Of a stretch of DNA of 64,000 nt, positions 1 through 64,000 are shown in pieces (positions within the stretch are counted from its first letter, which is position 1; each line of letters begins with the position of its first letter). Position numbers and translations under genes: made by a program. The notes beneath the pieces were generated by a model. The model did no database searches, had not been told where the DNA came from, and saw only the letters and a program-made list of their open reading frames with translations. Location: NCBI GenBank assembly GCA_036867785.1, contig CP145417.1:992001-1056000 (forward strand), written 5' to 3'. The stretch is from Plasmodiophora brassicae (taxonomy: Eukaryota).

Positions 1-1227
1 GTCGTGATGCAATGCAGGCATTGCTGACACATCGCTTCAATGTCCTGATTGATCTTGGTCCAGAAGAAACGCTCCGTGATCATCTGCTTGGTTACTTCCG
101 ACGCACGATGACCAGCGCTTGCGCAATGGCCAATGACCAGGATTCGAAGGCGTAGACTCTTGCAGTCTTGATGACAAGGAATAAGAACGGCTTTGCTCTC
201 GTTCTTCCACAGACGATCAGCTTCATCGAAGTACACCCCGTCCTCGATCTTCTCCTCTCGTGACAGAAAGCGTTGCGAATCGCGGATCTCCTTTTCGGTC
301 GGCCAGCTGAATTCAGGATGTTGCCGAGGAGTGACTCGCAAATCGTCCATCTGCATGATGCGCGTTGCTCTACATGACAGTGCGATGCGACCAGCTCCCC
401 ATCGGGTCAGAAGGTCTGCCCATACGTTGTCGGTTCCAGCGATCTCCTTCATCTTGTAGCTGAAGCCTTGTAGATGCAATGCCCATCGCTCTAGCTTCTG
501 AGCCGTATGCTTCTTGATCTCCGAGTTCCGGTCGAAGATGAACGTCAGATTGCGATGATCGCAGTAGAGCAGGAACTCCCGGGATGTCTGCAGTAGGAAA
601 TCACCGCGCTGCGTAGCGTTGATGATCGCGGCTGCCTCCTTCTCGATCGTAGGCCATCTGATCTCTGCACCTGAGAAGCGCTTGCCGTAGAATGCGAGAG
701 GTTCATGTCGTTGTTCGCATACAGGCAGGTTGACGTCTTCCATCGGGATCTGCGTAACCACCGCCGACCATGCTGCATCACTGGCGTCCGTGAACAGGCA
801 GGTCTGATAATCCTCCTTCGGAAACGCCAGCTGAACGTGTTGAATCAAAGCGAAGCGCACGTCCTCGAATGACTTGCTGTGCTGATCGGACCAGCCCAGT
901 GCGTCCAGCGAGACACATGATGGCGATGATGATCGAATGCGCTTGAGCTCCTCCTTGGCAATGTCAAGCAGCTCTTGCAGCGGTCGTACTATACTTGTGT
1001 AGCCGGGTACGTGGGTACGCATCCAGTTGGCCGCCCACAGAAACTGCTGCAGGTCCTTAGCGGTCTTCTGTCACGATCAGGCAAGCTGATGCAACGAACG
1101 CTTTGACGGACTGGCGAAGTCCGTCGCGGGGTTCTCGGTTTATTCCGGACAGTCCTCACATAATAGTCCCCTTCTAGCGATGGGCCTCTGACGGGTCCGG
1201 GATAGAAGGGCAGACGGATGGCCTCTG

Positions 1228-1475
1228 ATGGGTCGCAGACGAACGGACAGGCGGATGAGCAGGCAGACGGGCGGGCAGACGGACGGACAGACGAACGGAC
1301 AGGCGGATGAGACGGGCGGGCAGACGGACGGACAGACGAACGATGAGCAGGCAGACGGGCGGGCAGACGGACGGACAGACGGACGAACGGGCAGACGGAC
1401 GGACAGACGGACGAACGGGCAGACGGACGGATTAGCAGACGGACGGAGAGACGGGCGGGCGGGCAGACGGACGAA
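1228..1475. repeat. Degenerate (GACG/GGAC/GCAG) low-complexity microsatellite inside element 1
   Basis: Runs such as gacggacggacagacgaacgg and gcagacgggcgggcagacgg; almost T-free on the + strand. Confidence 0.85.
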
Positions 1476-1504
1476 CAGGTTTGGTTAGTGACAGCACGTC
1501 GCAA

Positions 1505-3200
1505 CCGAGGCCTTGACGTTGTGCAGGAGATGCCGAGGCGGGATCGACACTGGCGGACGGACGGACGGGTAGAGACAGCAAGCGGTCAGGGAAACACCGG
1601 CGGCCTGGGAGGCAAACAGCACGGCGGGACACGCGCACTCTGGAACTTGGACCAGCTGCGACCGAGGCCTTGACGTTGTGCAGGAGATGCCGAGGCGGGA
1701 TCGGCACGGACGGACGGGAAGAGACAGCAAGTGGTCAGGGGAACACCGGTGGCCTGAGAGGCATACAGCACGGCGGGACACGTACTCTGGGACTTGGACC
1801 AGGTACGACCAAGGCCTTGACGTTCTGCGGGGGATGCCGAGGCGAGATCGGCACGGACGGACGGACGGGCGGGAAGAGACAGCAAGCGGTCAGGGGAACA
1901 CCGGTGGCCTGAGAGGCATACAGCACGGCGGGACACGCACTCTGGGACTTGGACCAGGTACGACCGAGGCCTTGACGTTCTGCGGGGGATGCCGAGGCGA
2001 GATCGGCACGGACGGACGGACGGGCGGGAAGAGACAGCAAGCGGTCAGGGGAACACCTGTGGCCTGAGAGGCATACAGCACGGCGGGACACGCACTCTGG
2101 GACTTGGACCAGGTACGACCGAGGCCTTGACGTTCTGCGGGGGATGCCGAGGCGAGATCGGCACGGACGGACGGGAAGAGACAGCAAGCGGTCAGGGGAA
2201 CACCGGTGGCCTGAGAGGCATACAGCACGGCGGGACACGCACTCTGGGACTTGGACCAGGTACGACCGAGGCCTTGACGTTCTGCGGGGGATGCCGAGGC
2301 GAGATCGGCACGGACGGACGGGAAGAGACAGCAAGCGGTCAGGGGAACACCGGTGGCCTGAGAGGCATACAGCACGGCGGGACACGCACTCTGGGACTTG
2401 GACCAGGTACGACCGAGGCCTTGACGTTCTGCGGGGGATGCCGAGGCGAGATCGGCACGGACGGACGGACGGGCGGGAAGAGACAGCAAGCGGTCAGGGG
2501 AACACCTGTGGCCTGAGAGGCATACAGCACGGCGGGACACGCACTCTGGGACTTGGACCAGGTACGACCGAGGCCTTGACGTTCTGCGGGGGATGCCGAG
2601 GCGAGATCGGCACGGACGGACGGGAAGAGACAGCAAGCGGTCAGGGGAACACCGGTGGCCTGAGAGGCATACAGCACGGCGGGACACGCACTCTGGGACT
2701 TGGACCAGGTACGACCGAGGCCTTGACGTTCTGCGGGGGATGCCGAGGCGAGATCGGCACGGACGGACGGGAAGAGACAGCAAGCGGTCAGGGGAACACC
2801 GGTGGCCTGAGAGGCATACAGCACGGCGGGACACGCACTCTGGGACTTGGACCAGGTACGACCGAGGCCTTGACGTTCTGCGGGGGATGCCGAGGCGAGA
2901 TCGGCACGGACGGACGGGAAGAGACAGCAAGCGGTCAGGGGAACACCGGTGGCCTGAGAGGCATACAGCACGGCGGGACACGCACTCTGGGACTTGGACC
3001 AGGTACGACCGAGGCCTTGACGTTCTGCGGGAGATGCCGAGGCGAGATCGGCACGGACGGACGGGAAGAGACAGCAAGCGGTCAGGGGAACACCGGTGGC
3101 CTGAGAGGCATACAGCACGGCGGGACACGTACTCTGGGACTTCGACCAGGTACCACCGAGGCCTTGACGTTCTGCAGGAGATGCCGAGGCGGGATCGACA
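1505..3200. repeat. Tandem array, 11 full units plus a partial unit of 147/155 bp
   Basis: Unit starts (ccgaggccttgacgtt) at 1505, 1662, 1809, 1964, 2119, 2266, 2413, 2568, 2715, 2862, 3009 and 3156. Length variation comes from an internal (GGAC)n tract. Central units are near-identical and edge units diverged. Confidence 0.95.
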
Positions 3201-5362
3201 GGAGGGTGGTGGGATAGGTAGTCCGTCAAAATGTCACGATCAGGCAAGCTGATGCAACGAACGCTTTGACGGACTGGCGAAGTCCGTCGCGGGGTTCTCG
3301 GTTTATTCCGGACAGTCCTCACATCTTCGGGCGTGGCATGCTGGTCAGCGCCTCGATGCGTTCTGGATCATGCCGAACTCCTTCTCGCGAGTATATCCTG
3401 CCGCACCACTTCAACTTGCGAGCGAACAACGTGCACTTGTTCGGGTTCAGCTTCAGGTTGCGCTCGCGACACCGCTCCAACACTCGTGTCAATTGATGAA
3501 GAAGGTCTTCCTCCGACCTCGCGAATCCGAGTATGTCGTCAATCCAGATGAGCAAATTCTCCTTCATGTCGTCGAAGATAGCAGCCATTCGGGCGTGGAA
3601 CTGAACCGCCGAATTCATTCCCCCTTGAATGCTCCTCGTAGGCGTGAATACAGCGTCGTCCGTCATGAGGCTGAAGATTTCCTGACACTCCTTAGCCAAA
3701 GGCATCAACCAGAAGCCCTTGAAAGCATCAATCGTGAAGAAACAAGTCATGCCGGAGAGCTTGCGCGTAACAGCCTCAACATTCGGCATCGGCCATGCTG
3801 TGGGAACACACCGTGCGTTCACTTGACGAAGATCGACACATAGACGATAGCCATCGCCTTTCGGTTTCTTGACGACTAGGACTGGACTTGCCCATCGCGA
3901 GTTCATGTTCATGTAGACAAGACCGTTCTCCTTCAGCATACTGATCATGTCGTCTAGGAACTCCTTCTGCTTAGGATTGTAGAACCGAGGCTTGCACCGG
4001 TACGGAGTAGCGTCCTGCTTGAGTTGTGTTACCATCGGTTCGACATCGACAGGCTTGTCTTGACCCAGGCGCGTGCGGAATTCGTTCAGATGTCGTCGCA
4101 AGATCAATCGTAGCTTAGCAACTCCTTGACGAGACATGCCATTGAGACGTGCTTGGTGTACCATCCGGTTACAAGAAGCTTCGATCTCGTGAGCATTGAT
4201 CGGTCCCAAGTCAACTTCACTTGACGACGGTTCCATAGAGTCCGACTCTGGTACTGGGTAGTGATCTCCTCGCAACGTTGCCATTCTCGCGGCAATTCGC
4301 CTCACGGTCTCGATACAATCGACATCGACTGCGGCACATCCTGAGAGCGTATCCATCTCGGTGCATCCTGACGCGATGATGTTCTCGAGTTGCTGACGCG
4401 GATTGATGCCGAGAGTCGTTATTTAGCAGATTGTCACCGAACAGGATCACAGGAATCTCGTCGCAAACGTAGTAGGTCACATGATACAGCGTCAAATTGC
4501 CAACTTCGGTCTCCAGGATCGTGATTGGAACTTGCACCGTGCGCGTTATGGTTCCGATAACTTTGCCTTCTGCTGAGGTGACGTCTCGTTGTTGAACGTC
4601 GCGGAACGTGGCCTCTTTCAACTGGACAGCGATATGGCCAGGCATGATGTTGCCTCCGCGGCAGCCGGAATCCAACTCGTACGGAACACGTATGCCTTCC
4701 AGCACTACGCGTTGTAGATCATCGACAGTCTCATTCGCGATTTTGGCCTCAATGTCTTGGGTCGTCAGGCCAAGACTCGCTGGAAGCTTCTTGATCTGCG
4801 ATTCGATCCTTCCTTCCAGGTCGTCATCTGTCAGCAGGTCGACATTGGTCAGGAACAGGTGATTCAACGCGATGCAGGTCAGCTGCGGCGTGGTAAAGCA
4901 GAATCGTATCGCTTGAGGCTTGATCCTCGCGGCTTCCGGACGGTTGCCCTCACGGTCGATCACCACTGCACAATATCGATCGTACTGCTCTTTCAACTTC
5001 AAGATGGATGTGGAGTCCAACTTCGCGACCCGTGGCAGGATGCTGACATCCTCGTCCTTGACACCCATATGCTCGTCCGTGCTGGACGTCGTCTCCGATG
5101 CCATGGCGCAGCGTCTCGACGTGGTGCGGGACGAAGTCAGACGTGTGGGATCAGACAGAGTGCGCACTGTAGTCAGTCTCGAGCCAATATCCCAATGAGC
5201 TTTATCATCCATCCCATCCACGGCGTCGGCCATGCCATCACAGTGGAGCTAAATCCGTGCAGGCCCCCTTTCCTCAGGACAGCAGGACCCCCTCCTCACT
5301 CCTCAGGACAGCAGCATCTTGAGGTCGGGCACGAGACGCTAAATATAGAGCCCCGCTCTACA

Positions 5363-8110
5363 AATCGCACCCTCCTGGCAATGGCTTTCGTCCTGCCAGG
5401 TTGGTCCTTCATTGCATCCTCGTATATCCTCTGTAACAGGTGTACCTTCCTGTTGTACTCAGGGATGGACCTACTCATCCACTGAGTTGCCATAAGGAAT
5501 TGTTGCAAGTCCCTTGCCGTCCTCGGCTGTGGTATCGCCATTAAAGCCTCAATCCTAGCAGGATCGTGCCTTACCCCTTCTGGCGTGAATATCCTTCCAC
5601 AGAACCGAACCTCTGTTGTGAAGAGCTCACACTTCTCCACGTTGAACTTGATGCTGTGCCGTTCGGCTAGCATCAGAGTCCGTTCCAACGTTCGGAACCA
5701 ATCATCCTCCCTTTGGGCATGCCCCATTAGATCATCGATCCATATGATTAGTTTGTGGAACATAAGTTCCCCGAACACCTCAAACATCCTCCCTTGATAC
5801 TGAGGGGCGGAGTTCATTCCCCCCTGCATCGACCTCGTTGGCTTATACACCCCCTTATCTGTCATGAAGGAGAAGATCTCCTGACACGCTTCATCCAGCG
5901 GCATCATCCAGAAGCCTTTGAACGCGTCTAGCTTAAACCAGAACCTCGAGCCTGCCAGGTTCCTCAGTATCGCCTCCTGATGTGGCATAGGCCACGCCAC
6001 GGCGACACATTTGGCATTAACAGCTCTGAGATCAACACAGAACCGCTTTCCGCCCCCTGGCTTCGTCACCACCACCACCGGTGAAGCCCACTTCGCGTTG
6101 TAGTTTTCAACGACTAGGCCATACTTCTTCAATTGGGCGACGAATTCCTCCATGAAAGCACTGTCCTCCATACTGTACTTTCTGGCTCGGCACCTGTAAG
6201 GTTCCGCATCCGGTTTCAGCTCCGTGACAAATGGTGTAACCCTGGCTGGACCATCAGGTCCAATGCTCATACGCCAAACGTCCCTATATCTTCTGACGAG
6301 TTTCCGAAGCGATTTCCCCATCGCTTGCGGTAGGCCATTCCTCAATGCGCGCTCGACCATCCCGTCCATCTCCCTTTCCAGGGAGTCTGTGGAATCGGTT
6401 CCGATCCTCACATCCTCTGTTTCCTCTTCCTCCCCTTCCCAGAGAGGTGGCATCTCGTTTGCCATATTGTGCACTTCATCCATGACGTCATTCCCCTTCT
6501 TCGGCGTGCTCTTAATGAGTACGTCCAGGGCCTTCTTTGGGTGGATACCCAAGTCGTCCAACAGCCTCTCCCCTAGGATTATTTCCTTTTCAGGAATGTC
6601 CCATACTAGGCATCGGCGCCGGCGAGTGATCAGTTCGCCTGCCGTCGTCGTCAGTCCCAGATCCAGTATCATCACATGGTAGGCTGTGTGCTTCGTTTCT
6701 CTGTCTACCAGACAGAACGTTTCCGGCTTCTGGAGGTTCTCCATTGTTAACAATGGGTCCCGCTCCATTAGCTCGCGCGCTATGGTCAATGGCATCAGAA
6801 CGTCAACCGATGTCGCTCCACTGTCCAGAACCCCAACGTAGTCTTCCTCATGTCCGTTTACACGAACGACTACTTGGTCCCCTGTCCTCTGCGCCCCCTC
6901 CGACACTCTTCCTACCACTGGAAGCCATGGGTACTCTGACAAGTCGTCATCTTTATCAGATTTGGCCTTACGGGGTCCATCCCTTCCCGTTGGCCCCTTG
7001 CGGCGATCCTTCAGCAGGTCTGCGACCTGCTTCTTGGTAGGCTTCTTCGGGCAACGAAACGCTGGATGTCCAACCTCGTCACAGTTGAAACATCGCAGGT
7101 CCTTCCGGTGTCGTTTCGTGTCCCGGCCTCCATCGCCTCCTTCATCCGTCTGCGCCCCTCGCTTCTTTGGGGTGGGTTTGACCTTTCCCTTCCCCTTGCC
7201 ATCCTCACGTCCCGGCTCCATGTACAACATCGTCTCCTCATACGATGCAGCCCGTTCCTTCAGCACCCGATAGAATTCCAAAGGGTCCTTCTGGAGATCG
7301 GTCTGGCGCTTCATGACGAGGGTCCGCATGAGCGCTTGTAAACCGGATGGGCGCACAGCACCCAGTAGGTACTTGACCAGGTTCTTCCGTCCCTCGCGGG
7401 ACGTGAAGAGGTCCTGCCACCCGTTGCGCGCGACCAATTCCTCGTACTGCTGCACGAGGTTCACGACCCTTGCCGCTGGTGTGGTGATGGTCAGCTTCAT
7501 CGCCAGCTTCCGCATCTCCCGGTCGATGTTCGCGTCCGTCGAGCGATCCTGCTCGAGATGCCTCTTCATCCAGTCCATCAGGTCGCTCTCCGTCACCCCC
7601 TCGGCGTCCGTGCCGAGTTCCCACTTGCAGATCGCCCTGAGCAGACCGGGGTCGATCATACTCCTCACTGACCGTGGGATCTGGCCCTTGGCATTCGGAT
7701 CGTCCCGGAAGTGATTCCGATACGTCTTCAGCTCGGCCATGAACGTCGTGACGGCCTTGCGGTCCATGCTCTTCAAGGTCGGCGCCTTGTTCATCTGCAG
7801 GACGATCGTTGAGCCTTGCACGCTCTGTCCTTGTTGTCGATCATCGACGTCATCTTCCAGCAGCATCTCCTGCGCGGTGGCCACCATCGCGTCCTTCTTT
7901 GAAACCTTCCCCGAAAGGATGTTCAAGAGATCTCTGTGACGTCCCAACGGTGATGGTATATCAGCCGTGTAGTATAATCGTCTGTGTCCCCGACCTGCAG
8001 CTCCCACGGACGCCGTGCGGACTCCGTGCGCACTCCGTGCATGTCCGTCATTCTTAGGGCGGCCTAGCCGGATCACAGCTATTCTTGTCTTATAGCTTGG
8101 AGCCGGCACA
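5363..8110 (-). mobile_element. Ty3/Gypsy family B copy 1 (5' LTR 7935-8110, gag-PR-RT), interrupted at 5362 by Gypsy A
   Basis: Near-identical reverse complement of 23460-about 26187. 176-bp LTR. CCHC knuckle CFNCDEVGHPAFRC, LDSGA protease, RT. Identity ends at KAIARRVR. Confidence 0.95.
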
Positions 8111-8236
8111 ATACGCTGTGTGGAGGGGACGCCGGGCAGCCATTATACAATTCCTGGGGCACAACGCTGGCACCGGTGTACCATCGAGAAATGAAGACTG
8201 TATTGCATTGTGCACGTCGACGGTGTCGCGATCTCT

Positions 8237-9088
8237 TCAAGGACGCCAGCAGCACCAGAAAGATCGGCAGCGCGTCGAATGGCTCGAGATTGGTGGCGAG
8301 TTGTCGTTATCCATGGGCGATGGTGGCGGGTTGCCACTGGAGAGGATGGGGCTCATGATGTGGTAATCAGTGTCCACGCTGCGACAGCACAACGGGCACG
8401 TGGGTTCCCATGCCGTGTTGAGCCATTGGAGGAAGCACGACGTATGGAACTGGTGAGCGCATGACAAGTATGTGCTATCCTCACCGACACGCATCGGTTC
8501 ATGACAGATAGCACATCTGAACTGTGGTCAGATCACAAATTCCAGAGGATACAAATAGGCACGTTACAGCTCGTCGTCGTTGATAATGGCGTCCTCGGTC
8601 GTCGCCTGGCCCGAACTGAGTGTCGACTGCACGAGAGTCGTGCGCAAGACTAGCGTGAGAAGCGACTGCATTTGTAGGTCCCTAACGACACTCAGAAGAC
8701 GCTGATTCTGGGCCAGCGATCTCGCATGGACAGCGCTGTCTGCCCATTGCCGCCACTGTTCTTCCTGCTGAGGGTCCCGTTGGATTGGCCAGTAGACATT
8801 ATAGATGGCAAGCAGCGTTACCTCAAGTTGGCCGTGTTTAACCATGTAGGCTATGACGATGCCCAACTCATTGCAGGAAATTTCCACACGTTTGGAGTCC
8901 ATGTCCGCAAGAAATGGTGAGAACTTGGCTGCCTCCTTTCGGGGGACTTCGTACGTGAAACCTTCTCGGCACACAAGTTTCAGAACACCACTGTCACCAC
9001 TGACGGCCAACCCGCTGAATAGTGCAGATAGCAGCACCAAAAGAGTGGGTGGAGCCAGGAGGCGGCAATGATGATGAAACATGGGCAT
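8237..9088 (-). CDS. Secreted protein: signal peptide + Skp1/BTB-like domain + RING-H2 (candidate E3-ligase effector); 2 exons, intron 8517-8567
   Basis: Hydrophobic N-terminus (LLVLLSALFSGLAVSG) and a Skp1-like start (LKLVCREGFTYEVPRKEAAKFSPFL). A 51-nt GT..AG intron joins NDDEL to CAICHEPM..CAHQFHTSC..CPLC in frame (C3H2C3). Confidence 0.8.
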
Positions 9089-10308
9089 CCTGGAGCAATG
9101 TCGATCGCGATGTGCGGATGATACCAGTACGTGGGTTGGGGGTCTACCCCGGACGGACTTGCGTCAGGTCCTGCCTCCGGACAGGAATAGCCCTGCTTCG
9201 ACTTGCATGGGCTGCGCCCGAAAGTCGACACTGCGGTCCCCAGGTTGTGTGCCGGGCGCCCCACGTACCTGAATGCGTCCCTTAAATGAACAGCACCGCC
9301 GCTGGTCAGAGAATCGGACCGTTCACGACCAGCGACACGTTAGACGACCCTGGTCATGCACACTGCACAGAACTATTAATTGGACCGAAAGAGAGAAAGA
9401 TAGGGCACATTCCCGGCTCCGAGCGTCATCACCAGTATGAAGTGAGCGCTTACAGTGCTGCGTATTGACGACCTTGATCCCGTCGGACGTTTCGTCACGT
9501 GTCACGTACGGCGACAAAATCGGTGCTGCTGGTCCTTTGCCTGTGCTGGGCTCTGCTACGACGCCCATTGCAGACCGCCAAACGCACAGCTGATACATAT
9601 ACGTTACGCTGCAGGTCACCACCCAAGCCATGTCCATCGCCGAAATCAGAAGGGATGTCTCGCGAGTCTCTCCGAGAACTCGAACAGGGTGCACGTCCAG
9701 TAGCCGTGGGAATCTCCTTCCCTCGTTCCCGTCCGCCTACCGTATCCATCAAGACCCGCTTCGTCCCCGAAATCTGTCAAGCACGAAGTCACCAATCTAA
9801 CTACTCGAAAATAGACAAACGAGCACCACCTACCCTGTGGTTTGCGTCAAGCGCCATGGCATCCAGAGGCCGTTGTATAGGAGTGCATAGAATAACAAGG
9901 TCCCTCCGTCGTATAGGCAGCGCGGCGACACGTCAGGGCAGGTGCCGAGCGGCGTAGGAGGCCCCAACCATCTGGTCCTTCCCCGAGAGCCGCAGTGCCT
10001 TCCTAGGTGTGGGTGTGGCCGGGAGTCACAGACCGCGATATGAACATACATATGCAGGTCTCGCCTCCCCAGTTGCCCTGGCCAAGGTTGGCACCGTTCG
10101 GCGACGCACCTGGGCACCGTCGTGTCGTTGATATTGTGATGCCCCCAGCGATGCCGATCGTCCAGTCTACAGCCGGGTGAAACTCGACGAGTGGAAGTCG
10201 TCGTCGAGAACGTTGCAGCAGAAGTACGGGCCTCGGCGAAGCATATGTTTCTGAACGTGACGATTCCGCGTCGACAGAGCGCACGCGTTGGAGGCGTCCA
10301 TCGATTCG

Positions 10309-11999
10309 ATGCTGGATCGGGCTCGGCCATGCTTCGATGGCGATGCGAAGTCCATCGCCGACCAGAAGACCAGCCTCGATGCGCAACGACTCGATCAGCG
10401 TCGCGCCATGTTTGCCAGGATCGAAACCATTAAAGAGAAATCAGGCAGAATCGCTACCTTCATCAGAGGCGTCGACAGAACCGACGAGAAAGGTCGGTTC
10501 AACATCGTGGCGGTCTCTATCGGTGTCACTGATGGCGCTGGCACAGAGCTCTCCAAGCTGAAGGCAATGATTGAGGACATCGATGAGCACATTGTCGAAT
10601 TCAAACTGAAGCGCGCCGGCGAATTCGACGCGGGGGCCGCTGACCAGGCCAAGCTGGAAGAAGCAATTTCCGCCAGCATGTCCCGACTGGACCACATCGA
10701 TGCATCCTTGTCGGAGACGATATCGGCGCGGAAGGCACCTGCCGCTCCCGCTAAGGTACCCGGCGTCGAATGCGTCCTCTGGTGTGTGGCGACATATTCC
10801 TGAGACAGCGGTCATAGGCACCGGCTCCGGACGCGACGACCGGTGATCCGAAACGAAATGCAATCCTGTCGCAGGTCCAGGCGATCCAGAATCTCATCGA
10901 CCAGGACGGTGGCCAGTATGGCGATTGGGAACCTGCAGATCATCAGTACTGGCTACGGTGAGCCCTCCCGGTTAATCGGCGGCGCGCCCAAACACTCTCA
11001 AACGCTCTGTGTCGGCGCGCAGCCTATGGAATACGCTGGACAACGTCAACGAGATCTGTGAGCGCGGCGCGCAGGAGATTCCCAATCAGTCGTTCGAGAC
11101 GGTGATGGACCATTGCAGGTGGTACGAGCGGTAAGAACGCTCCGGCGCCACACACTTGCAGCAATTCGACTCAATCCAAATCACGCAGGTACACGTCGTA
11201 CCATACTAAGAAGAAAGAGCTGATTGCCGAATGGCGTCAAGCAAAGGAGGTCATACGAGGACGCGGGTTTAGTGTGATCAGGAGTGCCCTGACCGACGAT
11301 ACAGTTGGCGGCTTCGAAGGCGGTTGATGAAGCTGTAACGACATCCAGGCAGATGGATGAGGAAGCGCACCGCCAGACGGAGCGAAGCAAACAAGCGGCT
11401 GTCGAGAAAGAACGCGCGCTGATCAAATGGAAGGTCCGCTCCCACTTACCTACCATTGCGATGCTGCTCATGGGACTGTCTCGCAGGAAGAGAAACGGCA
11501 GCGTGAGATAGAGGAACGGGCCAGGCAGGGCGCCGCACAGGCGAAAGCGGAGAAAGATGAGCGGCGTCGGCACGAAAAGCACCTGCAGGAGCTTCGCGAC
11601 ATGCTCGAGAAGCAAAGGGAGCGGAACCGAGAGAAGGACGATGCCGCCAATAAGCAGATGACGCCAGCCCCGCGCCCAATGATCGATACGAGACGGCTCG
11701 AAGCGCGTAACGCGGCAATGATGATGCGAAGGAAGAAACTGGTGGCCGCCAAACGCCAGGCGGACGAAAGACGAGCGAACAATTTGGCAATGGCACTCGA
11801 GCGACTCGGGACAGTCGTTGAGGCGCACGCCGACCCGAAGCGCTTGCTGAGCGAGACAAAAGCCGCTGCCACACGACGTCTGCTCAACGAGGCTCAGGCT
11901 GGCGAACCGAAATCGACGACATCGAGACCAGTGGCCCAACCGCCCGTCGTCCTGACCGGGAAATCCAAAGCCGTCCCACAATGGCGAAAAGGCATTTGA
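10309..11999 (+). CDS. Multi-exon coiled-coil protein, CCDC112-like
   Basis: Coiled-coil exons in ORFs 10288, 11305 and 11427. C-terminal DPKRLLSETKA and AVPQWRKGI resemble the CCDC112 tail. Exon boundaries are approximate. Confidence 0.6.
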
Positions 12000-12160
12000 C
12001 AATGGTATAATAATTCGTTCCCGTTGCTAGCTTTGAAGGTGCAGAAATGCACAGCCCAATCGCCGGTCGAACAGGGCTGATATATCGATCCCGAAGGGAA
12101 ACGATCCTGCTGGGAGAGCCTGGCATTAGGGGTTACTGTACGTTCATGGAAAGAGCGGGC

Positions 12161-12835
12161 TTAGATGACCTCGGCGAGCTGGACGAGTTCGCCGATTTCA
12201 TCGGGGGACGCATCCGACTGGGGGCGCGATCTGGACGGCAACCGAAAGAAAACAAAGGTGAGAGCGGCCAGGCCGATCAACGATATGAAAAAGGTGATGA
12301 AGACCAGCTTGTACTCATCGAAGAGGTGCAGGGCCTCGGCGCCGTATTCGCGGCCGATCCAGCCGATTAGCAGGAATCGGAACAGGCGCCCGACGAACAG
12401 ATTCGGGACGAACACGCTCATGTGAACATGGGCGCATCCGGCCACGATGACCATGGCTTTCTTTGGCGTCGGAGGCGGACCGAACGCGGCAATGAACACA
12501 AATAGGGCGGCACCCGAATGCAACCAATTCCGCATGCGCTGGTAATTCGCGGTGGATACGCCCATCTTGCTGAGCGCCCATTGCCCTCGACTGGACCCCG
12601 CATGATACAACGCGATCGACCCAATCGTCGACGCGGCGGCGCATAACGCCGCCAGCAGCACGATCGGGACCGTCGTGCGATACCCGAGGACGAGGACGGC
12701 GGCGTCCGGCCCGCCCATGGTCGGTATGCCCGCCGAGTCCAGCGCCGTCACGAACATGGCGCCGGCAACGCCCCATTCGGCCATGAAGGCGCCGACAGCC
12801 GGGTCCGGCGTCGTCGCCGCCGCCGCCGACGCCAT
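12161..12835 (-). CDS. DedA/VTT (SNARE-associated Golgi, YqaA-like) membrane protein
   Basis: Hydrophobic helices; ASTIGSIALYHAG, PPPTPKK..VIVAG and GRLFRF motifs. Confidence 0.8.
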   Translation of the reverse strand: MASAAAATTPDPAVGAFMAEWGVAGAMFVTALDSAGIPTMGGPDAAVLVLGYRTTVPIVLLAALCAAASTIGSIALYHAGSSRGQWALSKMGVSTANYQRMRNWLHSGAALFVFIAAFGPPPTPKKAMVIVAGCAHVHMSVFVPNLFVGRLFRFLLIGWIGREYGAEALHLFDEYKLVFITFFISLIGLAALTFVFFRLPSRSRPQSDASPDEIGELVQLAEVI

Positions 12836-13056
12836 TCACGTGCGCGGTGGTGGCCGCCACGACGCAACGCGACGCCCGACGACAAACCCCGCACGTCCAA
12901 CGGATAACAAATAGTAACAATGACGAAAATGAGTCACGGGCGCCCCGGCCCGTCACCCGGCGCTGCAGTCTGCAGTCCCGCACGGCAGTGGCGTCACCAT
13001 GCCCGCCCAGAACGACATATCGCCCCAGCGGCGTGAATCACTGTCACGTTCCGACG

Positions 13057-13361
13057 ATGACGATGAGGGTGGCGATGGTGGCGTTTCTGCTGGGCCTGGT
13101 CGTCATCGGCGGGACCGTGGCCGGATGGGGCATCGGGACCGAGTTCGACACCGACCAGGACGACGACATTTACGACGACCGGGAGCAGTAAGTGCAGTGG
13201 TCCGGGGCCGCGTGCTCGGTCGAGAGCTGACTGGAACGGCGTATAGCAATCACGGCGGTGACCACCACCATTACGTGCGGTCGACTCACAACCACCATCA
13301 TGAGGAGGGGCACGGTAGTCCCTTCGGCCTGCACCACGACGTATTCGGCAATGTGTTCTAA
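13057..13361 (+). CDS. Small secreted acidic/His-rich protein (81 aa; intron 13188-13246)
   Basis: Signal peptide MRVAMVAFLLGLVVIGGTVAG. GTAAGT donor, GCTGAC branch and TAG acceptor join DDRE to HNHGGDHHH in frame. 12 His in the C-terminal half. Confidence 0.72.
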
Positions 13362-13417
13362 ACGATTGCGTTGTTTGGTACATTCAACGTTAGCACGTTG
13401 GAGTTGTCTTCGCGGCG

Positions 13418-14104
13418 TTAGCCGGCGCCCCAATCGAATGCAGGTGCGGCAGTGGGCGCCCTGTTGTTGAGACGAACGGAAGCAGGTTGCAGGGCGTGAG
13501 CCCAGCCGGTCAGGTGCGGCAAGGCCCACTTTGCAATCTGGCGAAGCAATGCATAGTCGCCCTTCTTGAGGACGATCTCGAACTGGCGTTGCTCGTTGTT
13601 GGCAAGGTCTGTGATAGCTAGCTGAACATTGCAACTGCCATCGGCCTGCGGCAGGAAGCGGATCTCGCGAGCTGATTTCGGGGTGATCACCGCGGTCGGC
13701 TGCTCAGAGCCGAACGTGTCGTTGGCAGGTGTTGCTGGCGCTTCAAGGGACCTCTCGGAACGGCTGAACTTGACCGGGTTCGTCGGGAAATCAGTGATTT
13801 CGGCAATCTCGTTGCAGCGCAGGAAGATGGATTCCTTGGTTTGCCAATCCCACCGGTCGTCCTGGTCCTTGGCGGTGAACTCACAGGTTAGCGATCCGGG
13901 CGTGGACACGGTCATGTACGTCGACTTGCGGGTTAGCTTCAGCGGGATCGGCTGGATCGTCATGCAGGTCTCCTGCGACCAGAACGTGACAGGCGCGAAG
14001 ACTCGTTCCGGATTGAACGACCCACCGCCTTCGAACGACGACAGGACCCGCCGCGATACCGCATTGAGCGTGTTCGCCGCTCGGCAGCGCACCGCACTGA
14101 ACAT
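13418..14104 (-). CDS. Whirly-family ssDNA-binding protein with a likely mitochondrial presequence
   Basis: Arg/Ser-rich N-terminus. GSLTCEF..DDRWDWQTKESIFLRCNEIAEI and GDYALLRQIAKWALPHLTGW parallel the plant Whirly motifs (YDWSRKQVFSLS..E; GEFAV..FILPYLLGW). Confidence 0.75.
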   Translation of the reverse strand: MFSAVRCRAANTLNAVSRRVLSSFEGGGSFNPERVFAPVTFWSQETCMTIQPIPLKLTRKSTYMTVSTPGSLTCEFTAKDQDDRWDWQTKESIFLRCNEIAEITDFPTNPVKFSRSERSLEAPATPANDTFGSEQPTAVITPKSAREIRFLPQADGSCNVQLAITDLANNEQRQFEIVLKKGDYALLRQIAKWALPHLTGWAHALQPASVRLNNRAPTAAPAFDWGAG

Positions 14105-14179
14105 CGCTCGAAGGCAGTGACAGACGGGACACCCGTTGCCCGTGGCGCACTCCGCGCGCTACAAGGCTGACACTCGGCA

Positions 14180-14316
14180 GCTGCAACTCGCCCCAGTCAG
14201 ATCTGCACACTGTAGCTGCAACTCGGCCCAGTCAGATCTGCGCACTGTAGCTGCAACGCGCCCCAGTCAGATCTGCACACTGTAGCTGCAATTCGCCCCA
14301 GTCAGATCGGCACACC
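14180..14316. repeat. 35-bp minisatellite, about 4 copies
   Basis: Unit GCTGCAACTCGCCCCAGTCAGATCTGCACACTGTA, upstream of the Whirly-like start. Confidence 0.9.
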
Positions 14317-15070
14317 GCCGCTCTGACGTTGCTGTTCCAATGCCGCGAGGGTACGCCCAGTCAAACCGTCAACCGCTGGCAATCCACCCTGCTGAATGTC
14401 CTAAGTTCAGACCGATGTTCCAAGGTGCCGCGTTCTGGGAGCAGCTCCCGTTTTCCTGGCACACACCTTATGAATGCGGCCTTACTGGACACGACGACGC
14501 CTTGGACAACCAGATTCGCACCTGGTTCGATTCCGATCAGCACTAGGAGGATGGCAATCTCGTTTTCTGTGCTCGCTTGCTGCTCCATTACGATCCGGGA
14601 TGCGGCATCTGGGCCGCGATGAGGTCGTCGCTTTTCGCGACGAACTTCTGCCGACGATGAGGGTCGATCAACGCGCTCTGAATGTCATGTGTTGCTGGTT
14701 GAGCACGGCGCTCCGATCGTATTCCGTAATATCATTCTCTAACAGCAATTGCAGGGCGTGACTCACAAATCTGCGTCACTTGGGGCATCCGTTTGGATCA
14801 CTTGCGCGACAGGTTGTTGAACTTCTTGACATGGAGTTGGGACACGACCTGATCTGCCTTTTCTACGAATATCAGACTGCTGTATAGAAGAAGGCAGTAT
14901 AGATGATCCCCATGCTCACACCAAGCCGGGAAACCGTCTGTACTAACGACATAAACCATTGCGTTTAGATCCGAGACTTCGAGGACGTATGAAAGGTGTG
15001 GACACTCATCGTTAGCTGTGCCTCCGTCAACAAATGCGTCGGCGTGTATTCCTATTGCATACTGTCGCGG

Positions 15071-15640
15071 TCAGTTCTGCGATTTCGCAATGTCAATGGC
15101 CATTTGACGGATCTTGCTGAGACTCAGTGCGGCCTTGGCGCCCCAGCCTTTGGCTCCGCCTGCGACTTCAGGGCGGAATTCAGTGTACGCCTTATACGAG
15201 GCCTTCTGCAGGGCCTCGTTCGACTTGTAGGCCTGCGCCAACTGACGCATGGCGTTGATAACGTCCGGAAGGCGATCTTTAAACGCGCGGTCGATGTAAT
15301 GCTGGACATGGACGGGATCGATTAGGTCGCCTTCGCTGTTGACGGCTCGAACTTCCCCGGTCTGCTCATCGACAACACGGACGGGAATCTTACGACCAAG
15401 AACAGTGGCGAACTGATCGGCGCGGCGTTTGCGTTCGGCGCGCTCCGCTTCGGTCAGTTCGTGCTCTTCGTATAGCCCGATGCTAACGCCCTTGCGATGC
15501 GCGAACGTGCCCGCGATCCAATTTCCCATTGTTAGCGCGGCATCCCACGAGTACCCCGAGGCTTCGGCGACGACCGCCGCCCAGACCGTCAGGACTGGGG
15601 CGCGGTTAACGACAACCGAGTCGCTGCCTGCACCTGACAT
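15071..15640 (-). CDS. Conserved uncharacterised protein (NRAPVLTVWA...FRPEV...GWGAK type)
   Basis: Intronless ORF. The motifs recall an uncharacterised family I recognise from bacteria and fungi; no function assigned. Confidence 0.65.
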   Translation of the reverse strand: MSGAGSDSVVVNRAPVLTVWAAVVAEASGYSWDAALTMGNWIAGTFAHRKGVSIGLYEEHELTEAERAERKRRADQFATVLGRKIPVRVVDEQTGEVRAVNSEGDLIDPVHVQHYIDRAFKDRLPDVINAMRQLAQAYKSNEALQKASYKAYTEFRPEVAGGAKGWGAKAALSLSKIRQMAIDIAKSQN

Positions 15641-16420
15641 TGCACCCGACGAAACCGAGCGCAATGAATCCTGGAATCTGCGCTCCCACCTAATTTCGTC
15701 CTTCTGTGCCCTCCAGTGGCTGTTACGACTTTCCGTCGTCATACAATCAGCTGGACGTCCTTCGTCTTAGTATAGGCAAGTGTTGTTGTTTTCGCCTTTC
15801 GGCGCTGCACAGGACATCAGGGCGTTCAGAGCATGGTGAGTTTCATCGTCAGCCAGCTCCTCTATCGATGCCCGCTTGTCTGGCTTGTGGGACTCGGCTT
15901 GCCAGATCGCAGCATGGTTCAGTGCCACGGCCAAGGTGGCAGCCTGTTGAACGTTGGACTACTGGCCTTTGTTGCTTTGTGGCTGAAGTCGAGAAGCCAG
16001 ACATAAGCACGGTGTAATCGAGGGCCCGGCCGACGATGAAGGTCACGATGCCTGCCGCGTCGAGTCGCGTCAACGGCTTCGAGCATCATGTTTCGGAACT
16101 GTCTAAGTCCACGACTTGGCCAAAGAACACGCGAGCGGGATACGCTGTGTGCCTGCTGTTGAACACAATGCGACTGGGCAAGAAACCCGCCGTGTCGATC
16201 GGTGTACCCCAGACAAGTTGTTCGAAGCCGCTGTAGAAGATGACGTAATTGTACGGTGCACATCTGTAGGCATACCTTACGTAATACGGTAGGGGTTTAC
16301 GCGACGAACTGGGACGACGGCACGATGGTGACGCTGTGCATCCCGTCGGATCGGGATTAATTGGTTGAGTGATCGCTTGCTTCGATCAGTGTTGTCGTGA
16401 CAGTAGTATCGCGCCGAACA

Positions 16421-16603
16421 CATGTGGCGGCGTCGACCCGACAGCTTCCCTGCGGGCCCATCAACGTGGCTGAACGGAGCCATCGCGACCGCGCAACGGC
16501 TGAGGGCCAGCCGGGACGATGTCGAGAACTAGGTATGTACGTCGTCAGTAAGCTGATGCCTGATGGACCCGCAGGGTAGCTGTCGGGCCGACGCCACCAC
16601 ATG
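16421..16603. repeat. 43-bp inverted repeat (4 mismatches), 97-bp spacer
   Basis: 16421-16463 is the reverse complement of 16561-16603. Confidence 0.85.
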
Positions 16604-18164
16604 GGCCCGCTCGCAGCGGCGAGTCCATCAGCTTGCCATCAGCTTACTGGCGACGTCGTTCTCGATATCATCCCGGCGGGCACTCAGCCGTCGCACGGTC
16701 GCGATGGCTCCGTTCAGACACGTTTTCTCCTCTTTGTGTTTCCAGGGGCCACTCTTGCACTCCATTAGGGATATCTTGATCGGCAGTTGGCGACGGCCAT
16801 CCCCTTCGAAGCCCTCGCGCCGGTCACTACTTTCATAGCGTCCTCCGGTGTCGTACTCGTTGTCGCCAATGCCGCTGCCGTGTGGCACGCTCAATGCGCC
16901 TCCCCGCAAGGGTGCCCGTCTGGTTCCGAGTCCTGCGACGACCCTGGCGCTCCTATCCTCCCTCGCACTTGTTTCTTGGTTGTCCCACTCCGGCGGCGGC
17001 GCCGCCCGGTTCCCTGACAACCTCCTTGATCTCTTCCACGTCCAGCCCGAGCGCTGCGACCGTTGCATCCGTGGCCCCGTCGACCGCTTCTAGCCGCGCC
17101 AAGATCACGTCCAGCGTCGTCTGGATTCTGACCATATCCTCGACCTTGACCCGGATGGTATGCGCGCCTGTGCCATCACCACCACCAACGGTCTGCGCGC
17201 CTGCGCCAACACCGCCGTTCTCGGTCGCCATCAACCCGAATTGTTGTCGAGATTGTGTGTGCTGAGCACGCGATCTGGGGATTGCGTTAGACACGTGCAG
17301 GCGCTAACCTCGCACCGACAGCAGGACCGAAAGCCTGTATGTATACGATCTCGACAACAATGACGGCCGCTGGACAGCCGCCACGGATCCCGTCACCGAG
17401 GTCGGCAGTGGGAAGTGCGCCGCAGTTCGAAACGTGTCTAAGCTCATCCATAAGCGAGACGGGTCAACCGTACGTCGTCGTCCTGAGTTCAGAAATATAG
17501 ACACGACGTTTGCTAGCATGATTATACACGCACGCCTGCTACCAGGGTGCCGTTTAACGTGCATAGACGCGCGTTGTGTCCGTTGTGATGACTGCTTGTA
17601 GTACCGGGCCGGCAACACATCTCGATATAGGCAGGACTTCTACAGTCATACCAGCCAGCATCGCTATTTTCATCAGGGCCCAGGCAGCGGGCAGGTTGGG
17701 TTGTCGCCGAGCGTGCCCGACAAATACCTACATACCTCTTGGTGTGCCGCTAATTTCGGATGGCGGCAAGGCCACTTGAGGGTGGCTCGGCAAGGAGCGC
17801 CGCGCCAGACGGCCGACAGGAACGGCGCGGTAATCCGATCCGTTGCCGGCGCTGGACAGTCCGTGGCGGCGTCCTTGCACGGCGTGGCGGAACTTGAGGG
17901 CCGCCCGGGATCAACCCGCCGATCCGGTCCACCGCGATGGCAAGTGGCAACCGGCCCGATCCAACTCGTGGCCGTCTAGCCATCGTCGACAACCTCCACG
18001 CGATTTAACCAGGTCGAATGCTGTTGCCGTCGACCGGCTGGCGTCCTCGCTGCATGATATACAGGCCAACTGGGCTGCTCACTGCAGTGACATGTGTTAT
18101 ATTAATATACAGTGATGATGGCATTGCTAGTATGTCGTACGCTAAGAGGCCGTCGGCTGGAATA

Positions 18165-18671
18165 TCATGCGACGATTATCGGTTGCTTGTCTTGCCAGGA
18201 CGATTCAGGCTTCCACAGCGACCTGCAGGTCAGGTTGATGATGACGCTGACGAGCTGAGATATGCACTCGGGGCGCTTCGATACGAACGCGTTCATGCCT
18301 GCCTGGACGACGGCTCCCTGTACCAGCAGGATGTTCTCGCCGCTGACGGCGATAATCGGCACGGTCGGGTGCCGCTGTCGGATGGCGGATGCGGCTCCCA
18401 GGCCATCCAGCTTCGGCATGTCCAGGTCCAGCAGAACGATATCGAAGACGTGCGCCAGCTCGTCGAACGCGCGTACGGCCTGCTCGCCATCCTCGTAGTC
18501 GTACACGATGGCGCCGGCATCCACCAGTCGGCGCTTGACCATCTTCCTCAGGATCGGCGAATCGTCGGCGTACAGCACGTGCAGTCCGTCGAGGCGCGAC
18601 GCCGGCTCAGCGACCGACATTGACCGGAACAGGGACTGGATCAGCGTGCGAACGTTGCCAACCATCATCAC
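18165..18671 (-). CDS. Stand-alone response-regulator receiver (REC/CheY-like) domain protein
   Basis: VLYADD, phosphoacceptor in DIVLLDLDMPKLDG, IIAVSG, AGMNAFVSK. Confidence 0.88.
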   Translation of the reverse strand: MMMVGNVRTLIQSLFRSMSVAEPASRLDGLHVLYADDSPILRKMVKRRLVDAGAIVYDYEDGEQAVRAFDELAHVFDIVLLDLDMPKLDGLGAASAIRQRHPTVPIIAVSGENILLVQGAVVQAGMNAFVSKRPECISQLVSVIINLTCRSLWKPESSWQDKQPIIVA

Positions 18672-20703
18672 TGGCGTTACAAACGGATCACACCCAATAA
18701 TTGGTCTGGCAGCTGGCCTCGGCGTCGTGACTCAACTTGCCATCCGGGCCTTTGCACTGCGCAATTTTGCGGCGTTGCGCGCGTTGTTTTGGCTGTGCCG
18801 GCACGGTTCTAAAAATATCCGCCTGCGAATTCCGGATAGCACCGAGCCGATGCAGAGCTGCAACCTGGCTGGTGCGCCTTGTAATCCGGACCGCTCTACA
18901 ACCTGGACCTGTACGTGCATCCTGCAACGGGATGGAGGTGGACACAACGACGCCGCAATGTGCGTCCTGACATCGCCGTCGCTTCCGCGGCTGGACGTCA
19001 TTGACGTGGCCGATGGAGGTATGGCAGGCTTCCGCAGCAGTCGGCCGTGAACCAAACGAGCAATGTGCGATGCGAGCGATGATCTGCCATCGACTCGTAT
19101 CTGGGGGCTTTACCGCGTTCCGAGAGGAGTATCGGCTCTTGAGATATGCGATTCCGGACTTTTGTCATATTTCGACCAAATATGTCGCCATGTGACCCCA
19201 ATATGCCATCATGCGACATATTTGGTGCTATAAATAGACCCGTGTCATTCCAATGAAGGTTCCCGAATGTATTCTTTAGATCCAGCCCATGCGCGTGCAC
19301 TGTTTGACTTGCAAGGATCCCTCCAAAGAGAAATCCGTGAGACAAGCTGCACGCTCGTCCGATTTCTGGTCTTTCAGTATGGAGAAGTCTGACTCAACGA
19401 CTGAAGTATTCGCGAAGACGGACGCAAGGCCACCGACGAACGCGCACAGGTCTGGGTAATATCGGCCCAAGTCCTCGCAGGACCATGCGTCGTCGAACGA
19501 CACATCCTTGCGTTTGGTACCGTCTGGTCCAGGTGCGTGTAGTCGGTTCAAAGCGTCCTTCAAGTCGGACTGGCGACGGTGTCGTTCTCTCAGTTCACGA
19601 TGCTGCCGTGAGATCTTTTCAATCTTGTGTAGGTCCCATGTCGACTCGAGTCTATCGTGGAACTTGTCGATTAGGTAGACGAGTTTGCGTGGCTCGATCT
19701 CAATCAGGTCAATTGGGAGAATCGGGAACCTTTCGGTCGGCATGGCTGCATTCATTTCATCGCGCTGGGCGCTGATGCCCTTGATCTTTGTATAGGTGTC
19801 AACGAACATCTGGGCGATGCAACTGAACACTCTTTCGCGATCTTCGCCCTGAACGGCAGGGATGACCTTCTTGAAGATATGGGTTCCACCGTGATCAATG
19901 AGCAAGCCCTCAATGTGGTTTCCGGAAACGACATACCCATTGTGGCGTATCGTGTTCGATTCAGACGATGACTGGCCGGGTTCATCACTGTCGTCATCAG
20001 ATCCGCCGCCTCCAGCACCGATGCGCTTGATCCAAGCCAGCTTCATAATTTTCTCAGCCAGCGATTCGACCTCGTCTGCCTGCTCGTTGACAGTGGTCTG
20101 TCGTCCTTGTAGTTTCCTCGTTGATTCGTTAATCGTCTCTGACAGCGCGTTCACCGCGACAACGAGCAGCTGGACGTCGGGGGTCATCTTGTTTCCACCA
20201 GGCTTATCGTCAAGCAATGCCAGGATCTCCGTCAAGTGGTCGAGGAAGAATTTGGTAACGTTGAACATCGACGCCCAGCGCGTCTTGGACAGTGAAGGAC
20301 AAGCTTTGCCAAGTCTAACAGACACAGACGGCTGATGCAGATACGCTATCATCTTTGTCAACGTGGAAAAGAACGCCCCACTATATAGCAAAGTATACGC
20401 AGCCTGCATCACAAGGTCAATCTGATGCAAGGCGCACCAGACCCGAATAAATCCAGGCTTAGCCACCTGACTCAGGTGCGTTACGACACCGGAAACGTGC
20501 CCAGTCATGTTCGCGGCACCGTCGGAAGAGCACGCCAGAAGCTTATTCTGCCAAGATCGGCAGAGAACACCAAACAATTTGCAGACCATGTCGAACATGG
20601 CCAGGCCGGTGTGACTTTCGAAGAATGGCACGGCCATAACATGAAGGTTGAGCTGGCGACCTTCAAAGCAGCAGCGAACGCGAACGTCGATGTACGACGT
20701 ACC

Positions 20704-22638
20704 TGTCATGAGTCATCTCCACCACCATGACTCACGCCACTCACCTTCCGGCATCTAGCCACCTTCCGGCACCAAGCCACGTTCCGAGACCAAGGCCTTC
20801 ACCAGCCGCGCCCTGGTCCTCAGTCAGCATTCTCATGTCTACTCGATACACCGCGTGATCGGTAGTCATCGCACACTGTCGTGCACCAGCGTTGTCAGGT
20901 AGTTCTCCACATTTTTTTTTGCGATGAACCAACCGACACGAAGGTGGAGAAAAGGGCTCCTAACCATATCCTCTTCCGCGCGATCATTGAGGTCCGACAA
21001 GCACGGCCTCTCCAACAAGCAACAGCGCGATGCACGACACGCTAGATACCCGCATGCGCCCGCTGACTCCATGCAGGATATCGTCAAGCGCCGTCATCAA
21101 CACGACCCCCGGTTCAGAACCGTACCATCCGCGCCGGACGCAAATCCACCGGCCGGTACCCGACATCATCGGGGAGACTTTCATCCACATGGAAGTCGCT
21201 CTTCCGGCACAACAACCGGCACCATTCCAGCCGTCGCCCCCGTTCCGCATTCACCGTACTGGGTACCTCTGCCCGCGAATCTCCCGAGGTTCCACGAGTT
21301 CTATTGTTCAACTTCCAGACGCAACTGTCTACAAGCGCAGATCTTCCGTCAGCCACATCTGCACGTCGTTCACGATCCCTAGTGAACGGCGCCTCTTACG
21401 ACCCTCCTAGCCTGCCCTGGGTAGAGTTTTCTACAAAGTCTTCTCCAGCGGCATTACCGGCTCCACGCCACCCTCATCATCCGCATCAATGGGTCTCAGC
21501 CGTCTCCGGCGCTGAACATCCCAACGTATATGGCAACGACATCGCCATCGTCCTCGGTAACGACATCACCGACGGTCCTACCGGCTCCACGCCACCCTCA
21601 TCATCCGCATCAATTGGTCTCAGCCGTCTCCGGCGCTGAACATCCCAACGTATATGGCAACGACATCGCCATCGTCCTCGGTAACGACATCACCGACGGT
21701 CCTACCGGCTCCACGCCACCCTCATCATCCGCATCAATCGGTCTCAGCCGTCTCCGGCGCTGAACATCCCAACGTATATGGCAACGATATCGCCATCGTC
21801 CATGGTAACGACATCACCGACGGTCCTACCGGCTCCACGCCACCCTCATCATCTGTATCAATCGGTCTCATCGACCTCCACTCAACGACTTCAACCGGCT
21901 CCTCGCCACCCTCATCATCCGCATCAATCAGTCTCAGCCCAGGAATGTGCCACTCCGGCTCTGAACGTCCCAGCGTATATGGCAACGTCATCGGCATCGC
22001 CCACGGTAACGACATCACCGACTGCCATCGAACAGACCTAGCGGCATCACCGCCACGAATGCACATCCACTCGTTTTCTTGACGTCCACGGCATTGATAT
22101 CGCCGCCCAAGCGCGGACAAGCAAATTTACACTCAACAATGGCCCAGAAGTGTGCCATCTCCGACACTGAACGTGTCAACATCCAGGTCCGAAGCAGCTC
22201 CCGACACTTCTCTCACCCGCAACTCCAGAACCCTGTCACAGATTCTGCGAGTCCGAAACAAATATGAGCCGCGTCTCCAGCCAGATCGCACAGTTCTCAA
22301 GTTGCGAGCAAGCCCAATCACATCAAGCCGCACATCACGCGCACCATCAAGATTCACTTGACCCGCAACCTCATCAAGCCGCTCATCACGCGCACCTTCC
22401 ACCCCCACATCCCTTTTTGGCGGGGGATGATGTCATGAGTCATCTCCACCACCATGACTCACGCCACTCACCTTCCGGCATCTAGCCACCTTCCGGCACC
22501 AAGCCACGTTCCGAGACCAAGGCCTTCACCAGCCGCGCCCTGGTCCTCAGTCAGCATTCTCATGTCTACTCGATACACCGCGTGATCGGTAGTCATCGCA
22601 CACTGTCGTGCACCAGCGTTGTCAGGTAGTTCTCCACA
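20704..22638 (+). mobile_element. Non-autonomous LTR element 2 with internal tandem repeats
   Basis: Identical 208-bp TG...CA direct repeats 20704-20911 and 22431-22638. 5-bp TSD GTACC at 20699-20703 and 22639-22643. PPT GGCGGGGGATGA before the 3' LTR. No intact ORF. Confidence 0.93.
21456..22022. repeat. 124-bp tandem repeat (3 full units plus degenerate partial copies) inside element 2
   Basis: Equivalent ATGGCAACGA positions at 21530, 21654 and 21778; diverged copy near 21979. Confidence 0.9.
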
Positions 22639-23459
22639 GTACCTTTGCACGTGGACCCGTCGAGCGCCAACGAGAATGCCCAGACCGATTCACCGGACAG
22701 GATTGTCAAAATGTTCTGAAAACCGACAGCGCACGTGACCCGAACGTGGCGGGCGACGTTCTCCTCAGAAAACGAGCCGAGCTGGGTGCAAGCCGTGACG
22801 TCAACGGTGGCAGACCCAGCTCGAGACGCCATCCGAAAAGTCATTCCCGTGTCGATGAACTTCAGCGTCAGCTGGTACTGCTTGACCGGATGGACCAGGA
22901 CAACGTACTTCTGAAGTGCCTCGTCGAACGTGAATGGAGACATAGCCCGTGTATGGGTCGCGCTGCCAATTGCGCCAGGACGCCAAAGCAATCTCCCGAT
23001 GAGGATATCGACGATTTCCGGGTCGAAATGGAACCGTAATTCGCTGGACTGTCTCGGCATGAACGACGTGATCAAGCCGGCTGGCGACTGGTGACGGAAG
23101 AAGTTTCTCTTCTCATCCAACGATGGCAAGTTTTGGTACCGCTGCCACAGAGTGGCGTGTTGACTGTTCAGATGCTGGATATACTTGTGTGGGCGGAAGT
23201 CATTCTCGACCTTGTACGTGGTGGTAGTCGGTCGCTGTCCATGACGCCCGAACGTAACGCAGAACATGCACTTGGCCTGAGTGACCACACCACGCGACCC
23301 ATGAGCAGATGGCTTCATGCCGTACTGCACTTCATGATCGGACTGGAATGGAGTTCCTCCATCCCTCATCCGTTTGCTCGGGCGGCGGGTGTCATCGGAA
23401 AGACTATCGTCACCTGACGACATGGTTTGAGGGTGCCAACTGCAGACTGTAGAGGGTTC

Positions 23460-26400
23460 TGTGCCGGCTCCAAGCTATAAGACAAGAATAGCTGTGATCC
23501 GGCTAGGCCGCCCTAAGAATGACGGACATGCACGGCGTCCGTGGGAGCTGCAGGTCGGGGACACAGACGAATATACTACACGGCGGATATACCATCACCG
23601 TTGGGACGTCACAGAGATCTCTTGAACATCCTTTCGGGGAAGGTTTCAAAGAAGGACGCGATGGTGGCCACCGCGCAGGAGATGCTGCTGGAAGATGACG
23701 TCGATGATCGACAACAAGGACAGAGCGTGCAAGGCTCAACGATCGTCCTGCAGATGAACAAGGCGCCGACCTTGAAAAGCATGGACCGCAAGGCCGTCAC
23801 GACGTTCATGGCCGAGCTGAAGACGTATCGGAATCACTTCCGGGACGATCCGAACGCCAAGGGCCAGATCCCGCGGTCAGTGAGGAGTATGATCGACCCC
23901 GGTCTGCTCAGGGCGATCTGCAAGTGGGAACTCGGCAAGGACGCCGAGGGGGTGACGGAGAGCGACCTGATGGACTGGATGAAGAGGCATCTGGAGCAGG
24001 ATCGCTCGACGGACGCGAACATCGACCGGGAGATGCGGAAGCTGGCGATGAAGCTGACCATCACCACACCAGCGGCAAGGGTCGTGAACCTCGTGCAGCA
24101 GTACGAGGAATTGGTCGCGCGCAACGGGTGGCAGGACCTCTTCACGTCCCGCGAGGGACGGAAGAACCTGGTCAAGTACCTACTGGGTGCTGTGCGCCCA
24201 TCCGGTTTACAAGCGCTCATGCGGACCCTCGTCATGAAGCGCCAGACCGATCTCCAGAAGGACCCTTTGGAATTCTATCGGGTGCTGAAGGAACGGGCTG
24301 CATCGTATGAGGAGACGATGTTGTACATGGAGCCGGGACGTGAGGATGGCAAGGGGAAGGGAAAGGTCAAACCCACCCCGAAGAAGCGAGGGGCGCAGAC
24401 GGATGAAGGAGGCGATGGAGGCCGGGACACGAAACGACACCGGAAGGACCTGCGATGTTTCAACTGTGACGAGGTTGGACATCCAGCGTTTCGTTGCCCG
24501 AAGAAGCCTACCAAGAAGCAGGTCGCAGACCTGCTGAAGGATCGCCGCAAGGGGCCAACGGGAAGGGATGGACCCCGTAAGGCCAAATCTGATAAAGATG
24601 ACGACTTGTCAGAGTACCCATGGCTTCCAGTGGTAGGAAGAGTGTCGGAGGGGGCGCAGAGGACAGGGGACCAAGTAGTCGTTCGTGTAAACGGACATGA
24701 GGAAGACTACGTTGGGGTTCTGGACAGTGGAGCGACATCGGTTGACGTTCTGATGCCATTGACCATAGCGCGCGAGCTAATGGAGCGGGACCCATTGTTA
24801 ACAATGGAGAACCTCCAGAAGCCGGAAACGTTCTGTCTGGTAGACAGAGAAACGAAGCACACAGCCTACCATGTGATGATACTGGATCTGGGACTGACGA
24901 CGACGGCAGGCGAACTGATCACTCGCCGGCGCCGATGCCTTGTATGGGACATTCCTGAAAAGGAAATAATCCTAGGGGAGAGGCTGTTGGACGACTTGGG
25001 TATCCACCCAAAGAAGGCCCTGGACGTACTCATTAAGAGCACGCCGAAGAAGGGGAATGACGTCATGGATGAAGTGCACAATATGGCAAACGAGATGCCA
25101 CCTCTCTGGGAAGGGGAGGAAGAGGAAACAGAGGATGTGAGGATCGGAACCGATTCCACAGACTCCCTGGAAAGGGAGATGGACGGGATGGTCGAGCGCG
25201 CATTGAGGAATGGCCTACCGCAAGCGATGGGGAAATCGCTTCGGAAACTCGTCAGAAGATATAGGGACGTTTGGCGTATGAGCATTGGACCTGATGGTCC
25301 AGCCAGGGTTACACCATTTGTCACGGAGCTGAAACCGGATGCGGAACCTTACAGGTGCCGAGCCAGAAAGTACAGTATGGAGGACAGTGCTTTCATGGAG
25401 GAATTCGTCGCCCAATTGAAGAAGTATGGCCTAGTCGTTGAAAACTACAACGCGAAGTGGGCTTCACCGGTGGTGGTGGTGACGAAGCCAGGGGGCGGAA
25501 AGCGGTTCTGTGTTGATCTCAGAGCTGTTAATGCCAAATGTGTCGCCGTGGCGTGGCCTATGCCACATCAGGAGGCGATACTCAGGAACCTGGCAGGCTC
25601 GAGGTTCTGGTTTAAGCTAGACGCGTTCAAAGGCTTCTGGATGATGCCGCTGGATGAAGCGTGTCAGGAGATCTTCTCCTTCATGACAGATAAGGGGGTG
25701 TATAAGCCAACGAGGTCGATGCAGGGGGGAATGAACTCCGCCCCTCAGTATCAAGGGAGGATGTTTGAGGTGTTCGGGGAACTTATGTTCCACAAACTAA
25801 TCATATGGATCGATGATCTAATGGGGCATGCCCAAAGGGAGGATGATTGGTTCCGAACGTTGGAACGGACTCTGATGCTAGCCGAACGGCACAGCATCAA
25901 GTTCAACGTGGAGAAGTGTGAGCTCTTCACAACAGAGGTTCGGTTCTGTGGAAGGATATTCACGCCAGAAGGGGTAAGGCACGATCCTGCTAGGATTGAG
26001 GCTTTAATGGCGATACCACAGCCGAGGACGGCAAGGGACTTGCAACAATTCCTTATGGCAACTCAGTGGATGAGTAGGTCCATCCCTGAGTACAACAGGA
26101 AGGTACACCTGTTACAGAGGATATACGAGGATGCCATGAAGGACCAACCTGGCAGGACGAAAGCCATTGCCAGGAGGGTGCGATTGTGCAAATATGGATG
26201 GTCACCCGAACATGCGCTGGCATTCGAGAAACTGAAGATGGCAGTGGCGGACACGGTCCAACTAGCGTACCCGCGAAAGGACCGGATCCAATGCCTATTC
26301 TCAGATGCAAATGAGGTTAACAGCGCGGCGGTAGTCACACAGATTCCGCCTGAGGACTTGGGTAAACCAGTGCATGGGCAGCGACATGAACCGCTGGGTT

Positions 26401-28702
26401 TCGTCGGACACAAGTTCGCGGGCCCAGAGCGGAACTGGTCCACGGTGGAGAAGGAAGGGTTCGCGATCAAGGATGGGATTGACAAACTGGACTATCTCGT
26501 TACAACCAACGAGCAGTTTCGTTTGTTTACCGATCATAGGAATCTCGTGAGGATATTCTCACCAACGGACGTGTCAAAGCCAACGGCGCAGAAACTGCAA
26601 CGATGGGCACTGGACATACAGAGGGTCAACTACGTCATTGAACACATTGCGGGGGAGGACAATGTGTGGTCGGATCTTATGACGCGGTGGGGTGCACCGG
26701 ACGGTGGGCCTGATGACCAGCACCTAGAGGTACGCACGATCAGGAGGATAACGCTTCAAATTGAGGACGGATATCGGGTACGGCCGTTACAAAGGAAGGA
26801 ATTCCAATGGCCGACCGTGGACGAAATCCGTAAGGCTCAGAGGAAATGGCTCAGAGGAACGAAACGACCGAAGAATGGTGATGATCTCTTCGTCACAGGG
26901 AAGGGACAGGTGATCATACCAGACGAATGCAACGAGCTGAAGCTGCAGCTATGCGCTATTGCTCATGCGGGCGGAAACAGTGGGCATCTAGGACTGAAGG
27001 CCTCGTTGAGGAAGTTGGGGGAGTTCTGCCATTGGGCACACTGCGATGAGGACATGAGGACGTTCTGCAACGCGTGTTTGAACTGTCTACCGACAAGGGG
27101 CGGGGTTAGGATTCCCAGGCCATTGGGAACAGCTGTTCATGGTGTTAGGCCGAATCAGGTGATTCACTTGGATTGGCTATACATGATGGCGGCTCAGAAG
27201 GGCGGAAGACATGATCTGCAATGGAACCTGATAATCAGGGATGATCTGTCTGGCATGGTCAAGATTACTCCTGACCATACACCCAATGCGGAAACCACTG
27301 TAGAGGCACTGCTCGAATGGAGGGCTATCTTCGGAACGTTTGAGTTGATGGTGTCAGACATGGCGTCTTGCTTTCTGGCAAACGTTGTGAAGGAACTGGC
27401 GCGTCGATGTGGATTTGCTCATCACCCGACTGTTGCCTATGGGCATTACAGTAATGGATCAATTGAGGTGATCAACAGGAACTACTTGCAACTAGTCAGA
27501 GCACTTCTGTCTGAATTGCAGTGGGACAAATACGATTGGCCATGGTTGAACCACAACATTGAACACACGATCAATCACAGGTCGCAGGCGCGTACCAACG
27601 GGAATGCGCCAGTGACAGTGATGATGGGACGTCAACCAGACAACCCGCTGAAGCAAGTGTTCAAGAGGCCAGGGGATGAGAAGTATGGGGAAGCTACACT
27701 CTCAAAGGAGCATATTCAGGAGCTAGTCATGCAATTGCAGACGTCGCTGAATGAAATGCACAAGGGAGCAGTGCAGCAATCGAAGAAAATCCGAGCCGTA
27801 CACAGGAAGAGGAGCGACGCGTACCGACGAGCAACTGCACCGAACTTTCAGATCGGTGACTATGTACTCATCGGATTGCCTGAACCGGGTAAGGTTCCGG
27901 GCAAGAAGCTCTTTATGAAGTGGCGGGGCCTATATCAAATAACTGATAGCCACGAGAACTACACCTACGAGGTGAGGAATATGTTCAATGAGACGGACAC
28001 TCGAACCGTTCACGGGGACCGCGTTCGCCTCTATGAACATGGCAAAGTGAATGCCACTGAGGAACTGAAGCGACAGATGGATTATGACAATGAGCGTTTC
28101 GCCATTGAAGTCTTCAAGGACTGCAGGCACAGTCCGGAGACAGGGGAATTGGAATTGTTGATCGGATGGAAGGGTTTCTCTGAAGCGGAGGATTCATGGG
28201 AGCCAATCTGCAGGTTGGCGATGGATGTACCGAAGCTGGTGAAGGCACATGCCGCCAGGATGAGGAAGGAGAAACATCACCTTGCTGATGAGGTTAAGGA
28301 GTTACTTAAGGCGGAAGGAGTCCAGTAGGCTAGTCATGCTTTTTTCCCGGATGCGCGCTGGGTTATTTTAATGCCGACGGCCATGTGACGACAGAAGCCA
28401 AAACTGTGTTCTACGAAGATTGAGACTTAATTATGTTAATTAGACTATATTAAGGAGAAGACATGATTAGGATACACCACCACTGAAGACACCTGCAAGG
28501 AGGAGCATTTCGTTGAAGGAGGGGAATGTGCCGGCTCCAAGCTATAAGACAAGAATAGCTGTGATCCGGCTAGGCCGCCCTAAGAATGACGGACATGCAC
28601 GGAGTGCGCACGGAGTCCGCACGGCGTCCGTGGGAGCTGCAGGTCGGGGACACAGACGAATATACTACACGGCGGATATACCATCACCGTTGGGACGTCA
28701 CA
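23460..28702 (+). mobile_element. Full-length Ty3/Gypsy chromovirus family B copy 2
   Basis: 5' LTR 23460-23613 (154 bp) and 3' LTR 28527-28702 (176 bp), TG...CA. 4-bp TSD GTTC. PPT GAAGGAGGGGAA. Confidence 0.97.
23661..28328 (+). CDS. Intact single-ORF gag-pol polyprotein (CCHC, protease, RT, RNase H, integrase, chromodomain)
   Basis: CFNCDEVGHPAFRC; LDSGA; LDAFKGF/WIDD; FSDAN..EKE..TDHRNL; H-H-C-C zinc motif and HLDW..VSD..SIE; IGWKGFSEAEDSWEP. First ATG after the LTR is 23661. Confidence 0.95.
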   Translation: MVATAQEMLLEDDVDDRQQGQSVQGSTIVLQMNKAPTLKSMDRKAVTTFMAELKTYRNHFRDDPNAKGQIPRSVRSMIDPGLLRAICKWELGKDAEGVTESDLMDWMKRHLEQDRSTDANIDREMRKLAMKLTITTPAARVVNLVQQYEELVARNGWQDLFTSREGRKNLVKYLLGAVRPSGLQALMRTLVMKRQTDLQKDPLEFYRVLKERAASYEETMLYMEPGREDGKGKGKVKPTPKKRGAQTDEGGDGGRDTKRHRKDLRCFNCDEVGHPAFRCPKKPTKKQVADLLKDRRKGPTGRDGPRKAKSDKDDDLSEYPWLPVVGRVSEGAQRTGDQVVVRVNGHEEDYVGVLDSGATSVDVLMPLTIARELMERDPLLTMENLQKPETFCLVDRETKHTAYHVMILDLGLTTTAGELITRRRRCLVWDIPEKEIILGERLLDDLGIHPKKALDVLIKSTPKKGNDVMDEVHNMANEMPPLWEGEEEETEDVRIGTDSTDSLEREMDGMVERALRNGLPQAMGKSLRKLVRRYRDVWRMSIGPDGPARVTPFVTELKPDAEPYRCRARKYSMEDSAFMEEFVAQLKKYGLVVENYNAKWASPVVVVTKPGGGKRFCVDLRAVNAKCVAVAWPMPHQEAILRNLAGSRFWFKLDAFKGFWMMPLDEACQEIFSFMTDKGVYKPTRSMQGGMNSAPQYQGRMFEVFGELMFHKLIIWIDDLMGHAQREDDWFRTLERTLMLAERHSIKFNVEKCELFTTEVRFCGRIFTPEGVRHDPARIEALMAIPQPRTARDLQQFLMATQWMSRSIPEYNRKVHLLQRIYEDAMKDQPGRTKAIARRVRLCKYGWSPEHALAFEKLKMAVADTVQLAYPRKDRIQCLFSDANEVNSAAVVTQIPPEDLGKPVHGQRHEPLGFVGHKFAGPERNWSTVEKEGFAIKDGIDKLDYLVTTNEQFRLFTDHRNLVRIFSPTDVSKPTAQKLQRWALDIQRVNYVIEHIAGEDNVWSDLMTRWGAPDGGPDDQHLEVRTIRRITLQIEDGYRVRPLQRKEFQWPTVDEIRKAQRKWLRGTKRPKNGDDLFVTGKGQVIIPDECNELKLQLCAIAHAGGNSGHLGLKASLRKLGEFCHWAHCDEDMRTFCNACLNCLPTRGGVRIPRPLGTAVHGVRPNQVIHLDWLYMMAAQKGGRHDLQWNLIIRDDLSGMVKITPDHTPNAETTVEALLEWRAIFGTFELMVSDMASCFLANVVKELARRCGFAHHPTVAYGHYSNGSIEVINRNYLQLVRALLSELQWDKYDWPWLNHNIEHTINHRSQARTNGNAPVTVMMGRQPDNPLKQVFKRPGDEKYGEATLSKEHIQELVMQLQTSLNEMHKGAVQQSKKIRAVHRKRSDAYRRATAPNFQIGDYVLIGLPEPGKVPGKKLFMKWRGLYQITDSHENYTYEVRNMFNETDTRTVHGDRVRLYEHGKVNATEELKRQMDYDNERFAIEVFKDCRHSPETGELELLIGWKGFSEAEDSWEPICRLAMDVPKLVKAHAARMRKEKHHLADEVKELLKAEGVQ

Positions 28703-29624
28703 GTTCCCACAGCCGTACGGAGCCCGTGGAACGGCGGAATGGCATCCCCGAACGCCTCCCTGGTTCCTAGAGCACGCTTGGGTCGCCTGAACTGGATTCG
28801 GCGAAATATGTCACCACATCACCAAATATGCATGAGATTCGGGTGCTATTTTTAGGAAATCGCATATCTCAAGAGGCCTGTAATAATCGCCAAAGGAACG
28901 TTTTGGCTCCATTGATGTGCGTAAGGTACCAGCGGGTAGCCACCATGCCTCGGCACTGAACAATATTGGGGGCGCAGTGTATTACAGGCACCGTTTGATG
29001 CCATATTGTCAGGCAACCTATGTGGTGGGAGCACTATCCTGTTAGCGTTATATTTTGCCAGGGCATCATCATCTCATGAACGATGCACGAACATACGCGT
29101 CATGGAAGAGGACTGGCAAACGGATGCAATTTGCGGGTTCCATTCTTCCGATCGACTCGGTTATACTTCATCTCGTTGCTGGGCACCTCTACAATGACGG
29201 CACAGGTGGATGTGGAATCGTTGGAAGAGCTGGCCATTGTCTAGGGAACCTGCTGAAGAATGGGTCCACTGAGCCGAACAACGGCGTCCAGGGGCAGGCC
29301 CATTTGGAGAAAGACGACGTCGTCGTGGGCGGCACAAAGGGCTTGTTCGACCTCGTGACGCAGAATGAAATCCAGGAAGTTGCCACAGCAAGCGGCGATC
29401 ATAGAGCCCCTGGAAGCTGAACGCTGCCTTCAGGACCGCGGACGATCGCAGACGACCTAGCACATAGGGCCAGATCGAAACAAGAGTCCATTGGCCGCAC
29501 AGACGGTAGATCTATCGTCGTCGGCATCGTTAAGAGCAATGCCGCGGCACCAGGTTGACCATGTTCGATATTATTATACCCCCCGATCCTTCGGTGCTCC
29601 GACGTCGACAGTTTCGTGCATGTA

Positions 29625-30730
29625 TTAGGAGGCGGATGTATAAAAGTAGTGAGATTGAAGCGTTAACGCAAGGTCCAGGCAATTCTCTAAAAACGACACA
29701 TACGTGGTCAGCATGCACTGTGCAACGCAATAGGGTAACCGCGTACCAAAGAAGACGCCGAACAATGGGAGGCGCCCGAGGATAGACAGCAGCCTTGCTA
29801 GAGGGATCTTCGTGAACCGCTCGAAGAACGGCGACCTGAGCAGGTAGAATGACCAGAGGAAGCATCGCCTGTGCACCTCCTGCTGCTGTCGCACGGTCAG
29901 GTTCGCCATGCGGCCTAACAGCGCCCGACTGGCGACATCGGTCAGCAGTGCACTCATGAACGGAATCCAGGACTTTGTCGAAAACGTCAAGGCTCCCATG
30001 CTGAACACGACCGGACGAAGAACGTGCAGGACCTCAGCGCCGACGTGTTTTCCATCGACAGGCCCAGCCACCAAGCTCGTCCTTCGTGGCGCAAATAGCC
30101 CATGTGGCCTTTCAACGGTCCTGCCATGCCTGGCATACATGTCTGTGAGCACAATAGCAGGTATCAGAACGTCCGCTCGCCGGTTGACATTCCTGTGAAC
30201 GTACTGATGACGTCGGAGAATGGCGACCCTGTGCTCTGAAAGGATGCCGCATGCGTCAGCTTGTGGTAGGCCAGGTTCTCCATCTGCGTTTGGAAAACTG
30301 CCTCATCTGGCGTCGCTTGCATGACCATGGCGCCGCGATTATGATGTAGAAGCGCCAGGCGGCACGCGGCTTTGATCGATTCGATCAGCAGGATGATGAT
30401 CCATCGGCGCCGATGCGACCCCGATCGGATCGCCAGCATCTCGATCAGGATCTCCACGTGCTGCACCACGCTGATAACGTTTTGCAGGCTATTGCTCGTC
30501 GGCGTATGGTCGACCTGGAGCAAGGCGGGCGATACGCGCGGCTGCCCCATGATCCGGTTATGGTAGAACGACAGCATGTTCAGCAGGACGTGCAGCGATT
30601 CGCTGGCCATCTCCGACTGCCCGTACCGACCCGGGATCATCATCAGCAGCGCGCGCATCGTCTCCTCGACCGTGCACAGCGTCCCGTAATTGTCCTTGAC
30701 GAACGCCTCATAGCGTTCGACCAGCGCCAT
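29625..30730 (-). CDS. PEX16: Peroxisomal membrane protein PEX16 (multi-exon)
   Basis: YEAFVKDN..VEETMRAL..PGRY..SE; VEILIEMLA; LIESIKAACRL; EVLHVLRP; YLLRSPFF; C-terminal YFYTSAS. Confidence 0.9.
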
Positions 30731-31068
30731 GTCGCGGACCGCAATGCGCCGCCGCCGGCACCGCTCTGGGCGGATACCTAATCGTGGCGCTTTACATACG
30801 GCAACGCGACCAGGCGCGCCTGATCCGAAGACCTGGTGAACTTGGTACACCCGTTATCTCAGCTGGCCAGCTACAGCCCTCCCGATCCCGGGCCCGTCCT
30901 CCGGTTTCTGTTACGCCGTTCGGCTGGTGGTGTTGGCCGGTCGTCGTACACGGCAGGCGGGCCACGGAAGTTTCCGAAACTGCAACAGCAATTTCCGCCA
31001 CAGGTGACAGACTGACAGTGGGGCGGCGATCGAGTCGAGTCGCGGTGCTCTGCAGTTGCATTTGCGAT

Positions 31069-31069
31069 G

Positions 31070-31104
<35 letters not shown>
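31069..31104. repeat. (GGC)n microsatellite upstream of the biotin ligase start
   Basis: About 11-12 GGC units. Confidence 0.9.
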
Positions 31105-31132
31105 AGACAGGTCCGCGGGGGACCGGCCGACA

Positions 31133-32133
31133 ATGGCGGCCGACCTGGCCGGCCGGTACGTGCTGCCGGTGACGTTCTCGCCGCTGCGGTTCGCGTCGCT
31201 GCTCAGGACGCAGGTCGTCGGGCGGTGTCTGACGCACGTGCAGACGACGCCGTCGACGCAGGGCGTGGCCAGGACGATGGCGCTGGCCGGGGCGCCGACG
31301 GGGTCCCTGGTTCTGGCCGACGCGCAGACGGCCGGCGTTGGCCGAGGCCACGGCCGCACCTGGTCGAGCCCATCCACTGGCAATGTCTACATGACGCTGA
31401 TCCTGCGGTAACCATGCGGCGGCCGCGTCGCATCCTGCATCGCATCGAGCGCGTCTTGTGATGCAATCCCGCAGGCCGACGACGCTGCAGGAAGCCATCA
31501 AGGTGAATCTGGGGTCCGCGCTCGCCGTCGCGGTACGCTGCTGGGCCATTATACGTCGCGTTCAATCGGGTCCTGATATCGGGCATGCAGAAGGCGGCGC
31601 GAGCCTTCGGCGTCGACGCGGGTGTGAAATGGCCGAACGACGTGTGGGTCGGCGACCAGAAGATGGCGGGCGTGCTGGCCGACAGCCAGGTGGCCGACGA
31701 CGATCGTGCGAACAGTTTCCTGCTGCTCGGCATTGGCATCAACGTCAACGGGGACATGTCGACCGGCGCGCTGGGTCGATCGGCGACGAGCATGCGCGCC
31801 TGCCTGCAGGGCGCCGATATCGAACGCGAGGCGTTCCTCGCCGGTGTCTGCAACGAGCTCGAATCGATCATGGGCATGCCTCACAAGAGCGTCGTCGACG
31901 AGTACCGGCGCCTGGACGTCCTGACGGGGCGGGAGTGCGTCGTCATGCCCCACAAACTGGAGGACGCGTCTAGCCATTACCAGGCGTACTGCATCGGCGT
32001 CAACGACGACGGCAACATGCAGGTTCGGGTCGGCGATCACCCCGACACTGTGGTCCTGTCCTGCGAGGAGGTCAGCGTCCGTCCCTACCTCGACGCCCTT
32101 CAGCGTTCTGCGCCGACGGCGTCCTGCACGTGA
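31133..32133 (+). CDS. Biotin-protein ligase (BirA/HCS catalytic type, no HTH), about 3 exons
   Basis: STQ; QTAGVGRGHGRTWSSP; KWPNDV; KMAGVL; GIGINV; short introns near 31410-31473 and 31533-31590. Confidence 0.88.
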
Positions 32134-32219
32134 ACGTGGACGCCAACGGGTCCGCCAGGTGCCCCCGCTTGTGATTTACTGATGAAATTGTGTTCGCGAT
32201 ATATCACCCGTTTAGGCGC

Positions 32220-32792
32220 TCAGATGAGGAACGCGACCAGGGCGATGAGCCCGACGGCAACGGGTGACATCTTCAACGACGATGCGGCGTTCTCCGTCGA
32301 CCACGACCCGCCCGAGTTGTACCCGTTCGACGACTGCGATGGCGCCTTCGACTCCTTGATGGCGCCGGGGTACGACCCGGACGACGACGACGGCGACGGC
32401 GCTGGCGCTGGTGCGGGCGCTGAGTTGCTGTTGTACGTCTGGGTGGTCTGACGCGTCGTCGGCGTCGTCGACGTGTACGAAGCAGGGGCTGGTGCACGAC
32501 GGGTCGGGGCGGGAGCCGTGTACGTCGCTGGGGCTGGGGCTGGAGCTGGCGGGCGTTGTTGCGTTGTGGTTGGGCATTCACTGGTTGGCATCGGGGGCGG
32601 CGGGACCGGCGCCGGCGGCTTCGTCGTGGGCGGCGGCGCCGTCGTCTGGGGCGGCGTCATCGGGCAATCGGGGCTCGGCGCAGGACCAGGCGGGGCTGGT
32701 GCACTGTACCCGACCGCGTCGGACGAGGTCGCCTGGACGACGCCTGCGGCAACAGCAGCAACAATGAGCAGGATGGCGTTGAACGAGTTCAT
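32220..32792 (-). CDS. Secreted Pro/Thr/Ala-rich, probably GPI-anchored surface protein
   Basis: Signal peptide, PAPAP/TT-rich body, NAASS omega-like site and a hydrophobic C-terminal tail. Confidence 0.8.
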   Translation of the reverse strand: MNSFNAILLIVAAVAAGVVQATSSDAVGYSAPAPPGPAPSPDCPMTPPQTTAPPPTTKPPAPVPPPPMPTSECPTTTQQRPPAPAPAPATYTAPAPTRRAPAPASYTSTTPTTRQTTQTYNSNSAPAPAPAPSPSSSSGSYPGAIKESKAPSQSSNGYNSGGSWSTENAASSLKMSPVAVGLIALVAFLI

Positions 32793-33076
32793 GGTGGGGA
32801 CGATTGGGGGTGGGCGTTCGTTCGTTTGCTGACTGTTGCGGTTGCAGGTGCGGCTGGTGCCTGTTGGGATTCCCCAAGATTTTCGTGAATGGCTGCCACC
32901 AGCAGCCCACCCGCCCCCGGCAGCCGGTGGCGAACCGCCACGTGTGACTCACGCAGGCGGGCCACTGGTGCACCAGAAGCGTGACGCGCCGATGCAGACG
33001 TCACGCTCCCGGTTCCGGGGCACACATGACGTCACGGGCGCCTGGGCGAAGCCTCCTGTGATCGCGAGCTGTCACA

Positions 33077-34989
33077 GGATGGATGGCGGCGGCCTGGTCC
33101 TGGTCCTGGACCGGACCATCGACGAAGGCGCCGAGCCGGTCCTGATCGCGTGCCCAGCGCCAGACGAGGGCACCGTCGCCGCGAAACTCTACGCCATGCG
33201 GACGACGATCGCCGCGGTCGACGATGTCGCCCGGGGCGTCGCCGGATCGACGACGGCCGCCGTCCACCTGCGTCTGGATGGCCTCCTGCTGACTGCGGCG
33301 ACAGTAACGCCATCGCAGCGCGCCGGGTTCTCCATCTGCGTCATCCGGGAAGGTGACCCGACCGCCTTGGCCCAGAGCATCGCGCAGGCGGTCCGGTTCC
33401 GATTCGGAGAGCTCGACGGTACGATGGGTGTCACGTCCGATGGCGTCGTCTGAATCGGTGGCTTGTGCAGTGCAGGGTGTTCAACGTCGGACCGGCGACG
33501 TGAAGGCGTTCCTGGGAGCGTACATGGCCAAGGTCATGCATCCGTGTCGCTCCGGGTGCGTCCTGGTCGCCGATCACGTGGCCACCTTCAAGCCCGGCCT
33601 GTCCGCGTCCGTCCAGATCAGCGAGTTGCTGACGGCGGTCGAGACCAGCCCTAGGGCCATGGTGGACACGGCCATCACTGTATCGTCCGCCCTCTCTCTC
33701 TCGTTGCAGCGGCCGTCGCCTTGGCTGACCGTGGCCCGTTCAGGGGCGCCCACGTTACTGCACGCCGCTCGGGGCATGTCTATTCCGTCGTGGCCTTTGC
33801 ATCGGGTCGCACCTGCCCCTGCCCGACGTTGTCGACACGGCGCGGTTCTGTGCAATCCAGGGCATCGTGGACCGGTCCGAACGTCAGTTGACGACGGGGC
33901 GTCGTTCTTCCGTTTCCAACGCGGTCTAACGACGCGCGTCAGATGACGGCCTGGTCGTGTCGTGGCACCGCGTGCACCCATCCGGCGAGCGCTCGCGGAT
34001 CCTCTGCATGGTCGCCAGCGCCGATATCGTTGCCTGCATGCAATTCGTGTGCCACAGCGAGGGCACGCCGGACGGGTCGGGCGGCGTCGTTGCTGTCGCG
34101 TCGTCCCTGACTGTCCGCACAGGCACATCGACCCGTTCTACACGTCCGAACTTCAGAACCTGGCCATTGGGTTCGCACGCGGCGACCATCGCGACCTGCT
34201 GGTGCAGGTCGACCGTGACCTGCAACGCTACGCCGGCCTGGTCGTGTCGCTGGACGACCTGCCGGCCGAGTTGCACAGTCGAGCGGACCAGGGGCGGGTC
34301 GTCGTCGTTGCTCCCCCGTCGCCGCAGAGCCGGTCGGCGCCGTCGAGTCCCCGAATTCGACGACGTGCTCGAGCGTCGTCGCTGTCGCCGAGGCGATTGC
34401 CCTCTGCGGTCCCTGACGCCGGTCCACAGGTGGATGGGCCTCCCAGGTGCCTACTAACGCGCGTGATGCGCCCGCGCTCCACTGACGCCTGACCAGGAGG
34501 ATCACGATCGGGGACCCCAACGTTCTTCTTCACTACGTGATCATTGATCGGGCGTCATCGACGCGGTTCGACAGCGACCCGCCGCGTGACGGTGCGTCGG
34601 ATCTGGACCGCCAGGTCGTGGCCTGTTTCCATCGCGCCGTTGCGCGTATGGAGCGCCAACTCGATCGCAGCGTGCGGGTTCGGCGATCTTGGAGCGGGCT
34701 GGTGGTGCGCATACCTATGCTGACCGTCGCGCCCTAGGACAAACGACGGCAGGACGTGGATCGTACCGCGTTCCCGGGCCTGCCCGCTCCGGTCCTGGTG
34801 GCGAAGGCCAAGTGCGAACTGAACGGCGATGAAAATCGGAAACGGTTCGGATCGCGACGCGTCCCCTGCCCAGGTACCGTCGAGCAGCGCCTGAAGTTCG
34901 ACCTGACGGCGGGGTCGCCGTCCGTTGCCTTCGCGGATCGTCGGGTCCAGTTCTGGGTGATCGGGTCGGTCTGGATGCGCACCCGGTGA
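33077..34989 (+). CDS. Hypothetical multi-exon protein
   Basis: Chain of coding-like + strand segments separated by short GT..AG intron-like gaps. No domain recognised; boundaries approximate. Confidence 0.4.
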
Positions 34990-35164
34990 TGCGTCCCTGC
35001 TGACACATGATGATTAGACGCCTGGTGCCGCCCGCTACTGAATGCTACGTCTGCGTCGAGGGCAGCGTCCCGCAGAACACGGTCGACCTGGCGTTCCAGC
35101 TCGTCGCCGCCTGGTCCTGACCGCTGATCTGTGGACCCCGTATCTGGGAGATATATGCACATTG

Positions 35165-36517
35165 TTATGGTACCGGCGTTATGCAGGGCGTTATGCTGTC
35201 CTGGGACAGCCACGGGTGCTGCAGCACGTCCCGAAGCGTCAGGCGGTCTTCAGCGGCGCAGAGCAATCCCGACAGCAGGTCCAGGGCGAGCGGCGACGAC
35301 GACATTTGCCATTTCCGCAGCAACTCGCGAATTTCGCCGCAGTACAGCAGGCGGAATCGTCGATCGGCGAGCGTTGGCAATTCGTACGGCGGGCAGCCGA
35401 ACAGCATGACGAACAGTATGACGCCGGCACTGTAGATGTCGGCCTGAGGCCCGTAGAATGCCTGGCCGGCAAAGATCTCGGGCGACATGTACCCGATCTT
35501 GCCCGGCTTCGTGACCGGGCAGGGCGGGAACGGCCTCACCGCATCGAACGAGCGAGCCAGGCCAAAGTCGGTCAGCTTCAGGTCCCCGTGGTCGTCCAGC
35601 AGGATGTTCTCCAGCGACAGATCCAGGTGGCAGACGTTGTGGCTGTGAATGTACCTGGCAGGCACACGCCGTCGCCGTCAGCATCCGTTCAGCAGAACCA
35701 GGGATTACGCAGTGCCTCACTCGAGCGCTTTAGCCAGCTGCAGGAAGTATTTCGCGGCCGTGTTCTCGTCCAGGCGCCCAGACTCGCTGATGACGTCGAA
35801 CAGTTCGCCCCGCGACGCGAACTCCAGCACCATCCAGTAGTGCTCGTCGTCCTCGAGCGACTCGATCAGGCGGACGACGTGCGGGTGCCCGGGATCGCCG
35901 AGCTGCTCCAGAAGGTGCATCTCGTTGATGGGGTCCTCGAGGACCTTGTCGCCCTTCAACGATTCCTGCCTGAGCACCGCCGATTTCGCCGACAGCTTCA
36001 GCGCGACGTGGTCGCCGGTCGACCGGTCGATACCGAACACGAGCTTGCCCTGCAAGGTGGACCGCACCGTGCGCACACACTTGTACCTCTGGCCGGGGTC
36101 TGCCGCCGTCGGCGTCGTCGCTTTCACCTCGTCGTCGTTCGGGCTTTCGAACAGGATGAACGGGGAGTCGTCGTCGACCAGGTCGGATGCGCTGCCGGGT
36201 TCGGCCGCGTCCGCAGCGGCCGGCACCGACTCCAGCAGGAACCGCGCGTTCTCAACGGCCTCGCGAAGGTCGCAGAGCACCTTGTTCGTGCGCATTTCGA
36301 CCCAGTACGGGTCGACCGGCCCTTCCTGCCGCTGGTAGGACGCGATTTCGCGGTCGAGCGCGTCGAGCTTGACCTGCAGGCCGCGGAGCATGTGGCGATC
36401 GGCGCGCCCGGACACGATCTCCGACGTGCAGCGCTCGCGCAGCTCGTTCCATCGCCGCACCAGCATGGCGACGGGCGCGTCGCCCTCGTCGGCGTCGTCG
36501 GGCCCGCCCATCGCCAT
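35165..36517 (-). CDS. Ser/Thr protein kinase (CAMK-like), 2 exons
   Basis: VALK, HPHVVRL, CHLDLSLENILL, DFGLA, GKIGYMSPE, DIYSAGV; intron near 35655-35718. Confidence 0.92.
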
Positions 36518-36907
36518 GGCCGACGTCGGTGTCGGGGGTTGCGCGCGCGACGCCGCCCCGCCGCGCCCCTGCCCGCCGCTGCCCTGAAAGTGACCCTGGA
36601 CTCTACCACTGGTGTCCGGCCCAGACCTCGCAACTCTGGACAAAAAGGTTGTGTGCGACTGCGACTCCGCCGCCCAAGTCCGTCCGACACGGGGGCCTGC
36701 CTGACGCGGCGACGGGGGGCGCGCGGCCGCCGCGCAACTGCGTGCAGGCAGCAGTCGGGGATCTTCCCCAGTCACGCACCACCTGCTGCCTAATTCGGGC
36801 GCCGCCCACGTCCCCCCGTTCCGACGCTGCCAGCTGCTGAGGCCCCCGTTGCGCGGCTGCTGCAACGCTCCTATCAGAAGAGGGCAGCCGCGCGGCGTGA
36901 CGCCCGT

Positions 36908-39517
36908 TTACTGCATGATGGTGTCCCCTGTGGCCATCGTCGCCATGGGGACGGTGTCCGCCTCGGCACGTCGCTGCAAGGTCCGCCCGGAGGCCAGCGT
37001 CGCCATGCGGCCGGTGGCGGCGGCGATCTCGGTGGAGGCTGCTGTCCAGGCCGGGTCGGTCCAGGCGTTGTCGGACGACTCGACGATGGCCGGGCGTGCG
37101 GACCGCGACCAAATGCGGGCGGCGACGGCCGGGCCGACACCGATGACGACGAGGGCGAACAGGGCGGCGCCGTGGATCGCGACGGCGAACACGGCGATGA
37201 CCTGCGCGGGCGTCGTCTGCGCCAGGTTGACCATCAGCAGGATGAGCAGGACGACGACGATCTTGAGGCATGCGAGCGGCAGCGCCAGCGTCGGGTCGAA
37301 CCGCCCCGGATGGCGTTGGCCGCGGGCGACCAGCATCCAGATGGCGTGCTGGACGTGAATCGCCAGCGACATGCAGGCCTGGGCGATCGGCACGTGCGCC
37401 AGCAGGCAGACGACAACGACGTCGACGGTCGGGACCGCCACGATCGACACGACGGCCCTGCGCCGATCAGCGACCGTCGTTGTCGCTTCTAGGCCCTTGT
37501 GCACCGGGTACCGGTACACGCAATAGACGACGAGGCCGTTGCCCAGGACGACCTGGGCGACCAGGACCACGTAGCAGACGGCGCTGACCGACGCGTTGCT
37601 GTCGCCGGCGAACTGGACGTGCATGCCCGCCGACAGCAGCAACGGGTGGTTGAACAGGGTCTGCACGCGGGCCGCCCATTGCAGGACGCTGTCCTTCACT
37701 GGAACGGCGTCGCGCGCCACGACGGTCGGCAGTGCCCGGGGCAGCACCAGCCTGTGGGACGACAGCGACGACCGTCAGCAACGTGCTGGAGGGGCATCAC
37801 CATCATCATCAGCGTACCGCGTGACGAACACGCCGAGGACGACGGCGCCCAGGACGACGACGTTCCAGTAGGCGACGTAGACGACGTACAGGCCGGGGTC
37901 AACCCCGGCCTGGTTGGTGATCCAGGCGAGCGGGTACGTGCGCCCGTCGATGGCGCTGCCGCCGGGAGGCGGCGACCCGACCCACCCGCCGATCATCGTC
38001 GAGACGCCGGGCGGGGCCACGAAGCCCGCCATCCAGGCGACCGGCGCCAGCGACGTGCGGTACACGGGCGGCAGCGTCGTGGACAGGCACCCGCACAGGA
38101 TGGCGTCGCGGACGTACTCGAACAGGGCGGCGACGCTGGCGCGCGTCGTCGACCGGCCGAGGGCGACCAGGGCGACGATCGCGACCGTGACCAGGACGAG
38201 GCCCGGCACGTCCGTCGTCGTGGACCCTTCGCCGGGGTACGCGTCGCAGTCGCCCGGGTTGGCCTGGCACAACGCGACGTTCGCCGACTGAGGTGCGACG
38301 ACGCCGCCGCCGCCCACCGTTGACGTTGCTCGACGTGTGATGCGCCCTTGGCTCTTTGACGTCGCCCGCGCGTATCGCGTTGTCGTGCCCCTCGCTGCTG
38401 CTGCTGCGCCGGTCCCTCGCGACGATTGGTGAAAGGTCGTCATCGGCAACGCGTTCGTGCCGCGGTTCGCCACGCCCGCCCCCCACGTACGTGTCGTGCT
38501 GTTCGGTCTGGCGACCCTGCTGCCCTTTGACGGCACTGCCGCGTGTCGCGACGCCGTCGCCTTCGTCATAGCGATCGTCGGGCGCCCCGACGTCGGTCGA
38601 CGCTTGGTCTTCGCCAACGTGGTCGCCCGCCTGGTCTTCCTTGCCGTCGTCGCCCGCCTGGTCTTCCGTTCTGTCGTCACCCGCCTGGTCCTCGTGGCCG
38701 TTGTCGGTCGCCTGGTCCTGGTCAACGTTGTCGGTCGCTTGGTCGTCGGGTGCCTGGTCGTCGGGCGCCTGGTCGTCGGGCGCCGGGTCGTCGGGCGCCG
38801 GGTCGTCGGGCGCCTGGTCGGACGTCGTGTGGGCCGTCTGGTGGTTGGTGGTCGTCTCGTGCGCGTCGAGGGCTGGGGCGTCGGCGGCGGGCACAACGGG
38901 GGCACTTGCCCGGTGTCGTATCCGGTGATCGGCGTCGGCCCGCAGGTCAGCACGCTGGGGCTAATGTCCACCGAGTACACGAGGGTGGCCAGCGGGGCGA
39001 ACAGGCCGTTCGGCAGGCGCGTCAGCTGATTGCCGCGCAGGTCGCTGAGTGGCACAGTCGTTATCAGCAGCAGCAGCAGCAGCAGCATCAGGCGGCCACC
39101 ACGAGGGCCCCGTCCTACAGTATCGTCAGCAGCGTCAGCCCGTTGAAGGCGCCGTCCTCGACCCAGGTGATGCTGTTGGTGCTCAGCTCCAGCCAGGTGA
39201 CCCTGCTGAACGCCGCGAACGCGTTGGCGGCCAGGCGGGCGACCTGGCAGTTCGCGATGTGGATCTCGGTCACCGCCGCCGGGTTCGCCACGCCGACCAG
39301 CGTCGACGCCGTCAGCGTCACCCCGCTCAGCGCCGCACACGACTGGACGTTCCTGAAACGGGGGCGCGCGCGCGTTACGACCGTCATCGAGGGGGGCGGC
39401 GAACCCGTTCGCTTACAGGGCCGTGCTGGTGCAGTCGACCGACCCGCATTCGCAGACGCTGACCGCCGCCCCGACCGACCAGCCGACGATGACAACGATC
39501 AGCGAACGCGGCGCCAT
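36908..39517 (-). CDS. Multi-exon membrane protein: signal peptide, LRRs, PTTRR mucin-like stalk, multi-TM C-terminus
   Basis: MAPRSLIVVIVGWSVG; LELSTNSITWVEDGAFNGL and DLRGNQLTRLPNGLF LRRs; Thr/Arg repeats 38580-38860; several hydrophobic helices in ORFs 37775 and 36908. Confidence 0.7.
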
Positions 39518-39718
39518 CGTCGAAACGGATCTGAACGTAAGGTCGCCGCCCCCTGGATAATATCTTGGCAGCGGTATCGCGCCGAGCGAAATATCCAGCT
39601 GGGTGTGGGCGGGCATCGGCTGCTGCCCCTGATGAAGCTTAACGGGACCGCAGGGGGGGGGGGGGGGGGGGACCCGGTGTCACGTTACGGGTGGTGGACC
39701 CACCCACTAGTCAGGACG

Positions 39719-40395
39719 ATGAGCGGCGCGGACGACGACGGTGAGGACCGGGGCGTGTTGGGCCGCCGGTCTAAGCTCGGCTGACGATCGTCGTCGTCCC
39801 AGGGCCGCCGCCGCTGGAGGACATGCGGCCGTTCGTTCGGAAGCGCCCGGGCGCGCCGCAGCCGGCCCGGTCGGAACGGGGCACGTTCGCCGGCCTGGCG
39901 CCCGGGTTCCTGTCCGCCCCGGCGGCCGAGACGGGTCGGCAGCGGGCGTCGTCGACACCGGCGACGTCGGTGGGTCGCTGCTCCCGAGCGACGGACGGGC
40001 GGCAGGGGCTCGTCCTGCCCGACGTGCAGGACGCCATGGCGAAGTCGCCCGACCGAGGTCCGCCTGGCTGAACGTGTTTATGTGTGTGTGCCCACCCGCC
40101 CCCCACAGCGTGGATGACCGACGACCTCCTGCGGGACGTCACGTCGAACGCGGCGCTCGTCCGGCAGATGGCGGACCCGAGGATCCAGGACGCCCTGGCG
40201 CTGATGGGCAAGGACCCGAAGGTGGTGCGGGCATCGTCGCCCCCATGGATGCCCACGGCTGACGCGATCGGCGTGCAGGCGGCGCTGGCCAAGTACAGGA
40301 ACGATCGGGCCGTCACCGATTTCATCGTCGCCTTCTCGAAGATCATGGCGGGCCACTACGCGAAGATGGCGACGACGACGACGGGCGCTCAGTGA
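39719..40395 (+). CDS. STI1/HOP-like DP-domain co-chaperone (multi-exon)
   Basis: WMTDDLL..ALVRQMADPRIQDALALMGKDPK..AALAKY pattern. Confidence 0.6.
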
Positions 40396-40521
40396 TACAT
40401 AAAGCACGACGGTCGGAAGCAGGAGACGCCCCCGAGCGAGGTTGAGTCACGCCCCGTCCCGCGACCGGAGGACGATGGTTGGTCGGTGGCAGCGTGCGCA
40501 TTCGCGTTTGGCGCTGTACAC

Positions 40522-43500
40522 ATGGACAACAAGGACGACGACGAGCAGCGGCAGCGGGTCCCCCAGCGGGCGCCTCGGACGCGTCGCATCAGCTCGAAGG
40601 TGGCCCCAGGCGAGGTGACGTCCATCACGGATCGCCTGTTCCCGACCGCTGCGCCATCGGCGGTGGCAGAGGAGGACGAGGCGGCGGGCGACAATGCCAG
40701 CGCCCCCGTGATGATCCCGGTGAGGAAGGAGAGGTCGATGAACGAGGCCATCGTGCCTGCTGAACGCGTCGACGACGTCCTGGCGGCGGACGACCCCAAG
40801 CAGGCCGCCGCCGCCGCCGCCGCTGAGCTTCAGGACGCCGACCCGGCGCCGCCTGTGCCCGAACAGGCCAGCGTCCAGCCTGTGCAGGACGCGCCCGACG
40901 ACCGCGATACGGCGTCAGCAGCGGTACCGACGGCGGACGACGACGACGCGATCGGGAACGACGCCGGTCCAGACGGGTCGGGCGCACCGACCGAGGAGCC
41001 GTCGCCCGAGGTCGCATCGGACGCTGCCGTCGGTCCAGAGCAGCAGTCCGACGACGTGGAGAAGGAGAAGAAGGACGGATGGTTCGCGGGCCTGTTCAAG
41101 CGAGGCGACGACGCCGATCAGCGCCGCGGCAGCGACGCCAAGGCCACGGGCGCTGCCGAAGATGCAAACGGGATGGGTGGCCGCCCCGACCAGCAGGATC
41201 CAGGCCAGGGCAAGACGAGCATGCCTGCCCAACAGCAACAGCAGCAGCAGCAGCAACCACAGCAGCAGCAGCAACAGGAGCAGGAGCGGGAGCGACAGGA
41301 ATTCAGTTCGAATGCCGTCGGTGGGTCGCCTGATGTACCCGGGAACGAGCGTCACCCGGCGCCGGAGAGCACGTCTCCTCGACCTGAAGACGAGCAGCGC
41401 CGCGGTCAGGAGGCCCCGAAGAAGGCGTCGGGGCAGGAGGAACCCAGGTCGAATGCGGCCGATACGTCTCGCGATGCAACACCGAGTGAACGCCGTCCAG
41501 AAGCGATGCGACAGCAGCAGGATAGCTCTCCAACGACTCCTCCTCCTCCTCGCGCTGAACAGGAACGGCACGGTCAGGACCAGCTGGCCACGAAGGGCGC
41601 GCCAGAGCAGGAGGAGTTCAGCTCGAACGCCGTCGGCGATCAGCAACGCCAGGGCGTACCCAATGGACACGATGCCGAGAAGAAACCCGATGGCGAGAAG
41701 CAGAAGGGCGGATGGTTCTCCGGGCTGTTCAAGCGAGGCAACCGGGACCGCAACGAGGCGGGCGACGCCAAGACGAATAAGGACGCCCCGTCAAACGACC
41801 GGGAGGACCAGCACGTGCCAAAGATGGACACGGCGCCGGCCGAGCAGCCGCAAGCACAGGCTGATCAGCAGCGGGACGACGACCGTTCCCGTGCGATCGC
41901 AGGAGCGGATCAGCAACCGGACGCGAACCAGTCGCCGCGAGAGCATGGCCGGGAGGTGCCCACAACAGCCCCGCCGAAGGAGGAGGCCAGTCCCAATGAC
42001 GTTGACGGGATGACGGATCCGGTGCAACCGAGTCGTTCCCCTGACGCGGATCGTGCACCTGTGCAGGAGGACGCTGACGATCCAACGACGAACAAGCCGG
42101 CGGCCGACCCGGAGGAATTCCATTCCAATGCGGTCGGCGGCGGTCAGCAACAACCCGATGAAGCGCACGTCCCGCGCGACGAGGACAATGAGGAGGCGGC
42201 CAGACCCAATGACATTGACGGGAAGGCCGATCCGGCACAACCGAGTCGTTCCCCTGAACCGGATCGTGTACCTGTCCAAGAGGACGATGACAGTCCAACG
42301 ACGAACAAGGCGGCGGCCGACCCGGAGGAGTTCCATTCCAATGCGGTCGGCGGCGGGCAGCAACAACCTGATGAAGCGCCATCGAGGGGCGACCGCGCCG
42401 ACAAGAAGGACGGCTGGTTCAGCCGCATGTTCCGGCGGGGCGACCGCCAGACGGCACCGTCGAAGGAGAACCCGTCGGAACCCGCTGCCCGCCTGCCGCA
42501 GGCGGCGTCCAATGCGATTGGCAATGACGAGGCCGCCGATGAGGTCGCCGGGCCCCCACCGTCATCCAGGCCAGACCAGGCGTTGGCGCCATCCGACGCA
42601 GACGCGTCTAACGACAACGCCGCGCCACAGCTGTCGTCGACGTCGCCTAACGATGATGTGGCGTCGACCACCGAAGCGACGTCTGGCGCGGACAACGTGC
42701 CGGCCGCGTCCAATGCCGACAGAAACGGCGCTCCAGAGGAAGGCCCGTCGCCGGTTTCGCCTATCGGGCAGGACGACGCTGGGGACACGGTAGGCAACGC
42801 TGCCGTACCCGCTCGCGGCGACGACAACGCCGATGCAAGCGGCCCGGATGATGCCCAGGAACGGAAGGTGCCGGATCCGGCCAGCTGGTTCAAAGGATTC
42901 CGAGGACGCGACCAGACGCGACGACCCGACAGCAACGACAGCGTCGCCGATAAGCAGGTCCCTGCAGACGATTCGCAGCAGGACGCCGCGCAGGGCACGC
43001 CCCAGGAGGACGCAGCGGCCGTCGCTTCCGGCGGGCGTCCGGATCGCCCCGTCGCAGAGGGCCGACCTGTCGACAACGTGGGCGACGGCAACGATAAGGG
43101 GGCGGCAGATGAACGACTGGGTGGCGACGACGGAAACGGTGCACGTGACCCATGGGATGCACAGCACGACGTGAAGGGCGCGGGGCGCCCCGCAGAGAAC
43201 GCCGTGCAACAGGACGAACCGTCACCAGCTGCTCGCAGTCGCGACGACGGCGCTGCAAAGGCGGCTCCTGCAGCCGAGTCGCAGCAGGACGCGGTGCAGG
43301 ACACGCCTCAGGTGGGAGCAGCGGCCGTCGCATCCGGCGAGCGACCGGATCGCCCTGTCGCAGAGGGCCGACCTGTCGACAACGCGGGCGACGGCAAAGG
43401 TCAGGCGGCGGCAGATAAGCGACTGGACCGAGACGACGGAAACGGTGCACGTGACCCATGGGGTGCACAGCCCGACGTGAAGGGCGCGGGGCGTCCCGCA

Positions 43501-45192
43501 GAGAACGCCGTGCAACAGGACGAACGGTCACCAGCTGCACGTGGACAGCAGCAGTCAGCGGCGGGCGACAACGTAACGTCGTCGGCAGCGGCGGTGCCCG
43601 ACGACGCTGGGCGTCCATTGGAGTCCGCACGACGTCAAGCGCCTGACGAGCGTCCTGCTCCCGACCACGGCCGGACGGAGCGTGATGACGAGCCACAGCG
43701 GGACGGGTGGTTCAGCAACTGGAGGAACCAGCGGGGCCAGGAACCGAAGGGGACCGCCTCCACCGGGGACATGGCGCCGGCATCGGCAAGCGGCAATCCT
43801 GACGACAGCAGGGACCGCCAGCATGAGCAGAATAACGAGGGTACACCGCACAACGTGAAGGGCGCAGGGCGTCCCGCAGAGACCCCCGCGCGACAGGATG
43901 AATCGTCACCAGCTGCACGTGGACAGCAGCAGCCAGCGGCGGGCGACAACGTGACGTCGTCGGCAGCGGCGGTGCCCGACGAGGCAGGGCGTCCTTTGGA
44001 GTCCGCACGACGTCAAGCGCCTGACGAGCGCCCTGCTCCCGACCAGGGCCGGACGGAGCGTGATGACGAGCCACAGCGGGACGGGTGGTTCAGCAACTGG
44101 AGGAACCAGCGGGGCCAGGAACCGAAGGCGACCGCCTCCACCAGGGACATGGCGCCGGCATCGGCGAGCGGCAACCCTGACGACAGCAGGGACCGCCAGC
44201 GTGAGCAGAATAACGAGCCGCCCGTCAAAGAGCAATCCGGTCGCCCGGTGGAACGCCGCGACGAGGACACGCCTGACGAGAGACGCGACAGCAGTCGGGA
44301 CGGCACAGCAGGGTCGCAGGACGACAGGCCAAGTGCCGAGGACACGACGAACGCATGGACTGACTGGTTCGGCAGCGGTCGCAATGGGCAGCCGACGTCG
44401 ACCATGGCCAACGACGCTGGACAGCAGCGCGAGGCAAGCAACGAGCAGCCGGCTGCGGACGACAATGGACGCCAATGGGGTGACTGGTTCGGCAAGACCA
44501 ACGAAGAGCAGCCCGCCCGGCCGGATTCGAATACGCCGCAATCGTCTCAGGCCGTTCCGGACGGGAACGCACCCGATCGACGTTTCGACGGGTCCCGCGG
44601 GCCGACAGATGGCGACGCCCAGCGACAGGATGCCGTGCCGAGCAACGATTCGCCACAAGGCCCTGATCGGAAGCAACGCAAGCGCGACGCGCCTGTCGCA
44701 CAGGACCCGTCGTCCCATCAGGACCACCCCGCGTTCCAGAACCAGGGCGACAGCGTGCCTCAGGAACATGGCGATGGCGTCAACGTTCAAGGAGCACCTA
44801 CCGACGACGCCCGCAACCAGGCGCAGGAAGAGTCAAACCCGTTCAGTAGACGACCAGCTGCAACGCTCAATGAGGGCACACAGCAGCACAATACCGACGC
44901 AGGTCAGCAAGTGCCAACCGCTGGCGGCCCTGACCAGCACCAGCAGCGGTCGCAGACGGCGGCGCCTGATCGGGTTCCGCCGGCAACGCGCGGGCAAGAA
45001 GCGGGCGATGGCGATGGTGCCGACGACAATGGCAGGACGACGAGGTCCGCGGCCAGAGACCAGGAGGCCGGTGATGCAGAAGCGACCGGCGACGGGCAGG
45101 AACCCGACATGTCCGACTGGACAGAGGTTCGCAAACGGCAGTGGCGTCGTCGCAACCGACGACAGCGAGTGTTTCGAGCATGGGGAGAATGA
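40522..45192 (+). CDS. About 1556-aa intrinsically disordered, internally repeated protein
   Basis: Uninterrupted ORF rich in D/E/Q/P/A/G with polyQ, recurrent GWF..F and EF(S/H)SNAVG motifs, and 200-370-bp internal duplications. Confidence 0.85.
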   Translation: MDNKDDDEQRQRVPQRAPRTRRISSKVAPGEVTSITDRLFPTAAPSAVAEEDEAAGDNASAPVMIPVRKERSMNEAIVPAERVDDVLAADDPKQAAAAAAAELQDADPAPPVPEQASVQPVQDAPDDRDTASAAVPTADDDDAIGNDAGPDGSGAPTEEPSPEVASDAAVGPEQQSDDVEKEKKDGWFAGLFKRGDDADQRRGSDAKATGAAEDANGMGGRPDQQDPGQGKTSMPAQQQQQQQQQPQQQQQQEQERERQEFSSNAVGGSPDVPGNERHPAPESTSPRPEDEQRRGQEAPKKASGQEEPRSNAADTSRDATPSERRPEAMRQQQDSSPTTPPPPRAEQERHGQDQLATKGAPEQEEFSSNAVGDQQRQGVPNGHDAEKKPDGEKQKGGWFSGLFKRGNRDRNEAGDAKTNKDAPSNDREDQHVPKMDTAPAEQPQAQADQQRDDDRSRAIAGADQQPDANQSPREHGREVPTTAPPKEEASPNDVDGMTDPVQPSRSPDADRAPVQEDADDPTTNKPAADPEEFHSNAVGGGQQQPDEAHVPRDEDNEEAARPNDIDGKADPAQPSRSPEPDRVPVQEDDDSPTTNKAAADPEEFHSNAVGGGQQQPDEAPSRGDRADKKDGWFSRMFRRGDRQTAPSKENPSEPAARLPQAASNAIGNDEAADEVAGPPPSSRPDQALAPSDADASNDNAAPQLSSTSPNDDVASTTEATSGADNVPAASNADRNGAPEEGPSPVSPIGQDDAGDTVGNAAVPARGDDNADASGPDDAQERKVPDPASWFKGFRGRDQTRRPDSNDSVADKQVPADDSQQDAAQGTPQEDAAAVASGGRPDRPVAEGRPVDNVGDGNDKGAADERLGGDDGNGARDPWDAQHDVKGAGRPAENAVQQDEPSPAARSRDDGAAKAAPAAESQQDAVQDTPQVGAAAVASGERPDRPVAEGRPVDNAGDGKGQAAADKRLDRDDGNGARDPWGAQPDVKGAGRPAENAVQQDERSPAARGQQQSAAGDNVTSSAAAVPDDAGRPLESARRQAPDERPAPDHGRTERDDEPQRDGWFSNWRNQRGQEPKGTASTGDMAPASASGNPDDSRDRQHEQNNEGTPHNVKGAGRPAETPARQDESSPAARGQQQPAAGDNVTSSAAAVPDEAGRPLESARRQAPDERPAPDQGRTERDDEPQRDGWFSNWRNQRGQEPKATASTRDMAPASASGNPDDSRDRQREQNNEPPVKEQSGRPVERRDEDTPDERRDSSRDGTAGSQDDRPSAEDTTNAWTDWFGSGRNGQPTSTMANDAGQQREASNEQPAADDNGRQWGDWFGKTNEEQPARPDSNTPQSSQAVPDGNAPDRRFDGSRGPTDGDAQRQDAVPSNDSPQGPDRKQRKRDAPVAQDPSSHQDHPAFQNQGDSVPQEHGDGVNVQGAPTDDARNQAQEESNPFSRRPAATLNEGTQQHNTDAGQQVPTAGGPDQHQQRSQTAAPDRVPPATRGQEAGDGDGADDNGRTTRSAARDQEAGDAEATGDGQEPDMSDWTEVRKRQWRRRNRRQRVFRAWGE

Positions 45193-45359
45193 ATAAACGC
45201 CCATGGCCGTTGATAGCACTGAAGCCTTGTTGCGCGGGACGGGACCGGTTCACGGCGGCGCCATGGTCGATTTCGTCCAGTTCGCAACACCGCCCCTGGG
45301 CGCTTTGCTGTCGGACGATCCCAAACCGTTGCCCCGAGGACACATACGTCGCGTATAGT

Positions 45360-47516
45360 TTAGAAGTCGAAATGGGGCCGGAACAGGTTCACGTCGCGCT
45401 TGTCGACGAGCGAGCAGATCTCCGGCGGTTGGTTCATCGACGCCAGCGTAATGCTCAGATAGCTCCAGACGTGGTCCGCCGCAGGGTTCCTGGCAAGCGT
45501 CGCCAGGTACGTCTGGGCGGCTTCCCGATGGAGGCCTTGGTTGGCGAAGCTTATGCCCAAGTTGGCCAGCGCCCGGACGTAGTTCGGCTTCAGCTCCAAC
45601 GCTCTGAGTAGAACAACCGATGGTTATCGTGAGACAGTCGACCGGTGAACGAAACGTACCTTCGGTACGAGTGGACAGCGCTGTGGCTCTGCGCCCCGTT
45701 GGCCTGCGTGGCGCCAAGCTTGTTCCATAGCGACGGGTCGTCCGGCTTCAATTGGGTGGCCTGAAGCAGGTGCTGCGATGCTCGGGAATACTCCCCGGAT
45801 ATGTTGAACAGAACGCCCAGCACGGCCTGGACGTCTGGATCCTGCGGTTTCATGGCCGCAGCCTTGAGGAACATCTCGGTGACTTCCTCGCACAGCGAGG
45901 AGGACGATGACGAGCCATGAAGCTGCGGCGTGGCAGGAGACGACGCTGCAGCCTTGCCCGACGTGTCGATGAACTGGAAGTCGGGGTTGTTCTCAAGCCA
46001 CGATTTCAGCGCCGACAGCGCGCGAGGCTGGTCAAGGTCGTTGGTGTGGCTAACGCCCAGCATCAGCAGGGATTGGAGATTGTAAGGGTCGAGATCCAGC
46101 GCCGTTGTGAGAGCCGCAATGCACTGCGGGTCGTTCTCGTTGTCGGCGTTGCACTGCCCCAGCAGCCTCCACGCGTCGACATTGTTCGGCGAGCGCTGCA
46201 CCTCGGCTTCGAACGCCAGAACAGCATCTCCCAGAAGACCGGCCTTCATGAGGGATAGCCCCTCCTGCATGGGGTCTTCGGACCTCATGAATGGATTCGA
46301 CTCTGCGAACACGTACGACGCGTGCCGAGTGGGGTCCTGGGCGGGTCGTTCCCGATGCATGGACTCCACGTACTCCTTCCAGTCAAAGTTGTCGAAATCG
46401 TCCAGCCAGGCCGTCGTCATATCCTCCAGCTCCGCCGCTCCTTGCTGGCCCTCAAACTGTTGGGCCCAGTTCTCAGCACCGTGCTCCTGGCCCGTGGCAA
46501 ACTCGTTCGCCCAGGCGGTTTCTGTCGCGCCGGACTCGAACTCGCTCGCCCAGGGATCATATCTGTGCCAACAGCGGGCGTGAGATGAAGGTTGCGAGCC
46601 CCAAGTACCCCCGCTCAGCACTGACAGCGTTTCGAACTGTTCCACTGTCGACATCTCGGGTGGGACAATTTCCTTCACACAGTTGGCCTCCTCGTCGAGT
46701 TCGATCTCGCCTTTCTCCAACTGCACAACGACGTGTGATCAGGCCTGGAACTGGGAACAACACGGAGCGGCAATTACCCGCGCAAGGAAGTTCACGAATC
46801 GCGACGTGCGAATCTTCTCATTGGAGCAGGTCTGAAGCTTTCTCAGCATTCCCGAGTCGAGCGGCCCGGACGGGGTCGTCTTCCGAGCTCGCTCCTGACG
46901 TTCGAACTCATCCGGCCAGCTCTGCTGCTCGAACTGCTCCGCCCACGACTGGTTCTGCGGGGCCGCCCCGACGAACTCGCTGACCCACTCTGCAACGACG
47001 AACGTGTCTGGGTCAACTGCGCAGTCGGAACAGGCGCCGGTCACGTACCTGGACGGGGACCTGCCTGATGCACTGAAAGGAACTGGTCCGCCCATGGATT
47101 CGGAGCGGAAACATGCGGCATGTAGAGCTGGGCGTGCATGGCAGACGGGGGAGGCGCGACTTGCAATTTCCAATGCTCAAACTGGTCGACGAGCGCGTCC
47201 GGTGCGAGTGACGCGTGCTGTCCGCCGGCGTCGTACAGCCTCTCTACCAGCCGGTCGTTTGTTCACAGGGCACGCGCCATGCCCACAACGGAGTACGCAT
47301 ACCGAACTGAGCAACCTGGTCGACAGGGCCCATGGGCGCCGACCGTTCATGTTCGGCAAGAACGTCCGTCGGCGACGGCCACGCGACGGCCGACGGCGGC
47401 GCGCCGGCGAACTCGAGCCGCCCGTGGATGTCCTTCCCGGCGACCTGCGATGCCAGCTGCCCGAACGCGGATCGCTGGCCGCACTCGCCCGACGACGCCA
47501 GCTGACGTAACGCCAT
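45360..47516 (-). CDS. PEX5: PTS1 receptor PEX5 (multi-exon)
   Basis: N-terminal MALRQLASSGEC with the conserved Cys; WxxxF motifs (WVSEF, WAEQF, WPDEF, WASEF, WANEF, WAQQF); TPRs AVLAFEAEV, LWNKLGATQANG, KPNYVRA. Confidence 0.95.
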
Positions 47517-47718
47517 CGTCAACGCGCAAACGTCGCCGACCGCGCCCCAAATGCCCAAGTCCGTGACCGGCCTCGTCCAACACTTGAGGAGCGCACGCGC
47601 GCACCAACCGAAGATGGGCCAGCCCGGTTCGCACAACAACGCTGGCGTGTGTGTTTCAGCGTTTTATTCACAGTATGGGCGTGGCGGATGAGGTTGACAA
47701 ACGACGACGACGACGACC

Positions 47719-48081
47719 TCACATCTTCTTCGAGGACTTGACGGCGCCGAGGATGTGCGGCTGGATGGCTTTGCCGATCCTGAACATGCCGATCTCCTTG
47801 CCGCCCATGACCTTCTTCAGCTTGGCGTCGCAGACGACGACGCGTTTGTCGGACGACTTCTGCAGGTCGTTCTTCTTGATGTAGCCCCAGACCTGCTTCG
47901 TGACGGCCGTGCGGGTCAGCGACTTCTTGCCACCGCAGACGGCGCTGAGTTCCGGCGACAGCTTATGGGTGCGCGTGTTCAGGAACGTCTTACGCGACTT
48001 GGGCCCCGCCGATCGCGCGAACGCCGCCATTGAGAAACCGGTCTTGGCCGCCGGCAGCATCGAACGAACCAGGCGGAACAT
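47719..48081 (-). CDS. Stand-alone SWIB/MDM2 domain protein with a likely mitochondrial presequence
   Basis: LSPELSAVCG..RTAVTKQVWGYIKKNDLQ..VCDAKLK..MF; basic amphipathic N-terminus. Confidence 0.88.
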   Translation of the reverse strand: MFRLVRSMLPAAKTGFSMAAFARSAGPKSRKTFLNTRTHKLSPELSAVCGGKKSLTRTAVTKQVWGYIKKNDLQKSSDKRVVVCDAKLKKVMGGKEIGMFRIGKAIQPHILGAVKSSKKM

Positions 48082-48428
48082 GGTCGACAGCTATGTTTGG
48101 GATTCGAGAACCAACGGCACCAAACGCCCGGACGGATTCAGCTTTGGGCGCGAGTCACAGGAGAGATCACAGCTCAGCTGGCAGACGACCTCCCCAATCG
48201 CACTGCAGTCGCCGTCTCTGGGACTACGTGCCCATCCTGTGCTGCAGAGACGACTCTGCTTCCCCCCAATCACCCGGTCCACCAATTGCCACACCGGTCA
48301 TACAGACCCTGGTGGATCTGCATAGCGAACCGCACGGTGAAACGTCGAGTCCACGCGAGGCCCGTAACGAACCGCGGTATGCGACGCTGGACCGTTACAC
48401 GGGTTGCTCAACAGGGCATTTGGCGTCA

Positions 48429-51400
48429 TGATCCCCCAGACGACGTCGCCGTCGCCGGCAACGATGCTGGCGTGCGCCATGCTGGCCGTGACGGCGATCG
48501 TGCTGGTCCGCGCGGCGCGGCCGCATCGTCGACGGCGTCGCCGCGTGCCACTGGCAGGGGGAGGTGCAGTTCCCAGTGGCGCGAAGAAGTGCGTGGTCAG
48601 AATGATGGCGGCTGCCGATTCGCGGCAGCAGCTGGTGACGCGGGCGCCGCCGCCGGGGCCGCTACCCGTCGAGATCCGGTCGGCGCTGCCGGATGTCGCA
48701 CGCGACGTCGTCCTGTACAGCGAGGACGGCGACCTGCGCGCCTGGGTCCTGCGCCTGATTGCGCCGCCCGCCGCCGAGGATGCCGCCGCGTTCGTCGACG
48801 GGTTGCGACAGGCGAACACGTCGAGCGTCTGCGCGTATTCGTTCAAGGCTGGCGAGCCGGCGTATCAGTGCGGCACGTGCGGTGTTGACCCGACGTGTAT
48901 CCAGTGCGCGGCGTGCTTTACCGCCGCTGATCACACCGGGCACGACATCAAGATGACGCATGCCGGCGGCGGTGGCATGTGCGATTGCGGTGATGAGAGC
49001 TCGTGGGCTCCTGCTGGGTTCTGTCGTAATCATCGTGGACGTTCCGCCACGGTCGACGTTCCCAGCTGCAGCCTTCCAGAGCACACATCCACCGTCATTT
49101 CGGAATTCGTGAGGCTGGCAGCGTTATCACTGCTCCATACCGATGGACACTTCGCTGTCGATGACAGCATTCCGACGTACGATGGGGGATACGTCGGCGT
49201 CCTGTTCAACGACGACGTCCATTCGTTCGATTCAGTGGTGAGCCACCTGCAGCATGTTACCGGGTTGACGCGACGCGGCGCCACGACGACCGCGCTGGTC
49301 GTGGACCTGTTCGGGCAGAGCGTCTTCTTTCGCGGGTCAATGCAACAGTGCCAGGATGCGGTTGATTCCATCACGGAGCGTGTCGGCGTTGATGCGTCCG
49401 TGCAGAACCTGCCGGCGTTTCTGATCAAGGAATCCCGGTTGATTCGTCTGCTGGATATACTCACCGACCTGTGCTCCTGCTCCGACCTCTTGCGCGATGC
49501 CGTCGGGCGCTCGTTGACGACAACCACTACGTCGACGTTAGGAGATGGCCACGCGATCCCGCTGGTGTCCGCCATCATGCGCGTCTCGGCGATCCTGCAA
49601 CGCGAGCTGTCGCAGGCGGTTGGCCGCCTGCACTTTCAGCTGTTCGTGGACGCGGAGTTCAAGGAGTACTTCACGATGGTCTTCACCCGGGACTATTCGC
49701 GCCTTCTCACGAGCGCCCGGCACGCGCGGCACTCGCGCACCCGGTCTGTGCTGGACTACTCGGTCCAGCTGTACACGATTCCCGATATGGTCTTGCGCTT
49801 GTGCCGGGAGCAGGACCTGCTCTCTGTTTTCTTGTCGAACTTTCGCAATTGGTTCTTGGACCATCTGGAAGAGTCGAATCTGGATGCGCGCCCGTTCAGT
49901 GATTTGCAGTACATCCTGAGGAACCATGGCGTTCTTGAGTTTGTCATTTCCGAACGTGTCGATCTTCTGCAGTCGTGGCTCGATATTCTTCGCGTCGCCG
50001 AAGGCATCGATTCTCAAAGGCGTGAATGCGGACCGAATCATGTCGAATACGAGAGCCTCGCTTGGTACGGCGCCTTCGCTATTACTGCGAGCCTGTTCCT
50101 AGTGACGCGCGTTCTACGAGATGACATCATGCCGCTGTGGGCAAAGGAGCATCTCGATACCGTGATTCGCCCTCTGGTGTCGCGGTTCATGTCCGACTGG
50201 TCATCGCAGCCTCGAGAGGACCGTGTTGATCTCGGCAACGGGTTCTCTGCTGCCCGGTGCGACATCGTTAACGGCGGCCCCGTGTCGCTGCACTTTCCCC
50301 TACGACGCTTTCTTATGGAACTTGTTGGGACGTTCTGCGTCCAGACCGGCACGTCGCTGTCCGAATGTTTACCTGGGCCGGATGATGCTGTTGCTTTGGT
50401 AGACGAACTTATTCGTGCGTGTGCCTTCACGTGTCACGCTCGTGCCTCTCTCTGGGTCCGCAACGGTAACTTCATTATCCAGCAAGCAGTTGCGTATTCG
50501 CGTTCGGGAACCTTCCGTTCTGCCATGTTTGCCGGCGATCTATTCGGCATGCAATGCGCTGCTGTGCGCCTTGGCGCGGCGCCCTTTCTTTCCTTAATGT
50601 CGTATCGGTTTGCGATTCATGATGTTCTCGAGATTGGGACGGGCAATCTGCCATCATTTGCTGTCATTCGAGAATCGTGGGACCCGGAGAAGGTCAACTA
50701 CACTGTTGAGGCATTCGTGGAAGTCTTTATTACAGTGTTGACCGATCGGGGGCATCTCCGTCACCAACACGATCACGAGCTTTGGTCGCTTCGTCGCAAC
50801 GTCGTCCACTGTTTGCTGCTGGGTGAAGCGACGTACAGTGAGGTCCTTCAGTTCTTTGGCGTCGAGCAGCCTCCTGAATACCTGGACGACATGCTGGACG
50901 AAGTCGCTGTCTACATTGTCCCTCGTGACATGGAATCCGGCAAGTACCGCGTGCGCGATTCGGCAGCGCTTGAGCATTTCGATCCCTTCTTCGCCCACTA
51001 TTCGGACGTGCAGAAGCAGCAAGCGCAGGACAATTTCTCGAAGTTGATGTCCAGTCGGGGTCACGACATCGGGTCTCGGCGGATTCCCCCGTTGCCCGTA
51101 GTGGCGCCCCCGTTTCTCCCCCTGTTGGATATCGTGGTATCTTGCGACGTTGTCGCTCTGGTTCGAAAGCTCCTGACCATGAATCCTGGTCCCCGCCTGT
51201 TGTCCTCTGCGCTATACTTGGTGTCGTTGGCGATCAACGACATTACCCATAACGGGGTTGCGTCAGATGCTTGGGCGGCCGCCATTGTCCAATCTGGTGA
51301 CGATCACAGCGTCCTTCGTACTCTGTGCCAGATTGTTGTGCTAAGTGTATGCGTTTGCCTCGAGTCGTGTGGGTCTGGGACTCTGATTGACCTGCACAGG

Positions 51401-53334
51401 AGACTCATAATGAAGCGTCGAACGGCCTTCTTGCCGTTAAAGCGGAAAGGCATCATGTCGACGAAGTTCGGTTGATATTGAAGGATCTGAGGGAGCTGAG
51501 TGAAGACTGCCGCGCTGTCATCGACTCGTACCAATTCCGGCCAACGGTAAATGACTGAAACCTGATCGTTGATCTGCGCGCCTGTAGTGAATTTGGATGT
51601 GTGTTTGCAGCCGCCGAAAGAGTCGCACGCGCAGGCCGCCGAACGCACGGCGCGTCGGGATGCCGCGCGCGCACGCGCGCTTGCTCGTATCCAGCATCAG
51701 AGCGAAACGTTCTCAAACACCCACCGCGAACACCTCGTTGTCGTTGACGAAGCCGCGCAACAGCAGCGCTCCCACCTGCACTCGTGCATCTGTCAGTCTG
51801 CACGCCATCTGCCGTGTGGCACGTTCGCTGACCGCGTTCCATTCAGTGTGTCGCTCGAACCATTCGCAGGAGGAGATGGGCCTTCTTGCCTGGATTGGAC
51901 GGTGCGAGATCCGCAGTCTCCTGGAAGCGCCTGAACGGCGCTGTCGTAAGCGTCCCCGAGTTCCGCGCCCGAGCGATCGTTTCGTTCGGTATTCACGCGA
52001 CTGCGGGCATGCCATGCATAGTTCCTGCTACGCCAGCTATGTCTCCAGCCTGCTGGGTAGGAAATCGTCCCGACAGCACTACGAAGGGGAGTTCGTGGTC
52101 AATGTGCGTCGTTGGATTGTCGGTATGGATGCGGGGGGCGCTGACGTTTTCCCAGATCTCCGTTGGCGAAATTACGTGCCCGCTCTGCAAATGCCACGCG
52201 AACGTCCTGCTGCCGATTGATCCGCCGACATCGGAAGTGTCAGCGGAATTTGACGACGTTCGTGATGACGGCGGCACCAGCGATGAACAGTGGTTTGAGA
52301 CGTACAGTTCCGCGCTTCTGTCGAGGCTGTCCGACAAGGCCGGTCGGCTTACGCCCGCACCACTGTTATCGCCTGGCTCTGAGGCGCTCTACATCCAGTT
52401 GAACGACCGCTTCCGGTCGTTCTCGAACGACGACAACGCCGTCGTCCGCCTTGTCGCATCGGATATCGGGATCGCCGAGATCCAGTGGCGCGCGCGAACC
52501 TACGCTCCCGATAAGGACCTGGACCACATCCGCCTCCTGATTCGCAGTGCCAGCGTGGTCGTGCGCCGCCAGCTGTTTGCTGGCACGCTGTCCCTGACCC
52601 CGTTCGAAATCGACGCTAAGCAGTGCACCACCATCGACTGCATCGCTCGATATGCTATTCTGCTCCTGGCTATCGGCCTCACGAACGAGCAAGCGCTCTG
52701 CGTTATCCGACGACTGATTCGTGTCGGTTGTCGTACTGCGCCTTCATTAGCGTTCGCGCGGCAAGCGTCCATCCTCTGCTGTACCATGCCTGGCAACGCC
52801 ATTCTATTGCCCGCTTCGGACGACGAGCTGGCCGACGTCCTCGGCGTGGCTGTGCCGTTGGAAACGGCGCTAACCGTGCCGTATCTGTCGCCATTGCCGA
52901 CCGAGTTCCTGGAGTTGTTCAACAAGCACGCCTTCTCGGTTTGCGTCGAGTGTGGGAAGAGGCCGAAGACGGCAGCGCTGTGCCTGGTCTGTGGCGATCT
53001 GCTGTGTGCCGGCAGGGACTGCTCCGTTCCAAGTCTGGGCGGTGGTGCGCTCTCCGTTCACACCTCTCTGTACTGTGGAGAGCAAGCCGCATTCCTACTC
53101 TTATCGCAGTGCTCCGTCGTCCTCATCGCGAACGGGTATTCGTGCGACTTCATCTCGCCGTACCTGGACGCGCACGGCGAAGAAGACGTCGGCCTGCAAC
53201 GAGGCCGGCCGCTGTTCCTGGACGCTGACCGGTGGCAGCGAATCCAACAGCTGGTGACGAACCTGGAGATCGGGTCGTTCGTGTCCAGGAAGCGGTCGTA
53301 TCAGCACGACCTCTTCCCCAGGAACCATTTCTGA
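48429..53334 (+). CDS. UBR-box N-recognin E3 ligase (UBR1/PRT6-like), multi-exon
   Basis: UBR box (CGTCGVDPTCIQC..CDCGD), ClpS-like LFNDDVHSF, WVRNG, CGHAMH/CPLC RING pieces, C-terminal SPYLDAHGEEDVGLQRGRPL. Start codon uncertain. Confidence 0.92.
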
Positions 53335-53552
53335 ATGAATATTCTGCAAATCATACATCTAGCTAAGGAGCGTGTGCCTACTGCTGGAAGTGCCACGAGT
53401 ATTTACCAGACGGGATCTCTCGTCGCACTGACAGGCGAGTCGTCTCGCACTGAAGTGGGACGGTTCCCGAAACATGTGCTGCACCGGTGGGGTTTCCTGA
53501 GACAGGCAGAGGGCAGAGCGCGATCGCAGCGCAGGAAAAGAAGCGCCCCCTG

Positions 53553-53935
53553 TCAGTATATGTATATGGAGTTGAATATAAGCGTCCAGAACAGGACGAA
53601 CGTCTGCACAGATAGCACATCGGTCAGCAAGCATCGCCTGGATGGGCCTCTCGATGGGTCACCGTGGCGCCTTGGAACAGGCCCGGTTTGACAACATGCC
53701 AGGGCGACCTGAAGTACCGTCCGACGCGTCCCTGAACGCGCAGCGCAATGGCCGCCGACGTCACCAACGACATGGCAATGAAGAACGCCAACCCGGCGAC
53801 GCCGCGCAGGCCCAGCAGGCCCGCGACGCACCCGGCGGCCGCCGACACTACCACGCGGCACGAGCTCACCGCCTGGTCGTTATGCGACTCGTTGGCCGCG
53901 TCCACCAGATCGACGGGCGCGCAGTACAGATCCAT
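53553..53935 (-). CDS. EMC6: ER membrane protein complex subunit 6 (intron 53604-53662)
   Basis: N...CR...AAGCVAGLLGL.G..G; spliced C-terminus TFVLFWTLIFNSIYIY. Confidence 0.88.
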
Positions 53936-54065
53936 CGTCGTCGCCGCCGCCGCCGAACGCGATCCCACACGGACCTCTCGGGGTCGGTGGCCTCCTCCTC
54001 CGGCGACGTTCGGGGTGCGCGGGGCGGCGGGGTTCTCGATGGGCACTTCGCCGTAACGAGCGACC

Positions 54066-54848
54066 ATGATGGCGCGACTGGCCGCCCTGGCCGACGCCGA
54101 GGACGAACGCCAGTACCGCCTGGAGCGACAGCGCCGCCGGCAGCCGTCGACGGCGGAACGCGCTCCATCGCCACCACGGCCGCCGCCTGCGGCCATCTCG
54201 GTCCCGGTTCCGTCGCCGCCCCGGCGATCTGCGGAACGCCACCGGCGCCGACGCTCGTACTCCCCGCGGCGACGTCGTTCCTATTCGCCGCGTCGTCGGC
54301 GCACGCCGTCGCCGCCGCGGCGCTCGCGTCGCCAACGCTCCGACCGTCTGGTTCGTCGTAGCTGGTCCCGCGGGCGGTCCGTCTCGTCGAGCCGGTCGCG
54401 AAGCCCGGGGACGCGGACGACGACGACCCGTCCGTCGCGTTCGTACGGGTTCGGCCTGTCGACGTACGGAGGCGACGACGATCGGCGTTGCCCGCCCCGG
54501 CCGGTCGCCGTGTCCACCGACAAATCCGTCCTGACGTCGCTGATCCGCGACACGATGATCACGAACCGCCGCCTGGATACGGAGCAGAAGGACCTGGCCG
54601 TGCACCGGCTGAAGGCCATCGCGCCGGACGACCTGGCACGCCCCGTGCGCCTGATGTCCGAACACCTGAACCTGGTCGCCGCGAACCGCGCTGACGACGA
54701 CCGACGCGACGACGGCGTCTGCTTGGACGCGTTCGGCCGCGAGATGAAGGTCGAACCCCCGCAGGAGACGTACCAGCAGTTCAAAGCGCGTCGGCTGAAG
54801 GAGCTGGCCGCTGCTGCCGCATCCCGTAACAATGCCAAACCGTCATAG
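54066..54848 (+). CDS. Arg/Ser-rich protein of unknown function
   Basis: RRRSYSP repeats followed by a globular-looking C-terminus. Confidence 0.65.
   Translation: MMARLAALADAEDERQYRLERQRRRQPSTAERAPSPPRPPPAAISVPVPSPPRRSAERHRRRRSYSPRRRRSYSPRRRRTPSPPRRSRRQRSDRLVRRSWSRGRSVSSSRSRSPGTRTTTTRPSRSYGFGLSTYGGDDDRRCPPRPVAVSTDKSVLTSLIRDTMITNRRLDTEQKDLAVHRLKAIAPDDLARPVRLMSEHLNLVAANRADDDRRDDGVCLDAFGREMKVEPPQETYQQFKARRLKELAAAAASRNNAKPS

Positions 54849-64000: not shown

Follow-up and report, generated by a model that had tools for sequence, protein, structure and literature searches.

A non-coding LTR element of Plasmodiophora brassicae with a tandem array as its interior, inserted into a Gypsy pol gene

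How satellite DNA starts and how it spreads to new sites is still debated, and the link between satellites and retrotransposons in plants has been inferred from large autonomous elements. Classical TRIMs have LTRs of roughly 100-250 bp, and LARDs have long LTRs. In the cited description, a TRIM stays below about 1 kb and has a short interior without repeats, and a LARD is longer than 4 kb (PMC13570524). Tandem arrays are documented inside LTR retrotransposons, where most of them lie between pol and the 3' LTR; those of the plant Gypsy elements Tat, Ogre and Retand are described, in the sections drawn on here, as family-specific, element-borne, variable in length and able to seed satellite DNA (PMC7004042; PMC11963269; PMC10794571). 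The hallmark of Cassandra, Helenus/Ajax and the retrozymes, as given in the cited sections, is 5S rRNA, tRNA or hammerhead sequence in their repeats (PMC13570524; PMC4918200). Finally, arrays of the form LTR-interior-LTR-interior are described for tandemly arranged TRIMs (PMC6934838; PMC13570524).

The locus that we compare with these systems lies in a stretch of 64,000 nucleotides (GCA_036867785.1 CP145417.1:992001-1056000), called the window below. It comes from Plasmodiophora brassicae, the clubroot pathogen, a rhizarian protist with a compact genome of about 25 Mb; one host gene matches a protein of this species at 100% identity. Within a Gypsy pol gene on the minus strand we find an insertion of 2,255 bp, spanning positions 1069-3323, with an interior of 2,071 bp (1161-3231). 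The features are as follows, with the strand given where a feature has one:

3-1067, minus strand: downstream half of the host Gypsy pol (RNase H and integrase zinc finger), with its frame open as far as the edge of the window; RT_RNaseH E = 5.7e-23, Integrase_H2C2 E = 8.9e-10; paralogue residues 835-1189
1064-1068: left copy of the target-site duplication, TCTTC, read from the sequence; same as 3324-3328; the empty-site joint likewise has a 5-letter overlap
1069-1160: left terminal repeat, 92 bp, TGT...ACA; the 5' LTR for a plus-strand reading of the element; 100% identity to 3232-3323
1161-1234: unique interior adjoining the left LTR, 74 bp, the expected primer-binding-site region, with no TGG-start motif by the LTR
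1235-1478: degenerate GACG/GGAC-type microsatellite, G-rich on the plus strand (TRF)
1504-3197: tandem array, 11.3 units, in which a 449-bp higher-order block is duplicated exactly (TRF)
3198-3231: short unique tail with a purine-rich, polypurine-tract-like tract (sequence; X4 contig bridging into the LTR)
3232-3323: right terminal repeat, 92 bp (identity to the left LTR; 92-letter contig in X4)
3324-3328: right copy of the target-site duplication, TCTTC (sequence)
3328-4356, minus strand: upstream half of the host Gypsy pol (reverse transcriptase), its frame open to the insertion; RVT_1 E = 1.4e-19; paralogue residues 538-834; blastx 4209-3325

Compared with the systems above, the element is an unusual but recognisable variant of the known parasitic mini-retrotransposons. 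It resembles a TRIM in its short identical terminal repeats with TG..CA ends, its 5-bp duplication, its non-coding and multi-copy nature and its likely dependence on a helper. On the other hand, 94% of its interior is tandem repeat, a tRNA-type primer site was not found, and its 92-bp LTR is below the range of classical TRIMs; the TRIM label of the first-pass annotation also fails on length, since 2,255 bp stands against a usual limit under 1 kb. The non-coding interior between LTRs and the probable mobilisation in trans are shared with LARDs, but the element is half their size and has tiny LTRs. In size it falls between the two, above the limit of a strict TRIM and below that of a LARD. As in Tat/Ogre/Retand, the array is carried by the element and adjoins what would be the 3' LTR, a placement that here depends on orientation. 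However, those elements are 8-13 kb long and mostly autonomous or partly coding, whereas here gag and pol are absent, the array makes up nearly the whole element, and the host is a rhizarian protist rather than a plant. In tandemly arranged TRIMs, which also associate a small LTR element with tandem repetition, the whole element is the repeat unit through LTR-LTR recombination, whereas here an unrelated 147-bp unit is repeated inside a single LTR pair.

Cassandra, Helenus/Ajax and the retrozymes are, like this element, small non-autonomous elements of the LTR type with unusual non-coding content. We considered membership in these groups and rejected it, as Rfam gave no match at E <= 1 on either strand of 900-3500 and ARAGORN did not find any tRNA gene in the window. 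The left LTR, folded as plus-strand RNA, gives z = -2.27 with two hairpins.

The boundaries of the insertion are exact. The two LTRs are identical in 92 of 92 positions, begin with TGT and end with ACA, and are flanked by a perfect 5-bp duplication, as the first-pass annotation had described, which lies in the 4-6 bp range of LTR retrotransposons; a repeat finder reports 93-nt LTRs because a T comes next on both sides. Apart from 1069-1160 and 3232-3323, we were not able to find any LTR copy in the 64-kb window (blastn, word size 7). The same annotation had called the insertion fresh. A repeat of 92 identical bases says little about time, however, and so the date of the event is only loosely constrained.

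For the frame comparison we used an intact Gypsy polyprotein at 23523-28325 as the paralogue. Translated on the minus strand, the host half at 3328-4356 ends with ...SMPRP and the half at 3-1067 begins with KTAKDLQQFL. The two halves abut at residues 834/835 of the paralogue, between the reverse transcriptase and RNase H domains, and therefore pol was split without loss or gain; the earlier claim that excision restores the host frame is borne out. The locus is a nested cluster, in which one mobile element disrupts another.

Next, we asked whether the insertion codes for anything. A Pfam scan of four long frames did not reveal any gag or pol coding capacity, and no family has a self-sufficient passing stretch in the array frames. 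We examined the matches to DUF3188, zf-CCCH_tandem, TPIP1 and DUF6667 as candidates for a coding array and rejected them, since they come only from summed repeats, with no stretch passing alone. The long open frames in the array exist because 147 = 3 x 49 in GC-rich sequence. With its LTRs and target-site duplication, the insertion is a non-coding, LTR-bounded, retroelement-type insertion, as first proposed.

The interior consists of repeats to 93.6%. The first-pass annotation had read it as a GGAC microsatellite followed by 11 full units of 147 or 155 bp and a partial one. This make-up stands, except that the microsatellite is degenerate (1235-1478; TRF periods 4, 12 and 28 at 65-72% matches) and that one unit measures 157 bp. 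TRF calls the array at 1504-3197 with period 147, 95% matches and 11.3 copies, a count that comes from the assembly and whose array length the available contigs cannot check; an alternative call has period 449 and 3.8 copies. In order, the units measure 157, 147, 155, 155, 147, 147, 155, 147, 147, 147 and 147 bp, followed by the partial one (that is, seven units of 147 bp, three of 155 bp, one of 157 bp and one partial). Units 5, 6, 8, 9 and 10 are identical, as are units 4 and 7, and the block 1960-2408 is duplicated exactly, over 449 bp, as 2409-2857. The right LTR starts 34 bp beyond the array end, so that placement upstream of the 3' LTR depends on the orientation of the element. The 147-bp unit does not occur elsewhere in the 64-kb window, and neither the unit nor the leader has any similarity to either Gypsy in the window.

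To see the locus outside the reference assembly, we used public sequencing runs, all of them in contig form. The stretch or part of it is contained in 20 of the 24 runs listed (18 with at least half of its words; 11 studies). Contigs of four runs, X1, X4, X8 and X10, were placed on the window, two of which (X4 and X8) have an RNA label that is a guess; the true-RNA runs X19 and X20 contain 0.08 and 0.04 of the words of the stretch. Three of the four runs (X10 with two contigs, X4 and X8) have the empty-site joint, which leads from 1063 to 3324 with five shared letters. The empty-site contig of X4 is 3,226 nt long and has one difference across 741 nt of flank, and that of X8 is a diverged paralogue. 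X1, the best-covering run, does not have this joint, and none of the listed contigs in the four runs crosses the filled junctions 1068/1069 or 3323/3324; neither absence is evidence. The left LTR-interior junction is bridged by the contigs 1131-1267 (X4) and 1131-1245 (X8), and the right one by the contig 3193-3258 (X4).

Mis-assembly is common for tandem arrays, and the number of units is beyond the reach of the contigs. Potentially, then, the structure could be an assembly artefact, or the result of recombination between two separate solo LTRs around a pre-existing satellite. Against this, a 5-bp duplication without mismatch, a host frame that is restored exactly and the five-letter overlap at the empty site indicate a single integration, and both LTR-interior junctions are bridged by contigs from independent studies. 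We regard an artefact or such a recombination as extremely improbable; at most the unit count could be wrong in the assembly.

The same contigs place the LTR at other flanks. In X4 the LTR forms a separate contig of 92 letters, exactly 3232-3323, the result to be expected of an assembly graph in which more than one neighbour adjoins each end of the LTR. At the outer LTR borders, X4 (1160 and 3229, 255 nt each) and X8 (four contigs at 1068/1069) have loose ends that continue into unrelated sequence, and in X10 the LTR end is followed by a variant interior start. Another X10 contig, with its loose end at 3219, gives a hint of an interior of a different kind. The evidence for further copies consists of short contigs and depth, with no second full-length copy end to end. 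In metagenome contigs, a 34-nt piece of the LTR and a 34-nt piece of the unit gave no matches each, in a collection that probably does not hold this organism.

We then compared contig depth, which is not a copy number and is a poor measure of expression, at the LTR-interior junction, the passage from the microsatellite to unit 1, the diverged unit 1 and the array-to-LTR junction. Within each run the values are similar: the junction and edge depths are 2327, 1929 and 1989 in X4, 2138, 2558 and 1381 in X8, and 588, 620 and 532 in X10, compared with 29.8, 6 and about 270 for the respective Gypsy flanks. The zero depth of several array bins comes from collapsed repeat contigs, each placed at a single position, and this absence is no evidence. 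A rough sum in two DNA-labelled runs gives an array k-mer mass of 10-24 units per LTR-junction bin, of the same order as 11.3. Depth is even from the LTR-interior junctions to the diverged unit 1, which means that the array travels with the element. Together with the LTR at other flanks in X4 and X8, this supports the mobile satellite carrier proposed in the first-pass annotation. That annotation had also named a pattern that would speak against it, a unit confined to this locus while the LTR surrounds gag-pol elsewhere, and in the contigs of the four runs we do not see it.

One alternative is that a much shorter TRIM-like element inserted here and that the 147-bp array grew locally later, by unequal crossing-over or replication slippage. 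The identity of units 5, 6, 8, 9 and 10 and of units 4 and 7, as well as the unchanged 449-bp duplication, would agree with this, and the edge units are 5-10% diverged against an identical centre, which fits a recent amplification in the middle of the array. However, the amplification may just as well have taken place in a master copy that transposed later, or in the course of reverse transcription. Furthermore, in three runs the edge units and both junctions between the array and unique sequence match the depth of the LTR-interior junctions, far above the Gypsy flank, and the k-mer mass per junction in the DNA-labelled runs also argues against growth at this site. We therefore consider local growth unlikely as the origin of the array, while some change of the array at the locus may have followed the insertion.

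The repeats could also be functional cargo, either multimerised packaging or dimerisation signals that let the element out-compete the RNA of its helper, or a template for abundant small RNAs. Two observations could be taken in this direction. Contig depth summed across the element exceeds that of the host Gypsy flank by a factor of 10 to 1000 in each of the four runs, also in the two with guessed RNA labels, and adapter-joined contig ends lie inside the array in X1, X4 and X8, which may reflect only very high depth or short inserts. On the other hand, the RNA of the unit, folded in two registers on both strands, is no more stable than dinucleotide shuffles (z = 0.69, 0.87, 0.31 and -0.03), and Rfam does not recognise it. 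The unit lacks similarity to either Gypsy in the window and is therefore not a copy of their leader. The earlier suggestion of packaging or dimerisation signals finds no support in these values, and we hold a functional cargo to be very unlikely.

We think it likely, in view of the junctions, flanks and depths, that 1069-3323 is one copy of a multi-copy family of non-autonomous LTR retrotransposons, in which the array is transposed with the element and mobilisation depends on a helper. In such a family, the RNA of the element would be made from LTR to LTR, and the proteins of an autonomous LTR retrotransposon would package, reverse-transcribe and integrate it. The integrase of the helper would be of the type that gives 5-bp duplications, and one copy would have integrated into the Gypsy pol gene. 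The microsatellite and the 147-bp array would belong to the transposed unit rather than having been added at the locus. Array length and unit variants (the additional 8 bp, the 449-bp block) would shift through template switching of the reverse transcriptase, unequal recombination or both, and the family would in this way disperse short satellite arrays through the genome. Its most probable source may be an autonomous element that had an array between pol and the 3' LTR, as is the case in many plant Gypsy elements, and then lost internal sequence by deletion.

As for priming, we searched the 20 nt or so beside the LTR in both orientations and were not able to find a TGG-start motif of a tRNA-type primer site, and the intact Gypsy of the window likewise has no such motif. 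Tf1-type self-priming is not apparent either: between the LTR and the 40 nt beyond it, the longest complementarity is 6 nt, a length that 242 of 500 shuffles also reach. The same comparison gives 5 nt for the intact Gypsy (484 of 500 shuffles) and 8 nt for a second small element (25 of 500). The latter, at 20704-22638, has identical LTRs, a 5-bp target-site duplication, similar termini and an internal tandem repeat, and it is a parallel case to the element described here.

The cues for orientation point both ways. For the plus strand there are its purine-rich composition and the array next to the right LTR, and for the minus strand a TATA-like AATAAA near the LTR start and a GAAGGGGA tract. 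Both orientations offer a candidate polypurine tract: on the plus strand a purine-rich stretch of 22 nt, including four T's, that ends 10 nt before the right LTR, and in the opposite orientation a purine run of 9 nt at a distance of 6 nt from the LTR. In local alignments, no significant similarity links the LTR to that of the second small element or to that of the intact Gypsy; all three LTR pairs score within the range of shuffles in both orientations. The intact Gypsy has a target duplication of 4 bp, compared with 5 bp here, and we did not find an autonomous partner with common LTR, PBS and PPT features in the window. A Gypsy helper is plausible for this element.

In the Plasmodiophora literature accessible to us, including two genome papers, we were not able to find a description of such an element, and the supplementary repeat tables of these papers may list it as unclassified. 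Automatic repeat annotation usually leaves elements of this kind 'unclassified'. A recent preprint puts the number of complete or nearly complete assemblies of this organism at 55 (preprint 10.64898/2026.10.14.759018). With so many assemblies of a small genome, copy-by-copy counts of units, duplications and flanks could show when the arrays resize; whether this happens at transposition or afterwards would be directly readable from them.

One can go further and propose that the 147-bp satellite arises and spreads mainly through this element, that each retrotransposition carries an array of about 1.7 kb which template switching resizes in every cycle, and that the RNA of the element ranks with the most abundant repeat RNAs in infection. 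This seems to us possible but rather doubtful. If it is true, the element would be a clean natural system for the birth of a satellite and its dispersal by retrotransposition, and its insertions would contribute to the polymorphism among isolates. Elements of this kind may explain part of the structural variation in the repeat-rich regions of the pathogen.

The insertion at 1069-3323 of the window (2,255 bp), which we call the satellite-LTR element, has the anatomy of a non-autonomous LTR retrotransposon. Reading the sequence and applying repeat tools reproduced, almost to the base, the structure described in the first-pass annotation.

Parts of the satellite-LTR element
1064-1068 and 3324-3328: TSD copies, TCTTC on both sides (sequence read over 800-3700)
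1069-1160: left LTR, 92 bp, identical to the right LTR, starts TGT and ends ACA
between left LTR and microsatellite: unique stretch of the interior, 74 bp
1235-1478: degenerate GACG/GGAC-type microsatellite (TRF, 65-72% matches)
between microsatellite and array: spacer, 25 bp
1504-3197: tandem array, period 147, 11.3 copies, 95% matches
between array and right LTR: tail, 34 bp, containing a purine-rich tract
3232-3323: right LTR, 92 bp, direct repeat identical to the left LTR, starts TGT and ends ACA

The interior between the LTRs measures 2,071 bp, 93.6% of which is repeat. In order, the array units are 157, 147, 155, 155, 147, 147, 155, 147, 147, 147 and 147 bp long, followed by a partial unit; those of 155 bp have gained 8 bp within a short run of ACGG. 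One sequence is common to five units and a second to another two; divergence is greatest in the first two and the last two. The exact copy of a 449-bp block (1960-2408) at 2409-2857, together with the +8 variants, shows an array in rapid change. By what is established for retroviruses, a likely cause is a switch of template from one direct repeat to another while reverse transcription proceeds; the alternative is unequal recombination after insertion. Neither the LTR nor the array unit occurs again within the 64-kb window.

The satellite-LTR element is neither coding nor a known RNA. Long open frames cross the array because its 147-bp unit (3 x 49) is GC-rich and free of stops; Pfam matches in these frames were rejected, as no stretch passes on its own. 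Over 900-3500, with both strands searched, Rfam gave no match at E <= 1, and ARAGORN found no tRNA anywhere in the window, so that the element differs from Cassandra, Helenus/Ajax and the retrozymes. The proposal that the repeats are multimerised packaging signals found no support: in two registers and on both strands the unit folds no better than dinucleotide shuffles (z = 0.69, 0.87, 0.31 and -0.03), and it does not resemble the Gypsy elements in the window. For the LTR, the + strand gives a somewhat more stable fold than expected by chance (z = -2.27, reached by 2 of 200 shuffles), with two hairpins.

Next, we considered the insertion site, which lies in a minus-strand pol of a host Gypsy element. 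RVT_1 lies in the frame that ends at 3328 with ...SMPRP; the RNase H and integrase zinc-finger domains lie in the frame that starts at 1067 with KTAKDLQQFL... As a ruler we used the intact 1,601-residue Gypsy polyprotein at 23523-28325. Aligned to it, the upstream piece covers residues 538-834 and the downstream one 835-1189; thus pol is split cleanly between RT and RNase H, with the 5-bp duplication as the sole addition, and removing the element restores the frame exactly, as had been claimed. A chance 5-bp match (1 in 1,024) cannot account for the duplication and the exact frame restoration together. At position 998 the window has T where all four runs compared (including X1, the fullest match) read C, so this host copy has a private or rare base there. 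Upstream of the host RT, about 1.1 kb of sequence, 4210-5350 (-), holds an open frame (4220-5248) that has no Pfam match and does not resemble the gag/protease region of the intact Gypsy, so the host element has a 5' part that is either very different or replaced.

We then looked for other copies in public data. Two metagenome scans gave no match, the collection being probably without Plasmodiophora brassicae. Of 24 listed runs, 20 contained the stretch in whole or in part, and in 18 of these half or more of the sampled words were present; the matching runs span 11 studies and two coded organisms. Contigs from four of the runs (X1, X4, X8 and X10) were aligned to 700-3700. Since all four exist as contigs, depth is a rough guide, and strand and transcript ends are unreadable.

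A joint from 1063 to 3324, skipping 2,260 bases with five letters that fit both sides, is present in three of the four runs (X10, X4 and X8) and absent among the X1 contigs. In X10 it is carried by two contigs (depth 200.8), in X4 by a contig of 3,226 nt with one difference across 741 nt of flank, and in X8 by a diverged paralogue with 22 differences. This joint is the empty site, which is an allele or lies in a sister Gypsy copy of nearly identical sequence. A recent insertion is indicated by the identity of the LTRs, the perfect duplication, the host frames that are open to either side and the near-identical empty copy (1/741 nt). The earlier description of the insertion as fresh is weakly dated, because the 92 difference-free LTR bases bound its age only loosely.

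Several observations concern copies elsewhere. In X4 the letters 3232-3323, exactly 92, stand as a separate contig, the outcome expected of an assembly graph in which a repeat has several different neighbours on each side. Among the loose ends listed, unrelated sequence leaves the outer borders of the LTR at 1160 and 3229 in X4 (255 nt each), and four contigs run from 1068/1069 into unrelated sequence in X8. X10 shows the LTR end followed by a variant interior start, and it shares with X8 a variant joint inside the interior, so the family has subfamilies. Within each run, contigs for the LTR-interior junction, the microsatellite-first-unit junction, the diverged first unit and the array-LTR junction have similar depths. 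Junction and edge-unit contigs reach 2327, 1929 and 1989 in X4 (Gypsy flank 29.8), 2138, 2558 and 1381 in X8 (flank about 6) and 588, 620 and 532 in X10 (flank about 270). The ratio of summed array depth to the junction bins corresponds to 10-24 units for each junction in the two DNA-labelled runs, of the same order as the 11.3 units in the window copy, and to 42-234 in the two runs guessed to be RNA; these ratios are rough, as summed depth is not copy number. Together these results describe a multi-copy element that is present at other sites and whose array travels along. The multi-copy contigs and even junction depths thus support the proposed mobile non-coding LTR element with a satellite array; the contrary pattern, a unit found only here and the LTR elsewhere around gag-pol, was not seen in the run contigs. 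Several contig ends within 1099-3266 in X1, X4 and X8 run into sequencing-adapter sequence, a sign that in these libraries the element is covered at extreme depth or by very short inserts. If X4 and X8 are RNA, a label that is a guess, their high depth would be of interest.

By the standard route, the element would be transcribed from LTR to LTR, its RNA packaged and reverse-transcribed by the proteins of a helper, and the product integrated with a 5-bp duplication. Next to the LTR, neither orientation has a TGG-start primer site, and a search for self-priming of the Tf1 type gave no match; the intact Gypsy likewise lacks a canonical primer site. On its + strand the element has a strong purine bias (G 40%, T 11%), and the intact Gypsy is purine-rich on its sense strand. 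If + is the sense strand, the array sits directly before the 3' LTR, the position that such arrays occupy in plant Gypsy elements. In the minus reading, an AATAAA motif sits roughly where the intact Gypsy LTR has TATAAG, and the tract GAAGGGGA resembles the polypurine tract of that element.

Other elements in the window
20704-22638: second small non-coding LTR element, identical 208-bp LTRs, 5-bp TSD GTACC
23460-28702 (+): intact Gypsy, 154-bp LTRs, 4-bp TSD GTTC, 1,601-residue open polyprotein
5363-8117 (-): second, 3'-truncated copy of the intact Gypsy, 100% identical over 2,656 nt, abutting the host Gypsy

The intact Gypsy encodes RT, RNase H, an integrase zinc finger and a weak chromodomain match, and its identical truncated copy suggests very recent activity. 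It was ruled out as the helper because its LTRs are unrelated and its duplication is 4 bp. The second small element has LTRs of the form TGTCATGA...CTCCACA, each with an 18-bp repeat, and a 1.5-kb interior with a 24-bp repeat and 3.4 copies of a 124-bp repeat. The minus-strand open frame that it interrupts (19279-20703 / 22644-23474) keeps its phase from one side of the insertion to the other and has no Pfam match. Both small elements start with TGTCAYGA, end with CACA and have a 5-bp duplication, and they may use the same integrase.

In the window, mobile elements are nested in one another over 1-29000 (52-61% GC), and genes are dense and their open frames long over 30000-64000, at 57-71% GC (UBR-box N-recognin, TPR, Afi1/SPA). 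The gene at 48368-51472 matches a protein assigned by NCBI to Plasmodiophora brassicae, with 100% identity across 77% of its length. At 40396-45189 (+), an open frame of 1,598 residues consists mostly of long tandem repeats of 213, 306 and 378 bp (89-93% identity) and has no Pfam match.

The available sections of Plasmodiophora brassicae genome papers give repeats by broad class only (PMC11191646; 10.64898/2026.10.14.759018), and no such element was found among the titles and abstract openings listed in literature searches on this organism. TRIM and LARD definitions, and tandemly arranged TRIMs, are documented for plants in PMC13570524 and PMC6934838; the satellite-LTR element lies between TRIM and LARD in size, so the TRIM label initially given to it does not hold. 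Tandem arrays within plant LTR retrotransposons, and the growth of these arrays into satellites, are well documented (PMC7004042; PMC11963269; PMC10794571). The element joins these two known themes and takes them to an extreme, with LTRs and an array and nothing else.

What the first reader, a model, noticed from the sequence alone, without database searches (positions are those of the whole stretch)
3220..3323. Tf1-like self-priming signature and a competing hairpin in the LTR of element 1
Seen: no TGG tRNA PBS. On the minus strand the 11 nt lying 1 nt after the 5' LTR (TTTGACGGACT, 3230-3220) are perfectly complementary to AGTCCGTCAAA inside the LTR (3275-3265). An AATAAA starts 32 nt upstream of that LTR segment, and an 8-bp hairpin (GACGGACT/AGTCCGTC) can sequester it. 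Known: S. pombe Tf1 primes reverse transcription with the first 11 nt of its own transcript. Inference: the transcript starts near 3275 and self-primes; in the 3' LTR copy the hairpin would mask the primer sequence.
Basis: partly seen in the sequence, partly recalled or inferred. Interest (0 to 1): 0.75.

Follow-up and report, generated by a model that had tools for sequence, protein, structure and literature searches.

The report
Self-priming signature in miniature retrotransposon
A 2.3-kb gene-less LTR retrotransposon of the clubroot parasite Plasmodiophora brassicae has no tRNA primer site, and the 11 bases next to its 92-base LTR pair perfectly with a stretch inside that LTR, so it probably starts reverse transcription with the 5' end of its own RNA, as yeast Tf1 does, though this has not been shown.

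Summary
On the minus strand, TTTGACGGACT (3230-3220), 1 nt after the LTR, is perfectly complementary to AGTCCGTCAAA (3275-3265) inside it. No TGG-type PBS is present. AATAAA starts 32 nt upstream of the LTR segment, and an 8-bp hairpin can form.

"Element 1" is a 2,255-bp non-autonomous LTR element (1069-3323). It has identical 92-bp TG..CA LTRs, a 5-bp duplication (TCTTC) and an interior of tandem repeats. It sits in the pol gene of a Ty3/gypsy element, and contigs from public runs show the empty site. The host is Plasmodiophora brassicae.

A perfect match of 11 nt or more at such a boundary occurs at 67 of 127,766 window positions. Three unrelated LTR families here carry an A/T box at LTR positions 16-23. 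AATAAA therefore reads better as a TATA box, which puts the start site near position 49, where the complementary stretch begins.

Weak points:
- No transcript ends could be seen.
- Duplex energy is unexceptional.
- The LTR is nearly invariant in the contigs, so covariation could not be tested.
- No autonomous partner was found.

Verdict: Tf1-like self-priming is the best reading (about 0.6). It would be a new member of a known kind, of moderate interest.

The parts
3232..3323 (-). 5' LTR, 92 nt, TGTGAGG...GTGACA
   Evidence: Identical to the copy at 1069-1160. TG..CA ends read.
1069..1160 (-). 3' LTR, 92 nt, 100% identical to the 5' LTR
3324..3328 (.). Target-site duplication TCTTC (+ strand), upstream copy in the element's orientation
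   Evidence: Contigs in runs X1 and X17 read ...TTAGCGG + TCTTCGGG with a single TCTTC, which is the empty site (loose end before 3324).
1064..1068 (.). Target-site duplication TCTTC, downstream copy
3302..3307 (-). AATAAA at LTR positions 17-22; proposed TATA-like box
   Evidence: It is the only A/T-only hexamer in the LTR. B has TATATTTA at 16-23 and C has TATAAG at 17-22. A/T-only hexamers occur at 0.0022 per position in the window.
3281..3288 (-). GACGGACT, U3-side arm of the 8-bp hairpin; same 8 nt as the PBS core
   Evidence: A variant with one extra base in this arm was seen in X17 (table 4).
3265..3275 (-). AGTCCGTCAAA, LTR positions 49-59; proposed self-primer and 5' end of the transcript
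   Evidence: 11 of 11 complementary to 3230-3220. Starts 32 nt after the start of the A/T box.
3237..3256 (-). Predicted small hairpin between primer and PBS (core AUCAG 3253-3249 / CUGAU 3243-3239)
   Evidence: Present in the minimum-energy and centroid folds. Prediction only.
3220..3231 (-). T followed by TTTGACGGACT: primer-binding site without TGG
1167..1175 (-). AGAAGGGGA, polypurine-tract candidate, 6 nt before the 3' LTR
   Evidence: A sister copy in contigs of X1 and X17 reads AGAAGAGGA at the same place, a purine-for-purine change (loose end behind 3323).
1235..1478 (.). GACGGA-type microsatellite (periods 4, 12 and 28) in the interior
1504..3197 (.). 147-nt tandem array, 11.3 copies, filling most of the interior
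   Evidence: No Rfam match.
1..5362 (-). Host element B (Ty3/gypsy), with the insertion lying just after its RT domain. RT is at about 3867-3399; RNase H and the integrase zinc domain are at 1068-3; it runs off the window.
   Evidence: Pfam RVT_1, RT_RNaseH and Integrase_H2C2. Sequence read.

Best explanation
The stretch 1069-3323 (minus strand) is a young, non-autonomous, TRIM-like LTR retrotransposon of Plasmodiophora brassicae. It most likely initiates reverse transcription by Tf1-type self-priming. The proposed steps are as follows. (1) RNA polymerase II starts about 30 nt downstream of the AATAAA box, at LTR position 49 (window 3275). (2) The first 11 nt of the RNA fold back onto the PBS just beyond the LTR (3230-3220), closing a 56-nt stem-loop that holds a small U5 hairpin. 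(3) The RT/RNase H of an unidentified autonomous partner cuts after nt 11 and extends the primer. (4) A purine run (AGAAGGGGA) primes the plus strand. (5) Integration makes a 5-bp duplication. Shown here: the LTR structure, the duplication, the empty site, the multiple genomic contexts, the absence of a tRNA-type PBS and the 11-nt complementarity. Inferred: the start site, the cleavage, the trans-acting partner and the purine tract. The 8-bp hairpin would exist only at the 3' end of the RNA, because its first arm would lie in U3. It may mask the 3' copy of the primer sequence or help 3'-end formation, but that role is speculative.
For: The element is a real LTR element. It has 92-nt TG..CA repeats at 100% identity, a 5-bp TSD and an empty site in contigs, and the LTR is joined to other flanks in other contigs. 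No TGG follows the LTR, the window holds no tRNA gene, and 900-5500 has no Rfam match. The 11-of-11 complementarity sits 1 nt after the LTR, a match found at 67 of 127,766 null positions. The other orientation gives at most 6 nt, at offset 34. An RNA started at 3275 pairs nt 1-12 with the PBS: -23.7 kcal/mol, z -3.94, 0 of 200 shuffles as good. The same pairing beats the U3 hairpin when both are present. An A/T box lies at the same LTR position in three unrelated LTR families, which puts a TATA-type start site at about position 47-53; the complementary stretch begins at 49. The length of 11 nt equals that of Tf1, whose first 11 bases pair with the PBS and are cut off between bases 11 and 12 (PMC7175516, passages). 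In self-priming the PBS is recopied from the primer at each cycle (established mechanism, recalled), so a perfect match is expected in a copy with identical LTRs. The only variant in the LTR and PBS (3198-3323) across the four runs lies outside both the primer and the PBS.
Against: No transcript 5' end was seen, because every available run is contigs. Duplex energy is ordinary for this GC-rich genome: 19.9% of random 20-mers do as well. There are no compensatory changes, because the LTR is invariant apart from one insertion. No autonomous element with this LTR or PBS was found. Element C shows no such signature; B's LTR end cannot be set in this window, and its best complement is 9 nt. The purine tract is 6 nt away from the LTR instead of touching it. 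With a start at position 49, R plus U5 is only 44 nt, and no poly(A) signal lies downstream of the start.
Confidence: 0.6

Rival explanations
1. The complementarity is a chance or neutral inverted repeat, and reverse transcription is primed by something else, such as an internal tRNA fragment or another small host RNA.
For: Energy is unexceptional. About 8 loci in the 64-kb window have perfect inverted repeats of 11 bp or more with short loops; this is my estimate from the 67 null positions. The other LTR families here (C and element 2) also lack TGG and lack a significant LTR complement. Unconventional priming without self-complementarity therefore seems to exist in this genome.
Against: The position-specific chance is 5e-4. 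The match begins exactly where a TATA-spaced start site would fall. The PBS-sense motif occurs nowhere else in the interior. No host RNA candidate is known.
Confidence: 0.2
2. The stem is a structural element of the leader, like the U5-IR and U5-leader stems of retroviruses. It shapes the initiation complex, but the RNA starts further upstream and the stem is not the primer.
For: The fold forms whether or not the RNA begins at 3275 (114-nt fold). Retroviral leaders use such stems (recalled; title of Lin and Levin 1998, seen in the reference lists).
Against: There is no room for a separate PBS: the 3' arm begins 1 nt after the LTR, and the bases after it hold no TGG. An upstream start would leave less than 30 nt between the A/T box and the start.
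Confidence: 0.1
3. The element is oriented on the + strand, so the 11-mer lies before the 3' LTR, near a G-rich purine tract (GGAGGGTGGTGGGATAGG), and has nothing to do with priming.
For: A purine-rich run lies 10 nt upstream of the LTR on the + strand. The TG..CA ends are symmetrical.
Against: In this orientation the A/T box would sit at LTR position 71, too late for a start site inside the LTR. The bases after the + strand 5' LTR have neither TGG nor an LTR complement longer than 6 nt. B and C share the box position only in the minus reading.
Confidence: 0.07

Closest known systems
Tf1 and Tf2 of Schizosaccharomyces pombe (self-primed Ty3/gypsy chromoviruses), and Tj1 of S. japonicus
   Same: No tRNA PBS. 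The PBS next to the 5' LTR is complementary to an LTR-internal stretch taken to be the RNA's 5' end. The duplex is 11 nt, as in Tf1 (PMC7175516 passages; PMC4600332 passages). A stem-loop is predicted between primer and PBS. The TSD is 5 bp; that Tf1 also makes 5 bp is recalled.
   Different: This element has no gag or pol, so it depends on a partner. Its LTR is 92 nt and R plus U5 is about 44 nt. The host is a rhizarian, not a fungus. Start site and cleavage are not shown. Clade membership by RT or IN cannot be asked of an element without genes.
Predicted self-priming lineages elsewhere: Tcn1 of Cryptococcus, the Tcn1 clade in mosses, TAR (Houba, Osr-1) Ty1/copia in plants, and vertebrate sushi
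   Same: These rest on the same kind of sequence-only inference. [quoted passage not shown]
   Different: Those are autonomous elements placed by phylogeny. Their per-element lists are in Additional files 1 and 5 of that paper, which I did not open.
TRIMs (terminal-repeat retrotransposons in miniature) and other non-autonomous LTR elements
   Same: Short LTRs, PBS and PPT, no coding capacity, a 5-bp TSD and insertion into other elements. The unique interior is only about 130 nt once the arrays are set aside.
   Different: The total length is 2,255 bp because a 147-nt satellite and a microsatellite have expanded inside it. The PBS is not tRNA-type. The one TRIM paper that mentions self-priming (bivalves, PMC6934838 passage) proposes no mechanism.

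Membership tests
Tf1-type self-priming LTR retrotransposons (by mechanism) | No PBS complementary to a tRNA 3' end (TGG...) | tested here: met
   The bases after the LTR are TTTTGACGGACTACC, with no TGG. The window holds no tRNA gene. Host tRNAs were not available, so internal-fragment priming was not excluded.
Tf1-type self-priming LTR retrotransposons (by mechanism) | PBS beside the 5' LTR is complementary to a stretch inside the LTR | tested here: met
   11 of 11 at offset 1, pairing with LTR positions 49-59. Null: 67 of 127,766 positions.
Tf1-type self-priming LTR retrotransposons (by mechanism) | That stretch is the first bases of the transcript | not testable with these tools
   All 24 runs listed are kept as contigs, which show no RNA ends. 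The only support is indirect: the A/T box starts 32 nt upstream.
Tf1-type self-priming LTR retrotransposons (by mechanism) | RNase H cleavage after the primer (between nt 11 and 12 in Tf1) | not testable with these tools
   Needs biochemistry or cDNA intermediates.
Tf1-type self-priming LTR retrotransposons (by mechanism) | Stem-loop between primer and PBS (U5-IR-like) | tested here: inconclusive
   A 5-7-bp hairpin appears in the minimum-energy and centroid folds. There is no covariation to test it, and the Tf1 structure papers were not held.
Tf1/sushi clade of chromoviruses (by phylogeny) | RT, RNase H and IN cluster with Tf1/sushi; chromodomain integrase | not testable with these tools
   The element has no ORF with a Pfam domain, and its partner is unknown. 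Chromovirus C in the same window has no self-priming signature.
LTR retrotransposon (non-autonomous, TRIM-like) | Identical direct LTRs with TG..CA ends, a TSD, and a precise empty site | tested here: met
LTR retrotransposon (non-autonomous, TRIM-like) | No coding capacity; small size (TRIMs are usually about 1 kb or less, recalled) | tested here: inconclusive
   The interior is tandem repeats and holds no gene, but the total of 2,255 bp exceeds the usual TRIM size because of the arrays.

The most novel reading that the evidence does not exclude
This would be a minimal self-priming retroelement. About 105 nt (a 92-nt LTR plus a 12-nt PBS) would carry promoter, primer, primer site and integrase ends. 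A U3/R hairpin would act as a switch, leaving the primer free at the 5' end of the RNA but masking its copy at the 3' end, or bridging the A/T box to the cleavage site. It would be the first self-primed retroelement in Rhizaria and the first non-autonomous one, spreading a 147-nt satellite through the genome of a crop parasite.
Probability: 0.2. Interest if true: 0.55.

Novelty: new member of a known kind. Interest (0 to 1): 0.35.

Why it matters
Self-priming has been shown experimentally only in fission-yeast elements and is predicted in fungi, vertebrates and some plants. A case in a plasmodiophorid would widen its range to Rhizaria. It would also show that a gene-less element can carry the whole cis-acting signal in about 100 nt, which is useful as a minimal substrate for studying how RT/RNase H recognises an RNA-RNA duplex. 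For the parasite itself, LTR elements dominate the repeats and more than half of structural variants overlap transposable elements (preprint 10.64898/2026.10.14.759018, passages). A recently active family with identical LTRs that carries a satellite is therefore relevant to how its TE-rich regions change. I found nothing in print on priming of P. brassicae elements or on self-primed TRIMs. Supplementary repeat tables of PMC11191646 and of the preprint were not seen and may already list this family.

Tried and rejected
- **Own genome:** none is held, so no genome-wide copy survey or search for a partner was possible.
- **Metagenome scan with both LTR termini:** 0 hits.
- **Metagenome scan with the primer and PBS pair and a variable gap:** 10 loci. 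All are unrelated hairpins in contigs of 26-53% GC, with no similarity to the LTR. The only blastn hit to the window was one 55-nt, 76% match from L002 to the microsatellite at 1367-1421.
- **Viral contigs scan with the U5 24-mer:** 0 hits.
- **Earlier findings of this scan:** nothing by sequence, place or words.
- **Sequencing runs:** 24 listed, all kept as contigs. The four laid (X1, X2, X3, X17) cannot show a start site, strand or expression, and their RNA or DNA nature is a guess. Summed depths are not copy numbers. Because the parasite grows only inside plants, the four coded organism labels may be infected host tissue, so I do not count them as cross-species conservation.
- **Other searches of the window:** no tRNA gene; no Rfam family in 900-5500. 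The bacterial promoter and terminator scan found nothing and does not apply to a eukaryote.
- **RNAduplex energy as a test:** it does not discriminate. In that call the row for element A used wrong LTR bounds and is disregarded.
- **Self-priming signature in the other LTR families:** C has no complement of 7 nt or more in 47 nt. Element 2 has 8 nt at offset 8, which is matched or beaten at 1,684 of 25,506 null positions. B has a 9-nt pair, but its LTR end is unknown. None of these is evidence.
- **Papers:** the Levin and Lin papers on Tf1 structure and the Esnault and Levin review were not held, so detail on Tf1's RNA structure is recalled or taken from reviews.
- **Protein atlas on the UBR gene:** it gave no taxon.

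Full report
**Observation.** On the minus strand the sequence reads ...GATCGTGACA | T | TTTGACGGACT ACC.... The 11-mer at 3230-3220 is the exact reverse complement of AGTCCGTCAAA at 3275-3265. AATAAA lies at 3307-3302, starting 32 nt before 3275. GACGGACT (3288-3281) and AGTCCGTC (3275-3268) form an 8-bp hairpin with a 5-nt loop. No TGG follows the repeat.

**What the element is.**
- The repeat occurs twice in the window, at 1069-1161 and 3232-3324, at 100% identity.
- Trimmed to TG..CA it is 92 nt, and it is flanked by TCTTC at 1064-1068 and 3324-3328.
- Between the two copies lie 74 unique bases, a GACGGA-type microsatellite (1235-1478), a 147-nt tandem array of 11.3 units (1504-3197), and 34 bases that hold the PBS. 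There is no gene.
- The 2,255-bp unit interrupts the pol reading frame of a Ty3/gypsy element, B, just after its RT domain. The RNase H and integrase zinc domains continue below 1068.
- B itself begins at 5362, where a copy (A, 8110-5363) of chromovirus C (23460-28702) is cut off. The nesting is therefore three deep, all on the minus strand.
- Contigs of two public runs (X1, X17) read straight from ...TTAGCGG into TCTTCGGG with one TCTTC, which is the empty site.
- Other contigs join the LTR to different flanks.
- One sister copy has a diverged interior next to the 3' LTR.

This is therefore a real, mobile, non-autonomous LTR retroelement. Its identical LTRs mark the insertion as recent.

**Host.** An ORF at 48368-51475 is 100% identical to a protein that NCBI names PBRA_008722 of Plasmodiophora brassicae. 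This parasite's genome is reported as 11-14% repeats, dominated by Gypsy and Copia LTR elements (PMC11191646 and preprint 10.64898/2026.10.14.759018, passages).

**Is the complementarity more than chance?**
- I slid a 92-nt frame over both strands of the window. A perfect complement of 11 nt or more, beginning 0-3 nt after the frame, occurs at 67 of 127,766 positions, this element's own included.
- With about four LTR families and two orientations to look at, the corrected chance is a few per thousand.
- The local microsatellite does not explain the match. In the element's orientation the PBS-sense motif GACGGAC occurs only three times (both LTR arms and the PBS), while the opposite sense occurs 30 times.
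- Against this, duplex energy is ordinary: -18.1 kcal/mol, matched or beaten by 19.9% of 2,000 random 20-mers in this 62% GC window. The signal lies in the contiguity and position of the match, not its stability.

**Orientation and start site.**
- The other orientation offers no TGG and at most a 6-nt complement, at offset 34.
- Three unrelated LTR families in the window carry an A/T box at the same place: AATAAA at 17-22 here, TATATTTA at 16-23 in B and TATAAG at 17-22 in C. A/T-only hexamers occur at only 0.0022 per position.
- I therefore read AATAAA as the LTR's TATA-like box rather than a poly(A) signal. That fixes the minus orientation and predicts a start near LTR position 47-53. The complementary stretch begins at 49.
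- This is indirect evidence. No raw RNA reads were on offer.

**Folding.**
- An RNA from 3275 to 3210 pairs nt 1-12 with the PBS (11 Watson-Crick pairs and one G-U) around a small hairpin, AUCAG/CUGAU: -23.7 kcal/mol, z -3.94, 0 of 200 shuffles as good.
- In a 114-nt RNA that also holds the U3 arm, the primer-PBS pairing still wins.
- In the 3' LTR alone the 8-bp hairpin forms, but that fold is not exceptional: z -1.65, with 12 of 200 shuffles as good.

**Variation.**
- In the four runs laid, no base substitution was reported across the LTR and PBS (3198-3323).
- The one variant is an extra base behind 3283, in the U3-side arm of the hairpin, at depth 106 of 415 in X17.
- On the other side of the element, the sister copy keeps the purine run (AGAAGGGGA against AGAAGAGGA) 6 nt before the LTR, which is consistent with a polypurine tract.

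[quoted passage not shown] Tj1 shows the same arrangement by sequence and is active (PMC4600332, passages). In Tf2 the choice of start site decides whether the self-primer is in the RNA at all (PMC5341516, passages). Self-priming is predicted for 12% of surveyed plant elements, in the Tcn1 and TAR lineages (PMC6317226, passages). The present element meets the sequence-level criteria: no tRNA PBS, a PBS that pairs with an LTR-internal stretch, and the same 11-nt length. The functional criteria (start site, cleavage) could not be tested. Clade membership cannot be asked of an element without genes.

**Neighbours.** The two other families whose LTR ends can be set in the window lack a TGG-type PBS, and neither shows a significant LTR complement:
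- C has none of 7 nt or more in 47 nt.
- Element 2 at 20704-22638 has 8 nt, reached at 6.6% of null positions.

B's LTR end cannot be set, so its PBS could not be assessed. Self-priming is therefore not a general explanation for this genome's odd primer sites, and the autonomous partner of the element remains unknown.

**Searches elsewhere.** These gave nothing usable: two metagenome scans, one viral scan, Rfam, tRNA and earlier notes of this scan.

**Verdict.** The best reading, at about 0.6, is a Tf1-like self-primed, trans-mobilised miniature LTR element. It would be a new member of a known kind in a new host group. Transcript 5'-end mapping and a copy survey in the published assemblies would settle it.

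Noticed in passing
window 20704-22638 (+): A second gene-less LTR element: identical 208-nt LTRs (TGTCATG...CTCCACA), a 5-bp TSD GTACC, the purine tract GGCGGGGGATGA touching the 3' LTR, a run of nine T after the 5' LTR with no TGG PBS, and an interior of 124-nt tandem repeats (21435-21879). It has the same 'LTR - satellite - LTR' build as the element studied. Its 8-nt LTR complement is not significant.
   Followed up: partly
window 3302-3307 (-), 5340-5347 (-), 23476-23481 (+): Three unrelated LTR families carry an A/T box at LTR positions 16-23 (AATAAA, TATATTTA, TATAAG), which suggests very short U3 regions with a fixed TATA position in this organism's LTR promoters.
   Followed up: partly
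window 23614-23660 (+) and 20912-20931 (+): The two other LTR families whose LTR ends can be set here (C and element 2) have no TGG-type PBS. The 47 nt after C's 5' LTR have no LTR complement of 7 nt or more, and its first 20 nt give an unusually weak duplex (-8.2 kcal/mol). How these elements are primed is unexplained.
   Followed up: partly
window 1-8110 (-): Three-deep nesting in one orientation: the miniature element lies in pol of gypsy element B (starts at 5362), and B lies in element A (8110-5363). A is 98.8% identical over 2,748 nt, and 100% over 2,656 nt, to chromovirus C at 23460-26185 on the other strand.
   Followed up: partly
window 28527-28702 vs 23460-23613 (+): The two LTRs of chromovirus C differ in length (176 and 154 nt). 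The 3' LTR has 22 extra bases in a short repeated GCACGGAG-like motif.
   Followed up: no
window 1504-3197: The 147-nt repeat has word depths tens to roughly a thousand times those of the flanking single contigs in the four runs laid. It is probably an abundant satellite beyond this element, but summed contig depth is not a copy number.
   Followed up: no
window 40396-45192 (+): A 1,598-aa open frame with no Pfam match, holding several internal direct repeats of 189-300 nt (41978-44138).
   Followed up: no
window 14144-14353 and 16463-16724: A 35-nt tandem repeat (5 units), and a 72-nt inverted repeat with arms 118 nt apart and 88% complementary. Neither was examined.
   Followed up: no

Follow-up and report, generated by a model that had tools for sequence, protein, structure and literature searches.

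A covarying palindrome at the 5′ LTR junction of Ty3/Gypsy elements from Plasmodiophora brassicae and their relatives: a possible self-complementary primer-binding site

RESULTS

LTR Elements of the Window

The stretch of Plasmodiophora brassicae DNA analyzed here (64,000 nucleotides; “the window,” to which all coordinates refer) has a G+C content of 62%, and no tRNA genes were found in it. Two families of LTR retrotransposon, designated A and B, are present, the latter as two copies (B1 and B2), together with a smaller element designated T. The features relevant to the analysis are as follows.

1069-3323, element T, a small non-coding element with LTRs, inserted within family A
3-5167, minus strand, family A internal region (leader, gag, RT, RNase H and start of integrase)
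5159-5168, minus strand, family A palindrome AGTGCGCACT, its first base being the last base of the 5′ LTR
5168-5362, minus strand, family A 5′ LTR (195 bp, TGTAG...CTACA)
7926-7935, minus strand, family B palindrome AGAGATCTCT, copy B2
7935-8110, minus strand, family B copy B2 5′ LTR (176 bp)
23460-23613, plus strand, family B copy B1 5′ LTR (154 bp; a 22-bp stretch of the other two LTR copies is absent)
23613-23622, plus strand, family B palindrome AGAGATCTCT, copy B1
23661-28328, plus strand, family B gag-pol ORF of copy B1, counted from the first ATG (23661)
28515-28526, plus strand, family B polypurine tract GAAGGAGGGGAA, immediately 5′ of the 3′ LTR
28527-28702, plus strand, family B copy B1 3′ LTR (176 bp)

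Copy B1 is a Ty3/Gypsy element of 5,243 bp on the plus strand (23460-28702), with the 4-bp target duplication GTTC on either side (23456-23459 and 28703-28706). The gag-pol product of family B contains a CCHC knuckle, RT with a WIDD motif, RNase H, integrase and a weak chromodomain. The match to the last of these (PF00385, E 0.00099) scored 19.4 bits, under the 25.1-bit cut-off, and a precomputed PF00385 match is present in many relatives. The order of Pfam domains (RVT_1, RT_RNaseH, Integrase_H2C2) is that of Ty3/Gypsy elements (Metaviridae), and the best PDB matches were to the Ty3 polyprotein and Ty3 RT. The LTRs are likewise of Ty3/Gypsy form, with TGTG...CACA ends and the GTTC duplication in B1 and TGTAG...CTACA ends in family A. 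Copy B2 runs on the minus strand from 8110 down to 5363, with 98.8% identity, and is there cut by the family A insertion. Family A itself, whose gag ATG lies at 5104 on the minus strand, is interrupted by element T and runs past the start of the window; its pol shares 40-43% protein identity with that of family B.

Comparison of the B1 5′ LTR with its own 3′ LTR places the missing 22 bp at 23504 (the stretch is present at 28571-28592 and, in the B2 LTR, at 8045-8066). The insertion point of B1 lies 12 nt past a TGTAGAGGG... motif (23448-23459) similar to the first bases of the family A LTR, and the host site may be a remnant of another LTR; no element was recognized in the region downstream of B1 (from 28703). 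Elsewhere in the window, host genes at 48404-53334 encode a UBR-box N-recognin-type E3 ligase with UBR, ClpS-like, winged-helix and PRT6_C domains.

Palindromes at the LTR Ends of Families A and B

A preliminary description of this DNA had reported perfect 10-bp palindromes at the inner end of the 5′ LTR in both families, despite LTRs that looked unrelated. All three palindromes are present at the positions listed above, with the final A of the 5′ LTR serving as the first base of the palindrome in both families. The lack of relationship between the two LTRs was also borne out, with no match better than 9 nt (E 0.096).

The LTR ends of family B are fixed by the B1 LTR pair, by the GTTC duplication and by LTR-sized contigs, namely separate 176-nt contigs in public runs X1 and X15 that correspond exactly to 7935-8110. 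The 3′ LTR of family A lies outside the window, and the two boundaries of its 5′ LTR were placed by contigs and by the interruption of B2. The outer edge of the family A LTR is the point at which B2 homology stops (5363), and several public-run contigs diverge at 5362. The inner boundary, which the preliminary description had regarded as open to revision, withstood comparison with a 1018-nt contig (X4, record 28) that matches only 5168-5362. The contig represents an independent copy of the family A LTR, its match ending at both proposed boundaries. The family A palindrome is unaltered in a diverged copy spanning 5159-5168 (X15, record 12). An opposite-strand joint between 7899 and 8025 in run X1, of low depth, was disregarded; the palindrome does not lie at its center.

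Perfect 10-bp palindromes number 93 in the 64,000 positions of the window, close to the 90.5 ± 9 expected under a Markov-1 model, so that the window is not palindrome-rich in general. The per-position chance of a palindrome is ∼1.5 × 10−3 (about 1 per 688 positions), and the chance of palindromes at identical offsets in two unrelated LTRs is ∼2 × 10−6.

Palindromes in Related Families

Relatives were sought with an alignment of the family B polyprotein and 29 database relatives as the query. This search yielded 54 loci, of which 48 were on metagenome contigs, 1 was on a viral contig (L049, a distant relative) and 5 were on MAG contigs, the last evidently being eukaryotic contamination. No leader was available for 27 of the 54 loci, which were on short contigs within pol or on contigs that started in the ORF or ended within the LTR. 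Absence of the leader was judged by match coordinates and was checked directly for L004, L016, L018, L031, L033, L036, L041, L045, L048, L051 and L053. Locus L037, in which a 10-bp palindrome lies close to the 3′ end, was excluded from the counts both ways.

A perfect palindrome of 10-14 bp was found in all 25 leader-bearing loci, 6-47 nt 5′ of the gag ATG, and the presence of the palindrome in related families, whose absence would have counted against the preliminary description, was thereby upheld. In most of these loci the palindrome directly follows ...CTACA, ...CACA or ...AACA. By comparison, 274 palindromes of at least 10 bp occur elsewhere in the loci (205,261 nt), which corresponds to a per-family chance of 0.089 for a 70-nt window. 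When near-identical leaders were merged by eye (L002/3/7/8/23, L006/11, L030/32 and L038/39), the 25 loci reduced to 18 families with 25-62% amino acid identity to family B, or 20 families with A and B included. A normal TGG site, straight after ...CA, is present in L049, an outgroup with 22% identity.

The LTR ends of the metagenome families were mostly placed by their CA. Direct repeats in the metagenome contigs are mostly terminal overlaps of circular permutations or internal duplications (L003, L030), and usable LTR pairs were obtained for L038 and L046 only. In these two the repeat extends 2-3 nt into the palindrome, and thus the LTR end of the relatives is known to within ∼3 nt.

Single-LTR circular permutations or two-copy chimeric joins were found to be common among the metagenome contigs of these elements (L003, L007 and L030, with terminal overlaps in L001, L010, L011, L026, L029, L032 and L039). 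Repeats within such contigs are therefore not to be taken for LTR pairs.

Conservation of Structure without Conservation of Sequence

Inspection of the 20 families revealed ∼10 distinct palindrome cores, among them AAAGAATTCTTT, AAAGATATCTTT, AAAGTTAACTTT, AAAGTAATTACTTT and AATAACGTTATT, as well as ATTGATCAAT, AAAGCGCTTT, CAGTGATCACTG and TAGTGATCACTA. Many cores have a common outer A-A-A-G...C-T-T-T frame. Counted from the center, each of pair positions 1-4 is occupied by three Watson-Crick pair types across the 20 families, and pair position 5 is A-T throughout. Because the pair table was drawn from detected palindromes, its 100% pairing is so by construction, and the evidence lies in the variety of sequence at a fixed place. 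A double change at the outermost pair distinguishes L022 from L047.

The base preceding the palindrome is C in 13 of the 20 families. Where the palindrome begins relative to the CA/TA end is not constant, being at −1 in L001, L002, L019, L022 and L047, at +1 in L046 and at +2 in L035. The proposal that structure is conserved where sequence is not, made originally from families A and B, is thus strongly supported by 20 families and ∼10 cores, all located at the junction of LTR and leader. The palindrome is almost certainly a selected structural feature.

The preliminary description had further associated the palindrome with Gypsy families of the WIDD type. The catalytic Y-x-DD motif of RT (25803-25814 in family B) is W-I-DD, W-L-DD or W-V-DD in most of the clade, and to that extent the association holds. 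However, families with Y-x-DD (L030/L032, L038/L039) or C-I-DD (L052) also carry the palindrome, so W-x-DD does not strictly track it.

Search for Known Types of Priming Site

In tRNA-primed elements a TGG... sequence complementary to a tRNA 3′ end lies 0-5 nt past the 5′ LTR. No TGG was present in any of the 20 families within −2 to +11 of the palindrome start, in agreement with the earlier reading that families A and B lack a tRNA site.

The earlier impression that there is no clear LTR complementarity was also confirmed. A complement of the site of at least 9 nt within 400 nt upstream was found in none of the 16 families tested, the longest being 8 nt. In families A and B, an exact complement of at least 6 nt was absent at offsets 0-7. 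With no LTR complement of the site, Tf1-type self-priming was rejected for these two families.

A second arm downstream of the palindrome, with which it might form a hairpin of the kind described for fungal GalEa elements, was sought in all 20 families. In none was the best downstream match better than in shuffled sequences (the fraction of shuffles that did as well was 0.20 at its lowest), and a GalEa-like hairpin arm was rejected.

Folds of the 20 families revealed no common flanking stem and no common display of the palindrome in a loop. The arrangement, with no separate primer site and no consistent loop, differs from that of a retroviral-type dimer initiation site. In predicted dimers the palindrome was paired in most of the 20 families, with PbA, L001, L002, L030 and L052 as exceptions, in a notation that does not distinguish pairs between two molecules from pairs within one. 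The predicted dimer exceeded two monomers in stability by 7.9-16 kcal/mol in every one of the 20 families, which would be expected of any palindrome and is weak evidence.

A Different Type of Site in Element T

Element T has LTRs of 92 bp each (1069-1160 and 3232-3323), a target duplication, TCTTC, at 1064-1068 and 3324-3328, and an internal tandem array of 147 bp. It is present at very high depth in the run contigs, and its unoccupied insertion site is also represented by contigs. When the minus strand is read, the 11 nt that begin one base past the LTR (3221-3231) are exactly complementary to 3265-3275 within the LTR (also 1102-1112); the first base of an AATAAA motif precedes the start of this LTR stretch by 32 nt. 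The chance of such an 11-nt complement was estimated as about 1 × 10−4. Judged by its sequence, this complement is a classic signature of Tf1-type self-priming, and one genome seems to contain the ordinary self-priming type (T) as well as the palindrome type (A and B).

DISCUSSION

The observations to be accounted for are the palindrome, its position at the LTR end, its covariation in 20 families and the lack of both a tRNA-type site and any LTR complement. The generally recognized primer types are only three, namely the tRNA 3′ end, a half-tRNA and the Tf1-type 5′-end self-primer (PMC6317226). Neither the canonical tRNA site nor an LTR complement of the Tf1 type is present, so the palindrome families are most naturally read as primed in some non-canonical way, and the palindrome probably stands in for the tRNA site in priming. 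The interpretation offered in the preliminary description, non-canonical priming or dimer initiation, is partly supported.

Given that U5 ends where primer extension begins, the primer must anneal at the palindrome. Furthermore, because the palindromes differ between families, even between two families in one host, the only complement is the palindrome itself, on the other or the same RNA. The reading that we favor, with a probability of roughly 0.45, is that the palindrome serves as a self-complementary primer-binding site for which the element's own RNA would be the primer.

The priming role, the RNA-RNA pairing, the cut and the enzyme that makes it are what we infer, and they can be pictured as follows. 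The site on one genomic RNA would pair with its counterpart on a second packaged RNA, giving a duplex of 10-14 bp; alternatively, and less stably, the site might fold back on its own RNA. Cleavage at or close to the 3′ edge of the paired region, for which by analogy with Tf1 the RNase H of the element would be responsible, would leave a 3′-OH base-paired beside the end of U5. Extension of this 3′-OH by RT through U5 and R would then give minus-strand strong-stop DNA, and the same pairing would hold both RNAs together as a dimer. For Tf1, Levin in 1996 and Haag in 2000 reportedly found that an RNA duplex is cut by RNase H and that a primer can act in trans.

Several difficulties would attend such a mechanism. 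The variable start of the palindrome relative to the CA/TA end, and the placing of most LTR ends of the metagenome families by their CA, count against it. The cut would require an activity so far only assumed for these enzymes, and the primer would keep a long 5′ tail (R-U5), into which plus-strand strong-stop synthesis could continue. On account of this tail, the model would need a second trimming step or reciprocal priming, both of which are speculative; in the latter case, RNase H is conjectured to trim both tails in the dimer. It is possible, and we put it forward tentatively, that packaged RNAs which pair site to site, each priming the other after a cut, constitute a fourth priming mode of LTR retroelements.

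The self-primer of Tf1 is 11 nt long, a pairing length similar to the 10-14 nt here. Tf1 and Tj1 (Tf1/sushi group), like the present elements, are Gypsy elements that lack a tRNA site; they carry a chromodomain (PMC4600332, PMC6317226), for which the match in family B is weak. The primer of Tf1 is described there as a 5′ segment of the mRNA that pairs with a site beside U5 (PMC4600332), and an own-RNA primer is what is proposed here. The difference is that the Tf1 site is described as pairing with the mRNA 5′ end, within the LTR, whereas the sole complement of the site here is itself.

The nearest parallel is offered by the “Conserved Hairpin Site” of GalEa, a group of fungal Copia elements, and the palindrome type is therefore not wholly new. 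According to the 2017 report, GalEa elements are without a tRNA-type primer site and without a Tf1-type complement (PMC5445492). They have a conserved 9-bp sequence after the 5′ LTR that, together with the final A of the LTR, makes a 10-bp palindrome. The palindromes of the present elements lie at the same offset, the final A of the LTR included. In GalEa, another conserved 9-bp element, situated 12-41 bp further downstream, is described as pairing with the first to form a hairpin, and largely two core sequences account for 85% of its families (same source). In contrast, the elements here are Gypsy rather than Copia, a second arm above the level of shuffles was found in 0 of 20 families, and ∼10 cores of 10-14 bp are represented. 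The GalEa authors state that no known priming model fits (PMC5445492), a view echoed in a report on bivalve TRIMs (PMC6934838). In the open-access literature searched, no account of such a palindrome in Gypsy elements was found.

An alternative to self-complementary priming is that the palindrome is a dimer-linkage or packaging signal only, in the manner of a retroviral dimer initiation site, and that something unrecognized primes reverse transcription. Palindromes in the 5′ leader mediate dimerization in retroviruses and Ty1, according to three sources (PMC6844567, PMC8096270, PMC7357161), and the HIV DIS, the Ty1 PAL and the palindrome of the MMTV primer site are, as described, likewise short self-complementary sequences within the 5′ leader, able to link two genomic RNAs. 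The leaders are very short, with 6-47 nt from palindrome to ATG, and signals may be closely packed in them. We nevertheless regard an exclusive role in dimerization as unlikely, because the primer must anneal beside the LTR end, and that slot is filled by the palindrome. Other candidate sites were not found (a TGG in 0 of 20 families and an LTR complement in 0 of 16). The retroviral and Ty1 palindromes are described as coexisting with a separate tRNA primer site, whereas here the palindrome takes its place; retroviral dimer sites in particular are described as lying in a hairpin loop, with a separate primer site in addition (PMC5445492), and the folds obtained here are without a consistent hairpin that displays the palindrome in its loop.

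Less likely still is a role at the level of DNA, either as a U5-end target for integrase or a host factor acting as a dimer or as an aid to plus-strand transfer, with priming by some other route. The inner positions of the palindrome vary but stay complementary, which fits pairing of nucleic acids and not recognition of one sequence by a protein, and the palindrome is internal to the integrated element rather than at a DNA end. These points outweigh, in our judgment, the fact that short perfect palindromes are typical of sites for dimeric DNA-binding proteins and that the outer frame is common to many cores.

That the primer is a host RNA, either an internal tRNA fragment (half-tRNA priming) or another complementary small RNA, is improbable, even though half-tRNA priming is known in some Copia lineages (PMC6317226). 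The different palindromes of families A and B in one host mean that a single host RNA cannot serve both, and a set of RNAs to match ∼10 cores overall, all of them perfectly self-complementary, is unlikely. The stems of tRNAs have intervening loops and therefore offer no loop-less palindromes of 10-14 nt, which also counts against a host-RNA primer. Coincidence, in the sense of two chance palindromes beside LTRs, might be suggested by the frequency of 10-bp palindromes in the window but is effectively refuted by the joint same-offset chance of ∼2 × 10−6 and by the 25 of 25 positive relatives against 0.089 expected per 70-nt window.

The start of reverse transcription is a defining trait of retroelement lineages, and here 20 diverged Gypsy families carry a covarying palindrome instead of a primer site. 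Taken with GalEa, this indicates that many elements recorded by annotation pipelines as having “no PBS” may share a distinct and testable mode of priming. LTR-annotation tools that require a tRNA match will under-call or misjudge such families in Plasmodiophora and in other protist genomes. If self-complementary priming is true, dimerization of the genome and the start of reverse transcription would be one interaction, and with one site both dimerizing the genome and priming cDNA, packaging would be tied simply to replication. The same solution would then have arisen in a Gypsy clade of Rhizaria and other protists and in the fungal GalEa Copia elements.
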